A stretch of DNA of 58,225 bases. Origin: a virus (lineage: Duplodnaviria; Caudoviricetes). The first letter of the stretch is position 1. Each line of letters begins with the position of its first letter. The DNA is taken from positions 1 to 58,225 of the IMG/VR virus record IMGVR_UViG_3300025173_000082. One strand, 5' to 3'. A model generated the notes under the pieces. It searched no databases, was not told the DNA's origin, and saw nothing but the letters and a program-made list of their open reading frames with translations. Both the position numbers and the translations under genes were made by a program. Below, piece by piece: positions 1 to 58,225 of this stretch.

Positions 1-285
1 CCCCATGCGCCCCCCCACGCCGGATTTCTCAATCCACTCGTCCACCGTCGCCTTTGCGGGCGACTTCTTGAGATTGTTCATCAAGGCAAAGTCCTTGACG
101 GTTTGGACCACGCTCATGAGCGTCGCCTCCAGCGATTCCACGCGAAGCGCACCACCACCCGATAATTGGCTCAGGTCGGTGCCGTAGCCCGCCGTAATCG
201 CCTTAAAAAAATCTTCCCAATTCTGATAGTGCTCAGAGCCGGGAACCTGCGGAATTCCCCCCCCAAACGTCACGGCTGGATTCAT
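1..285 (-). CDS. Major capsid protein, N-terminal part (Herelleviridae/SPO1-Twort-type), runs off the window
   Basis: Hand translation from ATG at 285: MNPAVTFGGG...FFKAITAGYGTDLSQLSGGGALRVESLEATL...SPAKATVDEW. Resembles the K-S/A-x-x-x-GYG...GALR-x-E-x-L N-terminus of Twort/SPO1-like capsids. GAAGGAG RBS; follows protease and scaffold. Confidence 0.8.
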   Translation of the reverse strand, partial: MNPAVTFGGGIPQVPGSEHYQNWEDFFKAITAGYGTDLSQLSGGGALRVESLEATLMSVVQTVKDFALMNNLKKSPAKATVDEWIEKSGVGGRMG

Positions 286-349
286 GTCGCGCTCTCCTTC
301 CTCTGCGTGATGCGCCCCCCGGCGCGTGATCCCTACTCAGGCACAATAG

Positions 350-411
350 GCGTGTGAGGCGGGCCGGTAGGGAGTCCGGCTCTTCAGGTCGCGCACCCTA
401 GCCCCACACGC
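350..411 (-). other. Structured intergenic element (three-stem fold) in the capsid leader
   Basis: Outer stem GCGTGTGGGGC/GCCTCACACGC enclosing GCCGG-N8-CCGGC and a small GGT/ACC hairpin. Confidence 0.5.
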
Positions 412-441
412 ACAGCCCATAATATTAAGGGCTGCGAATAA

Positions 442-1206
442 TTAGTTTAACAGCGATGCATACTGTCCCGGCACAGGCAGTCCTCGATTCACGCTGTACT
501 CGATTTCCCGCACCGCCGAGGGCATGAGCTTGCCTTGCGCGGACAGGTCCACCGCCTTCGCCAGCACCGCCTCCGCCGTCTGCTTCGGCATGGCGACCTC
601 GCCGCCCCCCACGGACTTATTCATCATGGACACCACGCTCTTGCGTCCACGGGGTTGCAGGCCCCAGGTCCCCAACTCTTCGATGAGAGCCTTGATGAGC
701 GTGCCCTGGGTATGCACCGCCTTGGCGAGCACCATCACGCCTGTATCTTGTGCCCCCACGCTCTTTGTGACTTGCGTGGCGAGCGCGGCGACCTCGGTGC
801 GGATCGCTTCGATAGCGGCCAGACCATCCACGACTTCGTGCTGGACGCCATCAATCTCCACAGTCCCGGTCGGGAGGCTCTTGCCCAGCATCGCGGGCTC
901 TTCCTCGTCCTGATCGGCAGCGGGCGGCAATGCCTTCTTCTTTTTCTTGGCCTGTTCACCCAGCTTGGCCTCGAACTCATCCCGCTCTTCGTCGTCCTCA
1001 TCATCCGGGGCACCCTCCGACGCCGACGCCATGGCTCCACCACCACCACGCGCCTTGATGAAGGATTCCAACTCGGCAAAACTATCCTGATAGTCCTTGC
1101 TCAACGCCTCCAGCGCCGCATTTCCATTCCATGATTTCTCGCCAGGAGACGTGATCGCCGCCCCCACCGCCTTCGCCAGCGTTGCCATGCCATTACCGTG
1201 TTGCAT
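442..1206 (-). CDS. Putative capsid scaffolding protein
   Basis: Lies between protease and capsid; acidic and helical; repeated L-x-K-A/S motifs; AAAGGAG RBS before ATG at 1206. Confidence 0.65.
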   Translation of the reverse strand: MQHGNGMATLAKAVGAAITSPGEKSWNGNAALEALSKDYQDSFAELESFIKARGGGGAMASASEGAPDDEDDEERDEFEAKLGEQAKKKKKALPPAADQDEEEPAMLGKSLPTGTVEIDGVQHEVVDGLAAIEAIRTEVAALATQVTKSVGAQDTGVMVLAKAVHTQGTLIKALIEELGTWGLQPRGRKSVVSMMNKSVGGGEVAMPKQTAEAVLAKAVDLSAQGKLMPSAVREIEYSVNRGLPVPGQYASLLN

Positions 1207-2110
1207 ACACTCGCTCCTTTCGTTGTGCGGTCTCCGCCATAAAGGAGCGGACGTGCTGAATCGCCTCGTCCTGTGACATCCCTTGCGTGGACACCAAATA
1301 CCCCACCATCCCATCAGCCATACTCGGCTGACTCTTGATGGCCCCGGCTTTCAGGGCACGCCAGAGCCGTTGTCCCACCGTCATGTCTTTGAGCCGCGCA
1401 TCCAATGATTCCGCCCGCAGCGCGGCCCCGCCCTCCAGGGTCGCCAGGTCCGTGCCATACCCCGCTGTGATTGCCTTCTCGACTGACTCGTATTGCAAAG
1501 TTGACCCCGCCCCGATCCAGGATTTTGCGAAGGTGCCGAGCGGCATGATGGACACGCCAGGCACGGTCTGGTTCACCGGTTCGCGGCTAAACCCGATGTT
1601 GTTCCAATAGACGCGCTGAATCGCTTTGACCGGCGCGGATTCGCCCTTGGGGAGAATGAGCCCGGCGTTGCGGACGTGGCCACCGACGCTCGGATACCAG
1701 GACATCGGAGGGGTGAGCTTGGTGAGCGAGTCCCAAAACTCGTTCGCGCATTTCGCGGGTTCGCCCTCGCCTTGATAGATCAGTCCTTTCACAAACGTAT
1801 GGTTCGCCTCGAAGCTGACATCTAACGGTTTGCCGATCTCAAAGAGGCGCGGATTGGAAAACCCCTTCTGGTAGCCAATGATCGAAAGATGATCGAGGTC
1901 GAAATTGCCCTTCGCCAGAAAGTAGTCACGGGATTCCTTCAGCGCCTCTCGCAGCACCCGTTCCCCGTCCAGGTCAGTCGCTTCGTTCGACGGCTCACAA
2001 AAGATCATCCGTTGTCCGGCCTCCATCTTTGGCGTCGCCTTGAGGACACACGGCAGCGGGAGACAGATTTCAGTTTCCAGGGTGGCGTGCATAGAGTCAC
2101 TGATTACCAT
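1193..2110 (-). CDS. Prohead maturation protease
   Basis: SNEATDLDGERV, GNFDLDH, PSVGG motifs; C-terminal KAITAGYGTD...GGAALRAESL; start codon uncertain. Confidence 0.75.
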   Translation of the reverse strand: MVISDSMHATLETEICLPLPCVLKATPKMEAGQRMIFCEPSNEATDLDGERVLREALKESRDYFLAKGNFDLDHLSIIGYQKGFSNPRLFEIGKPLDVSFEANHTFVKGLIYQGEGEPAKCANEFWDSLTKLTPPMSWYPSVGGHVRNAGLILPKGESAPVKAIQRVYWNNIGFSREPVNQTVPGVSIMPLGTFAKSWIGAGSTLQYESVEKAITAGYGTDLATLEGGAALRAESLDARLKDMTVGQRLWRALKAGAIKSQPSMADGMVGYLVSTQGMSQDEAIQHVRSFMAETAQRKERVYATR

Positions 2111-2204
2111 GCCGCCTGGCAGGATGGAGGACGGTTCGGACGAGTCGGGCGGCACGGGACAAGAAACTATTTCGGATTGAAAGGAAATAATTAGCATCCC
2201 CCTA

Positions 2205-2233
2205 TTGACAACTGCTAGTTGTCATGCTATCCT
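2205..2233 (+). promoter_or_regulatory. Sigma70-type promoter with overlapping palindromic operator
   Basis: TTGACA-17-TATCCT with extended -10 TG; palindrome TGACAACT-gct-AGTTGTCA; extra TGACAAC half-site at 2244. Confidence 0.8.
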
Positions 2234-2277
2234 GCTATCAGGATGACAACACGCACACTCAACCGAAGGAGGACACG

Positions 2278-2466
2278 ATGAACGGATTATTGACCCACTG
2301 CGGCGCACAGCACGTTTCGATGGCAGACTTGGCGACCTTGCCCGATCCCGCGCCGATGGGCCGGTTCCACAAGCCGGTCCGCCACGACGAGTTCGTGGCG
2401 GCGCTCCTGCAACGCCTCACGGCGGCAGGTTACCGGACCGAGCGGCACAGAATTGACAACCCATAA
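2278..2466 (+). pseudogene. Probable truncated DUF932-like gene (N-terminus only)
   Basis: GGAGG RBS; LLTHCGAQHVS...PDP...HKPVRH resembles DUF932-family N-termini; stops after 62 aa. Confidence 0.45.
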
Positions 2467-2505
2467 TTTGGGCATGGCTTCGGCCCCGCCCCATGGAGGT
2501 ACAGG

Positions 2506-2778
2506 ATGGGACAAGTGATCGTTGACTTGACGCAGATACGCAAGGGCACCAAGACGAGGCCCGGTGCCGTGATCGGATTCTGCCCGGAGTGTGGGCGCAA
2601 GGGCGAGATGAGCCGCGACGAGATGTACGGCATCACGAAGAGCATCACGATCATCCATACCGTGTCGCGGGTATGGGGCTTCAATGTCGTGGATCGGTGC
2701 TGGTCAGAGACCCCGATGCCCAACGTGAGAGCAGAGGGCGACGCGGCCCCATCCGAAGGAGGATACCCCCATGCCTAA
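2506..2778 (+). CDS. Small hypothetical protein (CPEC motif)
   Basis: GGAGG RBS; operon context. Confidence 0.6.
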   Translation: MGQVIVDLTQIRKGTKTRPGAVIGFCPECGRKGEMSRDEMYGITKSITIIHTVSRVWGFNVVDRCWSETPMPNVRAEGDAAPSEGGYPHA

Positions 2779-3007
2779 CCCTAACATGACACTAAACGAG
2801 TACGCCGCGCTCTATGAGGGATTGCTGTGCCGCTGGGACGCCGCGCCGCTGTCGGGCGTGGTGAGCCACTACGATCATGACGGCGGCGATCTGGTCGCAG
2901 GGTTTGCAATGCCCCAATGGATTTCGATGCCGTGCTCTAAGTGTGGCTACGAATGGGGTCTGCGTAAGATCGAGATTCTGAAAGGAGCATACTTGTGCCA
3001 AGAATGA
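2771..3007 (+). CDS. Small hypothetical protein (CSKC motif)
   Basis: GGAGG RBS; overlaps upstream gene. Confidence 0.6.
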   Translation: MPNPNMTLNEYAALYEGLLCRWDAAPLSGVVSHYDHDGGDLVAGFAMPQWISMPCSKCGYEWGLRKIEILKGAYLCQE

Positions 3008-3174
3008 AGCAGAAAATAGACGCGCAGACACATCCCGGTCTGCGCCACACGAAGGTACTGGTGTATCTCACGGCAAATCAGGCGGAGGCTCTTCGCACAC
3101 GGGCCTATACGGATAGGCTCTCGAAGAGCGAGATTGTGCGGCAGGCCCTCGACTCCTACATCGGGACTCGTTAG
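2995..3174 (+). CDS. RHH (CopG/Arc-like) regulator; not in ORF track
   Basis: Hand translation (V)PRMKQK...KVLVYLTANQAEALRTRAYTDRLSKSEIVRQALDSYI; AAAGGAG RBS. Confidence 0.75.
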   Translation: MPRMKQKIDAQTHPGLRHTKVLVYLTANQAEALRTRAYTDRLSKSEIVRQALDSYIGTR

Positions 3175-3212
3175 TCAGCGAATTGCTTTAGTCGAAAACT
3201 CCGATTGAAAAA

Positions 3213-3518
3213 ATGAGCGCAACGGATATGGGTGCCCCTCAAAAGTCCGCACTGGAACGAGCCCATGAATTGCAACCGCTCACGCAGGAACAATTCGATG
3301 CTACCCCTAAGGACACTATAAGGGACAATCTCAACCTAATGGTGCGAACCATGGATGAATATATGCTCCGGCGAGCGGCTGCGCTTCAAGCTACAGGCGC
3401 ACTCACCACAGAAGAGGAGAGCGAGATTTTCTCGTACATCCAAAGCGGCAACGCGAATGCGTTGCCCGACCGCTATTGGAACTTGCTCTTCCCGTCTGGC
3501 GATGGGAAAATCGGGTAG
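3213..3518 (+). CDS. Hypothetical protein
   Basis: Protein-like 101-aa ORF in the plus-strand cassette. Confidence 0.5.
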   Translation: MSATDMGAPQKSALERAHELQPLTQEQFDATPKDTIRDNLNLMVRTMDEYMLRRAAALQATGALTTEEESEIFSYIQSGNANALPDRYWNLLFPSGDGKIG

Positions 3519-3577
3519 TGCCCACATACGGCGACTGGGCGGGAGTTGGGGCCTGTGCCAACAGAAGGAGAATATCT

Positions 3578-3766
3578 ATGCGACACCTACTCATCGGGCT
3601 CTTGTTAGGCGTGGTGCTCACGTCGGCCTTTCCCGTGACCGCCACGAGCCCCGCACAGGAAGCAGCCGACCGGATCAGGCAGGCCGACCAGGACTATCAG
3701 CGGGGGATTGAGCAGCGAGAGCGCCAACGGGCTCGTCAGGAGGAACGCGCTCGGAAGCCGTGCTAG
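3578..3766 (+). CDS. Small exported protein
   Basis: GAAGGAG RBS; signal peptide MRHLLIGLLLGVVLTSAF; charged helical tail. Confidence 0.6.
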   Translation: MRHLLIGLLLGVVLTSAFPVTATSPAQEAADRIRQADQDYQRGIEQRERQRARQEERARKPC

Positions 3767-4013
3767 ACGCAGGCTCCGGCGTGGTCTCCCCCTGAAGATC
3801 GTGCTCGACGGCCCTGCCCTCCTGTTCCGCGTACTGGAGAATGTCCGCGTCCGTCAGGCCGAGCTTATCCTTGATGATCCGCTCGGTAATCAGGTTTCTC
3901 GATTGCAGGATCAGTATTCGTGACCAGAGTTGATCCGTGAGCGTCGCGTGATCCCGCATCGTCCGTCGCACGTCACGGAGTTGTATCGCCAATTGTTCGC
4001 GTGTCGGTGTCAT
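3675..4013 (-). CDS. Hypothetical protein
   Basis: ATGA coupling to the upstream gene. Confidence 0.55.
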   Translation of the reverse strand: MTPTREQLAIQLRDVRRTMRDHATLTDQLWSRILILQSRNLITERIIKDKLGLTDADILQYAEQEGRAVEHDLQGETTPEPASSTASERVPPDEPVGALAAQSPADSPGRPA

Positions 4014-4363
4014 GTGCCCTCCCTAGAGTGAGTTACCCTTCCTTGTACCAGATCACAGGACCGCCGTTGCAGGAGCAAGCGTCGGTACTCGTCCGCATCC
4101 TCGTCAGTCAGCGTCCCCTGGTGCGCCAGCGCCTCCAGCCGATGCTGGACACGTTGACGCATCACCTCAGCCGACTGGCCGATCAGCCTCCCGGACGCTT
4201 CCGCCTGCTGGATGGCCGCTTCAATGTCAGCCAAGCCATGCCGGAGTGCGGCCCGACTGTGATAGACGGACTGCCCCTCCTGTGTGGCGGAGTCCGCTGA
4301 GGGCTGAGGTTCAGGCTCCGCGCGAGAGTCCGTTGTAGACGGCAGCGAGTCCGGTGTCATCAA
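4010..4363 (-). CDS. Hypothetical helical protein
   Basis: Overlaps the end of the giant helicase gene; operon continuity. Confidence 0.55.
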   Translation of the reverse strand: MMTPDSLPSTTDSRAEPEPQPSADSATQEGQSVYHSRAALRHGLADIEAAIQQAEASGRLIGQSAEVMRQRVQHRLEALAHQGTLTDEDADEYRRLLLQRRSCDLVQGRVTHSREGT

Positions 4364-7300
4364 GTCCCTCGTAAGGCGATGTGAGCAGGTGTCTGAGCCC
4401 GGACTTCCGTTCGATCCGGGCCTTCTTCTTGCGATCCAGGTACGTGTCGGTCTGGAGCGTCACCACATCTACGTCATGGGTCTGTCCCAGCCGGTGAATC
4501 CGGCCCGTGCGCTGATACCAGGTCTTCGCGGTGTGTGGCAGATCGTAGTGGATCACGGCCTGTCCCCGCTGGAGATTGGCCCCGACCGCACCCGCGTCCG
4601 AGAGGATCATCACGTCCGCTGTCGGGGCCTGTCCCTCCAAGCCCTGAAACGCCGCCTTCTTCCGCGCCTTGTGCGTCCCACTGTCCTTTCCCGTCAGCGT
4701 CGCCACGCGATGCCCGGCCTGCGTCAAGGCCCGTTCCAAGTGCGCGACGGCCTCCAAGTGGTGCGCGAAGATCAGCACCGGCTTGCCCGCTTTCTTGTAG
4801 GCGTCCATGCGCGACAGCACGGTCTGCGTCTTGGCGTTCGTGCCTGCCTCGGTGAGGTTCAGCACCCGCTCCAGCGCCGTATCACGGAGGATGCCGAGAT
4901 TGTTCTGAAGATGCCGGGCAATGGCCTCCTGCGTCCGCCCCGCCTGCCGCTCGAAGCTCGACGGACTCAACGCCTGGACCGCTGCCACATCCACCGTGCC
5001 CGCCGCCCGTGCCCGCCGCGCACGCTGGTAGGCGTCCATCATGCCCGCATAGGCCCCGCGCTGTTCCGGCGAGAGCGGCACGGTGACATCCTGCTTGTGC
5101 GCCTGTACCCCCGGATCAATCCTGCCGGGATAGATGTACCGGCGCATTTCCCGGCGGAGCGCCTCTTGTGCAGCATCGGTATTGACGCCGTATTTCGCCA
5201 AAAACGCCCCGCGATCCGCGTACCGTGCCGGGTCCATCTTCTTCAGTTGATCGTGCAACTCCGACACGTCATTCTTGATCGGGTCAGCGGATGCGGACAC
5301 GTAGTAAAGCGTGTCCGCACTCAGCGCGTCCAACACGCCCGCGAGAAGGCTATCCGGCTTGCCCTTCCGATTCAGCGCGTCGTGGGCCTCATCCACATTC
5401 AGGTATTGCCAGGCGATCCCGGCTTTTTCCAGCGCCGAGCGGAGCACCGCCCGACGGCTGGCAGGCGGCGCGGCCATGAACTTCGCTCCAGCCTCGTCCT
5501 CGGACCAGCCGTGATGCGCCGCCATGATCTTGACCAGATCATCCCGCAGGGCTTGGTGCGTCACGACCGCAAAGTGGTTCGACTGGTTCTTGTACGCCGC
5601 CAGGCGGGTGTCGAAATCGGCTCCCGGCTGAGCAAACCACTGATACTTCCCCGGCTCCATCATGTTTGCCGCTTCCGCGCCGAATTGATCCTGGACGATG
5701 GACGGCACGGCAAAGATGCCGTGTTCGACCTTGCCCTGTTTGTGCAAATGCGTGAACGCTCCCAGCGATATTGAGGTTTTCCCGCTACCAGTCCCCTGGG
5801 CCAGCACCACCCGTTTCGTATGCTCCAGCATCTTGATCGCCCGCTGCTTGTTGATGAACCGCCCGTCCATGCCCATGTCAGGGGCCAGCTTCACAGGCCG
5901 TTTCGGGTCAAAGTTCCGGGCCACCTGCGGGAGCATCGCCGCAAGCTGATTCTCCACCGTCCGTCCCAGCGTGTACCGCTCATCCTTCGCGGGTCCCTGT
6001 GCCGGATTCGGCCCCGTCTCCGCAAAGAACATGCTCCGCTGGTTTTGATCGGCAATGGCCGCCATCTCCCGTGTCCGGGCCAGCTTATCCTTCACGCTCC
6101 CTGTCGCGTATTTGCCCTCTATCCGATTGCGCAGCGCGTCCACCAATTGCCGTTCCTGCTCCAAGCGGGCTTCGCGGGCGTCCGGGTCCACCGCATCCAA
6201 ATGGGCGAGGTTCCCGCTCAACACCGTGCGCCCGATCTTGAGCGGGGTCTTTGTGAGCCGTCCATACACGTCGGCAAAGTCCTTCACCAAGTCGCTCTTG
6301 AGCACGTCCTGCACGGCAGCATAGGCTCGTGCCCGCCCACGATGGAGCGCCACATACTTGTCCCACGTCAGCCCGGTTTCCCGCGCTCGCTCAAGAATGG
6401 CCTGCCGCTGACCGTGCCACTCACGCCACGCCGGATTCTCCTGCACCCCAAAGAGACCGTCCGATTCCTTCGCCGGTTCCGGTCCCAAGCTCGCCATGTC
6501 CTCCTGTGTCGCCGTAGCCTCTTCCGGGTTGGCAAAGCGGCGCTCAAACGTGTCCCGCAGGAGGTCTTGATCGCCCCGCGTGAGGTCGCCCACATTGCGA
6601 AAGGCCACCATGCGTCGGGGGTCCTTGGCGAGCGCCCGGTGCAGCGCCTCAAAGGAGTCCGGCGAATCCATGGTGATCCGCTGGGCATGGAGCGGCGCGG
6701 CGTCCGGGCCGTAGCGCTCTCGCACAAATCGCTCTGCCATCGCTTCAAAGGCGGCAGCATGGCTCTCTGCCAGGACGGCCTGTCCCTGCTCATTTCTGAG
6801 CGGCGCCACGGTGTCAAGGGCGGCAAAATAGGCGTCCTGCTGATCGTCAGGGACAGCCTGCAAGACGGCATCGGACAAGAGCGACGAGTAGATGCTGGCA
6901 ATCGGTTCCCCATCCGCCATCCGCGACCCGATATAATCCTGAAGGTCGGCCACATGATCCCCGGTTGAAGCATAGGACTTGGCGAACGCAAGGGCTTGCT
7001 CCGTGGGGTCGGTAAAGGTCGTCAGCGGGCGCCGGACAAACCCATGCGGGAGCCAGCCGTCTTCATCGTACCGCCCCGCCAGTATGTCCGCCGTCTTCTG
7101 CATGTGGGCCGTGTCCGCCGGGTCTATCCGCTGCGTAAGTGCGCCGATTCCAGAGTCGCGCACGGTCAGGTAGCGATTGGTCCCATCGGAGTCAATCTGA
7201 TAGTCGTGAGCGGCCAGTCCTAACGCCCGTGCCTGCTGGACGGCCGTGGCCGGCGAGATCGGACCCAAGGAGACTTGTATCTGCTGGACGGGCGGACTCT

Positions 7301-9665
7301 TCAGCGCAACCTCCAGCGCCGCCGTCGCCTCCATCTCTCCCAGCGTCGTGCCCAGTACGGCCCGCGCCTCCCGGAGGAGGTCCAGGCGATGCTCGTTCAA
7401 TTCTTGGGCCAGCGCCAGGTCGGACGGGTGATCCGCTGGCCCCAGCGCGATTTCCGCCGCCTGATCCCGGAAGTCCTGCGCTTGCCGGAGCGCTTCCTTC
7501 GCCGCCTCCTGATGATGCTCGCTGTGAAAGGTTTCCAAGGCCGTCGCCATCCGCGCCACTTCGGCTGGGGCCAAGTCCCGGTGCATGGCATAGGCCAGCG
7601 CCCTCGCGGCCCCGGCAATGCCCATCACGTCCACCGTGTCGCGGGGGAGCACATCCTGTCCGGTCAACACCTGGCAGGCTTTCGTCAGGGCCGTGGCGCC
7701 GCCCACGGCCAAATGTCGCCGCAGAGTCTTGGCCTGCTCGGTCGCCGTGAGGACTTCCGTAGGGTCGCGCTCGACTTCGTTGAGAAAGGACACCGAGAGG
7801 TCTTGGCGCTCACGGTCCGCCGCGTCCCGCTCCAGTTCCGCCAGAATTTCCCCGGCCCCGACTGGCGTGGCTTCCAGCACCATCGCCTTGCCGACCGGCT
7901 CGATCTGCCCGCTCCGAATCTGCGCGGTCTTCTTTCGCGCATCGGCTTGCGCCGCCTTGAGCTGCTTCGCCTCTGCGAGGAGTGCCGTCACCTGACTGAT
8001 CGGCACCGGCTGTGTGCGCCGGTCGGCGGTCCGCAGGGTTCCGTTCGTCTCCGCCATCTGCACTTCCGCTCGCGCACGGGCCATGGCCGCGCCCATCCGC
8101 TCCGTCATGGCACCCGCGCCCGGTGGCAGATCGGCCTGCTGCCGGGCCTGAATGTCCGCGACCTCTGACTCCAACTCCTCGTCGGTCAAGCCGTGCTCTT
8201 CAGCCTTCCGTCCGTACTCTGGGGCAAAACCGAGTCCCCGCTCTTCTAATGGGTCCGGGCGTAGATCGGTCAGCCCGATCACCGCCTGGGCGCGCTGAAA
8301 CAAGGGCATGTCCCCCAGCCCCGCAGCCGTCCGCATCTCCGCATCCATCAGGAGTCGGTCCCGCGTCTGCTGCACCACCGCCATCGCCTCCCGCAACAGT
8401 CGGCGATGATGCCTGGAGGCGGCCAGCTTTTGCCCGGTGTCGCTGAGATGCGAGAGTTGGTCTGGGCGGAGATCGTACTCCTGCCATCCCATCAACTGCC
8501 CGACACGATCTATCAGGCCACGCTCCTGCCGCTGCCGGGCGTCACGGAGTCGGTTCGTCGCCGTCGTCTTCGACTCATAGGTGCCCGCCTCTTTGTCGGC
8601 GAGCGCCTGCGCCTTGTCCGCCTCGCGCTTCGCCTTGGCCTTCTCGCGGGATTGTGCCTGATAGTCCGCGTCCGACTTGACCCCCGTGAGCCGCAGATAG
8701 TTCAGCTTGCCCGCCGCTCCGCCCACCACATGCCATGTCCCAGGCGAGCCCTTCGACTCACGAATCATCACGTGTTGCCCCTCCGAGCCAGCGCCGTGCG
8801 GATGCACCGTGATCCAGCGTGTCCCGACGATATTCCCCTTGCGGAACAACGGCCCCCACAAGGCCGACCAGAGGGCCTTGAGGATACGCGGCCTGTCTTT
8901 CGTGGCGGTGAGCTTGACCGTGAACTCCGCCATCGGCATGGCCGTCATGGAGCCGCAAAACCGCATGTCCGTATAGTGCGCGAAGTAGGCGTTGAGCGCG
9001 TCCAAGTCTGAGGCAAATCCGAGCATCGCCTTGTCTTCATCGTAGGACAGAAAATCCGGCGGAGCCATTTGATGCACGATGTAGGCGTGCGAAGCGTGGC
9101 GCTCCGGGCCGAGGAAGCAATCCACATGATCTCCGTCCATGCCCTGCGAGAGCCGGAGATAGCCGTAGGGGTATTGCATCGTGGTTGCGCCGGTCTTGCC
9201 AGTGCGGTCCCGCCAGCGCCGGATGCTGCCCGCCCGGTTCTCAATCGTGATCGGTAGCCCCTGGAACTCGGTCTTGTAGTCAATCGGATGCCCGCCGCCG
9301 GAGATGCCCTTCACCATGGCGTAGGCTTCGTCTGGCTCCGGCAATTCCTCCAAGCCGATATGGGTCTTGAGGACCAGCGTGGAGACCGTCTCTCCATCCG
9401 TCCGCACGTCCTGGCGTATCCTGGCCTTGAGGATGGCATCCCCAGGTACACATACGCCTCCGGTTCGTTCCTCTTCCCCGCATATCCGGCAACGAGGATG
9501 ACCATTCTTGAAAGTCCATTCCGCTGGGTGAAACTTGTGTTCGCGCCGTGCCTCCTGAGACTGGGCACGCTCGCGGATCAGTTTCGATTCTTCCTCATAG
9601 GTGACGGACTTTCTGAGGTGCTGACGGATGCGGGCCGTGGCGAAGAGAAGCAGTGATCGGATCAT
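4311..9665 (-). CDS. Giant polyvalent protein: inorganic-pyrophosphatase-like domain + SNF2-like SF2 helicase
   Basis: FQGLPITIEN..GS.R...TMQYPYGY....GMDGDHVDCFLGP (InPase-like); QGTGSGKT, VDEAH, GANLQ, QRTGRIHRLGQ; start MIRSLLLF by ATGA overlap. Confidence 0.8.
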   Translation of the reverse strand: MIRSLLLFATARIRQHLRKSVTYEEESKLIRERAQSQEARREHKFHPAEWTFKNGHPRCRICGEEERTGGVCVPGDAILKARIRQDVRTDGETVSTLVLKTHIGLEELPEPDEAYAMVKGISGGGHPIDYKTEFQGLPITIENRAGSIRRWRDRTGKTGATTMQYPYGYLRLSQGMDGDHVDCFLGPERHASHAYIVHQMAPPDFLSYDEDKAMLGFASDLDALNAYFAHYTDMRFCGSMTAMPMAEFTVKLTATKDRPRILKALWSALWGPLFRKGNIVGTRWITVHPHGAGSEGQHVMIRESKGSPGTWHVVGGAAGKLNYLRLTGVKSDADYQAQSREKAKAKREADKAQALADKEAGTYESKTTATNRLRDARQRQERGLIDRVGQLMGWQEYDLRPDQLSHLSDTGQKLAASRHHRRLLREAMAVVQQTRDRLLMDAEMRTAAGLGDMPLFQRAQAVIGLTDLRPDPLEERGLGFAPEYGRKAEEHGLTDEELESEVADIQARQQADLPPGAGAMTERMGAAMARARAEVQMAETNGTLRTADRRTQPVPISQVTALLAEAKQLKAAQADARKKTAQIRSGQIEPVGKAMVLEATPVGAGEILAELERDAADRERQDLSVSFLNEVERDPTEVLTATEQAKTLRRHLAVGGATALTKACQVLTGQDVLPRDTVDVMGIAGAARALAYAMHRDLAPAEVARMATALETFHSEHHQEAAKEALRQAQDFRDQAAEIALGPADHPSDLALAQELNEHRLDLLREARAVLGTTLGEMEATAALEVALKSPPVQQIQVSLGPISPATAVQQARALGLAAHDYQIDSDGTNRYLTVRDSGIGALTQRIDPADTAHMQKTADILAGRYDEDGWLPHGFVRRPLTTFTDPTEQALAFAKSYASTGDHVADLQDYIGSRMADGEPIASIYSSLLSDAVLQAVPDDQQDAYFAALDTVAPLRNEQGQAVLAESHAAAFEAMAERFVRERYGPDAAPLHAQRITMDSPDSFEALHRALAKDPRRMVAFRNVGDLTRGDQDLLRDTFERRFANPEEATATQEDMASLGPEPAKESDGLFGVQENPAWREWHGQRQAILERARETGLTWDKYVALHRGRARAYAAVQDVLKSDLVKDFADVYGRLTKTPLKIGRTVLSGNLAHLDAVDPDAREARLEQERQLVDALRNRIEGKYATGSVKDKLARTREMAAIADQNQRSMFFAETGPNPAQGPAKDERYTLGRTVENQLAAMLPQVARNFDPKRPVKLAPDMGMDGRFINKQRAIKMLEHTKRVVLAQGTGSGKTSISLGAFTHLHKQGKVEHGIFAVPSIVQDQFGAEAANMMEPGKYQWFAQPGADFDTRLAAYKNQSNHFAVVTHQALRDDLVKIMAAHHGWSEDEAGAKFMAAPPASRRAVLRSALEKAGIAWQYLNVDEAHDALNRKGKPDSLLAGVLDALSADTLYYVSASADPIKNDVSELHDQLKKMDPARYADRGAFLAKYGVNTDAAQEALRREMRRYIYPGRIDPGVQAHKQDVTVPLSPEQRGAYAGMMDAYQRARRARAAGTVDVAAVQALSPSSFERQAGRTQEAIARHLQNNLGILRDTALERVLNLTEAGTNAKTQTVLSRMDAYKKAGKPVLIFAHHLEAVAHLERALTQAGHRVATLTGKDSGTHKARKKAAFQGLEGQAPTADVMILSDAGAVGANLQRGQAVIHYDLPHTAKTWYQRTGRIHRLGQTHDVDVVTLQTDTYLDRKKKARIERKSGLRHLLTSPYEGLDDTGLAAVYNGLSRGA

Positions 9666-9847
9666 GCCGGGTACAGACACTCCTCGCAGACGTAGTCCTC
9701 CGTGACGGTGTGCCCGTGGTCCGGCTCGCCCGATTGCAGATCGGCCACCGACACCAGCCCGACCGCCTTCTGGACGAAGGTGCATTGCGACTCGATCCCG
9801 GCCTTGATCTCGATCTTCGCTCCGCATTTCTCACATCGTTTTGTCAT
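9662..9847 (-). CDS. Small Zn-ribbon protein
   Basis: CEKC...CEEC; coupled to the downstream gene. Confidence 0.55.
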   Translation of the reverse strand: MTKRCEKCGAKIEIKAGIESQCTFVQKAVGLVSVADLQSGEPDHGHTVTEDYVCEECLYPA

Positions 9848-9982
9848 GGGAGCCGCCTTCTTAACAGCTTCATCGCGCCTGTGGCATTGTGTCTCTGGTG
9901 GCGCAGCCCCATTGAAGCGAGGAGCGAACTGCGGCATTCGTGTCGTAGGTTCTCAGTAACGATTCCGCGCCACCACCCCACA

Positions 9983-10333
9983 CTAAAACCCCGCATCCTC
10001 ATCGAACAGGTGATAGGGCTCGCCCGTGTCCGGGTAGGTGCAGTCCGGGTCGCCCCAATTGCCGAACGCGCGGGCCTTCTGTTCCTCAATCGCATAGGCC
10101 AGCAGGTAATCATCGGTCGTCACCGGCAGATGCGCCTCCGCCTCCGGGTCCGTGGAGGCCCCCAGGATGTAGCATTGCGCCGCGCCGTATCCGTGCTGCT
10201 TCAGCATTCGCTTCACGGCCCACCAGTAGCAGCCGAAGAGATAGTACCGGCGCGGCTCCGCCTGGAGCATCTGCACGAGGGTCCGGCAGACGCCCTCTAT
10301 GTCCGCAACTGGTTGGAGTCGGTCATCGGCCAT
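9983..10333 (-). CDS. Hypothetical phage protein
   Basis: GGGGGAG RBS; YYLFGCYWWAVK motif. Confidence 0.65.
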   Translation of the reverse strand: MADDRLQPVADIEGVCRTLVQMLQAEPRRYYLFGCYWWAVKRMLKQHGYGAAQCYILGASTDPEAEAHLPVTTDDYLLAYAIEEQKARAFGNWGDPDCTYPDTGEPYHLFDEDAGF

Positions 10334-10347
10334 GGTTGCGCTCCCCC

Positions 10348-10376
10348 TTGCCAACAATCATAGATTGTGCTAGTCT
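10348..10376 (+). promoter_or_regulatory. Sigma70-type promoter antisense to the late operon
   Basis: TTGCCA-17-TAGTCT with extended -10; spacer contains palindrome ACAATC-ata-GATTGT. Confidence 0.65.
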
Positions 10377-10383
10377 TGTACGC

Positions 10384-10551
10384 ATGGAATATGCCATTGC
10401 CAACGAACCTCAGATCACGGATGATGACGCCGCCGAAAGACTACGAACCCTATTCGTTGATCTCGTCGGTCCAGAGCGGGCACCGTCTTTGATAAAGGCT
10501 TTTTCCGAAGGTCTTGCCACACACCTCGAAGCAGTTCCACAGCCCCGCTAA
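10384..10551 (+). CDS. Candidate leaderless 55-aa protein antisense to the DarB-like 3' end
   Basis: ATG 7 nt after the -10 box; amphipathic helical sequence MEYAIANEPQ... Confidence 0.45.
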   Translation: MEYAIANEPQITDDDAAERLRTLFVDLVGPERAPSLIKAFSEGLATHLEAVPQPR

Positions 10552-13500
10552 TGCGTTTTTCGCTGACGCCTTGGGACTCTAAGACAAGGCGTAACTCTTC
10601 TGCCGCTTCAGTCACATCGTCAAACTGACGCAATCTGAAAACCACCTTCTTTATATCAAGGCGCATCTGCTCTTCCGCTTCACTGAACTTCGGTGTTGGC
10701 TTTCGCGGATGCCGTGTATCCGCTCGTCTGGCACGCTCGATCTCTTCTCTCCGCTTGACTTCCTCATCATCGGGCGGCGTTCCCCCTTCGCCAGTATCCG
10801 GCGCGTGATGCGGCTGACTCCCGCCGAGGTTCCCCGGCCTGCCGCGATGTCCGAAATCGCCGGAACCCGGCCCGCCCTTCGTGAAGACCAGCAGCGGACG
10901 GCCACTTACCGCCTTGGCATATGCGCCCGCCCCCGTTGAGGCGTGGGGCCTGTATGCCGCGATCATCGTAGCGGCTTCCGACCACCCAAAGGTGTCCCGC
11001 AGCGCGGCCAGATGCGGCGTAGAGGGATAATAGCGAGACGACCCACGCCGCCTAAACGACGGGCGAGAGGCAGCCTGCTCGCGCTGTTCCTTCGCGGCGT
11101 GCGGGATCAGCCGGTCCGCGTAGTGCGGCGTCGGCAGGATAAACTTTCCGCCCCGCACCACATCAGGCGACGTAGAAGAGTTGACCTTCTCAGGGAGGCC
11201 CCGTGCATTGAACACCCACGTATCGGACCAGTCTTGAGGCTCATCCTCAGAATTCTCCGTAAAGCGCCGTTTCAAGTGCTCCTGGATAGACCCGTCGTGC
11301 GCATCCACGACATGCGGGTCTATCTGACGCAACGGTTCCGTCCTCGTCAGTTGCGGGATCAGGCTCTTGATCTCGTCGTGCGGGTCCACCGCTGCAATTG
11401 GGATTAGGCCGCTATCCAGATCGTCGCGTGTGACCGTGTAACTATCTCTCGCAGAGTGGTCCGTCAAGACCGACCCCACAGGCCGCATCGTTACGTCCTG
11501 TTTGAGATGGTCCACCGCCGTCACGACCCACGTGCTCGGCTGGTCGCTCCAATTTATCGGTGCCCGCTCGCGCCCCGCCATCTCGAAGGTGGCCCCCTCA
11601 TAGAAGGCATGGCCCGTGGTCGGGGCCAGCACCATCGGCCCGTCATAGGTAAGGACGGTCTTATCTGGCAAGTGCTCATCCGCCTGGAGCGTGTCGGACA
11701 TCCGAGCAATCCGCATCTTCAGCATCGCGGCCGATTGCGAGTCCTTGTTTTCTAACTTCGCGTAGTTCGCCTTGAGCGCGATCAAGGTTCGTGCCGACGC
11801 AATCGCCTCTACCTGTTTCACGGCCTTGTACTTCGCCATTTGCATGGCCGTGTTCTTCTGGAGTTGCGCCCGCGCCGCGTCCGGGTCCTCAGCCATCATC
11901 ACCATGAAATCATCCTGGCTGTAGGTGCCGCCGCCCTGCTCCGCCGCCAAATTATCCAGCCGGTCCCGACCGTGCCATAACTGATCCATCCAGTTTTTCT
12001 TGCCCGCAATGATCTGATAGCGGTAGCCGTCAAAGCTCTTCTTCGCCAGGTAGGTATGGACGTTCACCGCCTCGCGCTTGTTGCCCTGCCGAATGCCGCG
12101 CCCGTTCCGTTGCTGGAGGGAGGACGGTTCCCACGGCAGGTCCAAATGATGGATGTCCGACGTGTACCGTTGGAGGTTCACGCCTTCGCCCATCGTCGCG
12201 GTGTTTCCGATCACGATCTTGAGCTTGCCGGACACATACGCCTCCGCGATGTTCTGCCGGGCGGCGCTATCCTCTGCTTCCTGGGCATTGATGATCCCGA
12301 TTTGCTCCGCTGGGATGCCCGCCGCAAGCAGCCTATTCTTGATCTTCTGGTGGACCTCAATCTTGTCGGCGAAGATGACTTGCCCGCAGTCCGCACAGTC
12401 CTTCATCGCTGCCATGATGGTCTTCACGCACTCATCGTATTTGGGACTCCCGCTGTCCTCATGCCCCAGGAGCGTCAGGTCCATCGCCGCCTTGTCCATC
12501 TTCGTCATCACGGAAAAGATGTGCGCCTCGCCCGTGGACTTCGCGCCCACGTCCGCCATCTTCTCGCGCAGGTCGGTATAGACGGCCTGCTGCGCGGGCG
12601 TCATGTCCACATAATGCTCATGGACAGATTTCTGCGGGATTTTCAGCCCGACCTCATCCGCCGTCTTGCGGTAGAGGTAGCGGCTCATCACCGACCGGAC
12701 CTCATTCATGTTCTTAAAGCCCGTGACGACCGGGGACTCTTTCACATTGTTGTTCGTATCCAGAATGGTCCGCTGCTGAATCTCGCAGTAGCGGTCTATG
12801 AAGTCCTCTGAGTTGCGAATCCCGCGCCGCTCGAACTCTTCCGGCGCGATATGCGACAGCATCGAATAGACTTCCAGTGGCGAGTTCTTCGTCGGGGTGG
12901 CCGTGAGGAAGAACACGCCCTTGTTCCCGTTCGCCTCCCGCACGGCCCGTGCTTTATGCTGCATGTCGAGGGAGCGTTTGGAGAGGCCGGAGCCGCCCAG
13001 GTATTTCGGCTGGCCGCCGAACCGCGAACGGGAACTGTAGAGATTCTTAAAGCAGTTGTGGACTAGGATGCCTTCGGCGAAGTAGTTGTGGTGGTCTGCA
13101 ACTTCGATATTGTAGACAAGACCTTCTGGACACAATCCTCCAAATCTTCCATCACTCGTTGGTTGGTGAATCTCAACACGGTCCACCCTAATTCCTTCAA
13201 TTTGGCGTCCTTCTTGGCATCCATCATCTGGCGCGAATAGGCCAAGTGGCTGTCTCCATCCACTTCCATCCCGACCTTGAGGCAGCAATTGCCGATGTCT
13301 ATCTTGTGGTGACAGGTCGCAGTCATGGTAGCTCCCAGCAGTTCGTATATCCATGCTATACACGCTATCACGAATTGTCAAGGCAGCGCTCTCTCGGTAT
13401 CCGCTCTCGGTGTAGACCGGATGATTGCCCGTACAGATGAGCACACGGCCATTCGCCAAATGCACCGATACCAAGGTGGCAGGCACTCTCCGCTGTACGT

Positions 13501-16500
13501 CGGTCACGGCCTTGATCTCGGTGCGCCCGGTCGCATGATTAAAGGCTGTGATGTGATCCCCGACGCGAAGCTGCTCTATCGGAATGCCATCAATACATGT
13601 GCCAGCGGGAAAACAATGCCCCTCATCGGCAATCAGAAGGTCCACGCCCAGCTTGTTCCAGTAGAGCGCTTGTGTGCGCTTCTCGAAGTCTCGCGTGGCC
13701 ATCGCCTGCTCGTAGGCGGCCCGAATTTTATTGACCTGCTTGTCCCCTGCCTGTCCCAATTGGTCCCCGCGCTGCACCCAAAAATCGCTATTGAGGTACT
13801 CCCCCTTGGCAATCGGGTCCACGTCAATATCGTTGAAAGCCGGCATCGTGCAGAGGATCAGATCGTAGTTGCCTTGCGCGACCATGTGCCACTTCTTGTC
13901 CCGCTCGTCCTTGGAATCCGACTTTGCCTTGAGTGTCCCGTCCTTGCCCGTCGAGTACGTTTCGCCGATCACAAGGACGTTCATCCCCGTCGTGAAGGTA
14001 TTGATCTCGGACATCCAGTTGGCCGCGACTGACTTCGGCACCACGACCACGGGCCGTTTCGCTTGTCCCTTCGCCCGCAACGTTTTAACCAGCGCAATCG
14101 CAGCGGCCGTGTTATGCGTCACGATAAAATCGTCAGTGACGTATAACTTGCTAGGGTGGGCGACTCGAATGCACTGCGCGGCCTGTTTCCCTATGGGTTC
14201 CACCGAGACAATGTACCGCGTCGGAAGATATTTGCTCTTCGGTCGCACACGCGCCAATTTCCGAGGCAGCCGGAATGGTGCCATTTGCGGAGGCATTCGC
14301 AGATGCACGGTATAACTCGTCAACCCGGTGCGCTTCTCTCCCTTATACGTGAAGGTCGGCTTCTTAGCGCGGATGGTCGCATTGCATCCGAGGCTCTGGG
14401 CCAGAAACCGCACATCGTCCGCGAGGCGTCTCGATGACGAACTGAACTGCACCGTCACGCCACGCGTATCCACATACCCATCGGTATCTAAGAGCCCTTG
14501 CAACAGTGAGAGCCGCACCTCTTCGCTGTTCCACTTGTATCCGTCAGGGACGAACTTCTCTTCTGACTTCAGACCATCCAAGCCGAATGCGCTCAATAGG
14601 CTTCTGAACGGCGGGGTGTCGCCGCGCCGGTTCTTTCTGATGATCCGATACGTGGGACACCGATCTGGCCCCACGGACTGTTGCGAGGTCGTGTAGTCGG
14701 ATGGCAGCAACCGCTGAAGCGTCTCGATTATGTCCGGTTCTGGATTCGCAATGGACGTACACTCGTGGCGGAAACATCCATCACCAAGGAGGACGCCCAT
14801 AACATACGGATCAAGCGACACTGGACGTTTCTGCAACTGCACCGGAGCCACCATCGGAATCGCGTGATTCTTTATCCCTCGATAGGTCAGACTCGCTCTA
14901 ATCTCCGAAAGAGGCCGCACACGAGGGCTTCCAGATACGGGATAGCCTCGCCGTGCATTGTTCTTCTCCTTGTGCGTGTGGGTCATCCACAGATGGTCGT
15001 CGCAGCATTCCGTGACGGCTCCATCATGGCATGTGACCCGGTAAATCTCCTGTTCGCCTTGCGGATAGACGCCAAGAACCGTCGTGGGCGTGCCATCCGC
15101 AGCCATCACCGTATCACCGACATGGATGTCCCCCATCCGCGTCCATCCGGTCGGCGTCAAGAGTTTCGCATCAAGTGGTTGGGCCTTGCCCAGCCCTACG
15201 TCATAGGCGAGAATGCCCTTGCCTTCCTCGACAGCCCAATGGAGTGCCGGGTACTGGTAGGCATTCAGGGTCCGCTCTGCGCTCCACCCTGGAATCTCCA
15301 TTGGCGCACCACTGTAGGACTTCGTGCGGTAGCCGTTGTAGAGCCGGTTATACAAGTCTTCGATGGTGCCTCGATGCGAGGAGGTGGCTAACCACGCCTG
15401 GAATTCCGCCTCCATCGTCGGAATCGTTTTCCAATCGTCTTCCTGCATCGCCAGGCGGTTCAGGTACTTTTCAAAGAGCGGGTTGAGCCAGCTTTGCCCC
15501 TGCGTGCGCTTGATCGTATAGATGCCGTCGTGAAACTCGACCTGGTACTTGACCGCCTCGGACTTGTCGCCATACTGGTTCCGTGCGCCGATCTCCGACA
15601 GATACTCACTCAGAATCTCTGTTGGTATCCACCCGGCGCGGAGACTGACTTCAAAGTCCTCCAACATCTTCGGGGCCAACGTCTCCTCCAGCCATGTCGC
15701 CTGCCGTGCCCACTGATGCCGAACCGGATCATCCGTAGCCTTGGTTCTGAGCGCCACCCGCAGCGCGTCCAGTTTCGGATAGAGGTCCCCGGCGCAGAGG
15801 TCCGCCCGGCTCCCCCAATGCTCGCCGTCCAGACTGAGCGCGTACTGGTCGGACGCATAGAGTGCGCGGAGCGCGGCGCCTTCCCCACGGCCTCCCGTCC
15901 AGTGCCGCTCAATGTCGGCGACCGTGACGCCGCGTTCATCGCCGCGCAACAGATGCCCCATCACAGCGGCAAAGTCCGTCGTGTCTATGGTCGGGACCGG
16001 TCCATTGGTCACGAGCCCTTGCAGCATTGCCGAGAACTGGCCGTCGGCGTTGACGGCGGCGATCAGGGGTAGGAATCGAGGGTCCCGTTGACCCAGCATC
16101 GCCAATACCTTGTCCGTGCTGGGATTGCCGTGGGCGGTCTGGTAGTCCGTGATCGCCTGCCGGAGATCGTCTAAGTCCTGCTTCGGATAGATGGCTCCCC
16201 CTGCGACGCCCTCTGTCACGGCAAGGACCCGCGCCGCCAGATCAAGTGCCTGTCCTTCCTTGGACGCTGGCGAATAGACCAGTTCACCGACTTGATCGGC
16301 GCGATGCCAGCGTCGGGGATCGCCATGGAGGACGTAGAGCACCCCGTTAATCAACCGCGTGGAGCCGGACGGCAGTTCAGGGTAAGGGTTCTTGAGCGCC
16401 GACGCCTGCGCCTTCTTCAGCGCCGAGGGATCGTCCTTGAGATGATCGAGTATGGTTTGAAGGTCCACGGTGGACGGGTCGGCCCGCAACGGGCCGCTGG

Positions 16501-17731
16501 CAATCTGCGCTTCGACGCCGAGCATATCGCCGATGACATCCAGTCCGCCACGCCAGTTCGCTTGCACGTCGCCATGGAGCCGCCCACGAGAGGAGTCCTC
16601 AAATATTTTCCCGTCCATCCAGGCGGCATCCCACACGCCCAGCGCCTTGAGCGTGGCTGTGCTGACGGTCCCCAGGGCACCAGCCACGTCCTGGGGGCGT
16701 TTCCGCATGACCAGGACATCCGTCACGACCTGTGTGCCGGCATGGGCAAAGGCCGTATTCGGGAGCCGGTGCGCGGCCACGACTTCGGCTTTGCGGAGGA
16801 TGCGCTCCCGGAACGTGCGCGAGGTCTGATTCGTGGCGATGCCATGGGGCACGACCAGGGCCACAATGCCGTGATCCTTGGTCTTGTCAAGGCACGTATC
16901 GAGGAAATACTCTTCCGCGTTGCCGAGGTCCGGCTTATCGTGCGCAGCCCACGCGCCACGGACGCCGAACGGCGGATTGCCAACCACTGCGTCATAGCGT
17001 GTCGGGTCACCGATGGTGACGAAATCCTCCAACGCGGAGGACACAACGTCATCGTCGGGGTGCAATTTTCGGTTGATCCGTGAGGCCGTCTCGTCGAGTT
17101 CCACCGCCGTCATGGTCACGCCGGCGGGCTTCGTTTCCTGGAACACGCCGGTCCCGCTGGAAGGTTCCAGCACATGCGCGCGCGCATCCAGCCCCAAGCG
17201 CGTGAGCACCTGCCAGATCGACGCGGCCAGCGCGGGCGTCGTGTAATACTCGTTCAGATTGTCGCCGATGCCCCCGTTGCCGCTGTAGAGCGCCAGTTTC
17301 TTACGGGCCGTCGCGTCCGTTGAGAAGAGGCTCTCCATCGCCTCCTCGTTCGCCTTCTTCCGCTGTGAGGGTTTCCAGTTCGCTTGCGCACCGAAGACGG
17401 GCAAGGCGGCCTCAACCTGTTCCCAGGACTCGCCGTAGGGGATCGCTGAGGGCGAAGCAGGCTTCGAGGGACGGGCGCGTGTCGGTGGCGGCGTGGGGGG
17501 CGGTTCGACCTTTGGGGCGTCCGGCCTCGGAGCCTTGGGATCGCTCCGATCCTCCCATGCGGGCTTCTCCAGGGTCGAGAATAGGTTCAGGGCCGACTGA
17601 TTCGGCAGGCGCGGATGCTTGACCTCTGGCTTGCGCTCACGGCGCTTGTCGTAGTGCTGGTCAACCCAGGTGCCACCCTGCGTCATATACCCGGCCACCT
17701 TTGTTTTCAGGAAGATGAGGAGTCTGTTCAT
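10415..17731 (-). CDS. DarB-like giant protein: N6-adenine methyltransferase + SNF2 helicase, with two inteins
   Basis: EYYT, VLEPSSGTG, VGNPPF (MTase); DVGLGK/T, DEGH, TATPTKNSPLE, GEGVNLQ, QRNGRGIRQGN (helicase). Confidence 0.9.
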   Translation of the reverse strand: MNRLLIFLKTKVAGYMTQGGTWVDQHYDKRRERKPEVKHPRLPNQSALNLFSTLEKPAWEDRSDPKAPRPDAPKVEPPPTPPPTRARPSKPASPSAIPYGESWEQVEAALPVFGAQANWKPSQRKKANEEAMESLFSTDATARKKLALYSGNGGIGDNLNEYYTTPALAASIWQVLTRLGLDARAHVLEPSSGTGVFQETKPAGVTMTAVELDETASRINRKLHPDDDVVSSALEDFVTIGDPTRYDAVVGNPPFGVRGAWAAHDKPDLGNAEEYFLDTCLDKTKDHGIVALVVPHGIATNQTSRTFRERILRKAEVVAAHRLPNTAFAHAGTQVVTDVLVMRKRPQDVAGALGTVSTATLKALGVWDAAWMDGKIFEDSSRGRLHGDVQANWRGGLDVIGDMLGVEAQIASGPLRADPSTVDLQTILDHLKDDPSALKKAQASALKNPYPELPSGSTRLINGVLYVLHGDPRRWHRADQVGELVYSPASKEGQALDLAARVLAVTEGVAGGAIYPKQDLDDLRQAITDYQTAHGNPSTDKVLAMLGQRDPRFLPLIAAVNADGQFSAMLQGLVTNGPVPTIDTTDFAAVMGHLLRGDERGVTVADIERHWTGGRGEGAALRALYASDQYALSLDGEHWGSRADLCAGDLYPKLDALRVALRTKATDDPVRHQWARQATWLEETLAPKMLEDFEVSLRAGWIPTEILSEYLSEIGARNQYGDKSEAVKYQVEFHDGIYTIKRTQGQSWLNPLFEKYLNRLAMQEDDWKTIPTMEAEFQAWLATSSHRGTIEDLYNRLYNGYRTKSYSGAPMEIPGWSAERTLNAYQYPALHWAVEEGKGILAYDVGLGKAQPLDAKLLTPTGWTRMGDIHVGDTVMAADGTPTTVLGVYPQGEQEIYRVTCHDGAVTECCDDHLWMTHTHKEKNNARRGYPVSGSPRVRPLSEIRASLTYRGIKNHAIPMVAPVQLQKRPVSLDPYVMGVLLGDGCFRHECTSIANPEPDIIETLQRLLPSDYTTSQQSVGPDRCPTYRIIRKNRRGDTPPFRSLLSAFGLDGLKSEEKFVPDGYKWNSEEVRLSLLQGLLDTDGYVDTRGVTVQFSSSSRRLADDVRFLAQSLGCNATIRAKKPTFTYKGEKRTGLTSYTVHLRMPPQMAPFRLPRKLARVRPKSKYLPTRYIVSVEPIGKQAAQCIRVAHPSKLYVTDDFIVTHNTAAAIALVKTLRAKGQAKRPVVVVPKSVAANWMSEINTFTTGMNVLVIGETYSTGKDGTLKAKSDSKDERDKKWHMVAQGNYDLILCTMPAFNDIDVDPIAKGEYLNSDFWVQRGDQLGQAGDKQVNKIRAAYEQAMATRDFEKRTQALYWNKLGVDLLIADEGHCFPAGTCIDGIPIEQLRVGDHITAFNHATGRTEIKAVTDVQRRVPATLVSVHLANGRVLICTGNHPVYTESGYRESAALTIRDSVYSMDIRTAGSYHDCDLSPQDRHRQLLPQGRDGSGWRQPLGLFAPDDGCQEGRQIEGIRVDRVEIHQPTSDGRFGGLCPEGLVYNIEVADHHNYFAEGILVHNCFKNLYSSRSRFGGQPKYLGGSGLSKRSLDMQHKARAVREANGNKGVFFLTATPTKNSPLEVYSMLSHIAPEEFERRGIRNSEDFIDRYCEIQQRTILDTNNNVKESPVVTGFKNMNEVRSVMSRYLYRKTADEVGLKIPQKSVHEHYVDMTPAQQAVYTDLREKMADVGAKSTGEAHIFSVMTKMDKAAMDLTLLGHEDSGSPKYDECVKTIMAAMKDCADCGQVIFADKIEVHQKIKNRLLAAGIPAEQIGIINAQEAEDSAARQNIAEAYVSGKLKIVIGNTATMGEGVNLQRYTSDIHHLDLPWEPSSLQQRNGRGIRQGNKREAVNVHTYLAKKSFDGYRYQIIAGKKNWMDQLWHGRDRLDNLAAEQGGGTYSQDDFMVMMAEDPDAARAQLQKNTAMQMAKYKAVKQVEAIASARTLIALKANYAKLENKDSQSAAMLKMRIARMSDTLQADEHLPDKTVLTYDGPMVLAPTTGHAFYEGATFEMAGRERAPINWSDQPSTWVVTAVDHLKQDVTMRPVGSVLTDHSARDSYTVTRDDLDSGLIPIAAVDPHDEIKSLIPQLTRTEPLRQIDPHVVDAHDGSIQEHLKRRFTENSEDEPQDWSDTWVFNARGLPEKVNSSTSPDVVRGGKFILPTPHYADRLIPHAAKEQREQAASRPSFRRRGSSRYYPSTPHLAALRDTFGWSEAATMIAAYRPHASTGAGAYAKAVSGRPLLVFTKGGPGSGDFGHRGRPGNLGGSQPHHAPDTGEGGTPPDDEEVKRREEIERARRADTRHPRKPTPKFSEAEEQMRLDIKKVVFRLRQFDDVTEAAEELRLVLESQGVSEKRISGAVELLRGVWQDLRKKPLSKTVPALDRRDQRIGFVVFRRRHHP
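13055..13615 (-). mobile_element. Intein (187 aa) at helicase Walker B
   Basis: DEGH|CFPAGT...CTGNHP...VYNIEVADHHNYFAEGILVHN|C. Confidence 0.9.
13063..13371 (-). CDS. Vsr/DUF559-type endonuclease ORF in an alternative frame inside the intein (possibly truncated)
   Basis: KIDIG...MEVDGDSH...DAKKDAKLKELGWTVLRFTN is a DUF559/Vsr-like signature. Confidence 0.75.
   Translation of the reverse strand: MIACIAWIYELLGATMTATCHHKIDIGNCCLKVGMEVDGDSHLAYSRQMMDAKKDAKLKELGWTVLRFTNQRVMEDLEDCVQKVLSTISKLQTTTTTSPKAS
14111..15184 (-). mobile_element. Intein (358 aa) with LAGLIDADG homing endonuclease in helicase Walker A; class-3-like
   Basis: GLGK|AQPLDAK...IVTHN|T; GVLLGDG and GLLDTDG; Ala1 with W (DHLW), C (AQCI), T (VTHN) triad. 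Confidence 0.9.
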
Positions 17732-20700
17732 GAAGGCCCCTTATTAGGGGCTGCTAATTGTTTCAACCGCCCATCCAACGCGGCAATCTTCTCCAGCGTG
17801 GTCAGGCGTTCAGCACGAAGAATCCCGGAGACAGTCGGCTCCAGGTTGGGCGTGTCGAGGTCGAAATCCAGGGTATGCAGGGATTTGACGAGGGCCGTGC
17901 GAACGGACGCCGCACGGGCGCAGGCGGCCTTTAGGGCTTGCGCGGAACCGGCACGGTACGGAGGCCAGCAATGACCCGATCCATGTAGTCGTCGTCCATG
18001 CTCCCGAAGAGCTTGCACACCTGGTCCTGCTTGGCTTTTTCGGACAGGAGCGGACGCACTCCCAGCACCTTCTGCCCGCGTACCTTTTTCTTGAAGAGTA
18101 GCCTGCTGATTCTTGGGAACATCGGTGTCATACCTCCTGAAGCGGGCGACACGCGAATCACCCTTCAAGGCATTATAGGTCTGTTCGGGCTTGCCGTCAA
18201 CCACATTCACCACATATTCTGGGGGCACAAACCGGCCCTTGTCCCGGAAGCGGGCCACGGCCCGCGCCGCCGCCTTTTCAATCGGCAGGTGCGCGTAGAG
18301 AATCGTGATCTGATAGCCGTGCCGGTGGTGAATGTCCACCATCTGTGTGATCTTCTCGGTGTTGGCCCCGGTGACATCCCATATCGTATGGTGCCGACGC
18401 CGAAGCACTTCTGGCGCAATCAGTTTCTCCGCAATATAGCTGGACTCCTCATGGACGAGTCCCGCATTGCGCCCGTTGTACTCCGGGAGTTGTTCCTTCA
18501 CGTCATCCGCATTGATGACGGTGAACGCCACGCCCAAATCTTTCGCCGCAGGCTGCAAGGCCGAGGTTTTTCCCGACGCGGGAGCGCCCATGAGAAAGAC
18601 GCACTGCGGTTGCTCGCCTTCCTTCGTGGCCGCCTTCGGGTTTAGTATCTTATGGACAATCCGCTCATGTTTCCGCCGCCGAGCGATCGTCCACTCGCCC
18701 GTCGCGGCGTCTTTGTGCTGCCGGTCAGTCGCAACGCCATTGCTGACTTCTTCGCGGGCGGATGCGAGGTCATGCGCGGCATAGATGTTAGCCAGCCATT
18801 CATCCATCTTGCCCGGCTCTGCCGGTTCGACGACATGAATGGCGGTCTTCTGAGCCGACACCGTGCGCGGGCGCGGCTCCTGGACATCGTTGGGCGGTTT
18901 ATGCCAGGCCCACACCTTCTGCTGGGCCGTCGCCCGTGAATGCGGCTGAGCGGGCGTGGCCGACTTGCGCTGGTCGTCATGTTCGCGCACCGTGGTTCCA
19001 TCCGAGCGCGTGTAGGAACGGATACGAGCTTTGGTCAACGGCATGGCCTTCTTGACGAACGCCAGCAGGCGCGAGGGCAGACTGGCCTTCTGCATCCGCT
19101 TGTCATCCTCCGCCAGTTCCCGTTCCCACGCCGCCTGCCGTGCCTGTTCCTCGCGGTCGTATGCCTCCTTGCGGGCTTGGCGCTGCGCCTCGAACTCCGT
19201 GCGTTGACGTTCAGGGTCCTGCCCGGACGGAACGGTTAGATCATCGTGATCGGGCCACGCTAATTCCTCTGGTTGATCCGGATCGGTCAACCCGATGAAC
19301 GGATGCGGTCCGCCCGTCTCCAGTTCACCCACAATCATCCGCTGTGATTCCGTCTCGCCACATCTGACCACGCCATGATTGCGCACTACTTGACCAATGT
19401 AGGCCGTGGTGAAGTCGAACGGCTGGTCACCGTGCTCCAGCGCCGCATCGTAGGAGGCACGGAATCGGCGTTCCCCTTCGTGTTTCTCCTCCTCATAATG
19501 TTTCTTCTCGTCCTGGCGCTGGGCCTCCCGTGCGGCTGTCCGGCGCGTGATTTCAGGGTCGTGCTGCACCGTCCAGTGCGGAGTGAGGGCATAGGTTTTT
19601 CCGGTCCCGCCACCGCCGCCGATCAGCGCGGCGGTTTTTGTCACCCGCACACGCAGTTGCGCCCCCTTGCGATAGACCTCTCCGTGGATGGAGGCGGGCG
19701 TGCCAAACGGCCCTGGCACCCTCTGGTAGACCGCATCGCCAACTTGTGGGACCAGGCGACCATCGGGATACGTGACACGCTTCGGCGTGGGCGCGTTCTC
19801 GTGGATAGGCTCCGACTTCTTCTTTCTGGTCGCCGTATGCGTCTTGACATACGTCACCGTCCCTGAATGGTCCTGTCGGAGATGTCCTTCGACCGGAACT
19901 TTCTCGTTGCGAAAAAAATGCCCCTGCACGGCCTTCCGAAAGAGGAGCAGCTTGCGCCGCAATGTCTTGGCGAGTTGACGCACAAAGTCAATGCTCCCCA
20001 CGTCAACGCTGAACGGCAACCGCATCTCCCGAAACATCCAGTCGAGATACCCAGGGTCTTTTTGTTGCAGCCTGCTCAAGGTGGCGCCTCGGTGTTTGCC
20101 AAACCCAATGGTCGCGTCCGGCCAGTGACCAGTCGGTGTTGCTGGAGCAAATCGGGCATAGGCACCAAGGGCTCCTATTGGGAATTTCGGAAACGCCACA
20201 TGCGACGGCGGCGGTACGGTGAGTGGCGTGCGCGTACTGGAGGCGGTGGTATCGGCGGGGGCGGTGGGCGCAGGCGCGACCCCGTAGTGCGGCAATCCGA
20301 CCTGTCCAAGATCGACATGACGGGCCTCCCAGACGCCGACCGACCCGCCTTTCACCACACCCTCCAATGCCTCATCGCTCAACGTGCTCAACTTTTCAAT
20401 ATCCAAGTTGGCCACATCTCCTTGCACGGTCGCGCCCAGCAATTTCAACTTGGAGTGAATAATGTCCTGATTCCACTTGTCGATTGCGGTGCCATGCGCG
20501 GACAGAAAGGTGGCCATACAGCGGCTTTTGGTCGTGAGGCGATTGATCCGTCCCAACATCTGCACCGCGTCCGTCGCCGCAAACGGCGCCGTCAAAATCA
20601 CCATCGCACGCGGGGCGTGGCCGGTCGTGTCATCGAGACTCAGGCCGGTGCCCCCGGCCTGCGGCGTCATAATGGCAATCTTTGCGCGCCCCGATTGGAA

Positions 20701-22581
20701 CGACTCAATCTCCTGTGCGGCTTTCCTTAGATGTGCGCCGTACAATTTCGCGTGAGGCAGGCCGGCGTCCTGAAGCCGTCTTGAGAGTTCCGTCAACGTC
20801 CCGATAGTCGTAATCGCGTCGCTCTCCTCTGCATTGAGCCAGGTCGGGAGGTCGCTGGTCTCGACTCGGTTGGCGAAGACGACCACCTGACGGCCATTGC
20901 GCAGATGGTCTTGGATGGCGGCCATTGCTGTCTCAAGTTTGCGCGGCTCCAACAGATTCCGCAGTTTTTGGAGGCCGGTCATTTTTATGACCCCACGCCG
21001 TTTCGGGTCCGCGCCATCAACCGTGCGATTGAGGGCCTCATACTTGTTATCTTCGCGGGCTAATTCGTCGGGCGTGAGCGCAATCGGAGCCGTCGAGACA
21101 GTCAGATTGTCCATCGAGACTTCCCGTTTCACCATCAAACCACGTTTCGTCAAATCATCGAAAAGGCCCATGACGCGCATAAGCGCCTCGCGCTCCGGCA
21201 CAGTACGTTTCCAGGCCGACACCCCCCGCGCCACTTCGGCCCACTCATACCCTAACATCCGCATCGCTTTGGTATGCGACCAGCCGAAGGCTTCCGCGAG
21301 ATAGCCGAAATGCTCGGCTTTGTCCCCTGGCGTGGCGGTCAACAGCAGGGACTTCCGTGCGCGTTGCAGGAGCGCGAATCCGCGCTTGGTCTTCAGACTG
21401 CCGTAATTTTTCAGGTTATGGGACTCGTCGTAGACAACGAGGCCGGGACACGCCGCATCAAGGTCACCTTTGCCGAGGCGGGTGTAGGTGGACACATAAA
21501 TGCCTGGGGTCGTCATGGCACTGGCCGACGTGATCGGCGTGATCGGAATCTCCATGACCCGCGCATCGCTGCCGAACGCTTGTTCGATAATGCGTTCGTT
21601 CTGCGTGACAATCAGGACGGATTTGGTGGGATGGGCCTCACGATAGAGTTGAGCCACGGCGAGCGCTTGGCGCGTTTTGCCTGCCCCCGTCCCATCGCTG
21701 ATCAAAAAGCTCTTGGCCCCTTGCTGAAAACGCTGCCAGCACAACAAAACTGCCTCGGTCGCGTGGCGTTTTAGATGTCGTGCAAGAGCGCCGGGTACGT
21801 CCTGAGCGGCTGGTCGAACGGTGTAGTCGCTGCGGGAGAGCTTGATCCCGTCTGATAGATAGGGCTGCCCGGAGGTATCGGCAGGGCGTTCGTAGGATCG
21901 CGCTGCATTCGGAGGAGGCGGTTCTGGCGGAGAATCTCGTCGAACGCTATCTCGTAAATCAGCGGCACGTCGAACGTCTCCTCCTCGGTCTCCTCCTCGG
22001 TCTGGTTGGTCTGATCGGGATGCTGTGTCATGTGTGGCCTCCGCAATATAAAGTGATGGTATACCAGTGGACGGCGATTCTTCAATTTTTTTCCTGCGGG
22101 TGCCAATATACGGCGCGACCATGACCGGCCCCGCCTCCGTCTGCCGCATGTGGGCGGCAATCGGCACCTTGGTATCGAAGAGACTCAGTTGCGTTTTGCG
22201 GAACAGCCAAAGGCCGACGCGCTTGAACAGCGAGAGTTGGTCGCCTTTCATCTGCTGGTACATGGAGTCTTTCTTGACGAGTTCCTTCTTGGACCCGATC
22301 CAGGGCCTCGCCTCATGCGGCACCGGCTTGCCAGCCTCAACCGACAGAGCCTCCTCGCGCTTGACCCACCGACCCTCGCGCACTTCGTACCCGTACCGCT
22401 GCATCCTCTCATCCATCTCTTTGGTCGAAGGCCGGTGAGCGGCACTGAATATCGTGTCATCAATCGAGCGGCGCGTATCCTGATGCTCCTTCCCGTAGAC
22501 CTGCTGGCCCGTGTGCGGGTCGGCCCGGTAGTGACCCTTGACGCGGGCCTTAGAAAAGAGTAAGAGAAGCGCCTTTTTCAT
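17728..22581 (-). CDS. Giant polyvalent protein: Strawberry-notch-like SF2 helicase + FGKH..YLDW mini-domain + Zeta-toxin-like kinase
   Basis: DGTGAGKTRQ, DESHNLKN, GGTGLSL, QMLGRINR; FGKHRG...DPGYLDW; GAPASGKT, INADDVK, HEESS, RFVP. Confidence 0.85.
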   Translation of the reverse strand: MKKALLLLFSKARVKGHYRADPHTGQQVYGKEHQDTRRSIDDTIFSAAHRPSTKEMDERMQRYGYEVREGRWVKREEALSVEAGKPVPHEARPWIGSKKELVKKDSMYQQMKGDQLSLFKRVGLWLFRKTQLSLFDTKVPIAAHMRQTEAGPVMVAPYIGTRRKKIEESPSTGIPSLYIAEATHDTASRSDQPDRGGDRGGDVRRAADLRDSVRRDSPPEPPPPNAARSYERPADTSGQPYLSDGIKLSRSDYTVRPAAQDVPGALARHLKRHATEAVLLCWQRFQQGAKSFLISDGTGAGKTRQALAVAQLYREAHPTKSVLIVTQNERIIEQAFGSDARVMEIPITPITSASAMTTPGIYVSTYTRLGKGDLDAACPGLVVYDESHNLKNYGSLKTKRGFALLQRARKSLLLTATPGDKAEHFGYLAEAFGWSHTKAMRMLGYEWAEVARGVSAWKRTVPEREALMRVMGLFDDLTKRGLMVKREVSMDNLTVSTAPIALTPDELAREDNKYEALNRTVDGADPKRRGVIKMTGLQKLRNLLEPRKLETAMAAIQDHLRNGRQVVVFANRVETSDLPTWLNAEESDAITTIGTLTELSRRLQDAGLPHAKLYGAHLRKAAQEIESFQSGRAKIAIMTPQAGGTGLSLDDTTGHAPRAMVILTAPFAATDAVQMLGRINRLTTKSRCMATFLSAHGTAIDKWNQDIIHSKLKLLGATVQGDVANLDIEKLSTLSDEALEGVVKGGSVGVWEARHVDLGQVGLPHYGVAPAPTAPADTTASSTRTPLTVPPPSHVAFPKFPIGALGAYARFAPATPTGHWPDATIGFGKHRGATLSRLQQKDPGYLDWMFREMRLPFSVDVGSIDFVRQLAKTLRRKLLLFRKAVQGHFFRNEKVPVEGHLRQDHSGTVTYVKTHTATRKKKSEPIHENAPTPKRVTYPDGRLVPQVGDAVYQRVPGPFGTPASIHGEVYRKGAQLRVRVTKTAALIGGGGGTGKTYALTPHWTVQHDPEITRRTAAREAQRQDEKKHYEEEKHEGERRFRASYDAALEHGDQPFDFTTAYIGQVVRNHGVVRCGETESQRMIVGELETGGPHPFIGLTDPDQPEELAWPDHDDLTVPSGQDPERQRTEFEAQRQARKEAYDREEQARQAAWERELAEDDKRMQKASLPSRLLAFVKKAMPLTKARIRSYTRSDGTTVREHDDQRKSATPAQPHSRATAQQKVWAWHKPPNDVQEPRPRTVSAQKTAIHVVEPAEPGKMDEWLANIYAAHDLASAREEVSNGVATDRQHKDAATGEWTIARRRKHERIVHKILNPKAATKEGEQPQCVFLMGAPASGKTSALQPAAKDLGVAFTVINADDVKEQLPEYNGRNAGLVHEESSYIAEKLIAPEVLRRRHHTIWDVTGANTEKITQMVDIHHRHGYQITILYAHLPIEKAAARAVARFRDKGRFVPPEYVVNVVDGKPEQTYNALKGDSRVARFRRYDTDVPKNQQATLQEKGTRAEGAGSASAPVRKSQAGPGVQALREHGRRLHGSGHCWPPYRAGSAQALKAACARAASVRTALVKSLHTLDFDLDTPNLEPTVSGILRAERLTTLEKIAALDGRLKQLAAPNKGPS
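17931..18122 (-). CDS. Candidate nested out-of-frame gene just after the Zeta domain
   Basis: AGGAGG at 18133-18138; host frame here reads like an off-frame linker. Confidence 0.4.
   Translation of the reverse strand: MFPRISRLLFKKKVRGQKVLGVRPLLSEKAKQDQVCKLFGSMDDDYMDRVIAGLRTVPVPRKP
21771..22031 (-). CDS. Candidate nested out-of-frame acidic protein (86 aa)
   Basis: GGAGG-7nt-ATG preceded by TTGAAG-18-TACCAT; MTQHPDQTNQTEEETEEETFDVPLIYEIAF... Confidence 0.5.
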   Translation of the reverse strand: MTQHPDQTNQTEEETEEETFDVPLIYEIAFDEILRQNRLLRMQRDPTNALPIPPGSPIYQTGSSSPAATTPFDQPLRTYPALLHDI

Positions 22582-22853
22582 AAGTGTTCCTCATTAACCG
22601 CCATGCCCAGCAGCACGCTCAAAATCACCATCCAGGTCACTGTCCCAATCACCATTCCAGCCAACACGGTGTCCCTCTTATTGCTGTGCAATCACACGCC
22701 CGTAGGCGACCGTTTTGAGCGTCCCGTTTGTACAGATATAGGAGTCCTGTCCGCTCCAAAAGCACATTTCCTCGATGGGCATGGGCATGACATCACTGCC
22801 GACAGGGTGTTCGCGCTCGCGGGAGCCAGCCATCACGGCAGGCTGGTGGGGTG

Positions 22854-23231
22854 TCATGCGCCCCCCATATTTTCCCAGACGGGCACCCGATCTACCGAAT
22901 GAATCCGTGCCGCCAACAATTCCTTCGGCGTCCGCGTCCAGACGTAGTGGCGCACCCCCTCCGGCATATCCCCTACCGGCATATCCCCTAATTGACCATT
23001 CCACAGCATATAGGTCCGCGTGCCATCCACCTTGGCCTTGCCGTGATAGACTTGGAAGACTCGTATCTTCGGGTTGGTGCCAAAGAACCAGCCTAGCGAC
23101 CAGGATACCCATGTATGCGGCCCCCATCGTACCCGCCGGATGACCCCGCACGTCCAGACGGATTCCAGGGTCGGAGCCACATCCAAAAAGAATTGCTCGT
23201 CCGGACGAGCGCCGCGCATCATGTCTATCAT
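22854..23231 (-). CDS. Hypothetical protein
   Basis: AGGAGG RBS; operon context. Confidence 0.55.
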   Translation of the reverse strand: MIDMMRGARPDEQFFLDVAPTLESVWTCGVIRRVRWGPHTWVSWSLGWFFGTNPKIRVFQVYHGKAKVDGTRTYMLWNGQLGDMPVGDMPEGVRHYVWTRTPKELLAARIHSVDRVPVWENMGGA

Positions 23232-23254
23232 CGCGTGTCAATGCCTCCTATTAT

Positions 23255-23581
23255 TCAGGGCGTTGGAGATGCCAATCGTGACCGTACTTTATACCGATAG
23301 ACATGCACGGACGTAATCTCCAGGTTGGCCGCATCCTTGACCGTGATCTCCAACTTCAGCGTGCCGACCACCAAATCAGCCGGGGCAAAGAGATAGTCCA
23401 CGCACCCGGCGGTCGGGGGACTCAGGATCGTCATCGTCCTGTCCACCGAGACGCCATCGGCCCGGTTCAGCCGCAGGGTACAGACCGTATGGGTCAGGTC
23501 CAGCGGGCGCGTCGTGAGACTGTCGCGGAGCGTCGGACGAAACTTCGTGCCGCTGTTCCCTGCCACCAACGCGGTCGGCAT
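23255..23581 (-). CDS. BppU-like virion/baseplate protein
   Basis: AGNSG..F..TL.D....PLDLT...G.VDY.F...DL...G.LKLEITV pattern. Confidence 0.6.
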   Translation of the reverse strand: MPTALVAGNSGTKFRPTLRDSLTTRPLDLTHTVCTLRLNRADGVSVDRTMTILSPPTAGCVDYLFAPADLVVGTLKLEITVKDAANLEITSVHVYRYKVRSRLASPTP

Positions 23582-23583
23582 CG

Positions 23584-23763
23584 TTACGTCCGCATCACCT
23601 GCGAGATACGGCCACAGGACGGACACGTGATCTCATGGTCCTGCCCATCCGGCGGCACTGCCTCCACCACCAGCGTCAGATCGGCCCCACAACTACTCTG
23701 ACCGACAAACTCGCCCTCATGCCACATCGCTTTCCCCGTACACCGATACGTGATCGTGTCCAT
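23584..23763 (-). CDS. Small Cys-containing protein; not in ORF track
   Basis: Hand translation MDTITYRCTG...SCGADL...ITCPSCG; RBS present. Confidence 0.5.
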   Translation of the reverse strand: MDTITYRCTGKAMWHEGEFVGQSSCGADLTLVVEAVPPDGQDHEITCPSCGRISQVMRT

Positions 23764-23834
23764 GCTCCATCCTTTCTCTGTGCCTAGCGGACTAGCGGTT
23801 GTTGATTACCTCTTTCCTCGGTCTCGGTCTAGGT

Positions 23835-24578
23835 CTAGGTCGTCGTCCCGCTCAACTGCGTCGTGATCGTGTTCTTGAACGCCGGATCATTGACAGGCAG
23901 GTTCTCCTCCACCCACACGCCGAGCGCGGCCCCTGCTGGCAGCATACCTGTTGGAACATTCTGCGCCACCGCATCATCCACAAACGTCAGTCCGCCGGGG
24001 ACCGTCTTCCGATGTGCGACGCTGACGCTATCGTCCAGGCTCGTCGCCACGGCCAGGCGATACCGATTCTGCGTGTCCGCCGTCAGCGTCAATTGCGCGT
24101 TGGTGAGCGTCAGCGTCGCGTGCGTGTTCTTCTTGAAGATTTTCTCGTACCGAATCGTGACGCCGGACTCCGAGGCCGAATCATAGAACATGCGCCGCAC
24201 CGACGTAATGCCAGGAGCCATCGTCACGACGACCGTGGTGCCATTGCTCCGGTAGACTGTCACGGTCCCCGCAGCGGACGCGGAGAGGACCACCTTCATA
24301 ATACGCTCGAAGGTGTTGGTCGCAAGCGCCACCTGGGTCGTCCCGGTGAGCGCCACGGCCTGGCTGACAATTGCGCCCGCCGCGTTACGGCCCGTGATCG
24401 TGATCGTCTGCGTCGTATCACCGGCGACGCTGGAGGCCGCCCTGAGCGTATCGTTGGCCGCGAGGATCAACTCATCCACCGTGCCCGCCGTATTGATCGC
24501 GCCGCCGCTGGCCGTGATATCGTTCTCCGGCATGTTGGTGCTCTGATAGGTTTTCAACTCCGCTGCTAGAATAGGCAT
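23835..24578 (-). CDS. Virion structural protein
   Basis: Thr/Ala-rich beta protein; AGGAGG RBS. Confidence 0.65.
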   Translation of the reverse strand: MPILAAELKTYQSTNMPENDITASGGAINTAGTVDELILAANDTLRAASSVAGDTTQTITITGRNAAGAIVSQAVALTGTTQVALATNTFERIMKVVLSASAAGTVTVYRSNGTTVVVTMAPGITSVRRMFYDSASESGVTIRYEKIFKKNTHATLTLTNAQLTLTADTQNRYRLAVATSLDDSVSVAHRKTVPGGLTFVDDAVAQNVPTGMLPAGAALGVWVEENLPVNDPAFKNTITTQLSGTTT

Positions 24579-24598
24579 CTGCGCTCCTCCTTGTTGTG

Positions 24599-26662
24599 TT
24601 AGTTGGCCGAATACCCGACTGTATCTCCAAGCGTGACCGTAAACACGACGACGGGTTCCGACACCGCCACCGGCATCCAGACCTCCGCCTCAACGTAATC
24701 AAAGACCAGATGCGCGGTGAAGTTCTCGACTGCCGACCGGTGCGACACCGGAGCCAGAAGGCCCCCGTGCTCCACCGAGGTCGGGTGCATGGCCAGAACG
24801 CCCGTGAGGGCATCCAGCGCCGACACCATGAGCGCACGCGGCGAGGACAACCCCTCCATGCTGTGCGTGATCGTCACCGACACGGACCCACCCGCTTCCA
24901 CGGCGGACTGCCCCACCTGGCCGAGAGACAGCACGGCCTCTGCCGAAGTCAGTGTGATCCCGACCAGCCCGTGGCCCGCTTCGAGGGAGACGGGCCTTGC
25001 GCCGTAGAGCATCGTCCCTGCTTCGGTCGAGAGCACGTGATGCGTAAGCGCCACCGACAGAACCGTTTCCGTAGACGCCCCTTGATCCGCATTCCGGCCT
25101 TGCAGCGATTCCCCCGACGTGGCCACAACCATCGCAATGGGGTGGCCGGCTTCGATGGACGCGGCGCCCGCTCCATACACGGTCAGCATCGCCTCGGTGT
25201 GAGACGACAGACTCACCGAGACCGAGCCGATGGCTTCCATGGAAGTTGGGTCAGTCCGTGTCAGCGAACCCTGCCCTTCGACGGAGCGTGGCCCGCCGCC
25301 CAGGAGGGTCTGGATGGCTTCCAGCGCGGTCACGGCGGACTGATCGGCTGTCATGCCAGCCTCGACCATGATGCTCCCTGTGCGCGTCACCCCAAGACCT
25401 GCTTCGGTCGAGAGCACGCCACCGACCTTGACCGTGCCCACTCCTTCCAGCGAGCCCGGCTGTGTCACGGTAAGGCCCTGTCCGGCTTCGACAGCCTCAG
25501 TCATGGAGCCTGCCATCCGCAGGAGCGATTCCGTCGAACCCGTCATGCTCTGCATCAGGCCAGACACGCTCTCCAGCGAGCCCGGCTGTGTCACGGTAAG
25601 GCCCTGTCCGGCTTCGACCGAGACGGCCACCGACACCGGCAGGAACCCTCTCGCCTCGACCGATACAGCCACGACTTGGGAGAGCGCCGCTACCCCCTCG
25701 ACGGACACTGGCGACGGAATCGTCAGCGTACCCTCCGTTGCGACCGATAGAACGTCCATGCGCGTCACAGTCAACCCGGCTTCCATGGACGCGACGCGCT
25801 GGGACGACAGCGAGAGAACGGTTTCGAGGGACACGGCCTCAATTGCCGCGATAGGATGACCCGCCTCAATAGAGGTCATACGAACCCCCGTGACCACTCG
25901 AAGCACGTCCACGTCCGAAACGTGCGCCCCAGCCACCTGTCCCAAGGCTTCCTGCGAGAACGTGAATCCGCGAGCGAGAGACTGTCCGGCCTCTACCGAG
26001 GCCTCCCAGTCTCTCCTGAGCACAGCCATGCCCTCGACCGATTCCATTCCGGCTGCCGTAATCCCGCGCATACCTTCCAATGAGGCCGTCACCGACTCGG
26101 TGAGCGAGTCCACCGCTTCGAGCGCGGCACGCCCTGCGACCACAAGCCATGCACCTGATTCCGCTGAGAGCAGCATTGCCTGGGATAGCCCGTGCAGGCT
26201 CTCGACTGAGGAGCCGCGCTCACCAGCCATCGCCAGGACCGTCTCCGCCGAAACAGTCTCTCCATACAGGAGAGCCTGTCCCGCTTCGACACTGGAGGGC
26301 GCCGCCGCGCCCGCCAACCGAACCCCTTCGACGGAGAGTCCTCCAATGCCAGATAGTCCTTGCTGGGCCTCCAACGACTGCATCGTGCCCATCGCAATCG
26401 GGTGCCCTGATTCAATCGAGGACGCCCGTCCCACGGACATGGCGAGGAGCGATTCCAAGGGACTGATCGTGCTGCCGGCCACGAGCTCGCTCGCCTCCAC
26501 TGATCGTGCGCCGCTCCCTATCAGTACCATCCCTGCTTCCACTGGCACGATCTCCGCTATTGACACTGGCCTCAATCCTTCCACCGACGACGACAGCACG
26601 GCCACCACCAGGACGCCCGCCGCCATGTTAATCGCACGGCTATTGAGGACACTGCTATTCAT
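24599..26662 (-). CDS. Repeat-rich virion fibre/decoration protein (~14-aa S-x-E-A/G periodicity)
   Basis: Dozens of approximately 14-residue units with a fixed Glu; exact 47-bp DNA duplication 126 bp apart. Confidence 0.7.
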   Translation of the reverse strand: MNSSVLNSRAINMAAGVLVVAVLSSSVEGLRPVSIAEIVPVEAGMVLIGSGARSVEASELVAGSTISPLESLLAMSVGRASSIESGHPIAMGTMQSLEAQQGLSGIGGLSVEGVRLAGAAAPSSVEAGQALLYGETVSAETVLAMAGERGSSVESLHGLSQAMLLSAESGAWLVVAGRAALEAVDSLTESVTASLEGMRGITAAGMESVEGMAVLRRDWEASVEAGQSLARGFTFSQEALGQVAGAHVSDVDVLRVVTGVRMTSIEAGHPIAAIEAVSLETVLSLSSQRVASMEAGLTVTRMDVLSVATEGTLTIPSPVSVEGVAALSQVVAVSVEARGFLPVSVAVSVEAGQGLTVTQPGSLESVSGLMQSMTGSTESLLRMAGSMTEAVEAGQGLTVTQPGSLEGVGTVKVGGVLSTEAGLGVTRTGSIMVEAGMTADQSAVTALEAIQTLLGGGPRSVEGQGSLTRTDPTSMEAIGSVSVSLSSHTEAMLTVYGAGAASIEAGHPIAMVVATSGESLQGRNADQGASTETVLSVALTHHVLSTEAGTMLYGARPVSLEAGHGLVGITLTSAEAVLSLGQVGQSAVEAGGSVSVTITHSMEGLSSPRALMVSALDALTGVLAMHPTSVEHGGLLAPVSHRSAVENFTAHLVFDYVEAEVWMPVAVSEPVVVFTVTLGDTVGYSAN
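25446..25618. repeat. 47-bp exact direct repeat (25446-25492 and 25572-25618)
   Basis: tccagcgagcccggctgtgtcacggtaaggccctgtccggcttcgac twice. Confidence 0.9.
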
Positions 26663-28875
26663 CAGAGTGCCCGTGCGTACTTATACGTCGCGCCGGCAAA
26701 CGACGCATAAATGTACGTCCCGCCACCTGAATTAAATCCCGCCGTCGCAGCCCGCAGCTTAAAGCCTGATGCGAGAAAGTCCAGGTCAATCGCCGTCGCC
26801 TGCGCCGCCGACGAGTTCATGAGCAATTCAAAGTTCAGCGGGTTGTACGTGTTCCTCAGCGCGTCCCAGACGTACCAATCGCCCGTTGAATCAATCCGCT
26901 TGGCGAGCACGAGCTTGGGCCGCAAGCCGCAGGACACGACCGGGCCGTCCGCCAGGCCATTCCCAACATACGAGCCAAAAAATGAGAGTCCAGACACGCC
27001 CGTAAACAGATAGGTCACGTACGTTCCGCCAGTCGCATTTGTATTATTGGTCGCATTATTCGTCACCATGAACTGTGTGGACGAGAAATTGCCGGTGCCC
27101 CATGGGGTGTTCGCATTCGCTTGCGCGGCGGGGCCGTTCAGGGGCGCAAAATACGTGGCATTCGTCATGGCTTGATGCCAGACCCAATGATCTGCGCCGG
27201 TGTCCCGTCGAAAGGTGAGCACGAACTTCGGGGCCACGCCCAAGGCATGACTGATGTTACGGTTGGCCGTGTTGTCGCCGGTGTGTAGCACGATGTCGAG
27301 GCCATACGCCGCGCCCGCCCGGTGGAGTTGCGCAACGTAGGCGTTCGTGTTCGTGTTGATTTTTGCCAGCGAGCCGATGGTGAACCCATCACTTGTGAAT
27401 GCCGTGAGTCCTTGTGCCTCAGTTGTTTCTGCGCTGGCTGCAGAACTGACTAATTCTTTTTGCACAGCCCGACTCGCGTCATACCACGCCCAATGGTTGA
27501 TCGCCGTCCGGTCTTTCAGGATCACAAGATCGGGCGTGAATAATTTCCCAGTCACGCTGAGCGCCGCGCCCGTGCCGGTGTAGAGCGCCGCGTCGAACGC
27601 CGCTGTTGATTTCAGTATAGGCGGCCCTGGAAGGGTTTGAGAGTTCAACGCGACATGCGTTGCGGGAATAGCGCCTGAAAATGGACGCTGGCCAAAGTTG
27701 GCCACCGACGCCGCGCCCGTCACATAGGGGATCGCGGCGGTCAAGCCGGTGGTGAGGCTCGTCCAGGCCCCCGCGCCCGTCACGTTTCGATAGTCCAGCG
27801 CCCCCGCCGTGGTGATCCGGAATCCGAATGTCGTGGCGTCAGGGACGGAGACGGTGCTGGTGATGCCGCCCGATGCCGTGATGGTACCAGCCTCCACTCC
27901 CACGGCGGCGGCCGTGATTTCCCAATAGGCATTGCTCGCCATCGCGGACTGCGTCCCTCCGGCGAGACCTGCGGCATCGAGGTTGCCGTTGCTGAGCAGG
28001 CTTGTAGAAGGCCATACCGCATTCCACGTACAATAATTCCCTCGACCGTTCAGGCCATCGTGGTAATCAGTCGGTGTGTCGGTCAGTGAGTCATTCCCAA
28101 CTCCAGCGGCGACGCTGAAATTGAGAGGCGTAAAATCGTTGTTGTTGCCTGAACGATCCTTGCCCAACGTGGCGGACGTAGCCCCACTGTTGTCGGAGAA
28201 ATCAAGATAGAATCCATTAGTTCCGTAGGTGCCTGCGTACTTAATCGGCACCCACTGATTCGTCGCCGAGTTAGTCGTGCCAAAGGCGCTCGGCGCGACG
28301 AGTTGCCCATCAATCAAATACATCTCCGCAAAAAGCCCATCGAAATAATCCCGACTGGTGCCGTATCCTTGGGTGCCTTTGCCCAGCGTCAAAACTCCAG
28401 AGGCCCCGTTGAGCGCACAGGTCTGATTTAGCGCACAGGTAGATACCGCCGAGGTTTGCCTCACGCCATTGACCCATAAAATTGTCCTCTCGCTCTGCGT
28501 GGCATTAGCAGAATCGAATTGGAACACGCAATGGCACCACGCAGTCGGGTCGCGGAAGAGCGCATTGGTGTAGAAAGGAAACGCGCCGATAGGCGGGAGC
28601 ATCATATTGAATTGATCGCCTGCTGCATTGCTGTTTTCGGCGGTGAGGGCGAACGTGGCCGATATCTCTGTTCCTCCTGCCGCGCCCAGGATGGCACGCC
28701 CATCTCCGATGAGCCCCCGCTTCATCCACCAGCACAACGTCCAGAGTTTATTATTCGTGGGCGTGCCGATGGTGCGACTCAGATGAGCGCTGTCAACTGA
28801 ATTAAAACGCAGAGAGCGGGAAACACGGTACTGGGCCGCCCCACCCCCCAAGAATATTTGTTGAGCCGCGCCCAT
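26662..28875 (-). CDS. Tail/receptor-binding-like protein with LamG/concanavalin-A-like domain
   Basis: SLRFNS, FRDPTAWCH, YGTNGFYLDF, GKDRSGNNN, YTGTG, PDLVILKDR motifs; TAATG coupling. Confidence 0.75.
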   Translation of the reverse strand: MGAAQQIFLGGGAAQYRVSRSLRFNSVDSAHLSRTIGTPTNNKLWTLCWWMKRGLIGDGRAILGAAGGTEISATFALTAENSNAAGDQFNMMLPPIGAFPFYTNALFRDPTAWCHCVFQFDSANATQSERTILWVNGVRQTSAVSTCALNQTCALNGASGVLTLGKGTQGYGTSRDYFDGLFAEMYLIDGQLVAPSAFGTTNSATNQWVPIKYAGTYGTNGFYLDFSDNSGATSATLGKDRSGNNNDFTPLNFSVAAGVGNDSLTDTPTDYHDGLNGRGNYCTWNAVWPSTSLLSNGNLDAAGLAGGTQSAMASNAYWEITAAAVGVEAGTITASGGITSTVSVPDATTFGFRITTAGALDYRNVTGAGAWTSLTTGLTAAIPYVTGAASVANFGQRPFSGAIPATHVALNSQTLPGPPILKSTAAFDAALYTGTGAALSVTGKLFTPDLVILKDRTAINHWAWYDASRAVQKELVSSAASAETTEAQGLTAFTSDGFTIGSLAKINTNTNAYVAQLHRAGAAYGLDIVLHTGDNTANRNISHALGVAPKFVLTFRRDTGADHWVWHQAMTNATYFAPLNGPAAQANANTPWGTGNFSSTQFMVTNNATNNTNATGGTYVTYLFTGVSGLSFFGSYVGNGLADGPVVSCGLRPKLVLAKRIDSTGDWYVWDALRNTYNPLNFELLMNSSAAQATAIDLDFLASGFKLRAATAGFNSGGGTYIYASFAGATYKYARAL

Positions 28876-29726
28876 TACGACAGCCCTGTCCCACTGATGA
28901 GCCAACTCGTCGTCGTCTTCTTAATCGCCGTGGCGAGGCCCATAGCTGCCAGCGTGCGGCTCCCGGTTGAGGAGTCTTGCGCCCAGACCAACGTGTCCGA
29001 CGTAATCGCAATCGTGAGGGTATTGACCTCATTGATAAACGTGATCGTCGTCCCCACAGGGAACGCCACGCTGGCATTGGCGGGAATCGTGACCGTGCGG
29101 GCAATGTTGTCCCCGGCAGGATGGAGGAGGTGCTTGCCCGCGTCGCCCAAGACCAGTGTATAGGCTGCGCTCTGGCTGTTCTGCGGGATGTGCAGATACC
29201 CTACGGACATATCCACGTCGGGGAACGTATAGGTCCGCGCCGCTGTCGGCCCCGCCGGGGTGAAAAAGGCGATGCCCGTGCCACCGCTGGACACTGGCAA
29301 TACGCCGGTGACGCCCGTCGTCAGGGACACCAGCGCCGCCGGCGCGATCATCATTTTCAGGTTGCCGCTCGCGTCCAGCACGGACCATCCTGCCGCGTGC
29401 GTGTACCAGAGAGACTCGCCCGTCAAGAGCGAGACCACGATTAACTTATAGAGCGTGGCGTTATCGCTGTACCGCACGGTCAGCGTCACCGTCGCCGTAT
29501 CGTTATTGCGGATAATGATCGTGTCTACGTCGCGGACGGTGGACGCCGGCGGCGCTGGGCAGATGTCCACGGCGAGTGTCCCATTCAGCGCGGCGACCGC
29601 CGCCCCGCCCGTGTAGGCACTCGCCGTTTTATCTGCGTAGCAAACCGTCGCATCGGGCTGCGTGGTGGCCACGGCGCCGCCCAGGACGGCCTGCAACTTG
29701 CGTGTCGTGGTGTCCAGCCGGATCAT
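28875..29726 (-). CDS. Virion structural / tail-fibre-associated protein
   Basis: GVLPVSSGGTG, YTLVLGDAGK, TIPANASVAFPVGT motifs. Confidence 0.7.
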   Translation of the reverse strand: MIRLDTTTRKLQAVLGGAVATTQPDATVCYADKTASAYTGGAAVAALNGTLAVDICPAPPASTVRDVDTIIIRNNDTATVTLTVRYSDNATLYKLIVVSLLTGESLWYTHAAGWSVLDASGNLKMMIAPAALVSLTTGVTGVLPVSSGGTGIAFFTPAGPTAARTYTFPDVDMSVGYLHIPQNSQSAAYTLVLGDAGKHLLHPAGDNIARTVTIPANASVAFPVGTTITFINEVNTLTIAITSDTLVWAQDSSTGSRTLAAMGLATAIKKTTTSWLISGTGLS

Positions 29727-30067
29727 CAGTTGGCCGCCGCGAACGCGAGGGCGTGTGGATTCAGATCGCGCAACGCCTCGAAGGTGCCCTTCGTGTCCCG
29801 CAATTCCACCGCGTCGCCAGGCGCGAACGCGGAGGCCGTCGTGCCCTCTCGGCCACGCACGACCGTGAACGTGTCGGCTGCACGGGCGGTGACCTGCACG
29901 ATCTCCCGCGTACTGCCGACCTCCAGCGTGACCAGGAAAAAGTCGCCCCCGGTAATGGCCGGAAAGAGCGCCCCGTCACCAGACGCCACCGTGAGGCTGG
30001 TCGCCACGGACGTGATCCCGGCGGAGAGTGTACTCTTCGCGTTGTTGGCGAACAGTTGCTTGCTCAT
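29726..30067 (-). CDS. Virion structural protein
   Basis: FANNAKSTL...LFP...EIVQVTAR...RGREGT motif. Confidence 0.7.
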   Translation of the reverse strand: MSKQLFANNAKSTLSAGITSVATSLTVASGDGALFPAITGGDFFLVTLEVGSTREIVQVTARAADTFTVVRGREGTTASAFAPGDAVELRDTKGTFEALRDLNPHALAFAAAN

Positions 30068-31209
30068 ACGTGCTGTATCTCTTCCTCATCAAGAATCCGC
30101 CGTTGCTTCTCGGTCAGGAGATGCGTGGACACCGGCACCCACGAACAGCGACAGTGCGGGTGCAAGGAGATCACTGGGATCACGAATTCATCGGCGGGCC
30201 GATCCACCAGCGTCCCATCATCGAGGCGCTTCCGCTTCGCCAGCGAGCGCCCCACATTCATCACCGCTTTGCCAGGCCATACTTCCGTGTAGGGGTCCTT
30301 GTCCGGCTTGGCCGGGTCCACGATGGTAAAGACCGTCGCGTGCCACGTGGCACACCCCACACACGCCCCCGGATGCGCCAGCCAGCGCACCTGCTGCCCC
30401 ACCCCACGGGCGGAGAGATACCCGTCCGCTGCATTGTTGGCCGTTTCCGTCACGGCGATCCGCCGCCAGTCCCGATTGATCGTGCCGAACTCATCGGCCA
30501 GGGCTTGCGCGAGCGGGGGTCCCGCATACGTGGCGTACCCGGACACCACACGCCGCCGTTCCGCATCCAGAATGACTTTCTGGATGCGCGAGCGCGTCGC
30601 TGCCGTGAGGTCCGTCATCATCCGCGCCCCTTGCGTCTCCGCCAGTCGAATCCGCGCCTCATCCGTGGGATGCAGCGTCCACCGCCGTTTGGCTTCCGCC
30701 AGGGTGCCCGTGAGCGCGGCGATCATGGCCCTTGCTTTGTCGGGCGTCCCCGCCGCCGGGTCCTTGATCTCGTCCCGAATGAAGCCCGCAACGTATTGCT
30801 TCACGGCCTGCCGCTTGGCTACCGAAAGCGCCACCGACGGCGGCAGATAACGCATCATCAAGCAATCCACAATATCCATGTACTCCGCCAGCGAGAGGGA
30901 CCCAGGCGGGGCCGTGCGCGCGCGATGCTCCAAGTCCCGGCAGTGGGCCAGCGGATCGTCCGGCACGGCCTTGACCAGTGCGGCATGATCCAGCCCTCCC
31001 CTCAGCATCACGAGCATCCTCCGCTGGAGCGCGTCCAATGCCTGCGAGACCCAGGCGACGGAATCGTCCTCGACTTCGGCCAGAATCTCATCGGTCGGAT
31101 GCCGGTCATCGAGCAACGCATCCTCGACCGATTTGCACAGATAGTCCGTGACCGCATTGGCTTCTTCAGCGCGGACCTGTGAGGCATCAATCAACATGCC
31201 TGGCCTCAT
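30064..31209 (-). CDS. MuF/SPP1 gp7-like head morphogenesis protein
   Basis: RDWRRIAVTE, ACVGC, HPHCRC; directly after portal. Confidence 0.8.
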   Translation of the reverse strand: MRPGMLIDASQVRAEEANAVTDYLCKSVEDALLDDRHPTDEILAEVEDDSVAWVSQALDALQRRMLVMLRGGLDHAALVKAVPDDPLAHCRDLEHRARTAPPGSLSLAEYMDIVDCLMMRYLPPSVALSVAKRQAVKQYVAGFIRDEIKDPAAGTPDKARAMIAALTGTLAEAKRRWTLHPTDEARIRLAETQGARMMTDLTAATRSRIQKVILDAERRRVVSGYATYAGPPLAQALADEFGTINRDWRRIAVTETANNAADGYLSARGVGQQVRWLAHPGACVGCATWHATVFTIVDPAKPDKDPYTEVWPGKAVMNVGRSLAKRKRLDDGTLVDRPADEFVIPVISLHPHCRCSWVPVSTHLLTEKQRRILDEEEIQHV

Positions 31210-33014
31210 CCCACCACCACCACACTAGAACCGAGTATCGCCTTGCGGAACGCCATCGTGGAGCGCCCCTTATCCCGCTCCGCCACTTCAGGACGATTGA
31301 CCGGCCCGGTCGCCGCTGCCTCATCCCGATCTACCGAGTCCGTCAGCCGTGCCTGCACCGGACGGCCCGCTTCGTCTCTCTCTCCAGATGTCTCTGGCTC
31401 CGGTCCAGGCGATCCCCCTGACGCCCCCTCCGACATGCCAGGGTGTCCGCCCTGCGCCGCTTGCTGTGCGGCTTGATAGGCCGCCTGCAACATCGGATTG
31501 AGCGGCACATTGCCCCAGGCCCCCTCCGCCGGATCATTGCCATCCTGCTTCCGAAGTTCGTTGGCCGTGAGCGTGAGCTTGGCGACTTCGTGCTTCCAGG
31601 CCACGTCGTAGGGATGCAGGCCGAAGAACCGAAAGACGCAATCCTCGTCCAGTCGCAGGATCAGCGCATCCGTCAGGCCGTTCTCGATGAACGACATAAG
31701 GGGTTCCAGGCCCGTATCCCGTGCATCGGCAATCCGTTCGGCCATGTCTGAGCCGGACAGCGAGGACTTGCCCGCCGAAAAACTCTCGCTGTAAACCTCT
31801 GACGGGTCCATGCCGTACACCGAGCAGATGATCGCCGTGACGAGCACGATCCATTTGCTAAAATACATCTCGTTGAACTCCACACCGAACTTCGTGAATT
31901 CCGCGCCCGACTCTTTGTTCTCCGAGACCATCACGGGCATGGCCCAGGAGTTGTTCACGCCTTTCACCATTGAATTCCACTGTTGTTTGAAGAAGGCCAA
32001 TTGTTTCGTGTCGAACGACCCGAAGAGCGTCAGGAGGCCCTTGGGGATCGCGTTCGTGTCGAAGCCCTTGAGGTTATACGTCAGCGCGTTCAGGTAGCCC
32101 GTCACGACCTTCACGATCATTTCAGGCGGCGCGTAGCCGTACCCGCCAGACCGGATATCACTCCGAGGATTCTGCGCGAGATAGGCGATTTCGTGGGCCG
32201 TGAAGGTCGTGAGGGGTTGCCCGTTCACGACCTGGACCGCGATCACTTCGTCATCGCCCGCGTAGCCCTCTTCGGAGGCGAGATAGATGGTCGCGGCGTC
32301 GATGCAATGAAAGCCGTCCAGGAGCTTGTTGTTGCGCGTCGGGACGGTCTCGATGGCCCAGGCGTCCAGGGTCAAAATGTCACGGAGGCTTTTCGCCATG
32401 AACTCCGTCAGCCCGTCCCTGTTCAACGCCCGCTTCGCCTGTAGGGTCCGTGCCCAGCCCCCATGTAGCAGGAATTGCTCGATGGCCCGTTCGCGCTTGT
32501 CCCGTTTCTGGTTCGCGTCGTCGGAGCCGTCCATGCGGCGCACGGCAAACCCGATTTCCCGATCCGACTCTTTGGGCCGCAGAAACCGCCCGATCTGCCG
32601 GATACGCCGGAGGATGATGGCATTGATGAGTGGCGTGTGCTCGACCATGAGCCGCAAATGATCCGCGCCAAAGGCAGAGGGGCGCGTGATATAGCCGCCC
32701 GGCACTGAGCCCACAATGCCGAACTCATCCACAAAGACGGACTTGGGCTCATGGGGTGCCCGTGAGCGGGTTATGCCGGACTGAGAGGGCAATTCGCCCA
32801 TGCCTGCGTAGGGCCACAGATGGCCTTTGTGCAAGCCAGGCGCCTGGTCGTACTCCGCCGCCAACGCCTCGACCAGGGACGCTACATCGGTCGGGTTCGG
32901 CAGGTCTGAGCGCGTCGGCGCAAATGTCTGCATCATCTCGGCCCGCGCTGCAATCGCCTCGTTGGGCGGCGCGTTCGGCGACGACGCTACGTGATAGGTC
33001 TCGTCCACGACCAT
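31206..33014 (-). CDS. Portal protein
   Basis: NPRSD...GYGYAPPE, PKGLL, YGMDPSE, TANELRK; downstream of terminase. Confidence 0.85.
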   Translation of the reverse strand: MVVDETYHVASSPNAPPNEAIAARAEMMQTFAPTRSDLPNPTDVASLVEALAAEYDQAPGLHKGHLWPYAGMGELPSQSGITRSRAPHEPKSVFVDEFGIVGSVPGGYITRPSAFGADHLRLMVEHTPLINAIILRRIRQIGRFLRPKESDREIGFAVRRMDGSDDANQKRDKRERAIEQFLLHGGWARTLQAKRALNRDGLTEFMAKSLRDILTLDAWAIETVPTRNNKLLDGFHCIDAATIYLASEEGYAGDDEVIAVQVVNGQPLTTFTAHEIAYLAQNPRSDIRSGGYGYAPPEMIVKVVTGYLNALTYNLKGFDTNAIPKGLLTLFGSFDTKQLAFFKQQWNSMVKGVNNSWAMPVMVSENKESGAEFTKFGVEFNEMYFSKWIVLVTAIICSVYGMDPSEVYSESFSAGKSSLSGSDMAERIADARDTGLEPLMSFIENGLTDALILRLDEDCVFRFFGLHPYDVAWKHEVAKLTLTANELRKQDGNDPAEGAWGNVPLNPMLQAAYQAAQQAAQGGHPGMSEGASGGSPGPEPETSGERDEAGRPVQARLTDSVDRDEAAATGPVNRPEVAERDKGRSTMAFRKAILGSSVVVVG

Positions 33015-33162
33015 GCAAGCCCTCCCCCTGTTTCTGCACGGTGGCAGAAGATCAGATGAAAATCAAGGGTTGTTAATAAATTCTTTGCGCGTCGTGAATG
33101 GATAGCTCTGCCACGAGTCCCATGCCTCGACCCGCGCCTCCTCGATCATGCGTCTTCCTCTT

Positions 33163-34620
33163 TCAGTGCTGGCGGCCAGTACGCGCCCCACATCGTTTCC
33201 AGCGGGTCGTGCCGTCGGGCCGGTCTTCCAGGATGATGCCCTGCGCAGCCAGGTCGTTCCGAATCGCATCGGCCTTTGCAAACTCCTTGTTGCGCCGAGC
33301 ATCGTGGCGGTCAGCGATGTGCCGTTCAAGATCAGTCTCGCCGAGAACGGCATGATGGTCTGCACACTCCCATTCCTTCACGGGCACGAGGAACAGCCCC
33401 AGCCCCTGGCCCACGCGCCGGAACATCGCCCGCACATCGGCTCGTGCCTGAGACGACAATCCGGTGTGGAGCATGGTATTGATCTCGCTCCGCAGTCGCT
33501 GACACGCGGCAAGAGCGACGGGCGTGTTGCAGTCATCGTCCATCGCCTGTTCATAGGCCGCCGCACACTTCGACAGGCGCGCTGTGACCTCGCTATCGGC
33601 CACCTCCGCAGCGGTGGGCTGTTCGTCGAGGCGCAGCAAGAGGTCATACACCGTATTCAGACCAGCTCGCGCCTGACGCAAGGCCTCGTCCGAAAAATCA
33701 ATCGGACTGCGGTACTGCGTCGAGAGCAGGAAATACCGCACGACTTCGGCTGTCACAGGCTCGGGGGCCGGAAACTTCTCAAAGACCTCACGAATCGTAA
33801 AGAAATTGCCGAGCGACTTGGACATCTTCTCCTGATCCACCGTGACGAACCCGTTGTGGACCCAGTAGCGGGAGAATTCCTGGCCGGTGGCGGCGCAGGA
33901 TTGAGCGAGTTCATTTTCGTGGTGCGGAAAGATCAAATCCTGCCCACCCCCGTGGATGTCAAACGTCTCGCCAAGGTGCCTCATGGCCATCGCCGAACAT
34001 TCAATATGCCAGCCGGGACGCCCCGGTCCCCAGGGACTCTCCCAGGAAGGCTCGCCAGGCTTGGATGACTTCCACAGCGCGAAGTCCATGGGATTCCGCT
34101 TGCGCTCGTCCACCTCCACCCTCGCGCCGGCCAAGAGGTCCTCGGCCTTCCGTTTCGACAAGCGTCCATAGGCCGGATACTTCTCGACTTGAAAGTACAC
34201 ATCGCCGGCGACTTCATAGGCCATGCCCTTCTGGACAAGTGCTTCGACCAACTTGATGATGTCGGCCATGTGTTCTGTGGCTTTGGGCTCGACGGAAGCT
34301 TGGCGAACACCAAGTTTCCCCATGTCTTCATGGTAGGCCTGTATGTATTTCGCGGTGATCGTGTCGCAACTGACGTTCTGTTCGTTTGCGCGTTTGATGA
34401 TCTTGTCATCAACGTCCGTAAAATTCTTGACGAACTCGACGCAGTAGCCGGAAAACTCTAAATGGCGACGAATAACGTCGAAGACCAGGGCGCTCCGTGC
34501 ATGCCCCAAATGACACTCGTCATAGACGGTGACGCCGCACACGTACATCTTGACCTGCCCAGGCACCAGCGGCTCAAAGGGGTCTTTGTGGCCGGTCAGG
34601 GTATTAAAGAGGGTCAGCAT
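33163..34620 (-). CDS. cysS: Cysteinyl-tRNA synthetase
   Basis: MLTLFNTLT, MYVCGVTVYD, HLGH (HIGH), NFTDVDDKII, DFALWK, GRPGWHIECS, FPHHENE, KMSKSLGN, ADAIRNDL..GIILED. Confidence 0.95.
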   Translation of the reverse strand: MLTLFNTLTGHKDPFEPLVPGQVKMYVCGVTVYDECHLGHARSALVFDVIRRHLEFSGYCVEFVKNFTDVDDKIIKRANEQNVSCDTITAKYIQAYHEDMGKLGVRQASVEPKATEHMADIIKLVEALVQKGMAYEVAGDVYFQVEKYPAYGRLSKRKAEDLLAGARVEVDERKRNPMDFALWKSSKPGEPSWESPWGPGRPGWHIECSAMAMRHLGETFDIHGGGQDLIFPHHENELAQSCAATGQEFSRYWVHNGFVTVDQEKMSKSLGNFFTIREVFEKFPAPEPVTAEVVRYFLLSTQYRSPIDFSDEALRQARAGLNTVYDLLLRLDEQPTAAEVADSEVTARLSKCAAAYEQAMDDDCNTPVALAACQRLRSEINTMLHTGLSSQARADVRAMFRRVGQGLGLFLVPVKEWECADHHAVLGETDLERHIADRHDARRNKEFAKADAIRNDLAAQGIILEDRPDGTTRWKRCGARTGRQH

Positions 34621-34941
34621 CGGTCGGCACTCCACGCAAAAGCCCCGATGAACGGCACAAAAACGCAGTCTCCCAAGTCGCTCATCTTCAGCGTCCCTCG
34701 TTGTTTCACTCCGAGTTGCAAGGCCTGGCGAGTCCGATCGCCAACCGGGATGACCACCCGCCCGCCTTCCTTCAACTGCTCCACCAGCAACGACGGAATG
34801 GACGGAGATCCGGCCGCCACCAGAATCGCATCGAAGGGTGCCGCCTCTCCCCACCCATAGGTGCCGTCGCTGTTGCGGGTTGCCACATTCCGATACCCCA
34901 GCCGGTCGAGCCGCTCACGCGCCTTCACCGCCAGCGACTCC
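34614..34941 (-). pseudogene. pcm: C-terminal half of protein-L-isoaspartate O-methyltransferase
   Basis: DGTYGW.EAAPFDAILVAA, LVEQLKEGGRVVIPVG, VFVPFIG; N-terminal SAM motif I absent. Confidence 0.85.
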
Positions 34942-34945
34942 TCTA

Positions 34946-37060
34946 TTATGCGTCGTCCTCTTTCGGGTCGTACTGGTCCTCGCAGGCCGGATACCCGGCC
35001 TCCGTGCCCATGCGCTTCGCCTGACAGAGCTTGAGTGCCGCGCTAAAATGCGTACAGATGCCACAGGTGGCCGTGATCGGTTCCGGGGCGACCGGCATCG
35101 CCAGGCGCGTCTGCATCTGCGTCAGGTCCGCCGCGTCCCGAACGGACAGGTCAGGCCGCGTCGCTTGCAGGGCTTCCACCGTGGGCGGCAGCGCCCCCTG
35201 CGGGACGATCAAGGCCGTGCCCCCGACCCGCCGCGTCGCCGCCATCACCGCATAGGTCCAGGCATGAGCGAAATGCGGGTCAATCCCGATGTTCTCCCAC
35301 ACCATGCGAAACTCGCCGGTTTCGACGGTCTCGCCGGTTTTACTATCCCGCCTGGCGACCGCGAGCTTATGCCGGGCCACCGAGCGCAGATGATAGAACA
35401 GCCCTTGCTCCTTTGTGTCCGGGCTCCCCAGGCAGACATGGGACTGCATCGGCACGCCCATCACCTTCACGGTCTGCACCAGCCCACGCGGATGCGGGCA
35501 CACCACGCGCCGAGTGACCCACTGCATGAGCGCGTACTCAATCGCCTTATACCGATCAAGGAATACGTGAAACTCGAACTTCGCGTCCGGGCGAGCGCCC
35601 CACAGAGCTTTCAGTTCGCCGTCGCGATCCGACCAGCGGATCATGTGGGCATTGTCCGTGTAGTACGCCAGGAACACCCGCCTCTTGAACCGCTTAGCAA
35701 ACTTGACCGCTTCGTTGTAGCTGGGGAGCGCGTCTATCACGCACACGTCCACATCGAAGCGGGCCATCAATTCGTAGAGCCTGGCGAAGGGATCATCCCC
35801 CTGCACGATCTCCACATGCGCCATCTGGAGCTTGCCGTCGTCACGGACCGTGAGGATCACGGCATGGTTCTCTCCGCCGCGCTGGTCCACCCCCATCAAA
35901 CAGTTGGTCCCCTTGTGCTGCCACGGGACCGACTCGTCTACGCACGTCAACGCGACCGATTCCGGCACCAGAATATTGTCCGGGTCCACCCAGGGGAGTC
36001 CCAGCGTGGAATTATAGAATTCCTTCCGGTCGGTCGCCTCCAAGTACTTCTGCCAGATGCCCGCCGCCGTCTTGACCGGAGACACGATTTGCGACACATG
36101 AAACCCGCTCACGCGGGATTCTGGTTGCCGGGGCACATACCAGCCGTCCCCCGGATGCTCAATCCGCCGGTCGCATCGCGGACAGCGCCACCAGACTTCC
36201 ACGCCGCGCACCCCGACACTATCGGGGAAGGTATGCGCAAGCGACACGCCTTCCCGGCACCCGCACCGGCTATGCCAAACGTGCATCGTAGACTGCTTGA
36301 AGTAAGCATTGATGTCGCAATCGGGGAAGCCTGCGGTGCTGAGCTTGAATATCAGCGGCACGTCCGCATGGCTCACACGCTCCGAGGCCAGTTCGATCTC
36401 CCCCATCGTCATCCGCCGCACTTCATCAAAGAAAAGCGCGTCCATCGGGATGGCTTCCGTTGAGGTCTTGCCGCCCATGTAGGAGAAATACACCGTGGAT
36501 TCGCCCAGCGTGCGGACACGCTTTCGGTCATCCGCCTTGGCCTCGCGCCCCACCAGTGACGGGGGCGCTCCAAGCATGGCCCCCACGGTCGGGTTCGATA
36601 TGATGAGCGGATAAAACCGATTCGACGAAAAGATGTCCGCGAGTTCCCGGTCCGGAAGAAAGTAACCGACGTTGCGCCCCCAGCGTTTCAGCGCCGTGAA
36701 CGTGGTCGCCGTGAGCGCCGCGCCGGACTTCCCGACTTGCGCCGCCGTCTGGAGTACCACATCCAGCCGTCCCTGTTTCCGCGCCCGCCCCAGGTCAAAG
36801 GCCGCGTACACGTCCTTCAGGTACGCATGTTGGGAAAATTCGAGAGGCCGCTTGTCGAGCAAAAAGGGATTCGCCTGGACGAACTCAAGGAGGGTGTCCG
36901 GCAGGTCACGCACGAACGCTGGTGGCTCCATCAGGCGAGACTGCCCCATACCACCGAGCAGCGCACAGATCGCGCCCCACATCCGCTCTTCAGCCGAGAC
37001 GAGCGGGGTGCCCGGCGAGATCGGCTTGGATCGCGGTGAGGATGCGAGGGTCAGCGACAT
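34946..37060 (-). CDS. Terminase large subunit (GpA-like)
   Basis: AAQVGKS, FFDEV, Zn finger, FYNSTLGLPW, MGVDQ, IDALP, DPHFAH. Confidence 0.88.
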   Translation of the reverse strand: MSLTLASSPRSKPISPGTPLVSAEERMWGAICALLGGMGQSRLMEPPAFVRDLPDTLLEFVQANPFLLDKRPLEFSQHAYLKDVYAAFDLGRARKQGRLDVVLQTAAQVGKSGAALTATTFTALKRWGRNVGYFLPDRELADIFSSNRFYPLIISNPTVGAMLGAPPSLVGREAKADDRKRVRTLGESTVYFSYMGGKTSTEAIPMDALFFDEVRRMTMGEIELASERVSHADVPLIFKLSTAGFPDCDINAYFKQSTMHVWHSRCGCREGVSLAHTFPDSVGVRGVEVWWRCPRCDRRIEHPGDGWYVPRQPESRVSGFHVSQIVSPVKTAAGIWQKYLEATDRKEFYNSTLGLPWVDPDNILVPESVALTCVDESVPWQHKGTNCLMGVDQRGGENHAVILTVRDDGKLQMAHVEIVQGDDPFARLYELMARFDVDVCVIDALPSYNEAVKFAKRFKRRVFLAYYTDNAHMIRWSDRDGELKALWGARPDAKFEFHVFLDRYKAIEYALMQWVTRRVVCPHPRGLVQTVKVMGVPMQSHVCLGSPDTKEQGLFYHLRSVARHKLAVARRDSKTGETVETGEFRMVWENIGIDPHFAHAWTYAVMAATRRVGGTALIVPQGALPPTVEALQATRPDLSVRDAADLTQMQTRLAMPVAPEPITATCGICTHFSAALKLCQAKRMGTEAGYPACEDQYDPKEDDA

Positions 37061-37517
37061 GCTTCCTCAAGATGCTCATGAACCGAGCGGCCACCGCTTG
37101 CACGGTCCCCTCGGTGATCTTCATGGAGGCCGCCAACTCGACTTGTGATTTCGTCTTGATGGCCTCCAGTCGCCGTTCGACCATCTGGCTGATCGCCACC
37201 AACTGCCCCGGCTCTTGCCCCCGCAGGGCCTCGCAGTCGGCAATCTTGCCGACGAGCACAGTCAAGAATGCGATATCGTCGTCCATGGTGTGCAGGTCGG
37301 GATGCTGCTTGATCTCGGCAATCAAGTCCTGGTACTGCGCCCGCAATACTTTGGAGTAGAGGCCATGCTTGATCGTGGCCGAAATACCGCCGTGGAGCCA
37401 GCATCGTCCAATCCTCGGATGATCTGTCCGACTGCCCGCTGTTTGCTTGCAGGTCCGGTCTTTCTTGCGGAGCTTGGCCCCGCAGAGCGCTACGGTAGAT
37501 GGCTTGGTATGTCTCAT
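36990..37517 (-). CDS. Terminase small subunit-like protein (HGG motif)
   Basis: CGAK...C...GRCWLHGG...KHGLYS directly upstream of terL. Confidence 0.75.
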   Translation of the reverse strand: MRHTKPSTVALCGAKLRKKDRTCKQTAGSRTDHPRIGRCWLHGGISATIKHGLYSKVLRAQYQDLIAEIKQHPDLHTMDDDIAFLTVLVGKIADCEALRGQEPGQLVAISQMVERRLEAIKTKSQVELAASMKITEGTVQAVAARFMSILRKHVADPRILTAIQADLAGHPARLG

Positions 37518-37552
37518 AGGGGATCATAGGCTTTCAGCGTGTTGCATAGGGG

Positions 37553-37801
37553 TCACGCGGCCACCGTCACCCGCACACGCAGGTTGACCATCGTGAGCGG
37601 CAAGAGCGCGGCCACCGCCGCCAGGGAGTCGTTGGAGAACGCGATGAGCACCTTGCCGCCCCCCTCGCCGTCAAACCGGATGCAGGATTTATCGAGCAAC
37701 GCACCCGTGAACTCGATGGCCGCCAGGAGGTTACGAGTCGCGTCCGGCATTGACGGCGGCGCCACGGTAGCAGGTGTTTTTACCGCTGTGCGCTTACGCA
37801 C
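37553..37801 (-). CDS. Hypothetical protein
   Basis: Operon continuity. Confidence 0.5.
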   Translation of the reverse strand: MRKRTAVKTPATVAPPSMPDATRNLLAAIEFTGALLDKSCIRFDGEGGGKVLIAFSNDSLAAVAALLPLTMVNLRVRVTVAA

Positions 37802-38004
37802 GGCCGCTCCCAGTCCATCCGGTCGAGACGCTCGATCTCTGATTCTTCGCGGGCGATGGATTCCAGCGTCACGCCGAAGCGTTTCCTGGTGATGCGGATG
37901 CGGTCCAGTCGCCCCTCTTCAATCCAGCGCCCGATGGTGTTTCGACTGACCCCGAACCGATCCGCCGTGCGTGCGATGGTGAGATGAGGAGGACGCCCAG
38001 CCAT
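37780..38004 (-). CDS. Excisionase/MerR-like HTH DNA-binding protein
   Basis: TIARTADRFGVSRNTIGRWIEEGRL. Confidence 0.75.
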   Translation of the reverse strand: MAGRPPHLTIARTADRFGVSRNTIGRWIEEGRLDRIRITRKRFGVTLESIAREESEIERLDRMDWERPCVSAQR

Positions 38005-38029
38005 AAGTCCCGTATAGATAGCACGAAAA

Positions 38030-38758
38030 TTAGAAGTTGTCAATATTTTCAAATCGGGCATCACGGTCCCGCACGGCAATCACATCGCACATCCCGACGA
38101 TGCGAGACACGATGGGTGCGCCGATTTGTGTGTCGAGTTCGTCCAGCGATTTGTTTGTAGTGAGAATTATGGGTAGAACGTAGTTGTACCGATAGTTAAT
38201 AAGTTCGTAGAGTGTGCTGCGTACCCAGTCGGTCACGCGCTCCTGCCCTAGATCGTCGAGGATGAGGTATGGTGTCTGACTCGTCTGGCGAAGCAACTCC
38301 GTCGTGTCTCCTCCGCGCTCGATCCGGCTGCGGAGCGCAGTGAGCCAGTCCGACACCGTCCACCACTGCACCGTCTGTCCGCATCGCACCAGGTCTCGTC
38401 CGATGGCGGCGGCCATGTGTGTCTTGCCGGTGCCTGGCGGGCCGGAGAAGACAATCCCTCTGCAACTGGCGGGGGCGGTGATGAACGCAGCGGCGGCGCG
38501 GAGCGCTGTCCGATTGCCGTCGGAGGCGATCAGGTCGGTGAGTGACGCCTGCGCGTAGCGTGGGGGGAGTCGTAGCGTGCGCTGGAACCGGTCTCTGCGC
38601 TCCCGTGTGTCCGTGTCCGCCGCCGGCGGCGGCGCGGGTGATGACGTGGTGGCAACGTCCATGCGTTGCTTTAGCGTAGCGAGCACGACTTGCACCGCGT
38701 CTCCTAGCGGCGCCAATGTCTCGGCGTGTTCGATCCGGTTGTGTTGTGCAGTTAGCAT
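38030..38758 (-). CDS. DnaC/IstB-like helicase loader ATPase
   Basis: GPPGTGKTHMA, LILDDLG, ILTTN, SRIVGM. Confidence 0.9.
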   Translation of the reverse strand: MLTAQHNRIEHAETLAPLGDAVQVVLATLKQRMDVATTSSPAPPPAADTDTRERRDRFQRTLRLPPRYAQASLTDLIASDGNRTALRAAAAFITAPASCRGIVFSGPPGTGKTHMAAAIGRDLVRCGQTVQWWTVSDWLTALRSRIERGGDTTELLRQTSQTPYLILDDLGQERVTDWVRSTLYELINYRYNYVLPIILTTNKSLDELDTQIGAPIVSRIVGMCDVIAVRDRDARFENIDNF

Positions 38759-39474
38759 TGTGTGACTCCTGCGTATTTTCCTGTATGGTCTGTTTGTGGC
38801 TGCTTCGTCGGCTCAGCTTTATTGAGCCAGTTGAGGAAGGCGCGTTTGGTGGCGGTGCGTTCGTGGGCGGTCATCCATGTTTTGCATTTCTCATATTCGA
38901 TCCTCACGTTGATGCCGGCCCCTCCGTAAGCCGGAGACTGTTCTTGTGCGAGCAAGAATTCTTCATCGACTAATTTTGGATGCGCCGCATTTTTCTTTTG
39001 CGTGGCGTCTCTCTCTCTCTCAGACTCTCTCTCTCTCTTCTCTTCTCTTTCTTTCTTCTCTGTCTCTGTCTCTGTCTCTGTCTCTGTCTCTGAGAGAGCA
39101 TTTTGCTTGCATGGTGCTATCATTGTGCTAGTTCGGAGCTTGCGTGATGCTATCAAGAATCCTGCGTTTATTAGCGGAGTTAAATCAGGTTTGTACGTGA
39201 GTCGCATAGTCAATTGGATATAGATAGGGTCATTAGGAATGAGGTTATTTTGGCGACTCGCAACCAATAAAAACGTTAAATAATGCCCACGTTGCACAGC
39301 ATCGAGCGCTAAAAAGTCTGGATCGTTCAAAATATCGTAGTATAATTTGATCCACGGCGGGGATCGTTTTTTGTAATGCTGGTAACGCTCGAAATTCTTC
39401 ACGGAGAGAAATTCTTGCCCTCGTCGCCTGGTCGTGGGAGGCGTGACAGACTCACCGACGTTGTGCGTAGCCAT
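38752..39474 (-). CDS. Phage replication initiator
   Basis: NFERYQHYK...PWIKLY, ETETETETE linker, AFLNWL; upstream of DnaC-like gene. Confidence 0.8.
   Translation of the reverse strand: MATHNVGESVTPPTTRRRGQEFLSVKNFERYQHYKKRSPPWIKLYYDILNDPDFLALDAVQRGHYLTFLLVASRQNNLIPNDPIYIQLTMRLTYKPDLTPLINAGFLIASRKLRTSTMIAPCKQNALSETETETETETEKKEREEKRERESERERDATQKKNAAHPKLVDEEFLLAQEQSPAYGGAGINVRIEYEKCKTWMTAHERTATKRAFLNWLNKAEPTKQPQTDHTGKYAGVTQC
39008..39091. repeat. Polypyrimidine / (TC)n and (TCTCTG)n tract inside the initiator gene
   Basis: tctctctc...ctctgtctctgtctctg. Confidence 0.85.
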
Positions 39475-39763
39475 ACTTATGTGCCCCAACTTGCACTACA
39501 TGAGACACGATTGACTAGTTTGGCTAACTGAGTATCCCACGCTTTCCTTAGATGGAAGTCCGCATCGCGCTTGACGTAGGACAATTCGATTGCGTCCCGT
39601 GCTGCCATTCGTTTCACGATTTCCCCCCACTGAGAATCATCATCCATATAGCCAATCCAATCACGAGCAGGGTCGGCGTGATCGCCGCCCCAGCCAGGAA
39701 CCCCCACCAAAAGTCGCTACGGTAGTATATCGGCATCCATAGGAGCGGCGTCATCGTGTCTCC

Positions 39764-40714
39764 TCAATACTCCAATGCGGTTTGCCGCGCCGTATCCAGG
39801 CAGTGCGGCGAGTAGTAGAGACACTCCCTATGGCGGTTGGCTGCGGCGCCCGTGTCGTCCTTCCCTATATTGCCATAGCCCCCGTTCGCCGACCACTGCT
39901 CCACGCGCCACCCGTGCCGCTCAAGTTCGACATGCTCCTCATAGCCCGCCAGCACGATGCGATACCGTGGATTGTCCCCGCGTGAGAGGCACCAGTCCCG
40001 TACCTCGTGGGCGACATCAGTCGAATCATGTGCGTAGATATCAGTATCACGATCCACGCATCCATACGGGGGATCGAAGAACATCCCCACGATCCCACTG
40101 GCGTCTTGCCAGTTCCCCCCGCATACCCTGGGCCAGTCCCCACAGACCACTTGCACACGCCGCAGGCGTTCCGACAACTCGCGGAACCATGTATAGATAC
40201 TAGGCGTATACGGTTCCTGTACGCCCTTGCCGCCGCGGGAGATGTGCGGGATCTGGCCCATCGCGTGTACGCCCTTGCCGCCGCCGGAGATGTGCGGGCG
40301 CTGGCCTGGGCTGGTCATGCCTGACCCAATCCAACACGATGCGGCCCAAATCCAATACCCCGCCAGCGTCGCATCGTAATAGTCAGGGTCTGTGGTGAGT
40401 TTTCCGAGCAGATCGCGTTGCTCACGGCACAGGCGCATTTTTCGCGCGGACAAATCCGCATGATTCACGGGCCAGTCGCAGACCTTCGCCACCGCGTCGG
40501 GATCGGCTTGCAGCGCCCGCCACACGTTGGCAATATGGCCGTCCGCGTCGCAGATCGTCTCGATGTGGTCGCGCGGATCGCCGCCAGGGCGATTGAGCAA
40601 CACCGCCCCCGACCCGAAAAACGGCTCGATGTACCGCTTCGGCTGGCCGAGCGCCCGCCACACGTTGGCGGCCACGGTGCGCTTGCCGCCGAAATACGGA
40701 AACGGGGCCTTCAT
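39764..40714 (-). CDS. DNA adenine methyltransferase (D12/Dam class)
   Basis: PFPYFGGK, YIEPFFGSGAV, FFDPPY. Confidence 0.9.
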   Translation of the reverse strand: MKAPFPYFGGKRTVAANVWRALGQPKRYIEPFFGSGAVLLNRPGGDPRDHIETICDADGHIANVWRALQADPDAVAKVCDWPVNHADLSARKMRLCREQRDLLGKLTTDPDYYDATLAGYWIWAASCWIGSGMTSPGQRPHISGGGKGVHAMGQIPHISRGGKGVQEPYTPSIYTWFRELSERLRRVQVVCGDWPRVCGGNWQDASGIVGMFFDPPYGCVDRDTDIYAHDSTDVAHEVRDWCLSRGDNPRYRIVLAGYEEHVELERHGWRVEQWSANGGYGNIGKDDTGAAANRHRECLYYSPHCLDTARQTALEY

Positions 40715-40757
40715 ACGTGTTTCCACCTACCGTGTATACACCTGCGCAGTGTGCGCG

Positions 40758-40967
40758 TCATGCCCATCCCTTTTGCTGCGCAATCCACTGCGAGCAGACC
40801 AGGGTGCCCGTGTCACCCTCTGCGTGGACCTGGCTGGAAACGTGTATCTGTGATTTCGGCATCCATACAGGCTCCTCGTCGGGGCTGCGTCTGATCTTCA
40901 TCGCCTTCTCGGTCTGCCCAATGCACGTCGCCCCTTTCAGGGTATACAGCGGACTATTCTCATCCAT
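40758..40967 (-). CDS. Small phage protein
   Basis: TEKA...WMPKSQI...WIA.QKG; AGGAGG RBS. Confidence 0.65.
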   Translation of the reverse strand: MDENSPLYTLKGATCIGQTEKAMKIRRSPDEEPVWMPKSQIHVSSQVHAEGDTGTLVCSQWIAQQKGWA

Positions 40968-41051
40968 GTCGTGCCCTCCTTGTTGTGAGGGTTCTGCATC
41001 AGCGCAGCACTCCGCATCGCTCCAGATTGATCTTTGCTGCGGCGCGTCCAG

Positions 41052-41114
41052 TGTCCCGCGCCGCGTGATCGTGTTGTTCCGGAGTCTTCATCACGGCGTC
41101 ATCCTCGTCCGTTG
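41052..41114. repeat. 63-bp exact direct repeat, copy 1
   Basis: Identical to 44268-44330. Confidence 0.92.
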
Positions 41115-41140
41115 TAGCCGGCGAGGCCAATCCCGCATAC

Positions 41141-42190
41141 TCAGCCGTGCTTGTTTTGTTTGTCATACTCAACAATCCTTTGTCCGATCCACTCGACGAT
41201 TTGCGGCACCACGGCGTTCCCCAGCCCCTTCAGCCGGGGCACACGGCGGGGCACGCCCTGCGCGGTGCGCGGCACCCCGCTCTCCCAGTCACCATCGTCC
41301 CAGTGTGACGAGCATGGCAGCGGACCATGGAGGATTAGTCCACCGCCGTCCACTCCGGCGGATAACCCATCAGCGCCTCCACCCACGCCGGATTCAGTTG
41401 GCCGCCTATCACGGTCACCAGATCGTCCCCGCCGCTCCCCGTCCTTGTCCTCCGCGCCACGTCTGGCCCGCCCTGACTGGCCTTCGGCGTGGGCCAGTGC
41501 GCCCCGCCCTTTTTTTGGATCACCGTGGACAGGCTGAGCGAATGCGCCTTCGGGTTGCAGTTGGCGCCCATAGCGTGATGATCTCTCGTGGTCGGCGTCG
41601 GCCAGACGTTCACTGCGTTCGCCAACCCCACCTGCCGCTTGCCCGTGGCCGTCCGACACTTGTTCAGCACATCCTCTCGCGTCATGTTTCGCCCGCCGTT
41701 CGGCACATCTGGCGTGGGCCACAATCCAGACGCGCTTGCGCAGATGCGGCGCGCCAAAGGTGGCAGCGGAAAGCACGCGCCATTCCGCATCGTAGCCGAG
41801 GACGGCCAAGTCTCTAAGTACATCTCCCACTGTTCGAAGAAGCAACCCTGGCACGTTCTCCACGAGCACGTAGGGTGGTCGTAGTACGCGAAGGCACCGA
41901 ACGAATTCAGGCCAGAGCCATCGCGCATCGGCTGTGCCGAGCTGGTGGCCGGCGACACTGACCGGCTGACAGGGGAATCCTCCGCACACGAGGTCAACGG
42001 GTGCGACTCTTGCCCACTCAACGGTGGTGATGTCCCCGTAGCGCGTGACGCGGGGCCAGTGCTTTGCGAGGACTTTTTGACAATACGGCTCATACTCCAC
42101 CTGCCATTCAATCTCCATGCCAGCCCGTTCCAGGCCCAAGTCAAACCCGCCAATGCCGGCAAATAACGACCCGACCGTCAAAATCGCCAA
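41141..42190 (-). CDS. C5 cytosine DNA methyltransferase (alpha frame)
   Basis: SLFAGIGG, GGFPCQ, VENVPG, HLRKRVW, LGNAVVP. Confidence 0.92.
   Translation of the reverse strand: MAILTVGSLFAGIGGFDLGLERAGMEIEWQVEYEPYCQKVLAKHWPRVTRYGDITTVEWARVAPVDLVCGGFPCQPVSVAGHQLGTADARWLWPEFVRCLRVLRPPYVLVENVPGLLLRTVGDVLRDLAVLGYDAEWRVLSAATFGAPHLRKRVWIVAHARCAERRAKHDARGCAEQVSDGHGQAAGGVGERSERLADADHERSSRYGRQLQPEGAFAQPVHGDPKKGRGALAHAEGQSGRARRGAEDKDGERRGRSGDRDRRPTESGVGGGADGLSAGVDGGGLILHGPLPCSSHWDDGDWESGVPRTAQGVPRRVPRLKGLGNAVVPQIVEWIGQRIVEYDKQNKHG
41335..42093 (-). CDS. Overlapping alternative-frame C5-MTase beta-type polypeptide
   Basis: Three WPTP repeats and GQLNPAWVEALMGYPPEWT (motif IX-like); start uncertain. 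Confidence 0.75.
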   Translation of the reverse strand: MSRIVKKSSQSTGPASRATGTSPPLSGQESHPLTSCAEDSPVSRSVSPATSSAQPMRDGSGLNSFGAFAYYDHPTCSWRTCQGCFFEQWEMYLETWPSSATMRNGACFPLPPLARRICASASGLWPTPDVPNGGRNMTREDVLNKCRTATGKRQVGLANAVNVWPTPTTRDHHAMGANCNPKAHSLSLSTVIQKKGGAHWPTPKASQGGPDVARRTRTGSGGDDLVTVIGGQLNPAWVEALMGYPPEWTAVD

Positions 42191-42222
42191 TTATATCTCA
42201 CCATTGCGCTGTCTCCGCCGTG

Positions 42223-42624
42223 TCACAGCGTCCGCACGAATTCCGTTTCGATCCGTACTTGTACGCATGGCTCCGACGGTCGTATCGTGCCCGTGTCGCC
42301 TTCCTCCGCCACGAACAGGCTGTCATCCTTCACGACGCCCGCCCGCTCAAAGACGTGATACAGCGCGTCCCGCAAGCCTGGCAGGTCGCGCCGGCGGCGG
42401 TCTGCGTGATAATATGTGAGGCTGCATTGGCACGGCACGGTGAGCGGGAGCATGTCGCGGTCGGCCTTCGGCAGGCCGTGTAGATACGTGCGTACTTGTC
42501 GCACCGCCTCGTCTCGCCATGTGGCCCACCGCGCCTGCGGATAGTGCCGGCCTGTGCGCGGGTCGACACGCATATTGTTTTTGCCTGATAAACACTGCCC
42601 TTGAAGCCAAAAGGTGAGAATCAT
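42223..42624 (-). CDS. RusA-like Holliday junction resolvase
   Basis: GKNN, RRRDL, AGVVKDDS. Confidence 0.7.
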   Translation of the reverse strand: MILTFWLQGQCLSGKNNMRVDPRTGRHYPQARWATWRDEAVRQVRTYLHGLPKADRDMLPLTVPCQCSLTYYHADRRRRDLPGLRDALYHVFERAGVVKDDSLFVAEEGDTGTIRPSEPCVQVRIETEFVRTL

Positions 42625-42833
42625 GCGTGAGCCGTTTTCGGGGCGGGCGCGATCAAGGTCACACAGATAGTCGTCGCGACCTCATCCACTAGGATGACAG
42701 CATCACACTGTGCGCATTCCAAATCATCCCCTTGTTTGCAGCCCCAATAGTCGTTTGCAGTATTTTTGTCGTAGCCACAGGCCGGACATTCCCAGATCGG
42801 CATCGTGTTTATGGTGGTGTTACGCACTGCCAT
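42621..42833 (-). CDS. Zn-ribbon protein
   Basis: CPAC...CAQC; RBS. Confidence 0.55.
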   Translation of the reverse strand: MAVRNTTINTMPIWECPACGYDKNTANDYWGCKQGDDLECAQCDAVILVDEVATTICVTLIAPAPKTAHA

Positions 42834-42913
42834 GTTCCCCTTGTAATAGTATCCTGCGTAGTTTTAATGGAGCAGGTCGCCTGATCTGCCGCTCTTTTTT
42901 TGCGCGGCGATCG

Positions 42914-43282
42914 TCATCGCCCGCCTGCCGTCTCCCGCGCCGCCTCCGCCGTCGTAAACTCCTGCCAGGCGGCCCGCACCGCCTCCCGCGCCCTATTCGC
43001 CGCCGCCGCCGCGATTGTATGGTACTCGATCATGGCCGACCGTACTGCCCGTATGCGCGCTTCGAGCGGTGCAACTTTGGTCTTGGCCTCGGCCTGGTGC
43101 GCTGTAATCGTAGCGCGTAAACCCCTAATGAGTGGTGCGTAGAGGGATTCGCACCAATCCAGCACAGTTTTTGCCCGTACCAGGTACGCCCCCGCCTCTC
43201 GATGGTCGTCGTCCGACGTGATAGTGCCCGCCCACGGCTCGCGCACCAGCAGCCCCACCCGTTCATCAATAGATTCAATCAT
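42914..43282 (-). CDS. Coiled-coil phage protein
   Basis: AAGGAG RBS; helical. Confidence 0.55.
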   Translation of the reverse strand: MIESIDERVGLLVREPWAGTITSDDDHREAGAYLVRAKTVLDWCESLYAPLIRGLRATITAHQAEAKTKVAPLEARIRAVRSAMIEYHTIAAAAANRAREAVRAAWQEFTTAEAARETAGGR

Positions 43283-43305
43283 TGTGTCTCCTTATGTTGT
43301 CCATC

Positions 43306-44307
43306 TCACGCCCTCCTCGTCAGCTCGTCCTGGCTCCTCGCCTCCGCCGCTACCAGCGCCTCTGCGACCTCCTCTTGGCGACAGGCCTCTTCCCGTGCCC
43401 GCCGCGCCTCCGCCGCCACGCGACACGCCTCCGCCGCCCGCTGCATCTGATCGTGCAGCGCCGCCACCGCCCGGCGACGCGACGCCCGCGCGACGGCATA
43501 GACCAGCCGAGCCGATGCGGCCATAACCCGTGACTCCATATACACCAGACACAATTCCTGCTCATCCCCACGCCGCCCAGCTGACGCCGCGAGATAGGCC
43601 TCCCCCGCCGCGTCACGCGCCGCCACCGCTAGGCGATACGCCGCCTCCGCCTCCGCCGCCTCCGCGTCCGCGCCGCGGTGCCCAGCCGACGCCGCGAGAT
43701 AGGCGTCACGCGCCAGCCGCGCCGCCTTCTCCTCCAGCTGCCCCGCCATCGCCTCCTCCTCTGCTGCCCGTTGTCCGTCCATCTCTGCTGCCCGTTGTCC
43801 GTCCATGGTCACGCCCTCCCGTGCTGGGTGTCCCTCCGCCTCCTCGTGCGCCAGGCGACACGCCTCGCGGACCGCCCCCCGCGCCTCAACCATCGTCTCC
43901 AGGGCCGCGTAATACGCCGGTTCCGCCTCGCGGACCGCCGCCCGCGCCGAGGCATAGACCTGCCACGCCTCCGCCTCCCGCGCCTCCGCCCGCAACGCCG
44001 CCTCCTCCGCCTCCCGCGCCTCCCGCTCCATATCTGCCTGCGCCATATGAGCCACGATGGCTGTGGCTTTGCGGCGGCGATACGCCTCCGTGGCCTCCAA
44101 CGCCGCCAGCCGCGCCACCCGCGCCTCCTCTTCCGCCGCGTCCGCCACCTCCCACGCCGTCCACGTGGCCCACCACTCCGTATCCTTCCGCACCATGTCC
44201 TTCGTTATTGTCGTGCCATTCTTAAGACGTTGGACTTTTCGCCACACCATCAACACCCGCTGCTCTTTGTCCCGCGCCGCGTGATCGTGTTGTTCCGGAG
44301 TCTTCAT
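43306..44307 (-). CDS. Ala/Glu/Arg-rich repetitive coiled-coil protein
   Basis: Starts within the 63-bp repeat; tandem 24-bp repeat 43759-43806; AYLAASAG twice. Confidence 0.5.
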   Translation of the reverse strand: MKTPEQHDHAARDKEQRVLMVWRKVQRLKNGTTITKDMVRKDTEWWATWTAWEVADAAEEEARVARLAALEATEAYRRRKATAIVAHMAQADMEREAREAEEAALRAEAREAEAWQVYASARAAVREAEPAYYAALETMVEARGAVREACRLAHEEAEGHPAREGVTMDGQRAAEMDGQRAAEEEAMAGQLEEKAARLARDAYLAASAGHRGADAEAAEAEAAYRLAVAARDAAGEAYLAASAGRRGDEQELCLVYMESRVMAASARLVYAVARASRRRAVAALHDQMQRAAEACRVAAEARRAREEACRQEEVAEALVAAEARSQDELTRRA

Positions 44308-44330
44308 CACGGCGTCATCCTCGTCCGTTG
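44268..44330. repeat. 63-bp exact direct repeat, copy 2
   Basis: Identical to 41052-41114. Confidence 0.92.
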
Positions 44331-44537
44331 GAGTTGGTGAGACAGACGATCCATCGCCTGCACCGCTTTCTGCATCGTGGCCGTCCGTTCCACCGCCTCG
44401 CGCTCGTGACGCCGCCGGTTCAGATAGGCCCGCGCCGCGTCCTGCAACCATCCGCTCCGACTGAGATGATCCTGCGTGGCGGCCGTATCTATTTGCTCAA
44501 GCAAGTCGTCCGGGACAATGATGTTGGCGCGCGCCAT
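44307..44537 (-). CDS. RHH protein
   Basis: RANIIVPDDLLEQID.AA....SRSGWLQDAARAYL. Confidence 0.75.
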   Translation of the reverse strand: MARANIIVPDDLLEQIDTAATQDHLSRSGWLQDAARAYLNRRRHEREAVERTATMQKAVQAMDRLSHQLQRTRMTP

Positions 44538-44790
44538 TAGTGTTCTCCTCGTTCATGATCGTCCACTAATTCCACCCCATCGATCATCAATGTTGTCATC
44601 ACGTCCCTCCTCTCGTGCATGCTCCCATTGCGCCACGCTTGCGTTATCACGACAGCCTCGGCATGGCTTCGCATGTTGGTGCTCCCACAGAGCTTTATCT
44701 GCCACGTTCCACTGATCCCACACTTCCTCACTTCTAGTTCTTTCGCTCATCACGTAATACGCCCGTAAGACGGCTTCTCTGATTGCACGT

Positions 44791-45039
44791 TCATTTCGCT
44801 CGACATAGCCAAATCTCCGTGATCGCATGTTCCATGTCCGCCACAGCGGCCTCGCGATAGGGATACATCGTACTCGTGTACGCGCACTCCACTTTGTAGC
44901 CGACGTCTAACTGCCTAATTGTATACACGTAGTGAATGGGCACCTTGCCTTCTGAGTGGAGCACCCAGGCCGCCATTGAGAGGCCCACCACGAGCAGCGT
45001 CGCCAGCATTACCGCTGCCTTCCCCCAGCACGTCAACAT
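44791..45039 (-). CDS. Small membrane protein
   Basis: N-terminal hydrophobic helix. Confidence 0.45.
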   Translation of the reverse strand: MLTCWGKAAVMLATLLVVGLSMAAWVLHSEGKVPIHYVYTIRQLDVGYKVECAYTSTMYPYREAAVADMEHAITEIWLCRAK

Positions 45040-45260
45040 GGCGCATCCTTCGACTTGTCACCGAGCGGGGACGGCGCGTTTATCAGGTTCACAATCCGCT
45101 CACGATCCTCCTGTTCAATCCCGTGGTAAAATGTCGCGAGCAGATCATTGTGCCGGTCCAGGAGCAACTCACCGTGTAGGCAGACTGGTAGTATATCATC
45201 GTAGGGATCATTCTGCGGATCGTAATATGTATCCGTGTTATTCTCGTTACTCATTTTCAT
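45033..45260 (-). CDS. Small acidic hypothetical protein
   Basis: GAAGGAG RBS. Confidence 0.45.
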   Translation of the reverse strand: MKMSNENNTDTYYDPQNDPYDDILPVCLHGELLLDRHNDLLATFYHGIEQEDRERIVNLINAPSPLGDKSKDAPC

Positions 45261-45387
45261 CTGTTCTCCTTCTGTTCGGGATCGCCCATCCAATGCCACG
45301 CAGCACTTCCTCCGCGACCACCGTGCTCGCACGGTTGCCTGGGATCGTGTCGCTGACCCGCCAGCACCCGTCCCCCCATCACTCTGC

Positions 45388-46113
45388 CTAGGCCACGACC
45401 GGCACAATACACAGCGATTGTTGTGCTTTCAGCCATCCCTTAATCGCTAGCATCGCCGCCAGCTTCCATCGCCCTCCATCCGCCTCGAAGAGCGCACATT
45501 GCGGCGTCTCCCCTGCTTTCGATTTCAATCGGAACACAAAATCCGATGCAGGCTGTTCTATCTCGCGGAAAGTCCTGTATGGAGATAACCGTACACGAGG
45601 CTTGACCTGTACCTCGGATTTTAAGGCCACCCCCTTGCGAATGGTCGCGCGCTGTGTCATCCCATCATCCTCGCTGATCTGCACCACTTCCGATGTAAGA
45701 TTTGACGCAACCATGAGCACCGTGTCGCGGTCCGGCGTCGGCGCGAACACCGACTGGAGGCCGATCACGAACTCATCCGGGTCCATCCAGCGACCAAATG
45801 GAAAGCCCGCCCCGACATCCTGCATGGTCACATCAATGATGGTCTTCCGCTGCCCCCATACATCCGATACGCGATCCTCCACGGTCACATGCCACGGCGT
45901 GTGGACGCAGATGATTGAGTTCGCCGAAAACTCGGTGCCATCGAATTTGGCGTCGATCAGGTCCACGAGGCCCGCCAAGGTGTGGACGCCAATCGCCGCC
46001 ATCTGCGGGGGTTTGCACGGATAGACGGGCCTCGTGGTGTAGGTCTGCCCGTCCACATCAATCGTGGTGGCGTGGGACAGGTCGAGCAGTTTTTCAATCG
46101 CTTCTTTTAACAT
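45388..46113 (-). CDS. Phage hypothetical protein
   Basis: L.PYRTFREIEQPAS.FVFR, ALFEADGG.WK motifs that I recognise from prophage early regions. Confidence 0.75.
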   Translation of the reverse strand: MLKEAIEKLLDLSHATTIDVDGQTYTTRPVYPCKPPQMAAIGVHTLAGLVDLIDAKFDGTEFSANSIICVHTPWHVTVEDRVSDVWGQRKTIIDVTMQDVGAGFPFGRWMDPDEFVIGLQSVFAPTPDRDTVLMVASNLTSEVVQISEDDGMTQRATIRKGVALKSEVQVKPRVRLSPYRTFREIEQPASDFVFRLKSKAGETPQCALFEADGGRWKLAAMLAIKGWLKAQQSLCIVPVVA

Positions 46114-46481
46114 GATGCCTGGTCTCCTTTCGTGATTTGTACGACTTTTTTATCAGCGGCGGACGCCGGCGGCGGGAAGATGGGCAGTTGCCGCGTATCC
46201 CGATTGTAGGCTCGCATCCGCCCGGCGTCCCGTGCCACATAGATGCTTGTCCTTACTGATGCCACGGGCACCAGACTCGTTTTGCACGACATCTCTACTT
46301 CCGCCCCGCTCCGATCCGCGAATGGCCGGAACTCGAACGTCAGCGTGATCCGCCGTTTCTTTTCCGCGTCCGTGTTCGGGTCGGTCATGTTCTTGAGCAG
46401 TTCCGCCAACTCATGCGAGAACACTTCGTCCGTCGCGCCGCCACAGATCGTGGCAAGGCTCAATTCATTGTGGTTGTCCAT
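46107..46481 (-). CDS. Phage hypothetical protein (partner of the previous gene)
   Basis: GGA..E.F..EL....N..DPNT...KKRRITL. Confidence 0.75.
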   Translation of the reverse strand: MDNHNELSLATICGGATDEVFSHELAELLKNMTDPNTDAEKKRRITLTFEFRPFADRSGAEVEMSCKTSLVPVASVRTSIYVARDAGRMRAYNRDTRQLPIFPPPASAADKKVVQITKGDQASC

Positions 46482-46610
46482 CGTCCCCTCCCTTCATCCT
46501 CACAATCCTCACACTCTATCATCAATTAAAGGTTGCTAATTTTATCGCATGTCCTCCGGCATGTCTCGGACGGCGGCACCTTCGCACTGTCCACCACGGC
46601 ATCCGACGTG

Positions 46611-47210
46611 TCATTCCCATGACGCGACACGGAACTTTCCGAACACCCCGCGAAACGTCCCGATGCCGATGGCGATACCACCACCATCAAACAGATTGAT
46701 GACCTGTTGTTCGTTGACTTCCTTGTTCGGATACAAGGTCAACTGGAACGTCAATGCCCACGGCAAGGGCAGCACCGGACGTACCTTCGGGTTCGGAATA
46801 CCCTTATCGAGTCGAGCCACGTTGCGATGCACATACACGCCGCTCTGTGCGTCCACGTCCTTCTCAAATCGTCCGAACGTGATCGCCTTCCCCTGACGCA
46901 GGAATGGAATCATCGTAGGGCTGGCTGTCACGAATGAGAGACAGGCGTTCGCCACATCCTTAAACTTCCGCTTATCCAATAGACGTTTCGGCGCAGAATT
47001 GGTGTTGTGGGCCGATAAGAAGCTGAGGAGGTTCATGGCTGGAAAGACGAGGGTGGCTCCGTCCGGCGCGAAATAGAGCTTCTGCCACGGCTCTAGTTGC
47101 GTCGCGTTGTCCCCCGCATAGCGGTCGAACATGATTTCCGTCAAGCCCTCCAGGGTAACTTGCCGTGTGACGATTTCGATTCGGCTGTTGTCTGTTTTGA
47201 CCCTTGCCAT
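46611..47210 (-). CDS. Stand-alone RAMP/Cas7-like RNA-binding protein
   Basis: N-terminal strand VTLEGLTEIMFD; LVFPAMNLLSFL; RP...W...F.L; C-terminal Gly-rich loop GGIAIGIGTFRGVFGKFRV; GGAGG RBS. Confidence 0.7.
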   Translation of the reverse strand: MARVKTDNSRIEIVTRQVTLEGLTEIMFDRYAGDNATQLEPWQKLYFAPDGATLVFPAMNLLSFLSAHNTNSAPKRLLDKRKFKDVANACLSFVTASPTMIPFLRQGKAITFGRFEKDVDAQSGVYVHRNVARLDKGIPNPKVRPVLPLPWALTFQLTLYPNKEVNEQQVINLFDGGGIAIGIGTFRGVFGKFRVASWE

Positions 47211-47242
47211 ACATTGTATCCTCCATGTGATTCATAAAATGG

Positions 47243-47379
47243 TTGCCTTGCCGCGCCTTGCCCAGCCTTGCCCAGCCTTGCCCAGCCTTGCCCAGCCTTG
47301 CCCAGCCGCGACCTGCCCCGCCTCGCCCCGCCCTGCCCTGCCGGGCCTTGCCCAGCCATGCCGCGCCATGCCTTGCCAT
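47243..47379 (-). ncRNA. GGC-NN pentamer array (27 units), candidate guide RNA
   Basis: Strict 5-nt period: 26 GGC and 1 GTC constant triplets separated by variable dinucleotides; intergenic, just upstream of the RAMP-like gene. Confidence 0.7.
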
Positions 47380-47382
47380 GCG

Positions 47383-47754
47383 CTAGTGCTGGCTCGTATC
47401 CGTCGCGTGTTCATATTGCGCCGCGTTCGGCGCGAGCACGGCGCTTTCGCGCACCGGGTCTATGTCCGCCACTTTCACGCGATCTCGATGCGCCGCCTGA
47501 TACCGCTGTATACGCTCGATCAACAGGTCCAGACCGTGTAACTGTGCATCGTCCGCGCCAAGCTGTACGCATTTCTGCCGATAGAACTCCAGCGTATCCG
47601 GCAGCGCCTTGTCCTTGGCGAGAAAGAGCACGGCGTCCCTCTCATCATGTCGCCTGCCACTCCCCTGTGAATACGCCGCGATCGTGTACTTGCGATCAAT
47701 CCGTTCGGCGATGCCGTCATTGCCCCCACTCATCTCCACTTGTTCGAGGCCCAT
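47383..47754 (-). CDS. Hypothetical protein
   Basis: AVLFLAKDKALP..LEFY motif; RBS. Confidence 0.65.
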   Translation of the reverse strand: MGLEQVEMSGGNDGIAERIDRKYTIAAYSQGSGRRHDERDAVLFLAKDKALPDTLEFYRQKCVQLGADDAQLHGLDLLIERIQRYQAAHRDRVKVADIDPVRESAVLAPNAAQYEHATDTSQH

Positions 47755-47770
47755 CTTCGTACCTTTCTCC

Positions 47771-50056
47771 CTATGAGAGCACGGCTACGCGAGAGCCGGT
47801 CCCGTTTTTACTGACCACAATCTGTGCTGGAAACGTCGTCTTCATTTCATCCACATGCGTCACCACGATCACGCGGGCAAAGTCCTCGGTCAACGCCGCG
47901 AGGCAGTCCCGCAACTGCGCCAGCCCGTCCTCATCCAAGCTGCCCAGCCCTTCGTCTATCACGAGTGTTTCCAATCTCGCACCGGCCCGGTTCGCGAGGA
48001 GCTTCGACAGCGCCACCCGAAGTGCCAGGTCAATGCGGAATTTCTCGCCCCCGGAGAAATTCTCGTAGCGGCGCTCTCCCAAGTCGTCACGGATGAGGAT
48101 GTCTAACGTCTCCGAGAGCGTGTCCCTCGACTTCGTGGCCTTCTGTGTTTCCAGCGACACCCGCATCCCGGTCCGCGTGATCTTCCCCAGGATGGTGTTT
48201 GCTGCCTGCTCCACGAACGGGATGGCGTTTTCCAGGATGAGCGTCGGAATCAGGCCGTAGGCATCCCGTAGCGTGAGCCACTGCCGCTGCGTCACATCCA
48301 GCGCCGCCAGGACAGGCTCCATCTGCTCCCAGGCGGTCTTCGCCGCCTCTGCCGCAGCCATGTCGGACGTCAGCGCCCCCATCTGTCCGGCACGGACCAT
48401 GCCCTCCGCATTCAACCGCGTGATTGCCACCGCCGCTGCGCCGATCAGTGCCAGCACGTCATCCAGCCTCCGCTGGATGGACGGCTGAGCCGCCAGCCGC
48501 TCATGCACCACGCGGAGACGGTCATCTATGGCCGTTATCTCCCCATCCATCTGTGCCCGATCAGCCGCCAGCCTCGGCAGGTCCCGCTCGGCATTGTCCA
48601 ACTCCGGCACGCGCACCGTGTACGTCCGGCAGTGCGCGATCTGGGCAGACAGCGACGTGCGCTGGTTGACCAGATCAGTCCGCTGTTTGCGGAGCACGGC
48701 CCGTTCTGCCTGGAGCCTAGAGACGGTCTGTTCAGGGGCTCCCTGTTTCAGTCCGTCCACCTGTGCGCCCAGGGCGACGCGGGTCGCCCGCGCCGCCTCT
48801 AGGTCGGGGGTCTCCAGCCCGCCCTGCGACAGTTGTTCGTACAAGCGAGGCAACTCTACCTGTGCGAGGACGGCATTGCGGGTGAACTCACACTGGGCTT
48901 GGAGATCGGCCCCGCACGGCACCCGTCCCAGCAGCGCGACTTTTTGCTCTGCCTGTGCGATCATGGTCCTCACGCGGCGCTCCTCCGTCTCCAGGTCGCG
49001 CTTTTTCTGCGAGAAAAACTGGTCCGTGCGCTCCAACTCCCGCTGTGCCATACCCAGTGCCGTCACCGCCCCTTGCGCGGCCTCCAGGTCGTGCTCCAGC
49101 CGTTCCTCGGTCGGGCCGAGATCGCGTTCACGCAATGCAAGCGCGGCCTGTTGCGCCTCCAGTTCGGCCTCCTCTGCCACCTTCGCCCTGATCGTCGCGG
49201 CATTCGCCACGATCTTCTTGGCCCGATCCAGATCACCCCGAAGCGTGAATCGCCCGGCATCCAGACGCTTGCGCCGATCCACGTCCACGCCGCCCGCGCT
49301 CACTACCGCCGCAATCTCAGCCAGTGTGGTACGGATGGACGGCTCCTCCTCCCGCAACGCGGCCAGCCCGTCCAATTCGTGCCGCAGGGCGGTCTGCATC
49401 GCCGCCTCGTTGCGTTGGAGGTCCTGTTTCCGGGCGAGCAGCCCTGGTAGCAGATCGGCTTGGAGCCGCAGACGCGCCGACTCCTCACGTTTCGCCGTCG
49501 CCGTCGCCACGGCCTCAATCGCCTGTTTCGCGGCCATGGCCTTGAGTTCGGCATACTGGTCCAGACGCAGGATGGCGGCCAGGATGGTTTTGCGCTCTCC
49601 TGGCGTCGCGCAGGAGAATTGATCCGCCTTGCCCTGCACGAGAAAACAGGAGGAGGTTAGCGTGTGATAATCGGCCCCCAGGATTCTGGTGATCCAGGCT
49701 TGGGCCTGGTCTACGCCGGTCGCCACGGGCGTCCAGTCGTCGCCTGCCCGCACACTCACCGACAGGTCGGACTTCCCAGCCTTGGTTTTGAGGCTCCGCT
49801 TACGGAGCACCCGATAGGTCTGCCCTGAGACCGTCATGTCGAGCCCGACTGCCATCGCATCGGCCCCCGTGTGGAGCATGTCGTCCGTGGCCGTCCGGCA
49901 CTTGCCGGTCAAGGCCCACAACGGCGCATCCACGAAGGCCGTGGATTTTCCCGCTCCGTTCGGCCCTGTGACAGCCGCCGCAGGCAGGTCCGTGAGGTCT
50001 ATCGTTTCGTTCTCGTAGGAGCCGAAATTCAGAAGAGTCAGTCGCTCAAAAATCAT
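47771..50056 (-). CDS. sbcC: SbcC/Rad50-like SMC ATPase
   Basis: GPNGAGKST, coiled coil, FSGGE, VIDEGLGSLD, VVTH. Confidence 0.9.
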   Translation of the reverse strand: MIFERLTLLNFGSYENETIDLTDLPAAAVTGPNGAGKSTAFVDAPLWALTGKCRTATDDMLHTGADAMAVGLDMTVSGQTYRVLRKRSLKTKAGKSDLSVSVRAGDDWTPVATGVDQAQAWITRILGADYHTLTSSCFLVQGKADQFSCATPGERKTILAAILRLDQYAELKAMAAKQAIEAVATATAKREESARLRLQADLLPGLLARKQDLQRNEAAMQTALRHELDGLAALREEEPSIRTTLAEIAAVVSAGGVDVDRRKRLDAGRFTLRGDLDRAKKIVANAATIRAKVAEEAELEAQQAALALRERDLGPTEERLEHDLEAAQGAVTALGMAQRELERTDQFFSQKKRDLETEERRVRTMIAQAEQKVALLGRVPCGADLQAQCEFTRNAVLAQVELPRLYEQLSQGGLETPDLEAARATRVALGAQVDGLKQGAPEQTVSRLQAERAVLRKQRTDLVNQRTSLSAQIAHCRTYTVRVPELDNAERDLPRLAADRAQMDGEITAIDDRLRVVHERLAAQPSIQRRLDDVLALIGAAAVAITRLNAEGMVRAGQMGALTSDMAAAEAAKTAWEQMEPVLAALDVTQRQWLTLRDAYGLIPTLILENAIPFVEQAANTILGKITRTGMRVSLETQKATKSRDTLSETLDILIRDDLGERRYENFSGGEKFRIDLALRVALSKLLANRAGARLETLVIDEGLGSLDEDGLAQLRDCLAALTEDFARVIVVTHVDEMKTTFPAQIVVSKNGTGSRVAVLS

Positions 50057-50081
50057 ACGGTCCTCCTTCGATTCAGAGTGC

Positions 50082-51284
50082 TCACCCGACCTCCGCCATC
50101 AGATGCCGGTGTTTCTCCATCAGCGCGGGGAGTTCGGCCTCGGCCACATGCCCCGTCACCACCCGCAACACCGCCTCGTCAGCCGACATGACGGCCTGCA
50201 TCCCCGCATCGCGCGCGCGGTCTTCGCGGGCAATCTCCAGGTCGCACTGGATGGCACCCGGCAGACTCGCAATCAGCCGCGTGGCGGCCGCATACTCCTC
50301 CGGCGTCACCGTGTCCTTCACGCGATAGACCGTGCCCGGCGTCAGGTCCAGAGTTTTCAGGTCCGCCACCCGCACAGTCTGATACGTCCGTGCAAAGGGA
50401 TTCGGGACGACCTCGACCTTGGGCGTCTTTCCGGCCTCCACCTCCACGAGCAGAAAGCCCTTGCGCTCATGTTCTTCTCCGAAGCTGTTCCGCATCAGGC
50501 TCCCGCTGTACCACGCGCGCTCCCCAACGGCTTGCGCCTGATGAATATGCCCCAGCGCGACGTAATCGAACGCCTCGAATGCGTCAGCGGGCAGCAGAAT
50601 GTCATGGGCCAGTGAGCGCGGCTGATCCCCTACTCGTGCGCCGTCCACCGAGCCGTGCGCGAGCAGGATACGTGGGAGCAGGACGTGGCGCGGATGAGCG
50701 TGGCCCTGGGAACCGTTCACGTCACGTGACATATCGGACGACACGTGGGCTGAGAATCCGCGCACAAGCGCCCGGAGACCGTCATTGATCGCGGCGGTGA
50801 CCGCCTCCGGCGTCAGATCGGCCGCCGCCTGGTCCGCCAGGAGTCGGCCCCGCGTGGGATACGGTAAGAGACAGAGCGCCACCGGCCCGGCACTGGTGTC
50901 GAGCGTGTACGTGTCGGGGCGCTCGAAGATGAAGACATTCTCCAACCCTTTCAGGCTTTCCAAGGCCGTCGCATCCGAGGGCGACTGCGAGATGTCATGG
51001 TTGCCCGCGACGATGACGACCGGCACCTTCGACGCCATCAACATGATGGCCCTGAGAATCACTCGGATTTCGTTGGCGTGGGGGCGGGCGGAATCGAAGA
51101 CATCGCCAGGGATCACCACGGCGTCGCAGCATCCATCCACGACCGCCACGGTATAGGCATAGTCCAGGGCACGGGCGAGATCGGTCAGCGATTGATTGAG
51201 GCCGGTTGCAGGGTCGATCACGGTCTGCCCGGCCATGGTCGCGGCATTGGCCGGATGCAGATCAGCAAGGTGCAAGAGTCGCAT
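50082..51284 (-). CDS. sbcD: SbcD/Mre11-like nuclease
   Basis: ADLH, GDVFD, GNHD, ALGHIH, YSGS. Confidence 0.9.
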   Translation of the reverse strand: MRLLHLADLHPANAATMAGQTVIDPATGLNQSLTDLARALDYAYTVAVVDGCCDAVVIPGDVFDSARPHANEIRVILRAIMLMASKVPVVIVAGNHDISQSPSDATALESLKGLENVFIFERPDTYTLDTSAGPVALCLLPYPTRGRLLADQAAADLTPEAVTAAINDGLRALVRGFSAHVSSDMSRDVNGSQGHAHPRHVLLPRILLAHGSVDGARVGDQPRSLAHDILLPADAFEAFDYVALGHIHQAQAVGERAWYSGSLMRNSFGEEHERKGFLLVEVEAGKTPKVEVVPNPFARTYQTVRVADLKTLDLTPGTVYRVKDTVTPEEYAAATRLIASLPGAIQCDLEIAREDRARDAGMQAVMSADEAVLRVVTGHVAEAELPALMEKHRHLMAEVG

Positions 51285-51312
51285 ACATCCTCCTTCGGTT
51301 GTGGTGATCCTC

Positions 51313-52470
51313 CTACTCGAACGGCAGGGAAGGTCCCGACACAGTGGGCATCGCGCTCAATCGCTGAAAGAAGGCCAACCGTGCCGACGCCGCCCAGGAG
51401 CGGATCGGCCCGGCGATCTTGCCCTTGTATCCCTTCGTCCGCGCCAGCGCCGCCAACGTCCGCTCCTGCTCGCCCGCATCGAGGCCGCCGAAGTCGGCGA
51501 GCAGCGAGTCCGAGACGGAGAATTCCGCCGGAGCCGTTGGAACGGGAGGCGGGACCACGCCACCGGTCAGGGTTGCCGCGACCGCCTCGGCCTTCGCGCC
51601 ATGGTCGGGCTGATCTGGCAGATCGTAAATCACTGCGTCCTCATGGTCGCCGCCGCCCGGAGGCAGCGCCGAGAGCCCGGACTGAACCGGCGTGGTCGGA
51701 GCCGCCGGATACAGATGCTCGATGGCCCCCGACGACGAGGCCAAGAGAAACGCCCGATCCTGCGGGTGATTGGGGTCCGGCTCAAAGACGAGCTTAGGAA
51801 ACACAAAGGGCTTGGCCAGTTCCGCTGGCGTGTACGTCTCTCGAATCCCCAGGCTCTTGATCGCCCGCGCCATCGCGCCGGTCTGCGCCCGCGCCAAGAG
51901 ATGTTTTTTGATCTGGAGCGCGTCCACGCGGACCTTCTCGCGCACCCAGGTTGCAATCGCGTCCGGCGTCGGGAACGCCTTGCGGAACTCAGGACCGTCC
52001 TTCTCGTCCGCCAGATACCGCTCCGACTTTTCGCGGTAGTTGTCGCGTAACTCCTCGATCACCGTGTCAATGCGGATTTCTTTGTCGCCCATGAGGGTCC
52101 GCCATGTGCCGTCCAGTTCTTGCACGATGCCGACCATCCGGTAGGCACAGTAGCCAGGGTCGCGCCCATCGTCCTGACGGCGACACTCCTTCTGGAGCCA
52201 GCGGATGCCGAGGGCGCCGGCAATCTTTTTGAGGCCCAAGGCCGACAGACTCAGCCCTCCCCCCTTTTGGGGGTAGACCTCCTTGTGGTTCGGATCATGG
52301 TCAATGTGGACCATGACCACCACGGGCCGGTGCATGGGCGGCACAGCCTGGATGGTCAGCGGTGCGAGTACATGAGAGCCGCCAGCCTTCTCGGTAGCCA
52401 GTTGGGCGTTGATGCGCCCGATGAGATCGGCATCGGATTGATGGGTGGCGAGTGCAGTATTGGTCGTCAT
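51313..52470 (-). CDS. Putative recombination/ssDNA-annealing protein
   Basis: First gene upstream of sbcDC; GAAGGAGG RBS; function inferred from context only. Confidence 0.45.
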   Translation of the reverse strand: MTTNTALATHQSDADLIGRINAQLATEKAGGSHVLAPLTIQAVPPMHRPVVVMVHIDHDPNHKEVYPQKGGGLSLSALGLKKIAGALGIRWLQKECRRQDDGRDPGYCAYRMVGIVQELDGTWRTLMGDKEIRIDTVIEELRDNYREKSERYLADEKDGPEFRKAFPTPDAIATWVREKVRVDALQIKKHLLARAQTGAMARAIKSLGIRETYTPAELAKPFVFPKLVFEPDPNHPQDRAFLLASSSGAIEHLYPAAPTTPVQSGLSALPPGGGDHEDAVIYDLPDQPDHGAKAEAVAATLTGGVVPPPVPTAPAEFSVSDSLLADFGGLDAGEQERTLAALARTKGYKGKIAGPIRSWAASARLAFFQRLSAMPTVSGPSLPFE

Positions 52471-52497
52471 ATATCCTCCTTCGGTTGTTTCAATCCT

Positions 52498-52521
52498 CGC
52501 CCGCCCTCCCTTGGGCGGGCG
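52498..52521. other. GC-rich hairpin upstream of the recombination genes
   Basis: cgcccgccc-tccctt-gggcgggcg; no U tract. Confidence 0.5.
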
Positions 52522-52531
52522 CACTCAAAGA

Positions 52532-52672
52532 TCAGAGCGCGAACGGCAGTTGCCAGCCCGCCTCACGGAAGCACCGCCTGAGCACTTGCGCGGGCGATAG
52601 GCGCAGACGCTTGGCGAGCGCGGTGAGTTCCCGTTTCTCCTTCGCCGTCACGGTGAGGCTAATCGTCGTCAT
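52532..52672 (-). CDS. RHH-like protein (46 aa); not in ORF track
   Basis: Hand translation MTTISLTVTAKEKRELTALAKRLRLSPAQVLRRCF; AAAGGAG RBS. Confidence 0.65.
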   Translation of the reverse strand: MTTISLTVTAKEKRELTALAKRLRLSPAQVLRRCFREAGWQLPFAL

Positions 52673-52854
52673 GCTGGGTCTCCTTTCTTATGCTTATGGG
52701 ATGATCCTTCCTTATGGTGTAGCAATTCCTTCGGCGTCATGCGGCGATTCTCCCGTGGCGGCTTCGTCCGGGCGAGAAACCACGCAAAGCCCACAAGACC
52801 GATCACGAGCAGGATCATCAGGATCACCGCAGCAATCTCAGCGGGCACCATCAT
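52669..52854 (-). CDS. Small single-pass membrane protein
   Basis: Hydrophobic helix; GAGG RBS. Confidence 0.55.
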   Translation of the reverse strand: MMVPAEIAAVILMILLVIGLVGFAWFLARTKPPRENRRMTPKELLHHKEGSSHKHKKGDPA

Positions 52855-53183
52855 CGTCGTGACCTCACCGCGCCTACCGCCTCGCTACTATGCGAGGCGA
52901 CATTGCATACTTTCGTAGCACTAGCCAGGACCGGCTCGTCGTGGGCACACTGCCCAGCATGATGTGGATGCTCCACCCGCAAATCTGGACTCAACAAGCG
53001 CAGGACGCCCTCAAATCCGAGTTGCCGCCACTGATGCTTCAGGACACCCTGCAACAGCGCGAGTTCCAATTTCTGACGGGCATACGTCCCCACGGTCACC
53101 TTTTCTCGAAACGCCAACGCCTCCGCCATCTGTTTGACGAACGGATCAACGCGAATGGGAAGGACTGGATCGGGCAGGCTCAT
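52851..53183 (-). CDS. RHH-like regulator
   Basis: LPIRVDPFVKQMAEALA..EKVTVGTYARQKL; ATGA coupling. Confidence 0.55.
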   Translation of the reverse strand: MSLPDPVLPIRVDPFVKQMAEALAFREKVTVGTYARQKLELALLQGVLKHQWRQLGFEGVLRLLSPDLRVEHPHHAGQCAHDEPVLASATKVCNVASHSSEAVGAVRSRR

Positions 53184-53359
53184 GGTCGGGTCTCCTTTCT
53201 GGGGCTACGGCTGTCGCTGTACCGATCAATGAGCGCCCAGCGCATGATGGCGGAGCGGGATACGCCCATGCTGACCGCCTCTGCATCAATCTTCTTGACG
53301 ATTGAGAGCGGCATCTTACTGCCGATGACGATCTCCTTAAGTTCACGTTTGCATTGCAT
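53180..53359 (-). CDS. RHH regulator, first gene of the early operon (apparently leaderless)
   Basis: VIGSKMPLSIVKKIDAEA..MGVSRSAIMRWAL. Confidence 0.75.
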   Translation of the reverse strand: MQCKRELKEIVIGSKMPLSIVKKIDAEAVSMGVSRSAIMRWALIDRYSDSRSPRKETRP

Positions 53360-53366
53360 GTTGTGG

Positions 53367-53395
53367 AATGTAGCATTGAGCACAACAATTGTCAA
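53367..53395 (-). promoter_or_regulatory. Leftward early promoter within an ACAAC/GTTGT box cluster
   Basis: TTGACA-17-TACATT with extended -10; many ACAAC boxes across 53360-53442. Confidence 0.8.
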
Positions 53396-53460
53396 CAACA
53401 AAACACAACTTTTTTATTGTTGTGCTAAGTTGTCGAAACAACTACAGTTTTAAAGTGGAG

Positions 53461-53709
53461 ATGGAAAAGAAAAGCATCGTGCGCGGCGGGGTGCGCTGGC
53501 CTCACTCTGTTTGGCAGCGTCTTGAGGAACTAGCGCGACAGCGTTCGTTGAAACCGATGCAAGTAGTCCGTGACATCGTGACAAGCCACTTCACTAAGAC
53601 GGCGGATATCGGTGATCGAATGGCGATGATGGAAACGGAGATCAAAACCATCAAAGAGCAAATGGGGCACTATCGGACCATGGGGCCTACACGAAAGGTT
53701 GCCTCTTGA
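53461..53709 (+). CDS. RHH regulator, candidate immunity repressor
   Basis: GVRWPHSVWQRLEELARQRSLKPMQVVRDIV plus coiled-coil tail; divergent from the early operon. Confidence 0.65.
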   Translation: MEKKSIVRGGVRWPHSVWQRLEELARQRSLKPMQVVRDIVTSHFTKTADIGDRMAMMETEIKTIKEQMGHYRTMGPTRKVAS

Positions 53710-53775
53710 GGTTGGTGCCGCGCGTGGAACCAGCAGCTGGCAATCAATTGCGCCTGTTTGAGGAGTAAAGACTCG

Positions 53776-54945
53776 ATGGGATTTCGGTTTCGGAAAACAT
53801 ACCGCTCCGGCCCCTTCCGACTGAATCTGTCCAAGACAGGTATTGGGTGGAGCGCGGGCATCCCTGGCTTTCGCTGGACCGCTCGCGCCGACGGCAAGCG
53901 ACAGACCACATGGAACATCCCCGGCAGCGGAATCTCCTATGTCAAGACAACAGGGAGGACCTCTCAGCCTACTCATGAGAAAGTCCTCACAGGCATATCC
54001 ATAGCAGGCTTTCTCACCGGCATGTTCGTTTTCTTGGCTGGGCATTGGCTTGCCGCCTTAGTGATAGTATGGCCGTCGGCCATTTGTCTCATTGCTGGTA
54101 TCAGGCCGGACGTGAAGCCCACCGACGCCAAAAACGCAGATGAGGAGTTCTACCGAGAGGTTGCGAGAGCGGAAGGGCGAGACGAAGAAGAGTTCGTCAC
54201 TACTGTTAGGCGCACCGAAGAAGAGTGGGCTGCGGTTGCTGGCGATCCCAGACGGCGCGAGGCCGCCGCCAAGACCGTCAATGCCTTTTTAGCAAAAGAA
54301 GAAAATTGCTGGGGTCTGTGGGACTGGTTGGCAACCATGGATTCGATAGGCGAAGGTGAACTCTTGGTCGCATTGGAGGACCGATACGGGTTCGACACCA
54401 TGACCGCGATCTGCCTCTTGAAGGCGCTCGAAAAGAATAAGTGGGTAGGTCCACGTGATGACAATGGACGGCGCACCGTCCTGATTCCGAAAGCCACACC
54501 CAGGAATGCCACCGAAGATGATCCGCTCTATGAGGACCTCGTGGACTGGATAGCGTCGTTCGCGCATATTTCAGCATCCGACATTCAAAGGCGCTACCAG
54601 ATCAGTTTTCCACATGCGATGTGTTTGGTAGAACGTCTGGAAAAAGATGGCAGGATTTCTCCCATGGGACCTGATGGACGCCGCACAGTGTATCCTTCCA
54701 GCACTCGTCGCACAACGCCCCAAGCTCCATCACCCCCGCCAACCCCTGATCCGTGGGCTGTCCTGAATCTTTCTCGAACGTCAACACGAGACGAGTGCCA
54801 AACTGCCTTTCGCCAGATGATTGCTCAGTATCACCCTGATAAAGTGGCCCATCTCGGACCGGAGTTACAGACTGTGGCTGCCCAAAAAACCAGGGACATT
54901 CTGCACGCCTATGACGCCATCAAACAGCAGCAGAGATGGACATGA
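53776..54945 (+). CDS. DUF4236 + 2 TM + FtsK-gamma-like x2 + DnaJ (DjlA-type) domain protein
   Basis: MGFRFRK..GPFRLNLSK.G; DPLY...SASDIQRRYQI...LEKDG.ISP..R.V; YHPDKV. Confidence 0.8.
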   Translation: MGFRFRKTYRSGPFRLNLSKTGIGWSAGIPGFRWTARADGKRQTTWNIPGSGISYVKTTGRTSQPTHEKVLTGISIAGFLTGMFVFLAGHWLAALVIVWPSAICLIAGIRPDVKPTDAKNADEEFYREVARAEGRDEEEFVTTVRRTEEEWAAVAGDPRRREAAAKTVNAFLAKEENCWGLWDWLATMDSIGEGELLVALEDRYGFDTMTAICLLKALEKNKWVGPRDDNGRRTVLIPKATPRNATEDDPLYEDLVDWIASFAHISASDIQRRYQISFPHAMCLVERLEKDGRISPMGPDGRRTVYPSSTRRTTPQAPSPPPTPDPWAVLNLSRTSTRDECQTAFRQMIAQYHPDKVAHLGPELQTVAAQKTRDILHAYDAIKQQQRWT

Positions 54946-55457
54946 AGCGCAACATGACTCTCATCAGCGTGATCGCTCTCTTTCTCCTGCCCCTGACGGT
55001 TCAGGCTGGATCACCGACGAGTGAGTTCGTAGGCCGCGTGGTCGGCGTCTCGGACGGCGACACAATCAAGGTCATGCACAATGGCAAGGAGGAGAAGATT
55101 CGGCTGCTGGGTATTGACTGCCCGGAGAAGGCGCAGCCGTTCGGCTCCAAAGCCAAGCAGTTCACGTCAGGACTGGCGTTTGGGAAGACTGTCACCGTCC
55201 AGGTCAAGGACACCGACAAGTACAGGCGCACCATAGCCAATGTCCTCCTGCCTGATGGTCGAGTGCTCAACCGTGAACTGGTGGCCGCCGGGCTTGCCTG
55301 GTGGTATCGCACATACTCGCAGGATGAGAGCCTTGGCCTGTTGGAGATAGAAGCCCGAACTGCCAAGCGTGGCCTGTGGGTTGACCAACACCCCACGCCG
55401 CCGTGGGAATGGCGCAGGGCTAAGAAAAACCATGACGTGAGAATCTTCAACCCGTAA
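54942..55457 (+). CDS. Thermonuclease (SNase) family, exported
   Basis: Signal peptide; VSDGDTI, IRLLGIDCPE, DKYRR, GLAW, AKRGLW. Confidence 0.92.
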   Translation: MKRNMTLISVIALFLLPLTVQAGSPTSEFVGRVVGVSDGDTIKVMHNGKEEKIRLLGIDCPEKAQPFGSKAKQFTSGLAFGKTVTVQVKDTDKYRRTIANVLLPDGRVLNRELVAAGLAWWYRTYSQDESLGLLEIEARTAKRGLWVDQHPTPPWEWRRAKKNHDVRIFNP

Positions 55458-55477
55458 TCAGCCATTGCAGAAAGGAG

Positions 55478-55957
55478 ATGAGCGTGAGGAGCCCTGTCAG
55501 ATTCATTGCGGGAATGGCGCTGTTCGTGAGTGTGGTGTCCGGCACCGCAGGGTTTGCCGCGACTAACACCCTGGACGCCCTACTCGAAAAAAACGGCTTC
55601 TATAAGCCTATCTCTTTACCTGAGTGGTTGGCAAAAAAGGCCGGACGCATGCTCCAGCGTCATAGAGTGAGTGCAGACCTGGGTCCCATGCGAGCGATCC
55701 TCTTTGGAAGCCAGCGATACAATAACAAGAACATATTTATTTCTGCGGCTTACAGCGGAGTGCATAAGGAAAATCGGGTCGTGATCGAGACTGGTGTGAC
55801 CAACTTGCGTGGGGTCCCACGGTATATGATCCTGGAGAAAGTGAGCCCGCACGGCCCTCAACGCTTTGAATGCGTGGTCATGGTCCTCTCGAATGCGTCT
55901 GACCCGTATACGCACGTAAACACACCGTATTTGCGAGAGGTGGAGTGTCTAAAGTAA
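55478..55957 (+). CDS. Exported hypothetical protein
   Basis: Signal-peptide-like N-terminus. Confidence 0.55.
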   Translation: MSVRSPVRFIAGMALFVSVVSGTAGFAATNTLDALLEKNGFYKPISLPEWLAKKAGRMLQRHRVSADLGPMRAILFGSQRYNNKNIFISAAYSGVHKENRVVIETGVTNLRGVPRYMILEKVSPHGPQRFECVVMVLSNASDPYTHVNTPYLREVECLK

Positions 55958-56050
55958 TGCAACCAGATCACGACATGAGAATCATCAACATTCGAGACGA
56001 CGAGCAAGAAGCAGACGCGGAGAATAAGAATCCGTTATAAGGGAGGGCGC

Positions 56051-56350
56051 ATGACCACATCTACGAAACTGGCCCCGTGGGGCCTGGCCCTGGAAAATCT
56101 TCGCAAGGGCCAGGGCATGACCAAAGCCGATATGAGCCGTCACACCGACATTCTCAAGGATCAATACTTCCGCATGTGCCACTCGAAGCTCGGTCCCAGC
56201 GTCGTGATTCTCCATCGCTGGTTGATCGGCATGGGACTGACGTGGCAGGATTGGGCCGAGGAATTTACCGCCCACGCGAAGGGATCGGCCATCCTCACCA
56301 TGGGACAGGACAAGCGCCAATGGCAAAAGAGCGCCAAGCGAAGCCGTTAA
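56051..56350 (+). CDS. XRE-family HTH protein
   Basis: LENLRKGQGMTKADMSR...PSV..L; GGAGG RBS. Confidence 0.65.
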   Translation: MTTSTKLAPWGLALENLRKGQGMTKADMSRHTDILKDQYFRMCHSKLGPSVVILHRWLIGMGLTWQDWAEEFTAHAKGSAILTMGQDKRQWQKSAKRSR

Positions 56351-56723
56351 CCCCGTCCGTCGCGGTGTGCTACGCGCAGAGCCGACAGGTCAGCGACTGG
56401 CGGGCGCACTGCTGGGTCGCCCATCGGTTTGCCGAGGACTATTTGAAACCCATCGTCTACACGCTCGGCCCGTGCGCCGCGCCCCCACCTCCACCGGACC
56501 CGACGTGGTTCTTCCCCTGCCGCCTCGCCCAGCCACAAGCCTGGAAGATCACGCAGCGCCACCCGGCGGCCCTTCGCGCCCAGGTCGAGGTCGTGCTGCA
56601 CGCCTCCGATGTCCGGGCCTGTCCGCACATCCAGGACCTCGATGAATGGGACTTGCTGCAATGGGGGAAGCCAGATGGCATCTAAGAGGCCGCCGACTGC
56701 CGACCGAATATAAAAGTTAGGGG

Positions 56724-56753
56724 TTGCAAATATGTATCCTCATGAACTACTAT
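56724..56753 (+). promoter_or_regulatory. Promoter for xis-int
   Basis: TTGCAA-18-TACTAT; ATG 6 nt downstream. Confidence 0.6.
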
Positions 56754-56759
56754 CAGCGC

Positions 56760-57011
56760 ATGGGAACGGGAGCGCCATCGCACTTTCTCACGCACCGAGA
56801 GGCCGCCGCGCTCTTGCGGCAATCTCCACGCACCCTCTACAAGCGTGTGACGGGCCTGAACGCGCCCCCGCGTGTCAGACCGCCCGGATCACGCTGCTGG
56901 CTGTATCCGAGGGAGTCGCTACTCCAATGGGCCAACGGCCAGACGCCCACGCCACCTACACTCCCCTTGCCTCGTGTCACGGTGTACCACCGCAATCCAC
57001 GCTACCGATAA
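56760..57011 (+). CDS. Excisionase-like HTH protein
   Basis: FLTHREAAALLRQSPRTLYK...P...WLYPRESLLQW. Confidence 0.8.
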   Translation: MGTGAPSHFLTHREAAALLRQSPRTLYKRVTGLNAPPRVRPPGSRCWLYPRESLLQWANGQTPTPPTLPLPRVTVYHRNPRYR

Positions 57012-57055
57012 GACCGTCCTAACGGACCCGTCGAGAGCTTCTGAGGGAGGAAGCG

Positions 57056-58225
57056 ATGCGACCGAAACGCCCGTACCGTATCATCACGCGCTACACCAAA
57101 ACGCTCGGCACCGCCTATGACCTGGATGTCGTCTGGCAGGGACAACGCCTACGCCCGTTGCTCGGCTACAACCTCACGCCGGACGAGATCGCCACCGAAG
57201 CGGACCGCATGATCGCTACGATCACGAATCCCTTGCCAGGCCATATCCCCCCCGACCAGATCACGCTGAGTCAGTTTGTGCCGATTTACTGGAAGGTGTT
57301 CAACATCAAGGACCGCGTGGAACGGACACGTCCGGAGAACATCTTAGCCCTGCATCTGCTCCCGACGTTTGGGGCGCGGCCCCTACGGTCACTGACGCCG
57401 CTCGACGGCATCGAGTATGTCACGCAACGCAAGCGCGACGGAGCCGCCCCCGATACCATCATCCGAGAGTTCAAGCTCCTCCTGCGTATCCTGAATCTGG
57501 CCGTCCAACAGAACATACTCGAAAAGAATCTCCTGAAGGGGACGCCGTTGCCCAATCCCGTGAAGCGGACCCGTGTGGCGACGGACGAGGAATTGACGAC
57601 GCTCGCGTCCTCAGCCCATGCCTCGGCATGGCGGATGGCGCTGGGCACCCTCAACACCGGCCTGCGGGAATCGGCACTCCTCGCCCTCCAGCGGCCACAG
57701 ATCGTACATCGGACGGACGGGCCATGGCTGCTCATGGGAACACCCCGCACGCCCTACAAACGCTATCCTCCGGAAATCCCACTGAACCGGTTTGCCCTCG
57801 CCGCCCTCACGCCTGCCATCCCCGTGATCCCGGAAGAGCGCGTATTTCCGCCGTGGACCCGCGAAACCTTCGCGGCACTCTGGTCGCGGACCGTGCGGCG
57901 ATCCACCGTGTCTGACCTGCGGTTTCACGACCTCCGGCATACCTTCGCCACGGCGCTTCAGCAACTCGATATTCCGCACACCGTCGCGCAATGGCTGATG
58001 GGGCATCTCTCGCCGGATATGACCACGCAGTACCAGCACGGCGGCCCAGGGTGGAACCAGAAACTCCGCCGCGCCGTGACACTCTTGGAGGCGTATTGGG
58101 ATGATGTCTATGGTTTGTCTATCGTGTCAATGGCGGACGCCGATAAATCTCGCAAGTCATTGAAAACTTGGTGTCCCCAACGGGATTTGAACCCGTGTTG
58201 CAGCCTTGAAAGGGCCGCGTCCTAG
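57056..58225 (+). CDS. int: Tyrosine recombinase / phage integrase
   Basis: TGLRES, FHDLRHT, LMGH, TTQY catalytic residues. Confidence 0.93.
   Translation: MRPKRPYRIITRYTKTLGTAYDLDVVWQGQRLRPLLGYNLTPDEIATEADRMIATITNPLPGHIPPDQITLSQFVPIYWKVFNIKDRVERTRPENILALHLLPTFGARPLRSLTPLDGIEYVTQRKRDGAAPDTIIREFKLLLRILNLAVQQNILEKNLLKGTPLPNPVKRTRVATDEELTTLASSAHASAWRMALGTLNTGLRESALLALQRPQIVHRTDGPWLLMGTPRTPYKRYPPEIPLNRFALAALTPAIPVIPEERVFPPWTRETFAALWSRTVRRSTVSDLRFHDLRHTFATALQQLDIPHTVAQWLMGHLSPDMTTQYQHGGPGWNQKLRRAVTLLEAYWDDVYGLSIVSMADADKSRKSLKTWCPQRDLNPCCSLERAAS
58169..58225 (-). tRNA. tRNA-Glu(TTC), 3' portion (att site); 5' end not in window
   Basis: Reverse complement CTAGGACGCGGCCCTTTCAAGGCTGCAACACGGGTTCAAATCCCGTTGGGGACACCA: anticodon loop CTTTCAA, T-loop GGTTCAAATCC, CCA end. 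Confidence 0.9.

Follow-up and report, generated by a model that had tools for sequence, protein, structure and literature searches.

Probable capture of a cellular gene by a temperate tailed phage: a mosaic cysS between terL and the portal gene

The morons of temperate lambdoid phages are extra, non-essential host-like genes that lie between conserved phage genes and have their own promoter and terminator. Specialized transducing phages, such as lambda gal and lambda bio, are temperate and carry a contiguous piece of the host chromosome with truncated genes at its ends. The psbA gene of cyanophages is a widespread and clearly selected phage gene, whose internal segments are swapped with those of cellular alleles through homologous recombination. 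For most host genes carried by phages, so much time has passed since the capture that neither the junctions nor the donor can still be read. Cysteinyl-tRNA synthetase (CysRS), encoded by cysS, is an essential translation enzyme that, to our knowledge, few phages other than very large ones encode. Mimiviruses are noted to have aminoacyl-tRNA synthetases, and Bacillus phage G to have just one (PMC6375957). Annotated cysS genes are found in Acinetobacter phage MD-2021a (328–379 kb) and Sinorhizobium phage Phosso (469 kb), and a full-text literature search gave no account of a cysS gene in a temperate or a Nitrospira phage. CysRS matches are present in 21 of 50,697 phage records, while IMG/VR yielded 97 matching stretches (80 loci kept); one IMG/VR record of 50.7 kb (L130) has a cysS near genes resembling gp33 and gp34 of Pam3.

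Here, we describe a cysS gene in a window of 58,225 nucleotides (positions 1–58,225 of IMG/VR record IMGVR_UViG_3300025173_000082; this entire stretch is called the window). The record is classed as a ‘provirus’, with a CheckV completeness estimate of 64%, and combines an integrase gene with packaging and structural genes, including minor head and tail-fibre-like PHROG matches, as expected of a temperate tailed phage. A previous reading of the sequence alone had taken the phage to be temperate, which both the integrase and the label bear out. It had also recognized a host-derived segment, made of part of pcm and of cysS, between terL and the portal gene; we find it there, on the minus strand and in the same orientation as the late genes (Table 1).

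Table 1. Coordinates in the window of the insert, its component segments and the surrounding phage genes
Feature	Position	Strand	Evidence
Whole host-derived segment, 1749 bp (3′ half of pcm + cysS)	33191..34939	-	blastn and global alignment; collinear with L162 8725–10473
cysS, 485 aa (476 native + 9 added codons + stop)	33163..34620	-	TIGR00435; 1LI5 alignment; sequence
Nine added codons CGARTGRQH and new TGA stop	33163..33192	-	Junction inside native TGA
pcm′ ORF, 104 aa from GTG	34614..34928	-	PCMT model positions 113–206 of 210, E 3e-28
Lineage-A segment: pcm′ + cysS codons 1–37	34510..34939	-	428/430 nt identical to L162 (99.5%); 83.5% to L205; A-type right up to the junction
Lineage-B patch: cysS codons ~38–191	34051..34509	-	439/459 nt identical to L205 (95.6%); 67.8% to L162
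Short lineage-A stretch, WHIECSAM region	33981..34050	-	68/70 nt identical to L162 (97.1%); 82.9% to L205
Third-source patch, ~150 nt, codons ~213–262	33831..33980	-	82.0% to A (L162); 76.0% to B (L205)
Lineage-A 3′ segment	33191..33830	-	612/640 nt identical to L162 (95.6%); 67.8% to L205
Left repeat copy: terL end and stop, then ATAATAGAGGAG	34931..34964	-	Repeat search and local alignment
Right repeat copy: GCATGATCGAGGAG, terL-type TGA stop overlapping small-ORF ATG, as in L242	33131..33164	-	Repeat search; L242
28-codon ORF MIEEARVEAW... between insert and portal gene	33063..33149	-	Sequence; analogous ATGA-overlapping small ORF in L242
terL, large terminase, 704 aa, ending ...KEDDA-TAA	34946..37060	-	Pfam GpA_ATPase 8.3e-11; phrog_675 1.2e-70
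Portal protein, 602 aa	31206..33014	-	Pfam Phage_portal 3e-12; phrog_15361 and phrog_12
Tyrosine integrase, runs off the window end	57056..58225	+	Pfam Phage_integrase 2.5e-13

Like jumbo and huge phages and giant viruses, this phage carries a full-length, cellular-type class I synthetase gene. However, phages of the MD-2021a/Phosso type have genomes of hundreds of kilobases and synthetases only 38–46% identical to the present one, whereas here the record is a 58-kb temperate one, parts of the insert are 95–99.5% identical to a cellular locus, the site is the terL–portal interval and a fragment of the neighbouring gene has been kept. The likeness to morons lies in the position of a host-like gene between two conserved phage genes, in an interval that varies among relatives. 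Unlike morons, the insert shows no promoter or terminator of its own on the coding strand: a sigma-70-type scan of positions 32800–35300 gave no minus-strand promoter-like site (both sites found are on the plus strand) and no convincing terminator, the one minus-strand candidate being a 5-bp stem inside cysS where 2.2 are expected by chance. A further difference is that both the donor locus and the junctions are readable here at the nucleotide level. As with psbA, the phage copy of a host gene seems to exchange internal segments with cellular alleles, but this cysS is so far a singleton, its patches derive from three different lineages within the class of the host and its product is an essential translation enzyme. 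Compared to lambda gal and bio, the piece does not lie at the attachment or integrase end, replaces no phage DNA and is flanked by a short phage duplication.

The insert is collinear with part of the pcm–cysS–rlmB locus of L162, a 369-kb cellular metagenome contig in which pcm and cysS overlap just as pcm′ and cysS do in the phage. Homology to L162 starts in the middle of pcm, 6 nt past the last base of the terL TAA, close to the ~5 nt estimated from the sequence alone, and stops inside the cellular cysS TGA, after its TG. The agreement with L162 at the 5′ end of the insert (Table 1) is far beyond chance, and the donor is a Nitrospira-like bacterium (Nitrospira class) of the L162 type, referred to as lineage A. 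In a class-wide search of 301 genomes, the best CysRS match was 78% identical over its full length (80% for a partial match), and in a contig search of genomes, the best identity was 62% among the at least 600 matches listed. As for pcm′, it encodes only the C-terminal half of protein-L-isoaspartate O-methyltransferase (PCMT, PF01135), as previously noticed. Its product is identical to that of L162 pcm (ORF 8268–9050) from KARERL onward and scores 97–99 bits with NCBIfam models, below their equivalog cut-offs of 159–188. The N-terminal SAM-binding half of the PCMT fold is missing, the VLEIGTGSGY stretch of full-length L162 pcm lying upstream of the junction point, and pcm′ is presumably unable to act as a methyltransferase.

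Both junctions lie at non-homologous places, in the middle of pcm and within the cysS stop codon, with an exact identity to the host sequence of at most 1–2 nt; the left junction also shows an imperfect match of 8/10 nt. On the phage side, the insert sits exactly at the boundary of terL and the small ORF that follows it, with ~27–34 nt of phage sequence duplicated on both sides. The duplication is an imperfect direct repeat, 34 nt long, of the region where terL formerly stopped and the small ORF started (85% identity, spacing 1800), with a local alignment score of 55 versus 27.2 ± 5.1 for shuffled sequences, a score reached by 1/500 shuffles. In the left copy, the former ATG of the small ORF has become ATA, in frame with pcm′, and the 28-codon ORF that starts in the right copy is probably the original gene after terL. 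The GAGGAG motif proposed earlier as the ribosome-binding site of pcm′ is indeed 9 nt upstream of the GTG at 34928, but it is phage DNA, namely codons 3–4 of the small ORF; the insertion duplicated the start region of this ORF. The two repeat copies differ at 3/27 purely phage positions and the adjoining pcm′ differs from L162 at 1/~320, so that one simple event of very recent date does not account for both observations.

A peptide-pattern search detected no close terL relative in IMG/VR. An alignment-based scan of IMG/VR gave 80 terL-related loci, with a downstream portal match in 28 of them. In the closest related phage, L242 (terL 54% and portal 56% identical), the terL–portal gap is only 277 bp, which provides the empty site that the sequence-only reading had thought worth looking for in relatives, and the terL stop overlaps the start of a small ORF (ATGA), the same arrangement as here. 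The gap is 2.2–6.4 kb in 7 of the 15 relatives with a full-length portal match. When ten ORFs from the relatives' gaps were compared with Pfam, two matched (a PAAR motif and a 2OG-Fe(II) oxygenase), neither of them related to translation.

Since temperate phages can pick up DNA adjoining their attachment site, aberrant excision, as in specialized transduction, might be considered as the origin of the insert, and so might a transposable element. We regard either as exceedingly improbable: the insert lies midway along the late operon, with ~22 kb separating it from the integrase end, its cargo consists of a truncated gene and a gene devoid of its stop codon, no transposase was found and none of the 15 inverted-repeat pairs reported bounds the insert, and an imperfect duplication of 27–34 nt is not a transposon target-site duplication. 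Entry would rather have occurred by illegitimate recombination guided by microhomology or by template switching.

The gene itself looks well preserved. CysRS matches TIGR00435 with 557 bits (cut-off 340) over model positions 1–465 of 466, PF01406 with 453.6 bits over positions 2–300 of 301 and, in the region of the C-terminal DALR and anticodon-binding domains, DALR_2 with 38.2 bits (cut-off 22), the CysS_C score of 22 bits being just under the cut-off of 23. Residues 1–476 align end to end with residues 1–460 of Escherichia coli CysRS (1LI5). HLGH (residues 37–40) and KMSKS (residues 265–269) fall in invariant or near-invariant columns of an eight-sequence alignment and line up with the E. 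coli enzyme. 1LI5 has the same residues at C28, at the cysteine of WHIECSAM and throughout PHHENE, and these are invariant in the multiple alignment; in the E. coli enzyme, we take the zinc-site residues to be C28, C209, H234 and E238. All motifs on which the enzyme had been called intact-looking (HIGH, KMSKS and the zinc ligands) are present. The cysS ATG overlaps the pcm′ stop (ATGCTGA), as in cellular loci, and is preceded, 9 nt upstream, by the native GGAG. At the other end, the native terminus ...GTTRWKR, shared with relatives, is followed by nine further residues because the junction inside the native TGA turns the stop into TGT; the suspicion that the stop had been lost at the junction is upheld by the L162 alignment. 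Judging from its sequence, the protein should be a working CysRS with a harmless nine-residue tail.

The identities in Table 1 switch along the gene between L162 and L205, which represents a lineage B, and the third-source patch finds its best match among the loci compared in L175 (88% over 117 nt). At the protein level, CysRS is 87% identical to P0002 as a whole, whereas residues 38–200 are 98% identical to P0009 and 96% identical to P0013, P0014 and P0043. Trees of the two partitions conflict with strong support: in the tree of residues 38–191, the phage protein falls within the B clade with support values of 95/99, and a 100/99 split sets the A clade apart, while that of residues 1–37 plus 263–476 places it as sister to P0002 (100/99). 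The conflict between the trees, together with the switches in identity, indicates that the phage cysS is mosaic at the nucleotide level, with contributions from at least three cellular lineages of the gene. The inferred crossovers coincide with its best-conserved motifs, i.e. the HIGH and WHIECSAM regions. Lineage-B-like cysS sequences are present in other samples: runs X2–X4 (small shares) match parts of cysS only and not the phage flanks, an example being a 503-nt contig with 15 differences over 34062–34548. Of the ‘recent capture’ envisaged from the sequence alone, the capture stands, but it is half the story given this patchwork.

The mosaic would have arisen as the captured cysS underwent homologous recombination with alleles of cellular genomes. 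It could also predate the capture, the lineage-A host being already an A/B/third/A recombinant that was copied once, recently, with no recombination in the phage. Cellular cysS genes also seem to recombine, P0014 grouping with lineage B in the patch tree and forming a long branch beside A in the other tree, and the 99.5% identity to L162 of pcm′ and the first 110 nt of cysS fits a recent event. Nonetheless, we hold a prior mosaic to be unlikely: none of the lineage-A cellular alleles observed, in L162 and in host-type contigs of run X1 (see below), is mosaic, the flanking repeat is more diverged than the ends of the insert, and a search of 5.8 billion proteins gave none with an identity to the phage CysRS between 87% and 100%. 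The exact protein forms a cluster of one member, seen on two contigs, one of which is 110,972 bp long. The best explanation of the locus as a whole, and in our opinion a likely one, is that the capture is real and illegitimate and that the captured gene continues to recombine with its cellular counterparts.

All this presumes that the junctions are not a product of assembly, i.e. that host pcm–cysS reads have not been stitched into the contig of a phage in which terL is really next to the portal gene. Logan contigs of run X1 provided an independent assembly, made by a second assembler. They contain a host-type locus with long stretches identical to the insert, contigs matching 34510–34939 and 33191–33739 continue into upstream pcm and rlmB-like sequence, respectively, and the window allele of 33221–33780 has no exact cover, the L162 allele being found there with 13 and 12 differences; this stretch could be a strain variant or the assembler's choice. 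Such observations would fit a chimera, but other X1 contigs, corresponding to 32700–33220 and 34910–35300, run with zero differences from phage DNA 30 nt into the insert, one on each side, and contain the junction 31-mers. Moreover, the exact identity at the junctions is too short to let a k-mer assembler pass from one sequence to the other, a diverged 34-nt phage duplication around the insert is not something that assembly would create, and a 523-nt contig (34017–34539, zero differences) spans both breakpoints of the B patch, which is absent from the host-type allele, together with A-type ends. A chimera is consequently very improbable. The sequence-only reading had made the reality of the insert depend on reads across both junctions: contigs do cross both, by 30 nt where the criterion was 31, and no junction-spanning read was seen. 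The depths of X1 contigs (66–75 for phage-only, 66.5 for host-allele-only and 120–132 for those common to both) hint that the X1 phage copy shares the host allele in its 3′ part, a reading kept as a hint only because contig depths are a poor measure.

Under the favoured reading of a capture followed by recombination, cysS would share the transcript of the late operon, and its translation would start from the native GGAG/ATG. None of the 14 runs listed as containing the stretch is recorded as RNA. A specific benefit to the phage or the lysogen is possible. As a selected auxiliary gene, it might aid late protein synthesis by providing extra or different Cys-tRNA charging, or serve the lysogen as a divergent second CysRS, e.g. 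by withstanding inhibitors or toxins that target the host's own CysRS, or by a role in the metabolism of sulfur or persulfide. In line with this, cysS is intact and full-length, it has a native ribosome-binding site and a sense orientation inside the late operon, and other viral records also hold CysRS genes. The loss of the ATG of the in-frame small-ORF::pcm′ fusion, with the terL stop kept, could reflect tidying by selection, and pieces from three lineages suggest that cysS stayed in the phage through several recombination events. The dN/dS ratios are low (0.11 for the B patch versus L205 and 0.20 for the 3′ part versus L162, cell-to-cell values being 0.14–0.19); however, they can come from the cellular donors, because the B patch has only three phage-private codon changes, one of them non-synonymous (I to V). 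Furthermore, none of the 80 terL-related loci carries a CysRS-like sequence, and the late proteins are not rich in cysteine (0.96% versus 1.25% in seven host ORFs), so that there is no sign of an increased need for Cys-tRNA; the dead pcm′ fragment and the chance nine-codon tail have the look of an unpolished capture. The role in translation or sulfur metabolism envisaged from the sequence alone thus gains no support from these checks. On balance, selection as an auxiliary gene is rather doubtful, and the phage most likely tolerates cysS as a moron-like passenger, while possibly acting as a vehicle for cysS segments between related hosts.

The locus brings together the donor-type locus, both break points, the duplicated target, the dead fragment of the neighbouring gene and the accidental nine-codon tail, and the three-lineage patchwork suggests that a captured cysS copy is not static but exchanges sequence with host genes. 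If CysRS is expressed, the phage would offer a simple natural case for asking whether an extra synthetase helps a phage or its lysogen. More tentatively, the prophage cysS might be a shuttle, which recombines with the chromosomal cysS of each host, picks up and possibly deposits segments, and thereby moves pieces of a core gene between lineages A, B and the third within the Nitrospira class. Were this so, the host range of the phage would span all three, and the origin of mosaic core genes in uncultured relatives of nitrifiers would gain a concrete mechanism. If the exchange is two-way, pieces of core genes could be passed on by temperate phages among related species of bacteria that are environmentally important and hard to culture.

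The pcm' ORF of the insert covers only positions 113–206 of the 210-position PCMT model and scores under all NCBIfam cut-offs, in line with the sequence-only reading that just the 3' half of pcm is present. The CysRS looks as intact as that reading had claimed: TIGR00435 scores 557 bits (cut-off 340) over model positions 1–465 of 466, the protein aligns with E. coli CysRS (PDB code: 1LI5) over residues 1 to 476, and the HLGH, WHIECSAM, PHHENE and KMSKS motifs are all kept.

Its best cellular relative over the whole length is P0002 (87% identical, 476 aa), encoded on a 369,180-bp contig at L162, a locus with the order lysC, citramalate/isopropylmalate-synthase-like gene, MerR-like gene, pcm, cysS and rlmB-like gene. 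The overlap between the pcm stop and the cysS start is identical in L162 and the window, and homology extends from 34939 to 33191 (L162 8725–10473). The left border, 6 nt past the terL TAA, falls in mid-pcm; around it, phage (GAGGCGCGGG, from the right repeat copy) and host (AAGTCGCTGG) agree at 8/10 positions, and past those 10 positions there is no phage–host agreement. At the right border, homology stops behind the first two bases (TG) of the cellular cysS TGA, a stop codon that in L162 shares bases with the ATG of the following gene. Because the base after the border is T, the stop codon turned into TGT, and the reading frame stays open as far as the TGA at 33165–33163. This explains the C-terminus, which reads ...GTTRWKR or ...GTSRWKR in 7/7 aligned relatives and to which the window CysRS adds nine residues, CGARTGRQH; the native stop was thus lost at the junction, as had been suspected.

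Genes around the insert and nucleotide identity of its segments to the cellular loci L162 (lineage A) and L205 (lineage B)
Feature	Position	Strand	Remark	Identical to L162	Identical to L205
ORF, no family match	36990–37517	minus	first in order upstream of terL		
terL	34946–37060	minus	GpA_ATPase; phrog_675, 1e-70		
pcm' ORF, 104 codons	34614–34928	minus	partial PCMT match		
cysS	33163–34620	minus	TIGR00435		
28-codon ORF	33063–33149	minus	between cysS and portal		
portal	31206–33014	minus	after 28-codon ORF		
minor-head gene, weak match	30064–31209	minus	then tail-fibre-like genes		
insert segment	34939–34510			428/430	359/430
insert segment	34509–34051			311/459	439/459
insert segment	34050–33981			68/70	58/70
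insert segment	33980–33831			123/150	114/150
insert segment	33830–33191			612/640	434/640

The insert is bracketed by a 34-nt direct repeat (34931–34964 and 33131–33164; 29/34 identical; start-to-start spacing 1800), whose local alignment score of 55, compared with 27.2 ± 5.1 for shuffles, was reached in 1/500 shuffles. In the right copy, GACGCATGATCGAGGAG, the TGA of a terL-type end and the ATG that starts the 28-codon ORF overlap; the arrangement is the same in L242, the closest related phage, where terL ends in ...ERAEE followed by a TGA that shares bases with the ATG of a 99-codon ORF. The left copy, GACGCATAATAGAGGAG, retains the terL stop (TAA, then TAG), the former ATG is ATA, and its codons ATA ATA GAG GAG share the reading frame of pcm'. 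Hence the GAGGAG near pcm', proposed to drive the GTG at 34928, originated as duplicated phage coding sequence, but it could still act as a ribosome-binding site for this GTG, 9 nt downstream. The insertion would first have made a fusion of the small ORF to pcm', the start of which would have been lost later. The native GGAG of cysS is retained, 9 nt before its ATG.

If host pcm-cysS had been joined wrongly into the phage contig during assembly, the insert would be a chimera. This is very unlikely, since no sequence is shared at the junctions, a duplication flanks the insert and the junction words also occur in the contigs of a second assembler. The Logan contigs of X1, a sequencing run that may represent the source sample itself or a sister sample, contain 0.81 of the sampled words of the stretch. 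Four match without any difference: 32700–33220 (in a 7,632-nt contig), 33814–34010, 34017–34539 and 34910–35300 (in a 4,176-nt contig). The two outermost consist of phage DNA plus exactly 30 letters of the insert, one short of the bridging criterion of 31; if the Logan word length is 31, a reach of 30 letters is what is expected at a repeat edge. At the contig level, the insert is entered from both sides. The host-type locus is also found in X1, as contigs spanning 34510–34939 (1 difference) and 33191–33739 (13 and 12 differences, L162 allele), whose loose ends lead on into the L162-type sequence upstream of pcm and into rlmB-like sequence.

As to timing, the repeat copies differ at 3/27 purely phage positions, the ~320 nt of pcm' beside the repeat show one difference from L162, and the 3' part of the insert is 4.4% different from L162 in the window, whereas the X1 contigs have the L162 allele there. 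Possibly, the insertion is older and gene conversion has kept its ends close to the sequence of the current host; equally conceivable is a recent insertion with a fast-changing repeat, two of the three changes having removed the ATG of the fusion.

The identity of the CysRS to P0002 is uneven along the protein. Over residues 38–200, identity is 98% with P0009 and 96% with P0013, P0014 and P0043, CysRS proteins that are just 72–74% identical to the whole window protein; L205, the locus of one of these lineage-B proteins, has the same pcm-cysS-rlmB synteny as L162. Segment 33980–33831 is neither A nor B, its best match among the compared loci being L175 (88% over 117 nt). The crossovers are located where the gene is most conserved, in the HIGH and WHIECSAM regions, and pcm' is A-type up to the junction, indicating that an A-type chromosome was the source of the capture itself. 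The two cysS partitions give conflicting maximum-likelihood trees: with residues 38–191, the phage lies inside the B clade (95/99), the A clade being split off at 100/99, and with residues 1–37 plus 263–476, it is sister to P0002 (100/99). As the 523-nt Logan contig 34017–34539 holds the whole B patch together with A-type ends, the patch is not an artefact of the window's assembler. Note that P0014 (498 aa, 3,799-bp contig) groups with lineage B in the first tree and sits on a long branch (0.43) beside A in the second; these positions hint at a possible further A/B recombinant of independent origin.

The dN/dS ratio is 0.11 for the B patch versus L205 and 0.20 for the 3' part versus L162, cell-to-cell comparisons giving 0.14–0.19, and phage-private changes in the patch are limited to three codons (one I-to-V and two synonymous changes). 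The cysS pieces thus seem to have been acquired lately from functional cellular genes; this shows that the gene is intact but does not demonstrate selection within the phage.

The window is classed as a provirus in IMG/VR (58,225 bp, CheckV completeness estimate 64%), and its exact CysRS is also recorded on a 110,972-bp contig, so that the record is a piece cut from a longer, presumably cellular, contig. Further phage functions include a DnaC-like protein, Dam and Dcm methylases, SbcCD-like proteins and a tyrosine integrase whose gene runs off the right end; no tRNA genes are present in the window. The Dam-like (D12 class) and Dcm-like methylases and the SbcC/SbcD-like pair lie in the early region (39764–42190 and 47771–51284, minus), and the DnaC-like gene adjoins a 245-aa ORF (38752–39489, minus) with a TETETETETE run, then a K/E/R-rich stretch, and no Pfam match. 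Three giant ORFs in series (4311–22581, minus) have the appearance of a DarB-like module for anti-restriction or defence: 1617 aa (helicase and Zeta_toxin domain), 2438 aa (N6 DNA methylase and SNF2 helicase, broken up by intein-like LAGLIDADG and HINT domains) and 1838 aa (InPase domain and helicase).

Peptide patterns retrieved no close terL relatives from IMG/VR, and a search of 1.84 billion representatives gave best terL identities of 58% and 55%; an alignment-based IMG/VR scan yielded 80 terL-related loci. In L242 (terL 54%, portal 56% identical), only 277 bp separate the terL stop from the portal start, which provides the empty site sought in related phages. In 28/80 loci, terL is followed downstream by a portal match, which starts within its first 15 residues in 15 of these, with a gap of 31–334 bp in 8 and of 2.2–6.4 kb, mostly unannotated small ORFs, in 7. 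CysRS-like sequence is present in 0/80. Given this distribution, the terL–portal boundary is a recurrent extra-gene site in the wider group, seemingly a hot spot for cargo, and the cargo of the window is unique among these loci. The large-gap loci (L298, L305, L306, L314, L316, L317 and L320) include one ORF with a PAAR motif and one with a 2OG-Fe(II) oxygenase domain. The L242 terL (L242:6971–10192, ~1,070 codons) matches its window counterpart in two stretches (cf. P0202, 1032 aa, two stretches), which suggests an intein or other insertion inside it.

The cysS gene lies in the sense orientation within the late operon, and a scan found neither a promoter-like site on its strand nor a convincing terminator; it would be co-transcribed with terL and portal and translated from its native site. 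A benefit to the phage is possible, unsupported by relatives (none of the 80) or by the Cys content of the late proteins (0.96% versus 1.25% in seven host ORFs); of the listed sequencing runs that contain the stretch, none is recorded as RNA.

CysRS-like genes occur in 21/50,697 phage records, all <60% identical to that of the window, the annotated ones in 328–469 kb genomes. In IMG/VR, a CysRS search matched 97 stretches, with 80 loci kept (best, 48% identical); judging from the table, the majority sit at the extreme edge of provirus records or in records >150 kb. Internal cysS genes are found near Pam3 gp33/gp34-like genes in L130 (50.7 kb; 5980–7374) and beside a class II synthetase-like ORF, NAD synthase and DNA methylase in L155 (44 kb; 6001–7308). 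Synthetases have been noted in giant viruses, and a single one in phage G (PMC6375957); the literature entries retrieved did not mention cysS in any temperate phage or any Nitrospira phage.

The nearest named CysRS relatives are from Nitrospira and Nitrospirota MAGs. Two Nitrospira MAGs (L002 and L003, ~4543–7530) have surE-dedA-cysS (with a DedA-like gene) instead of pcm-cysS, so that the latter adjacency marks the A and B lineages, not the whole group; the A-type CysRS has a best match of 78% over its full length among 301 genomes of the class, making A and B relatives within that class. The insert is a case of host-gene capture by a temperate phage, an event of a kind already known; what is unusual here is the cargo, the readable junctions and the mosaic.
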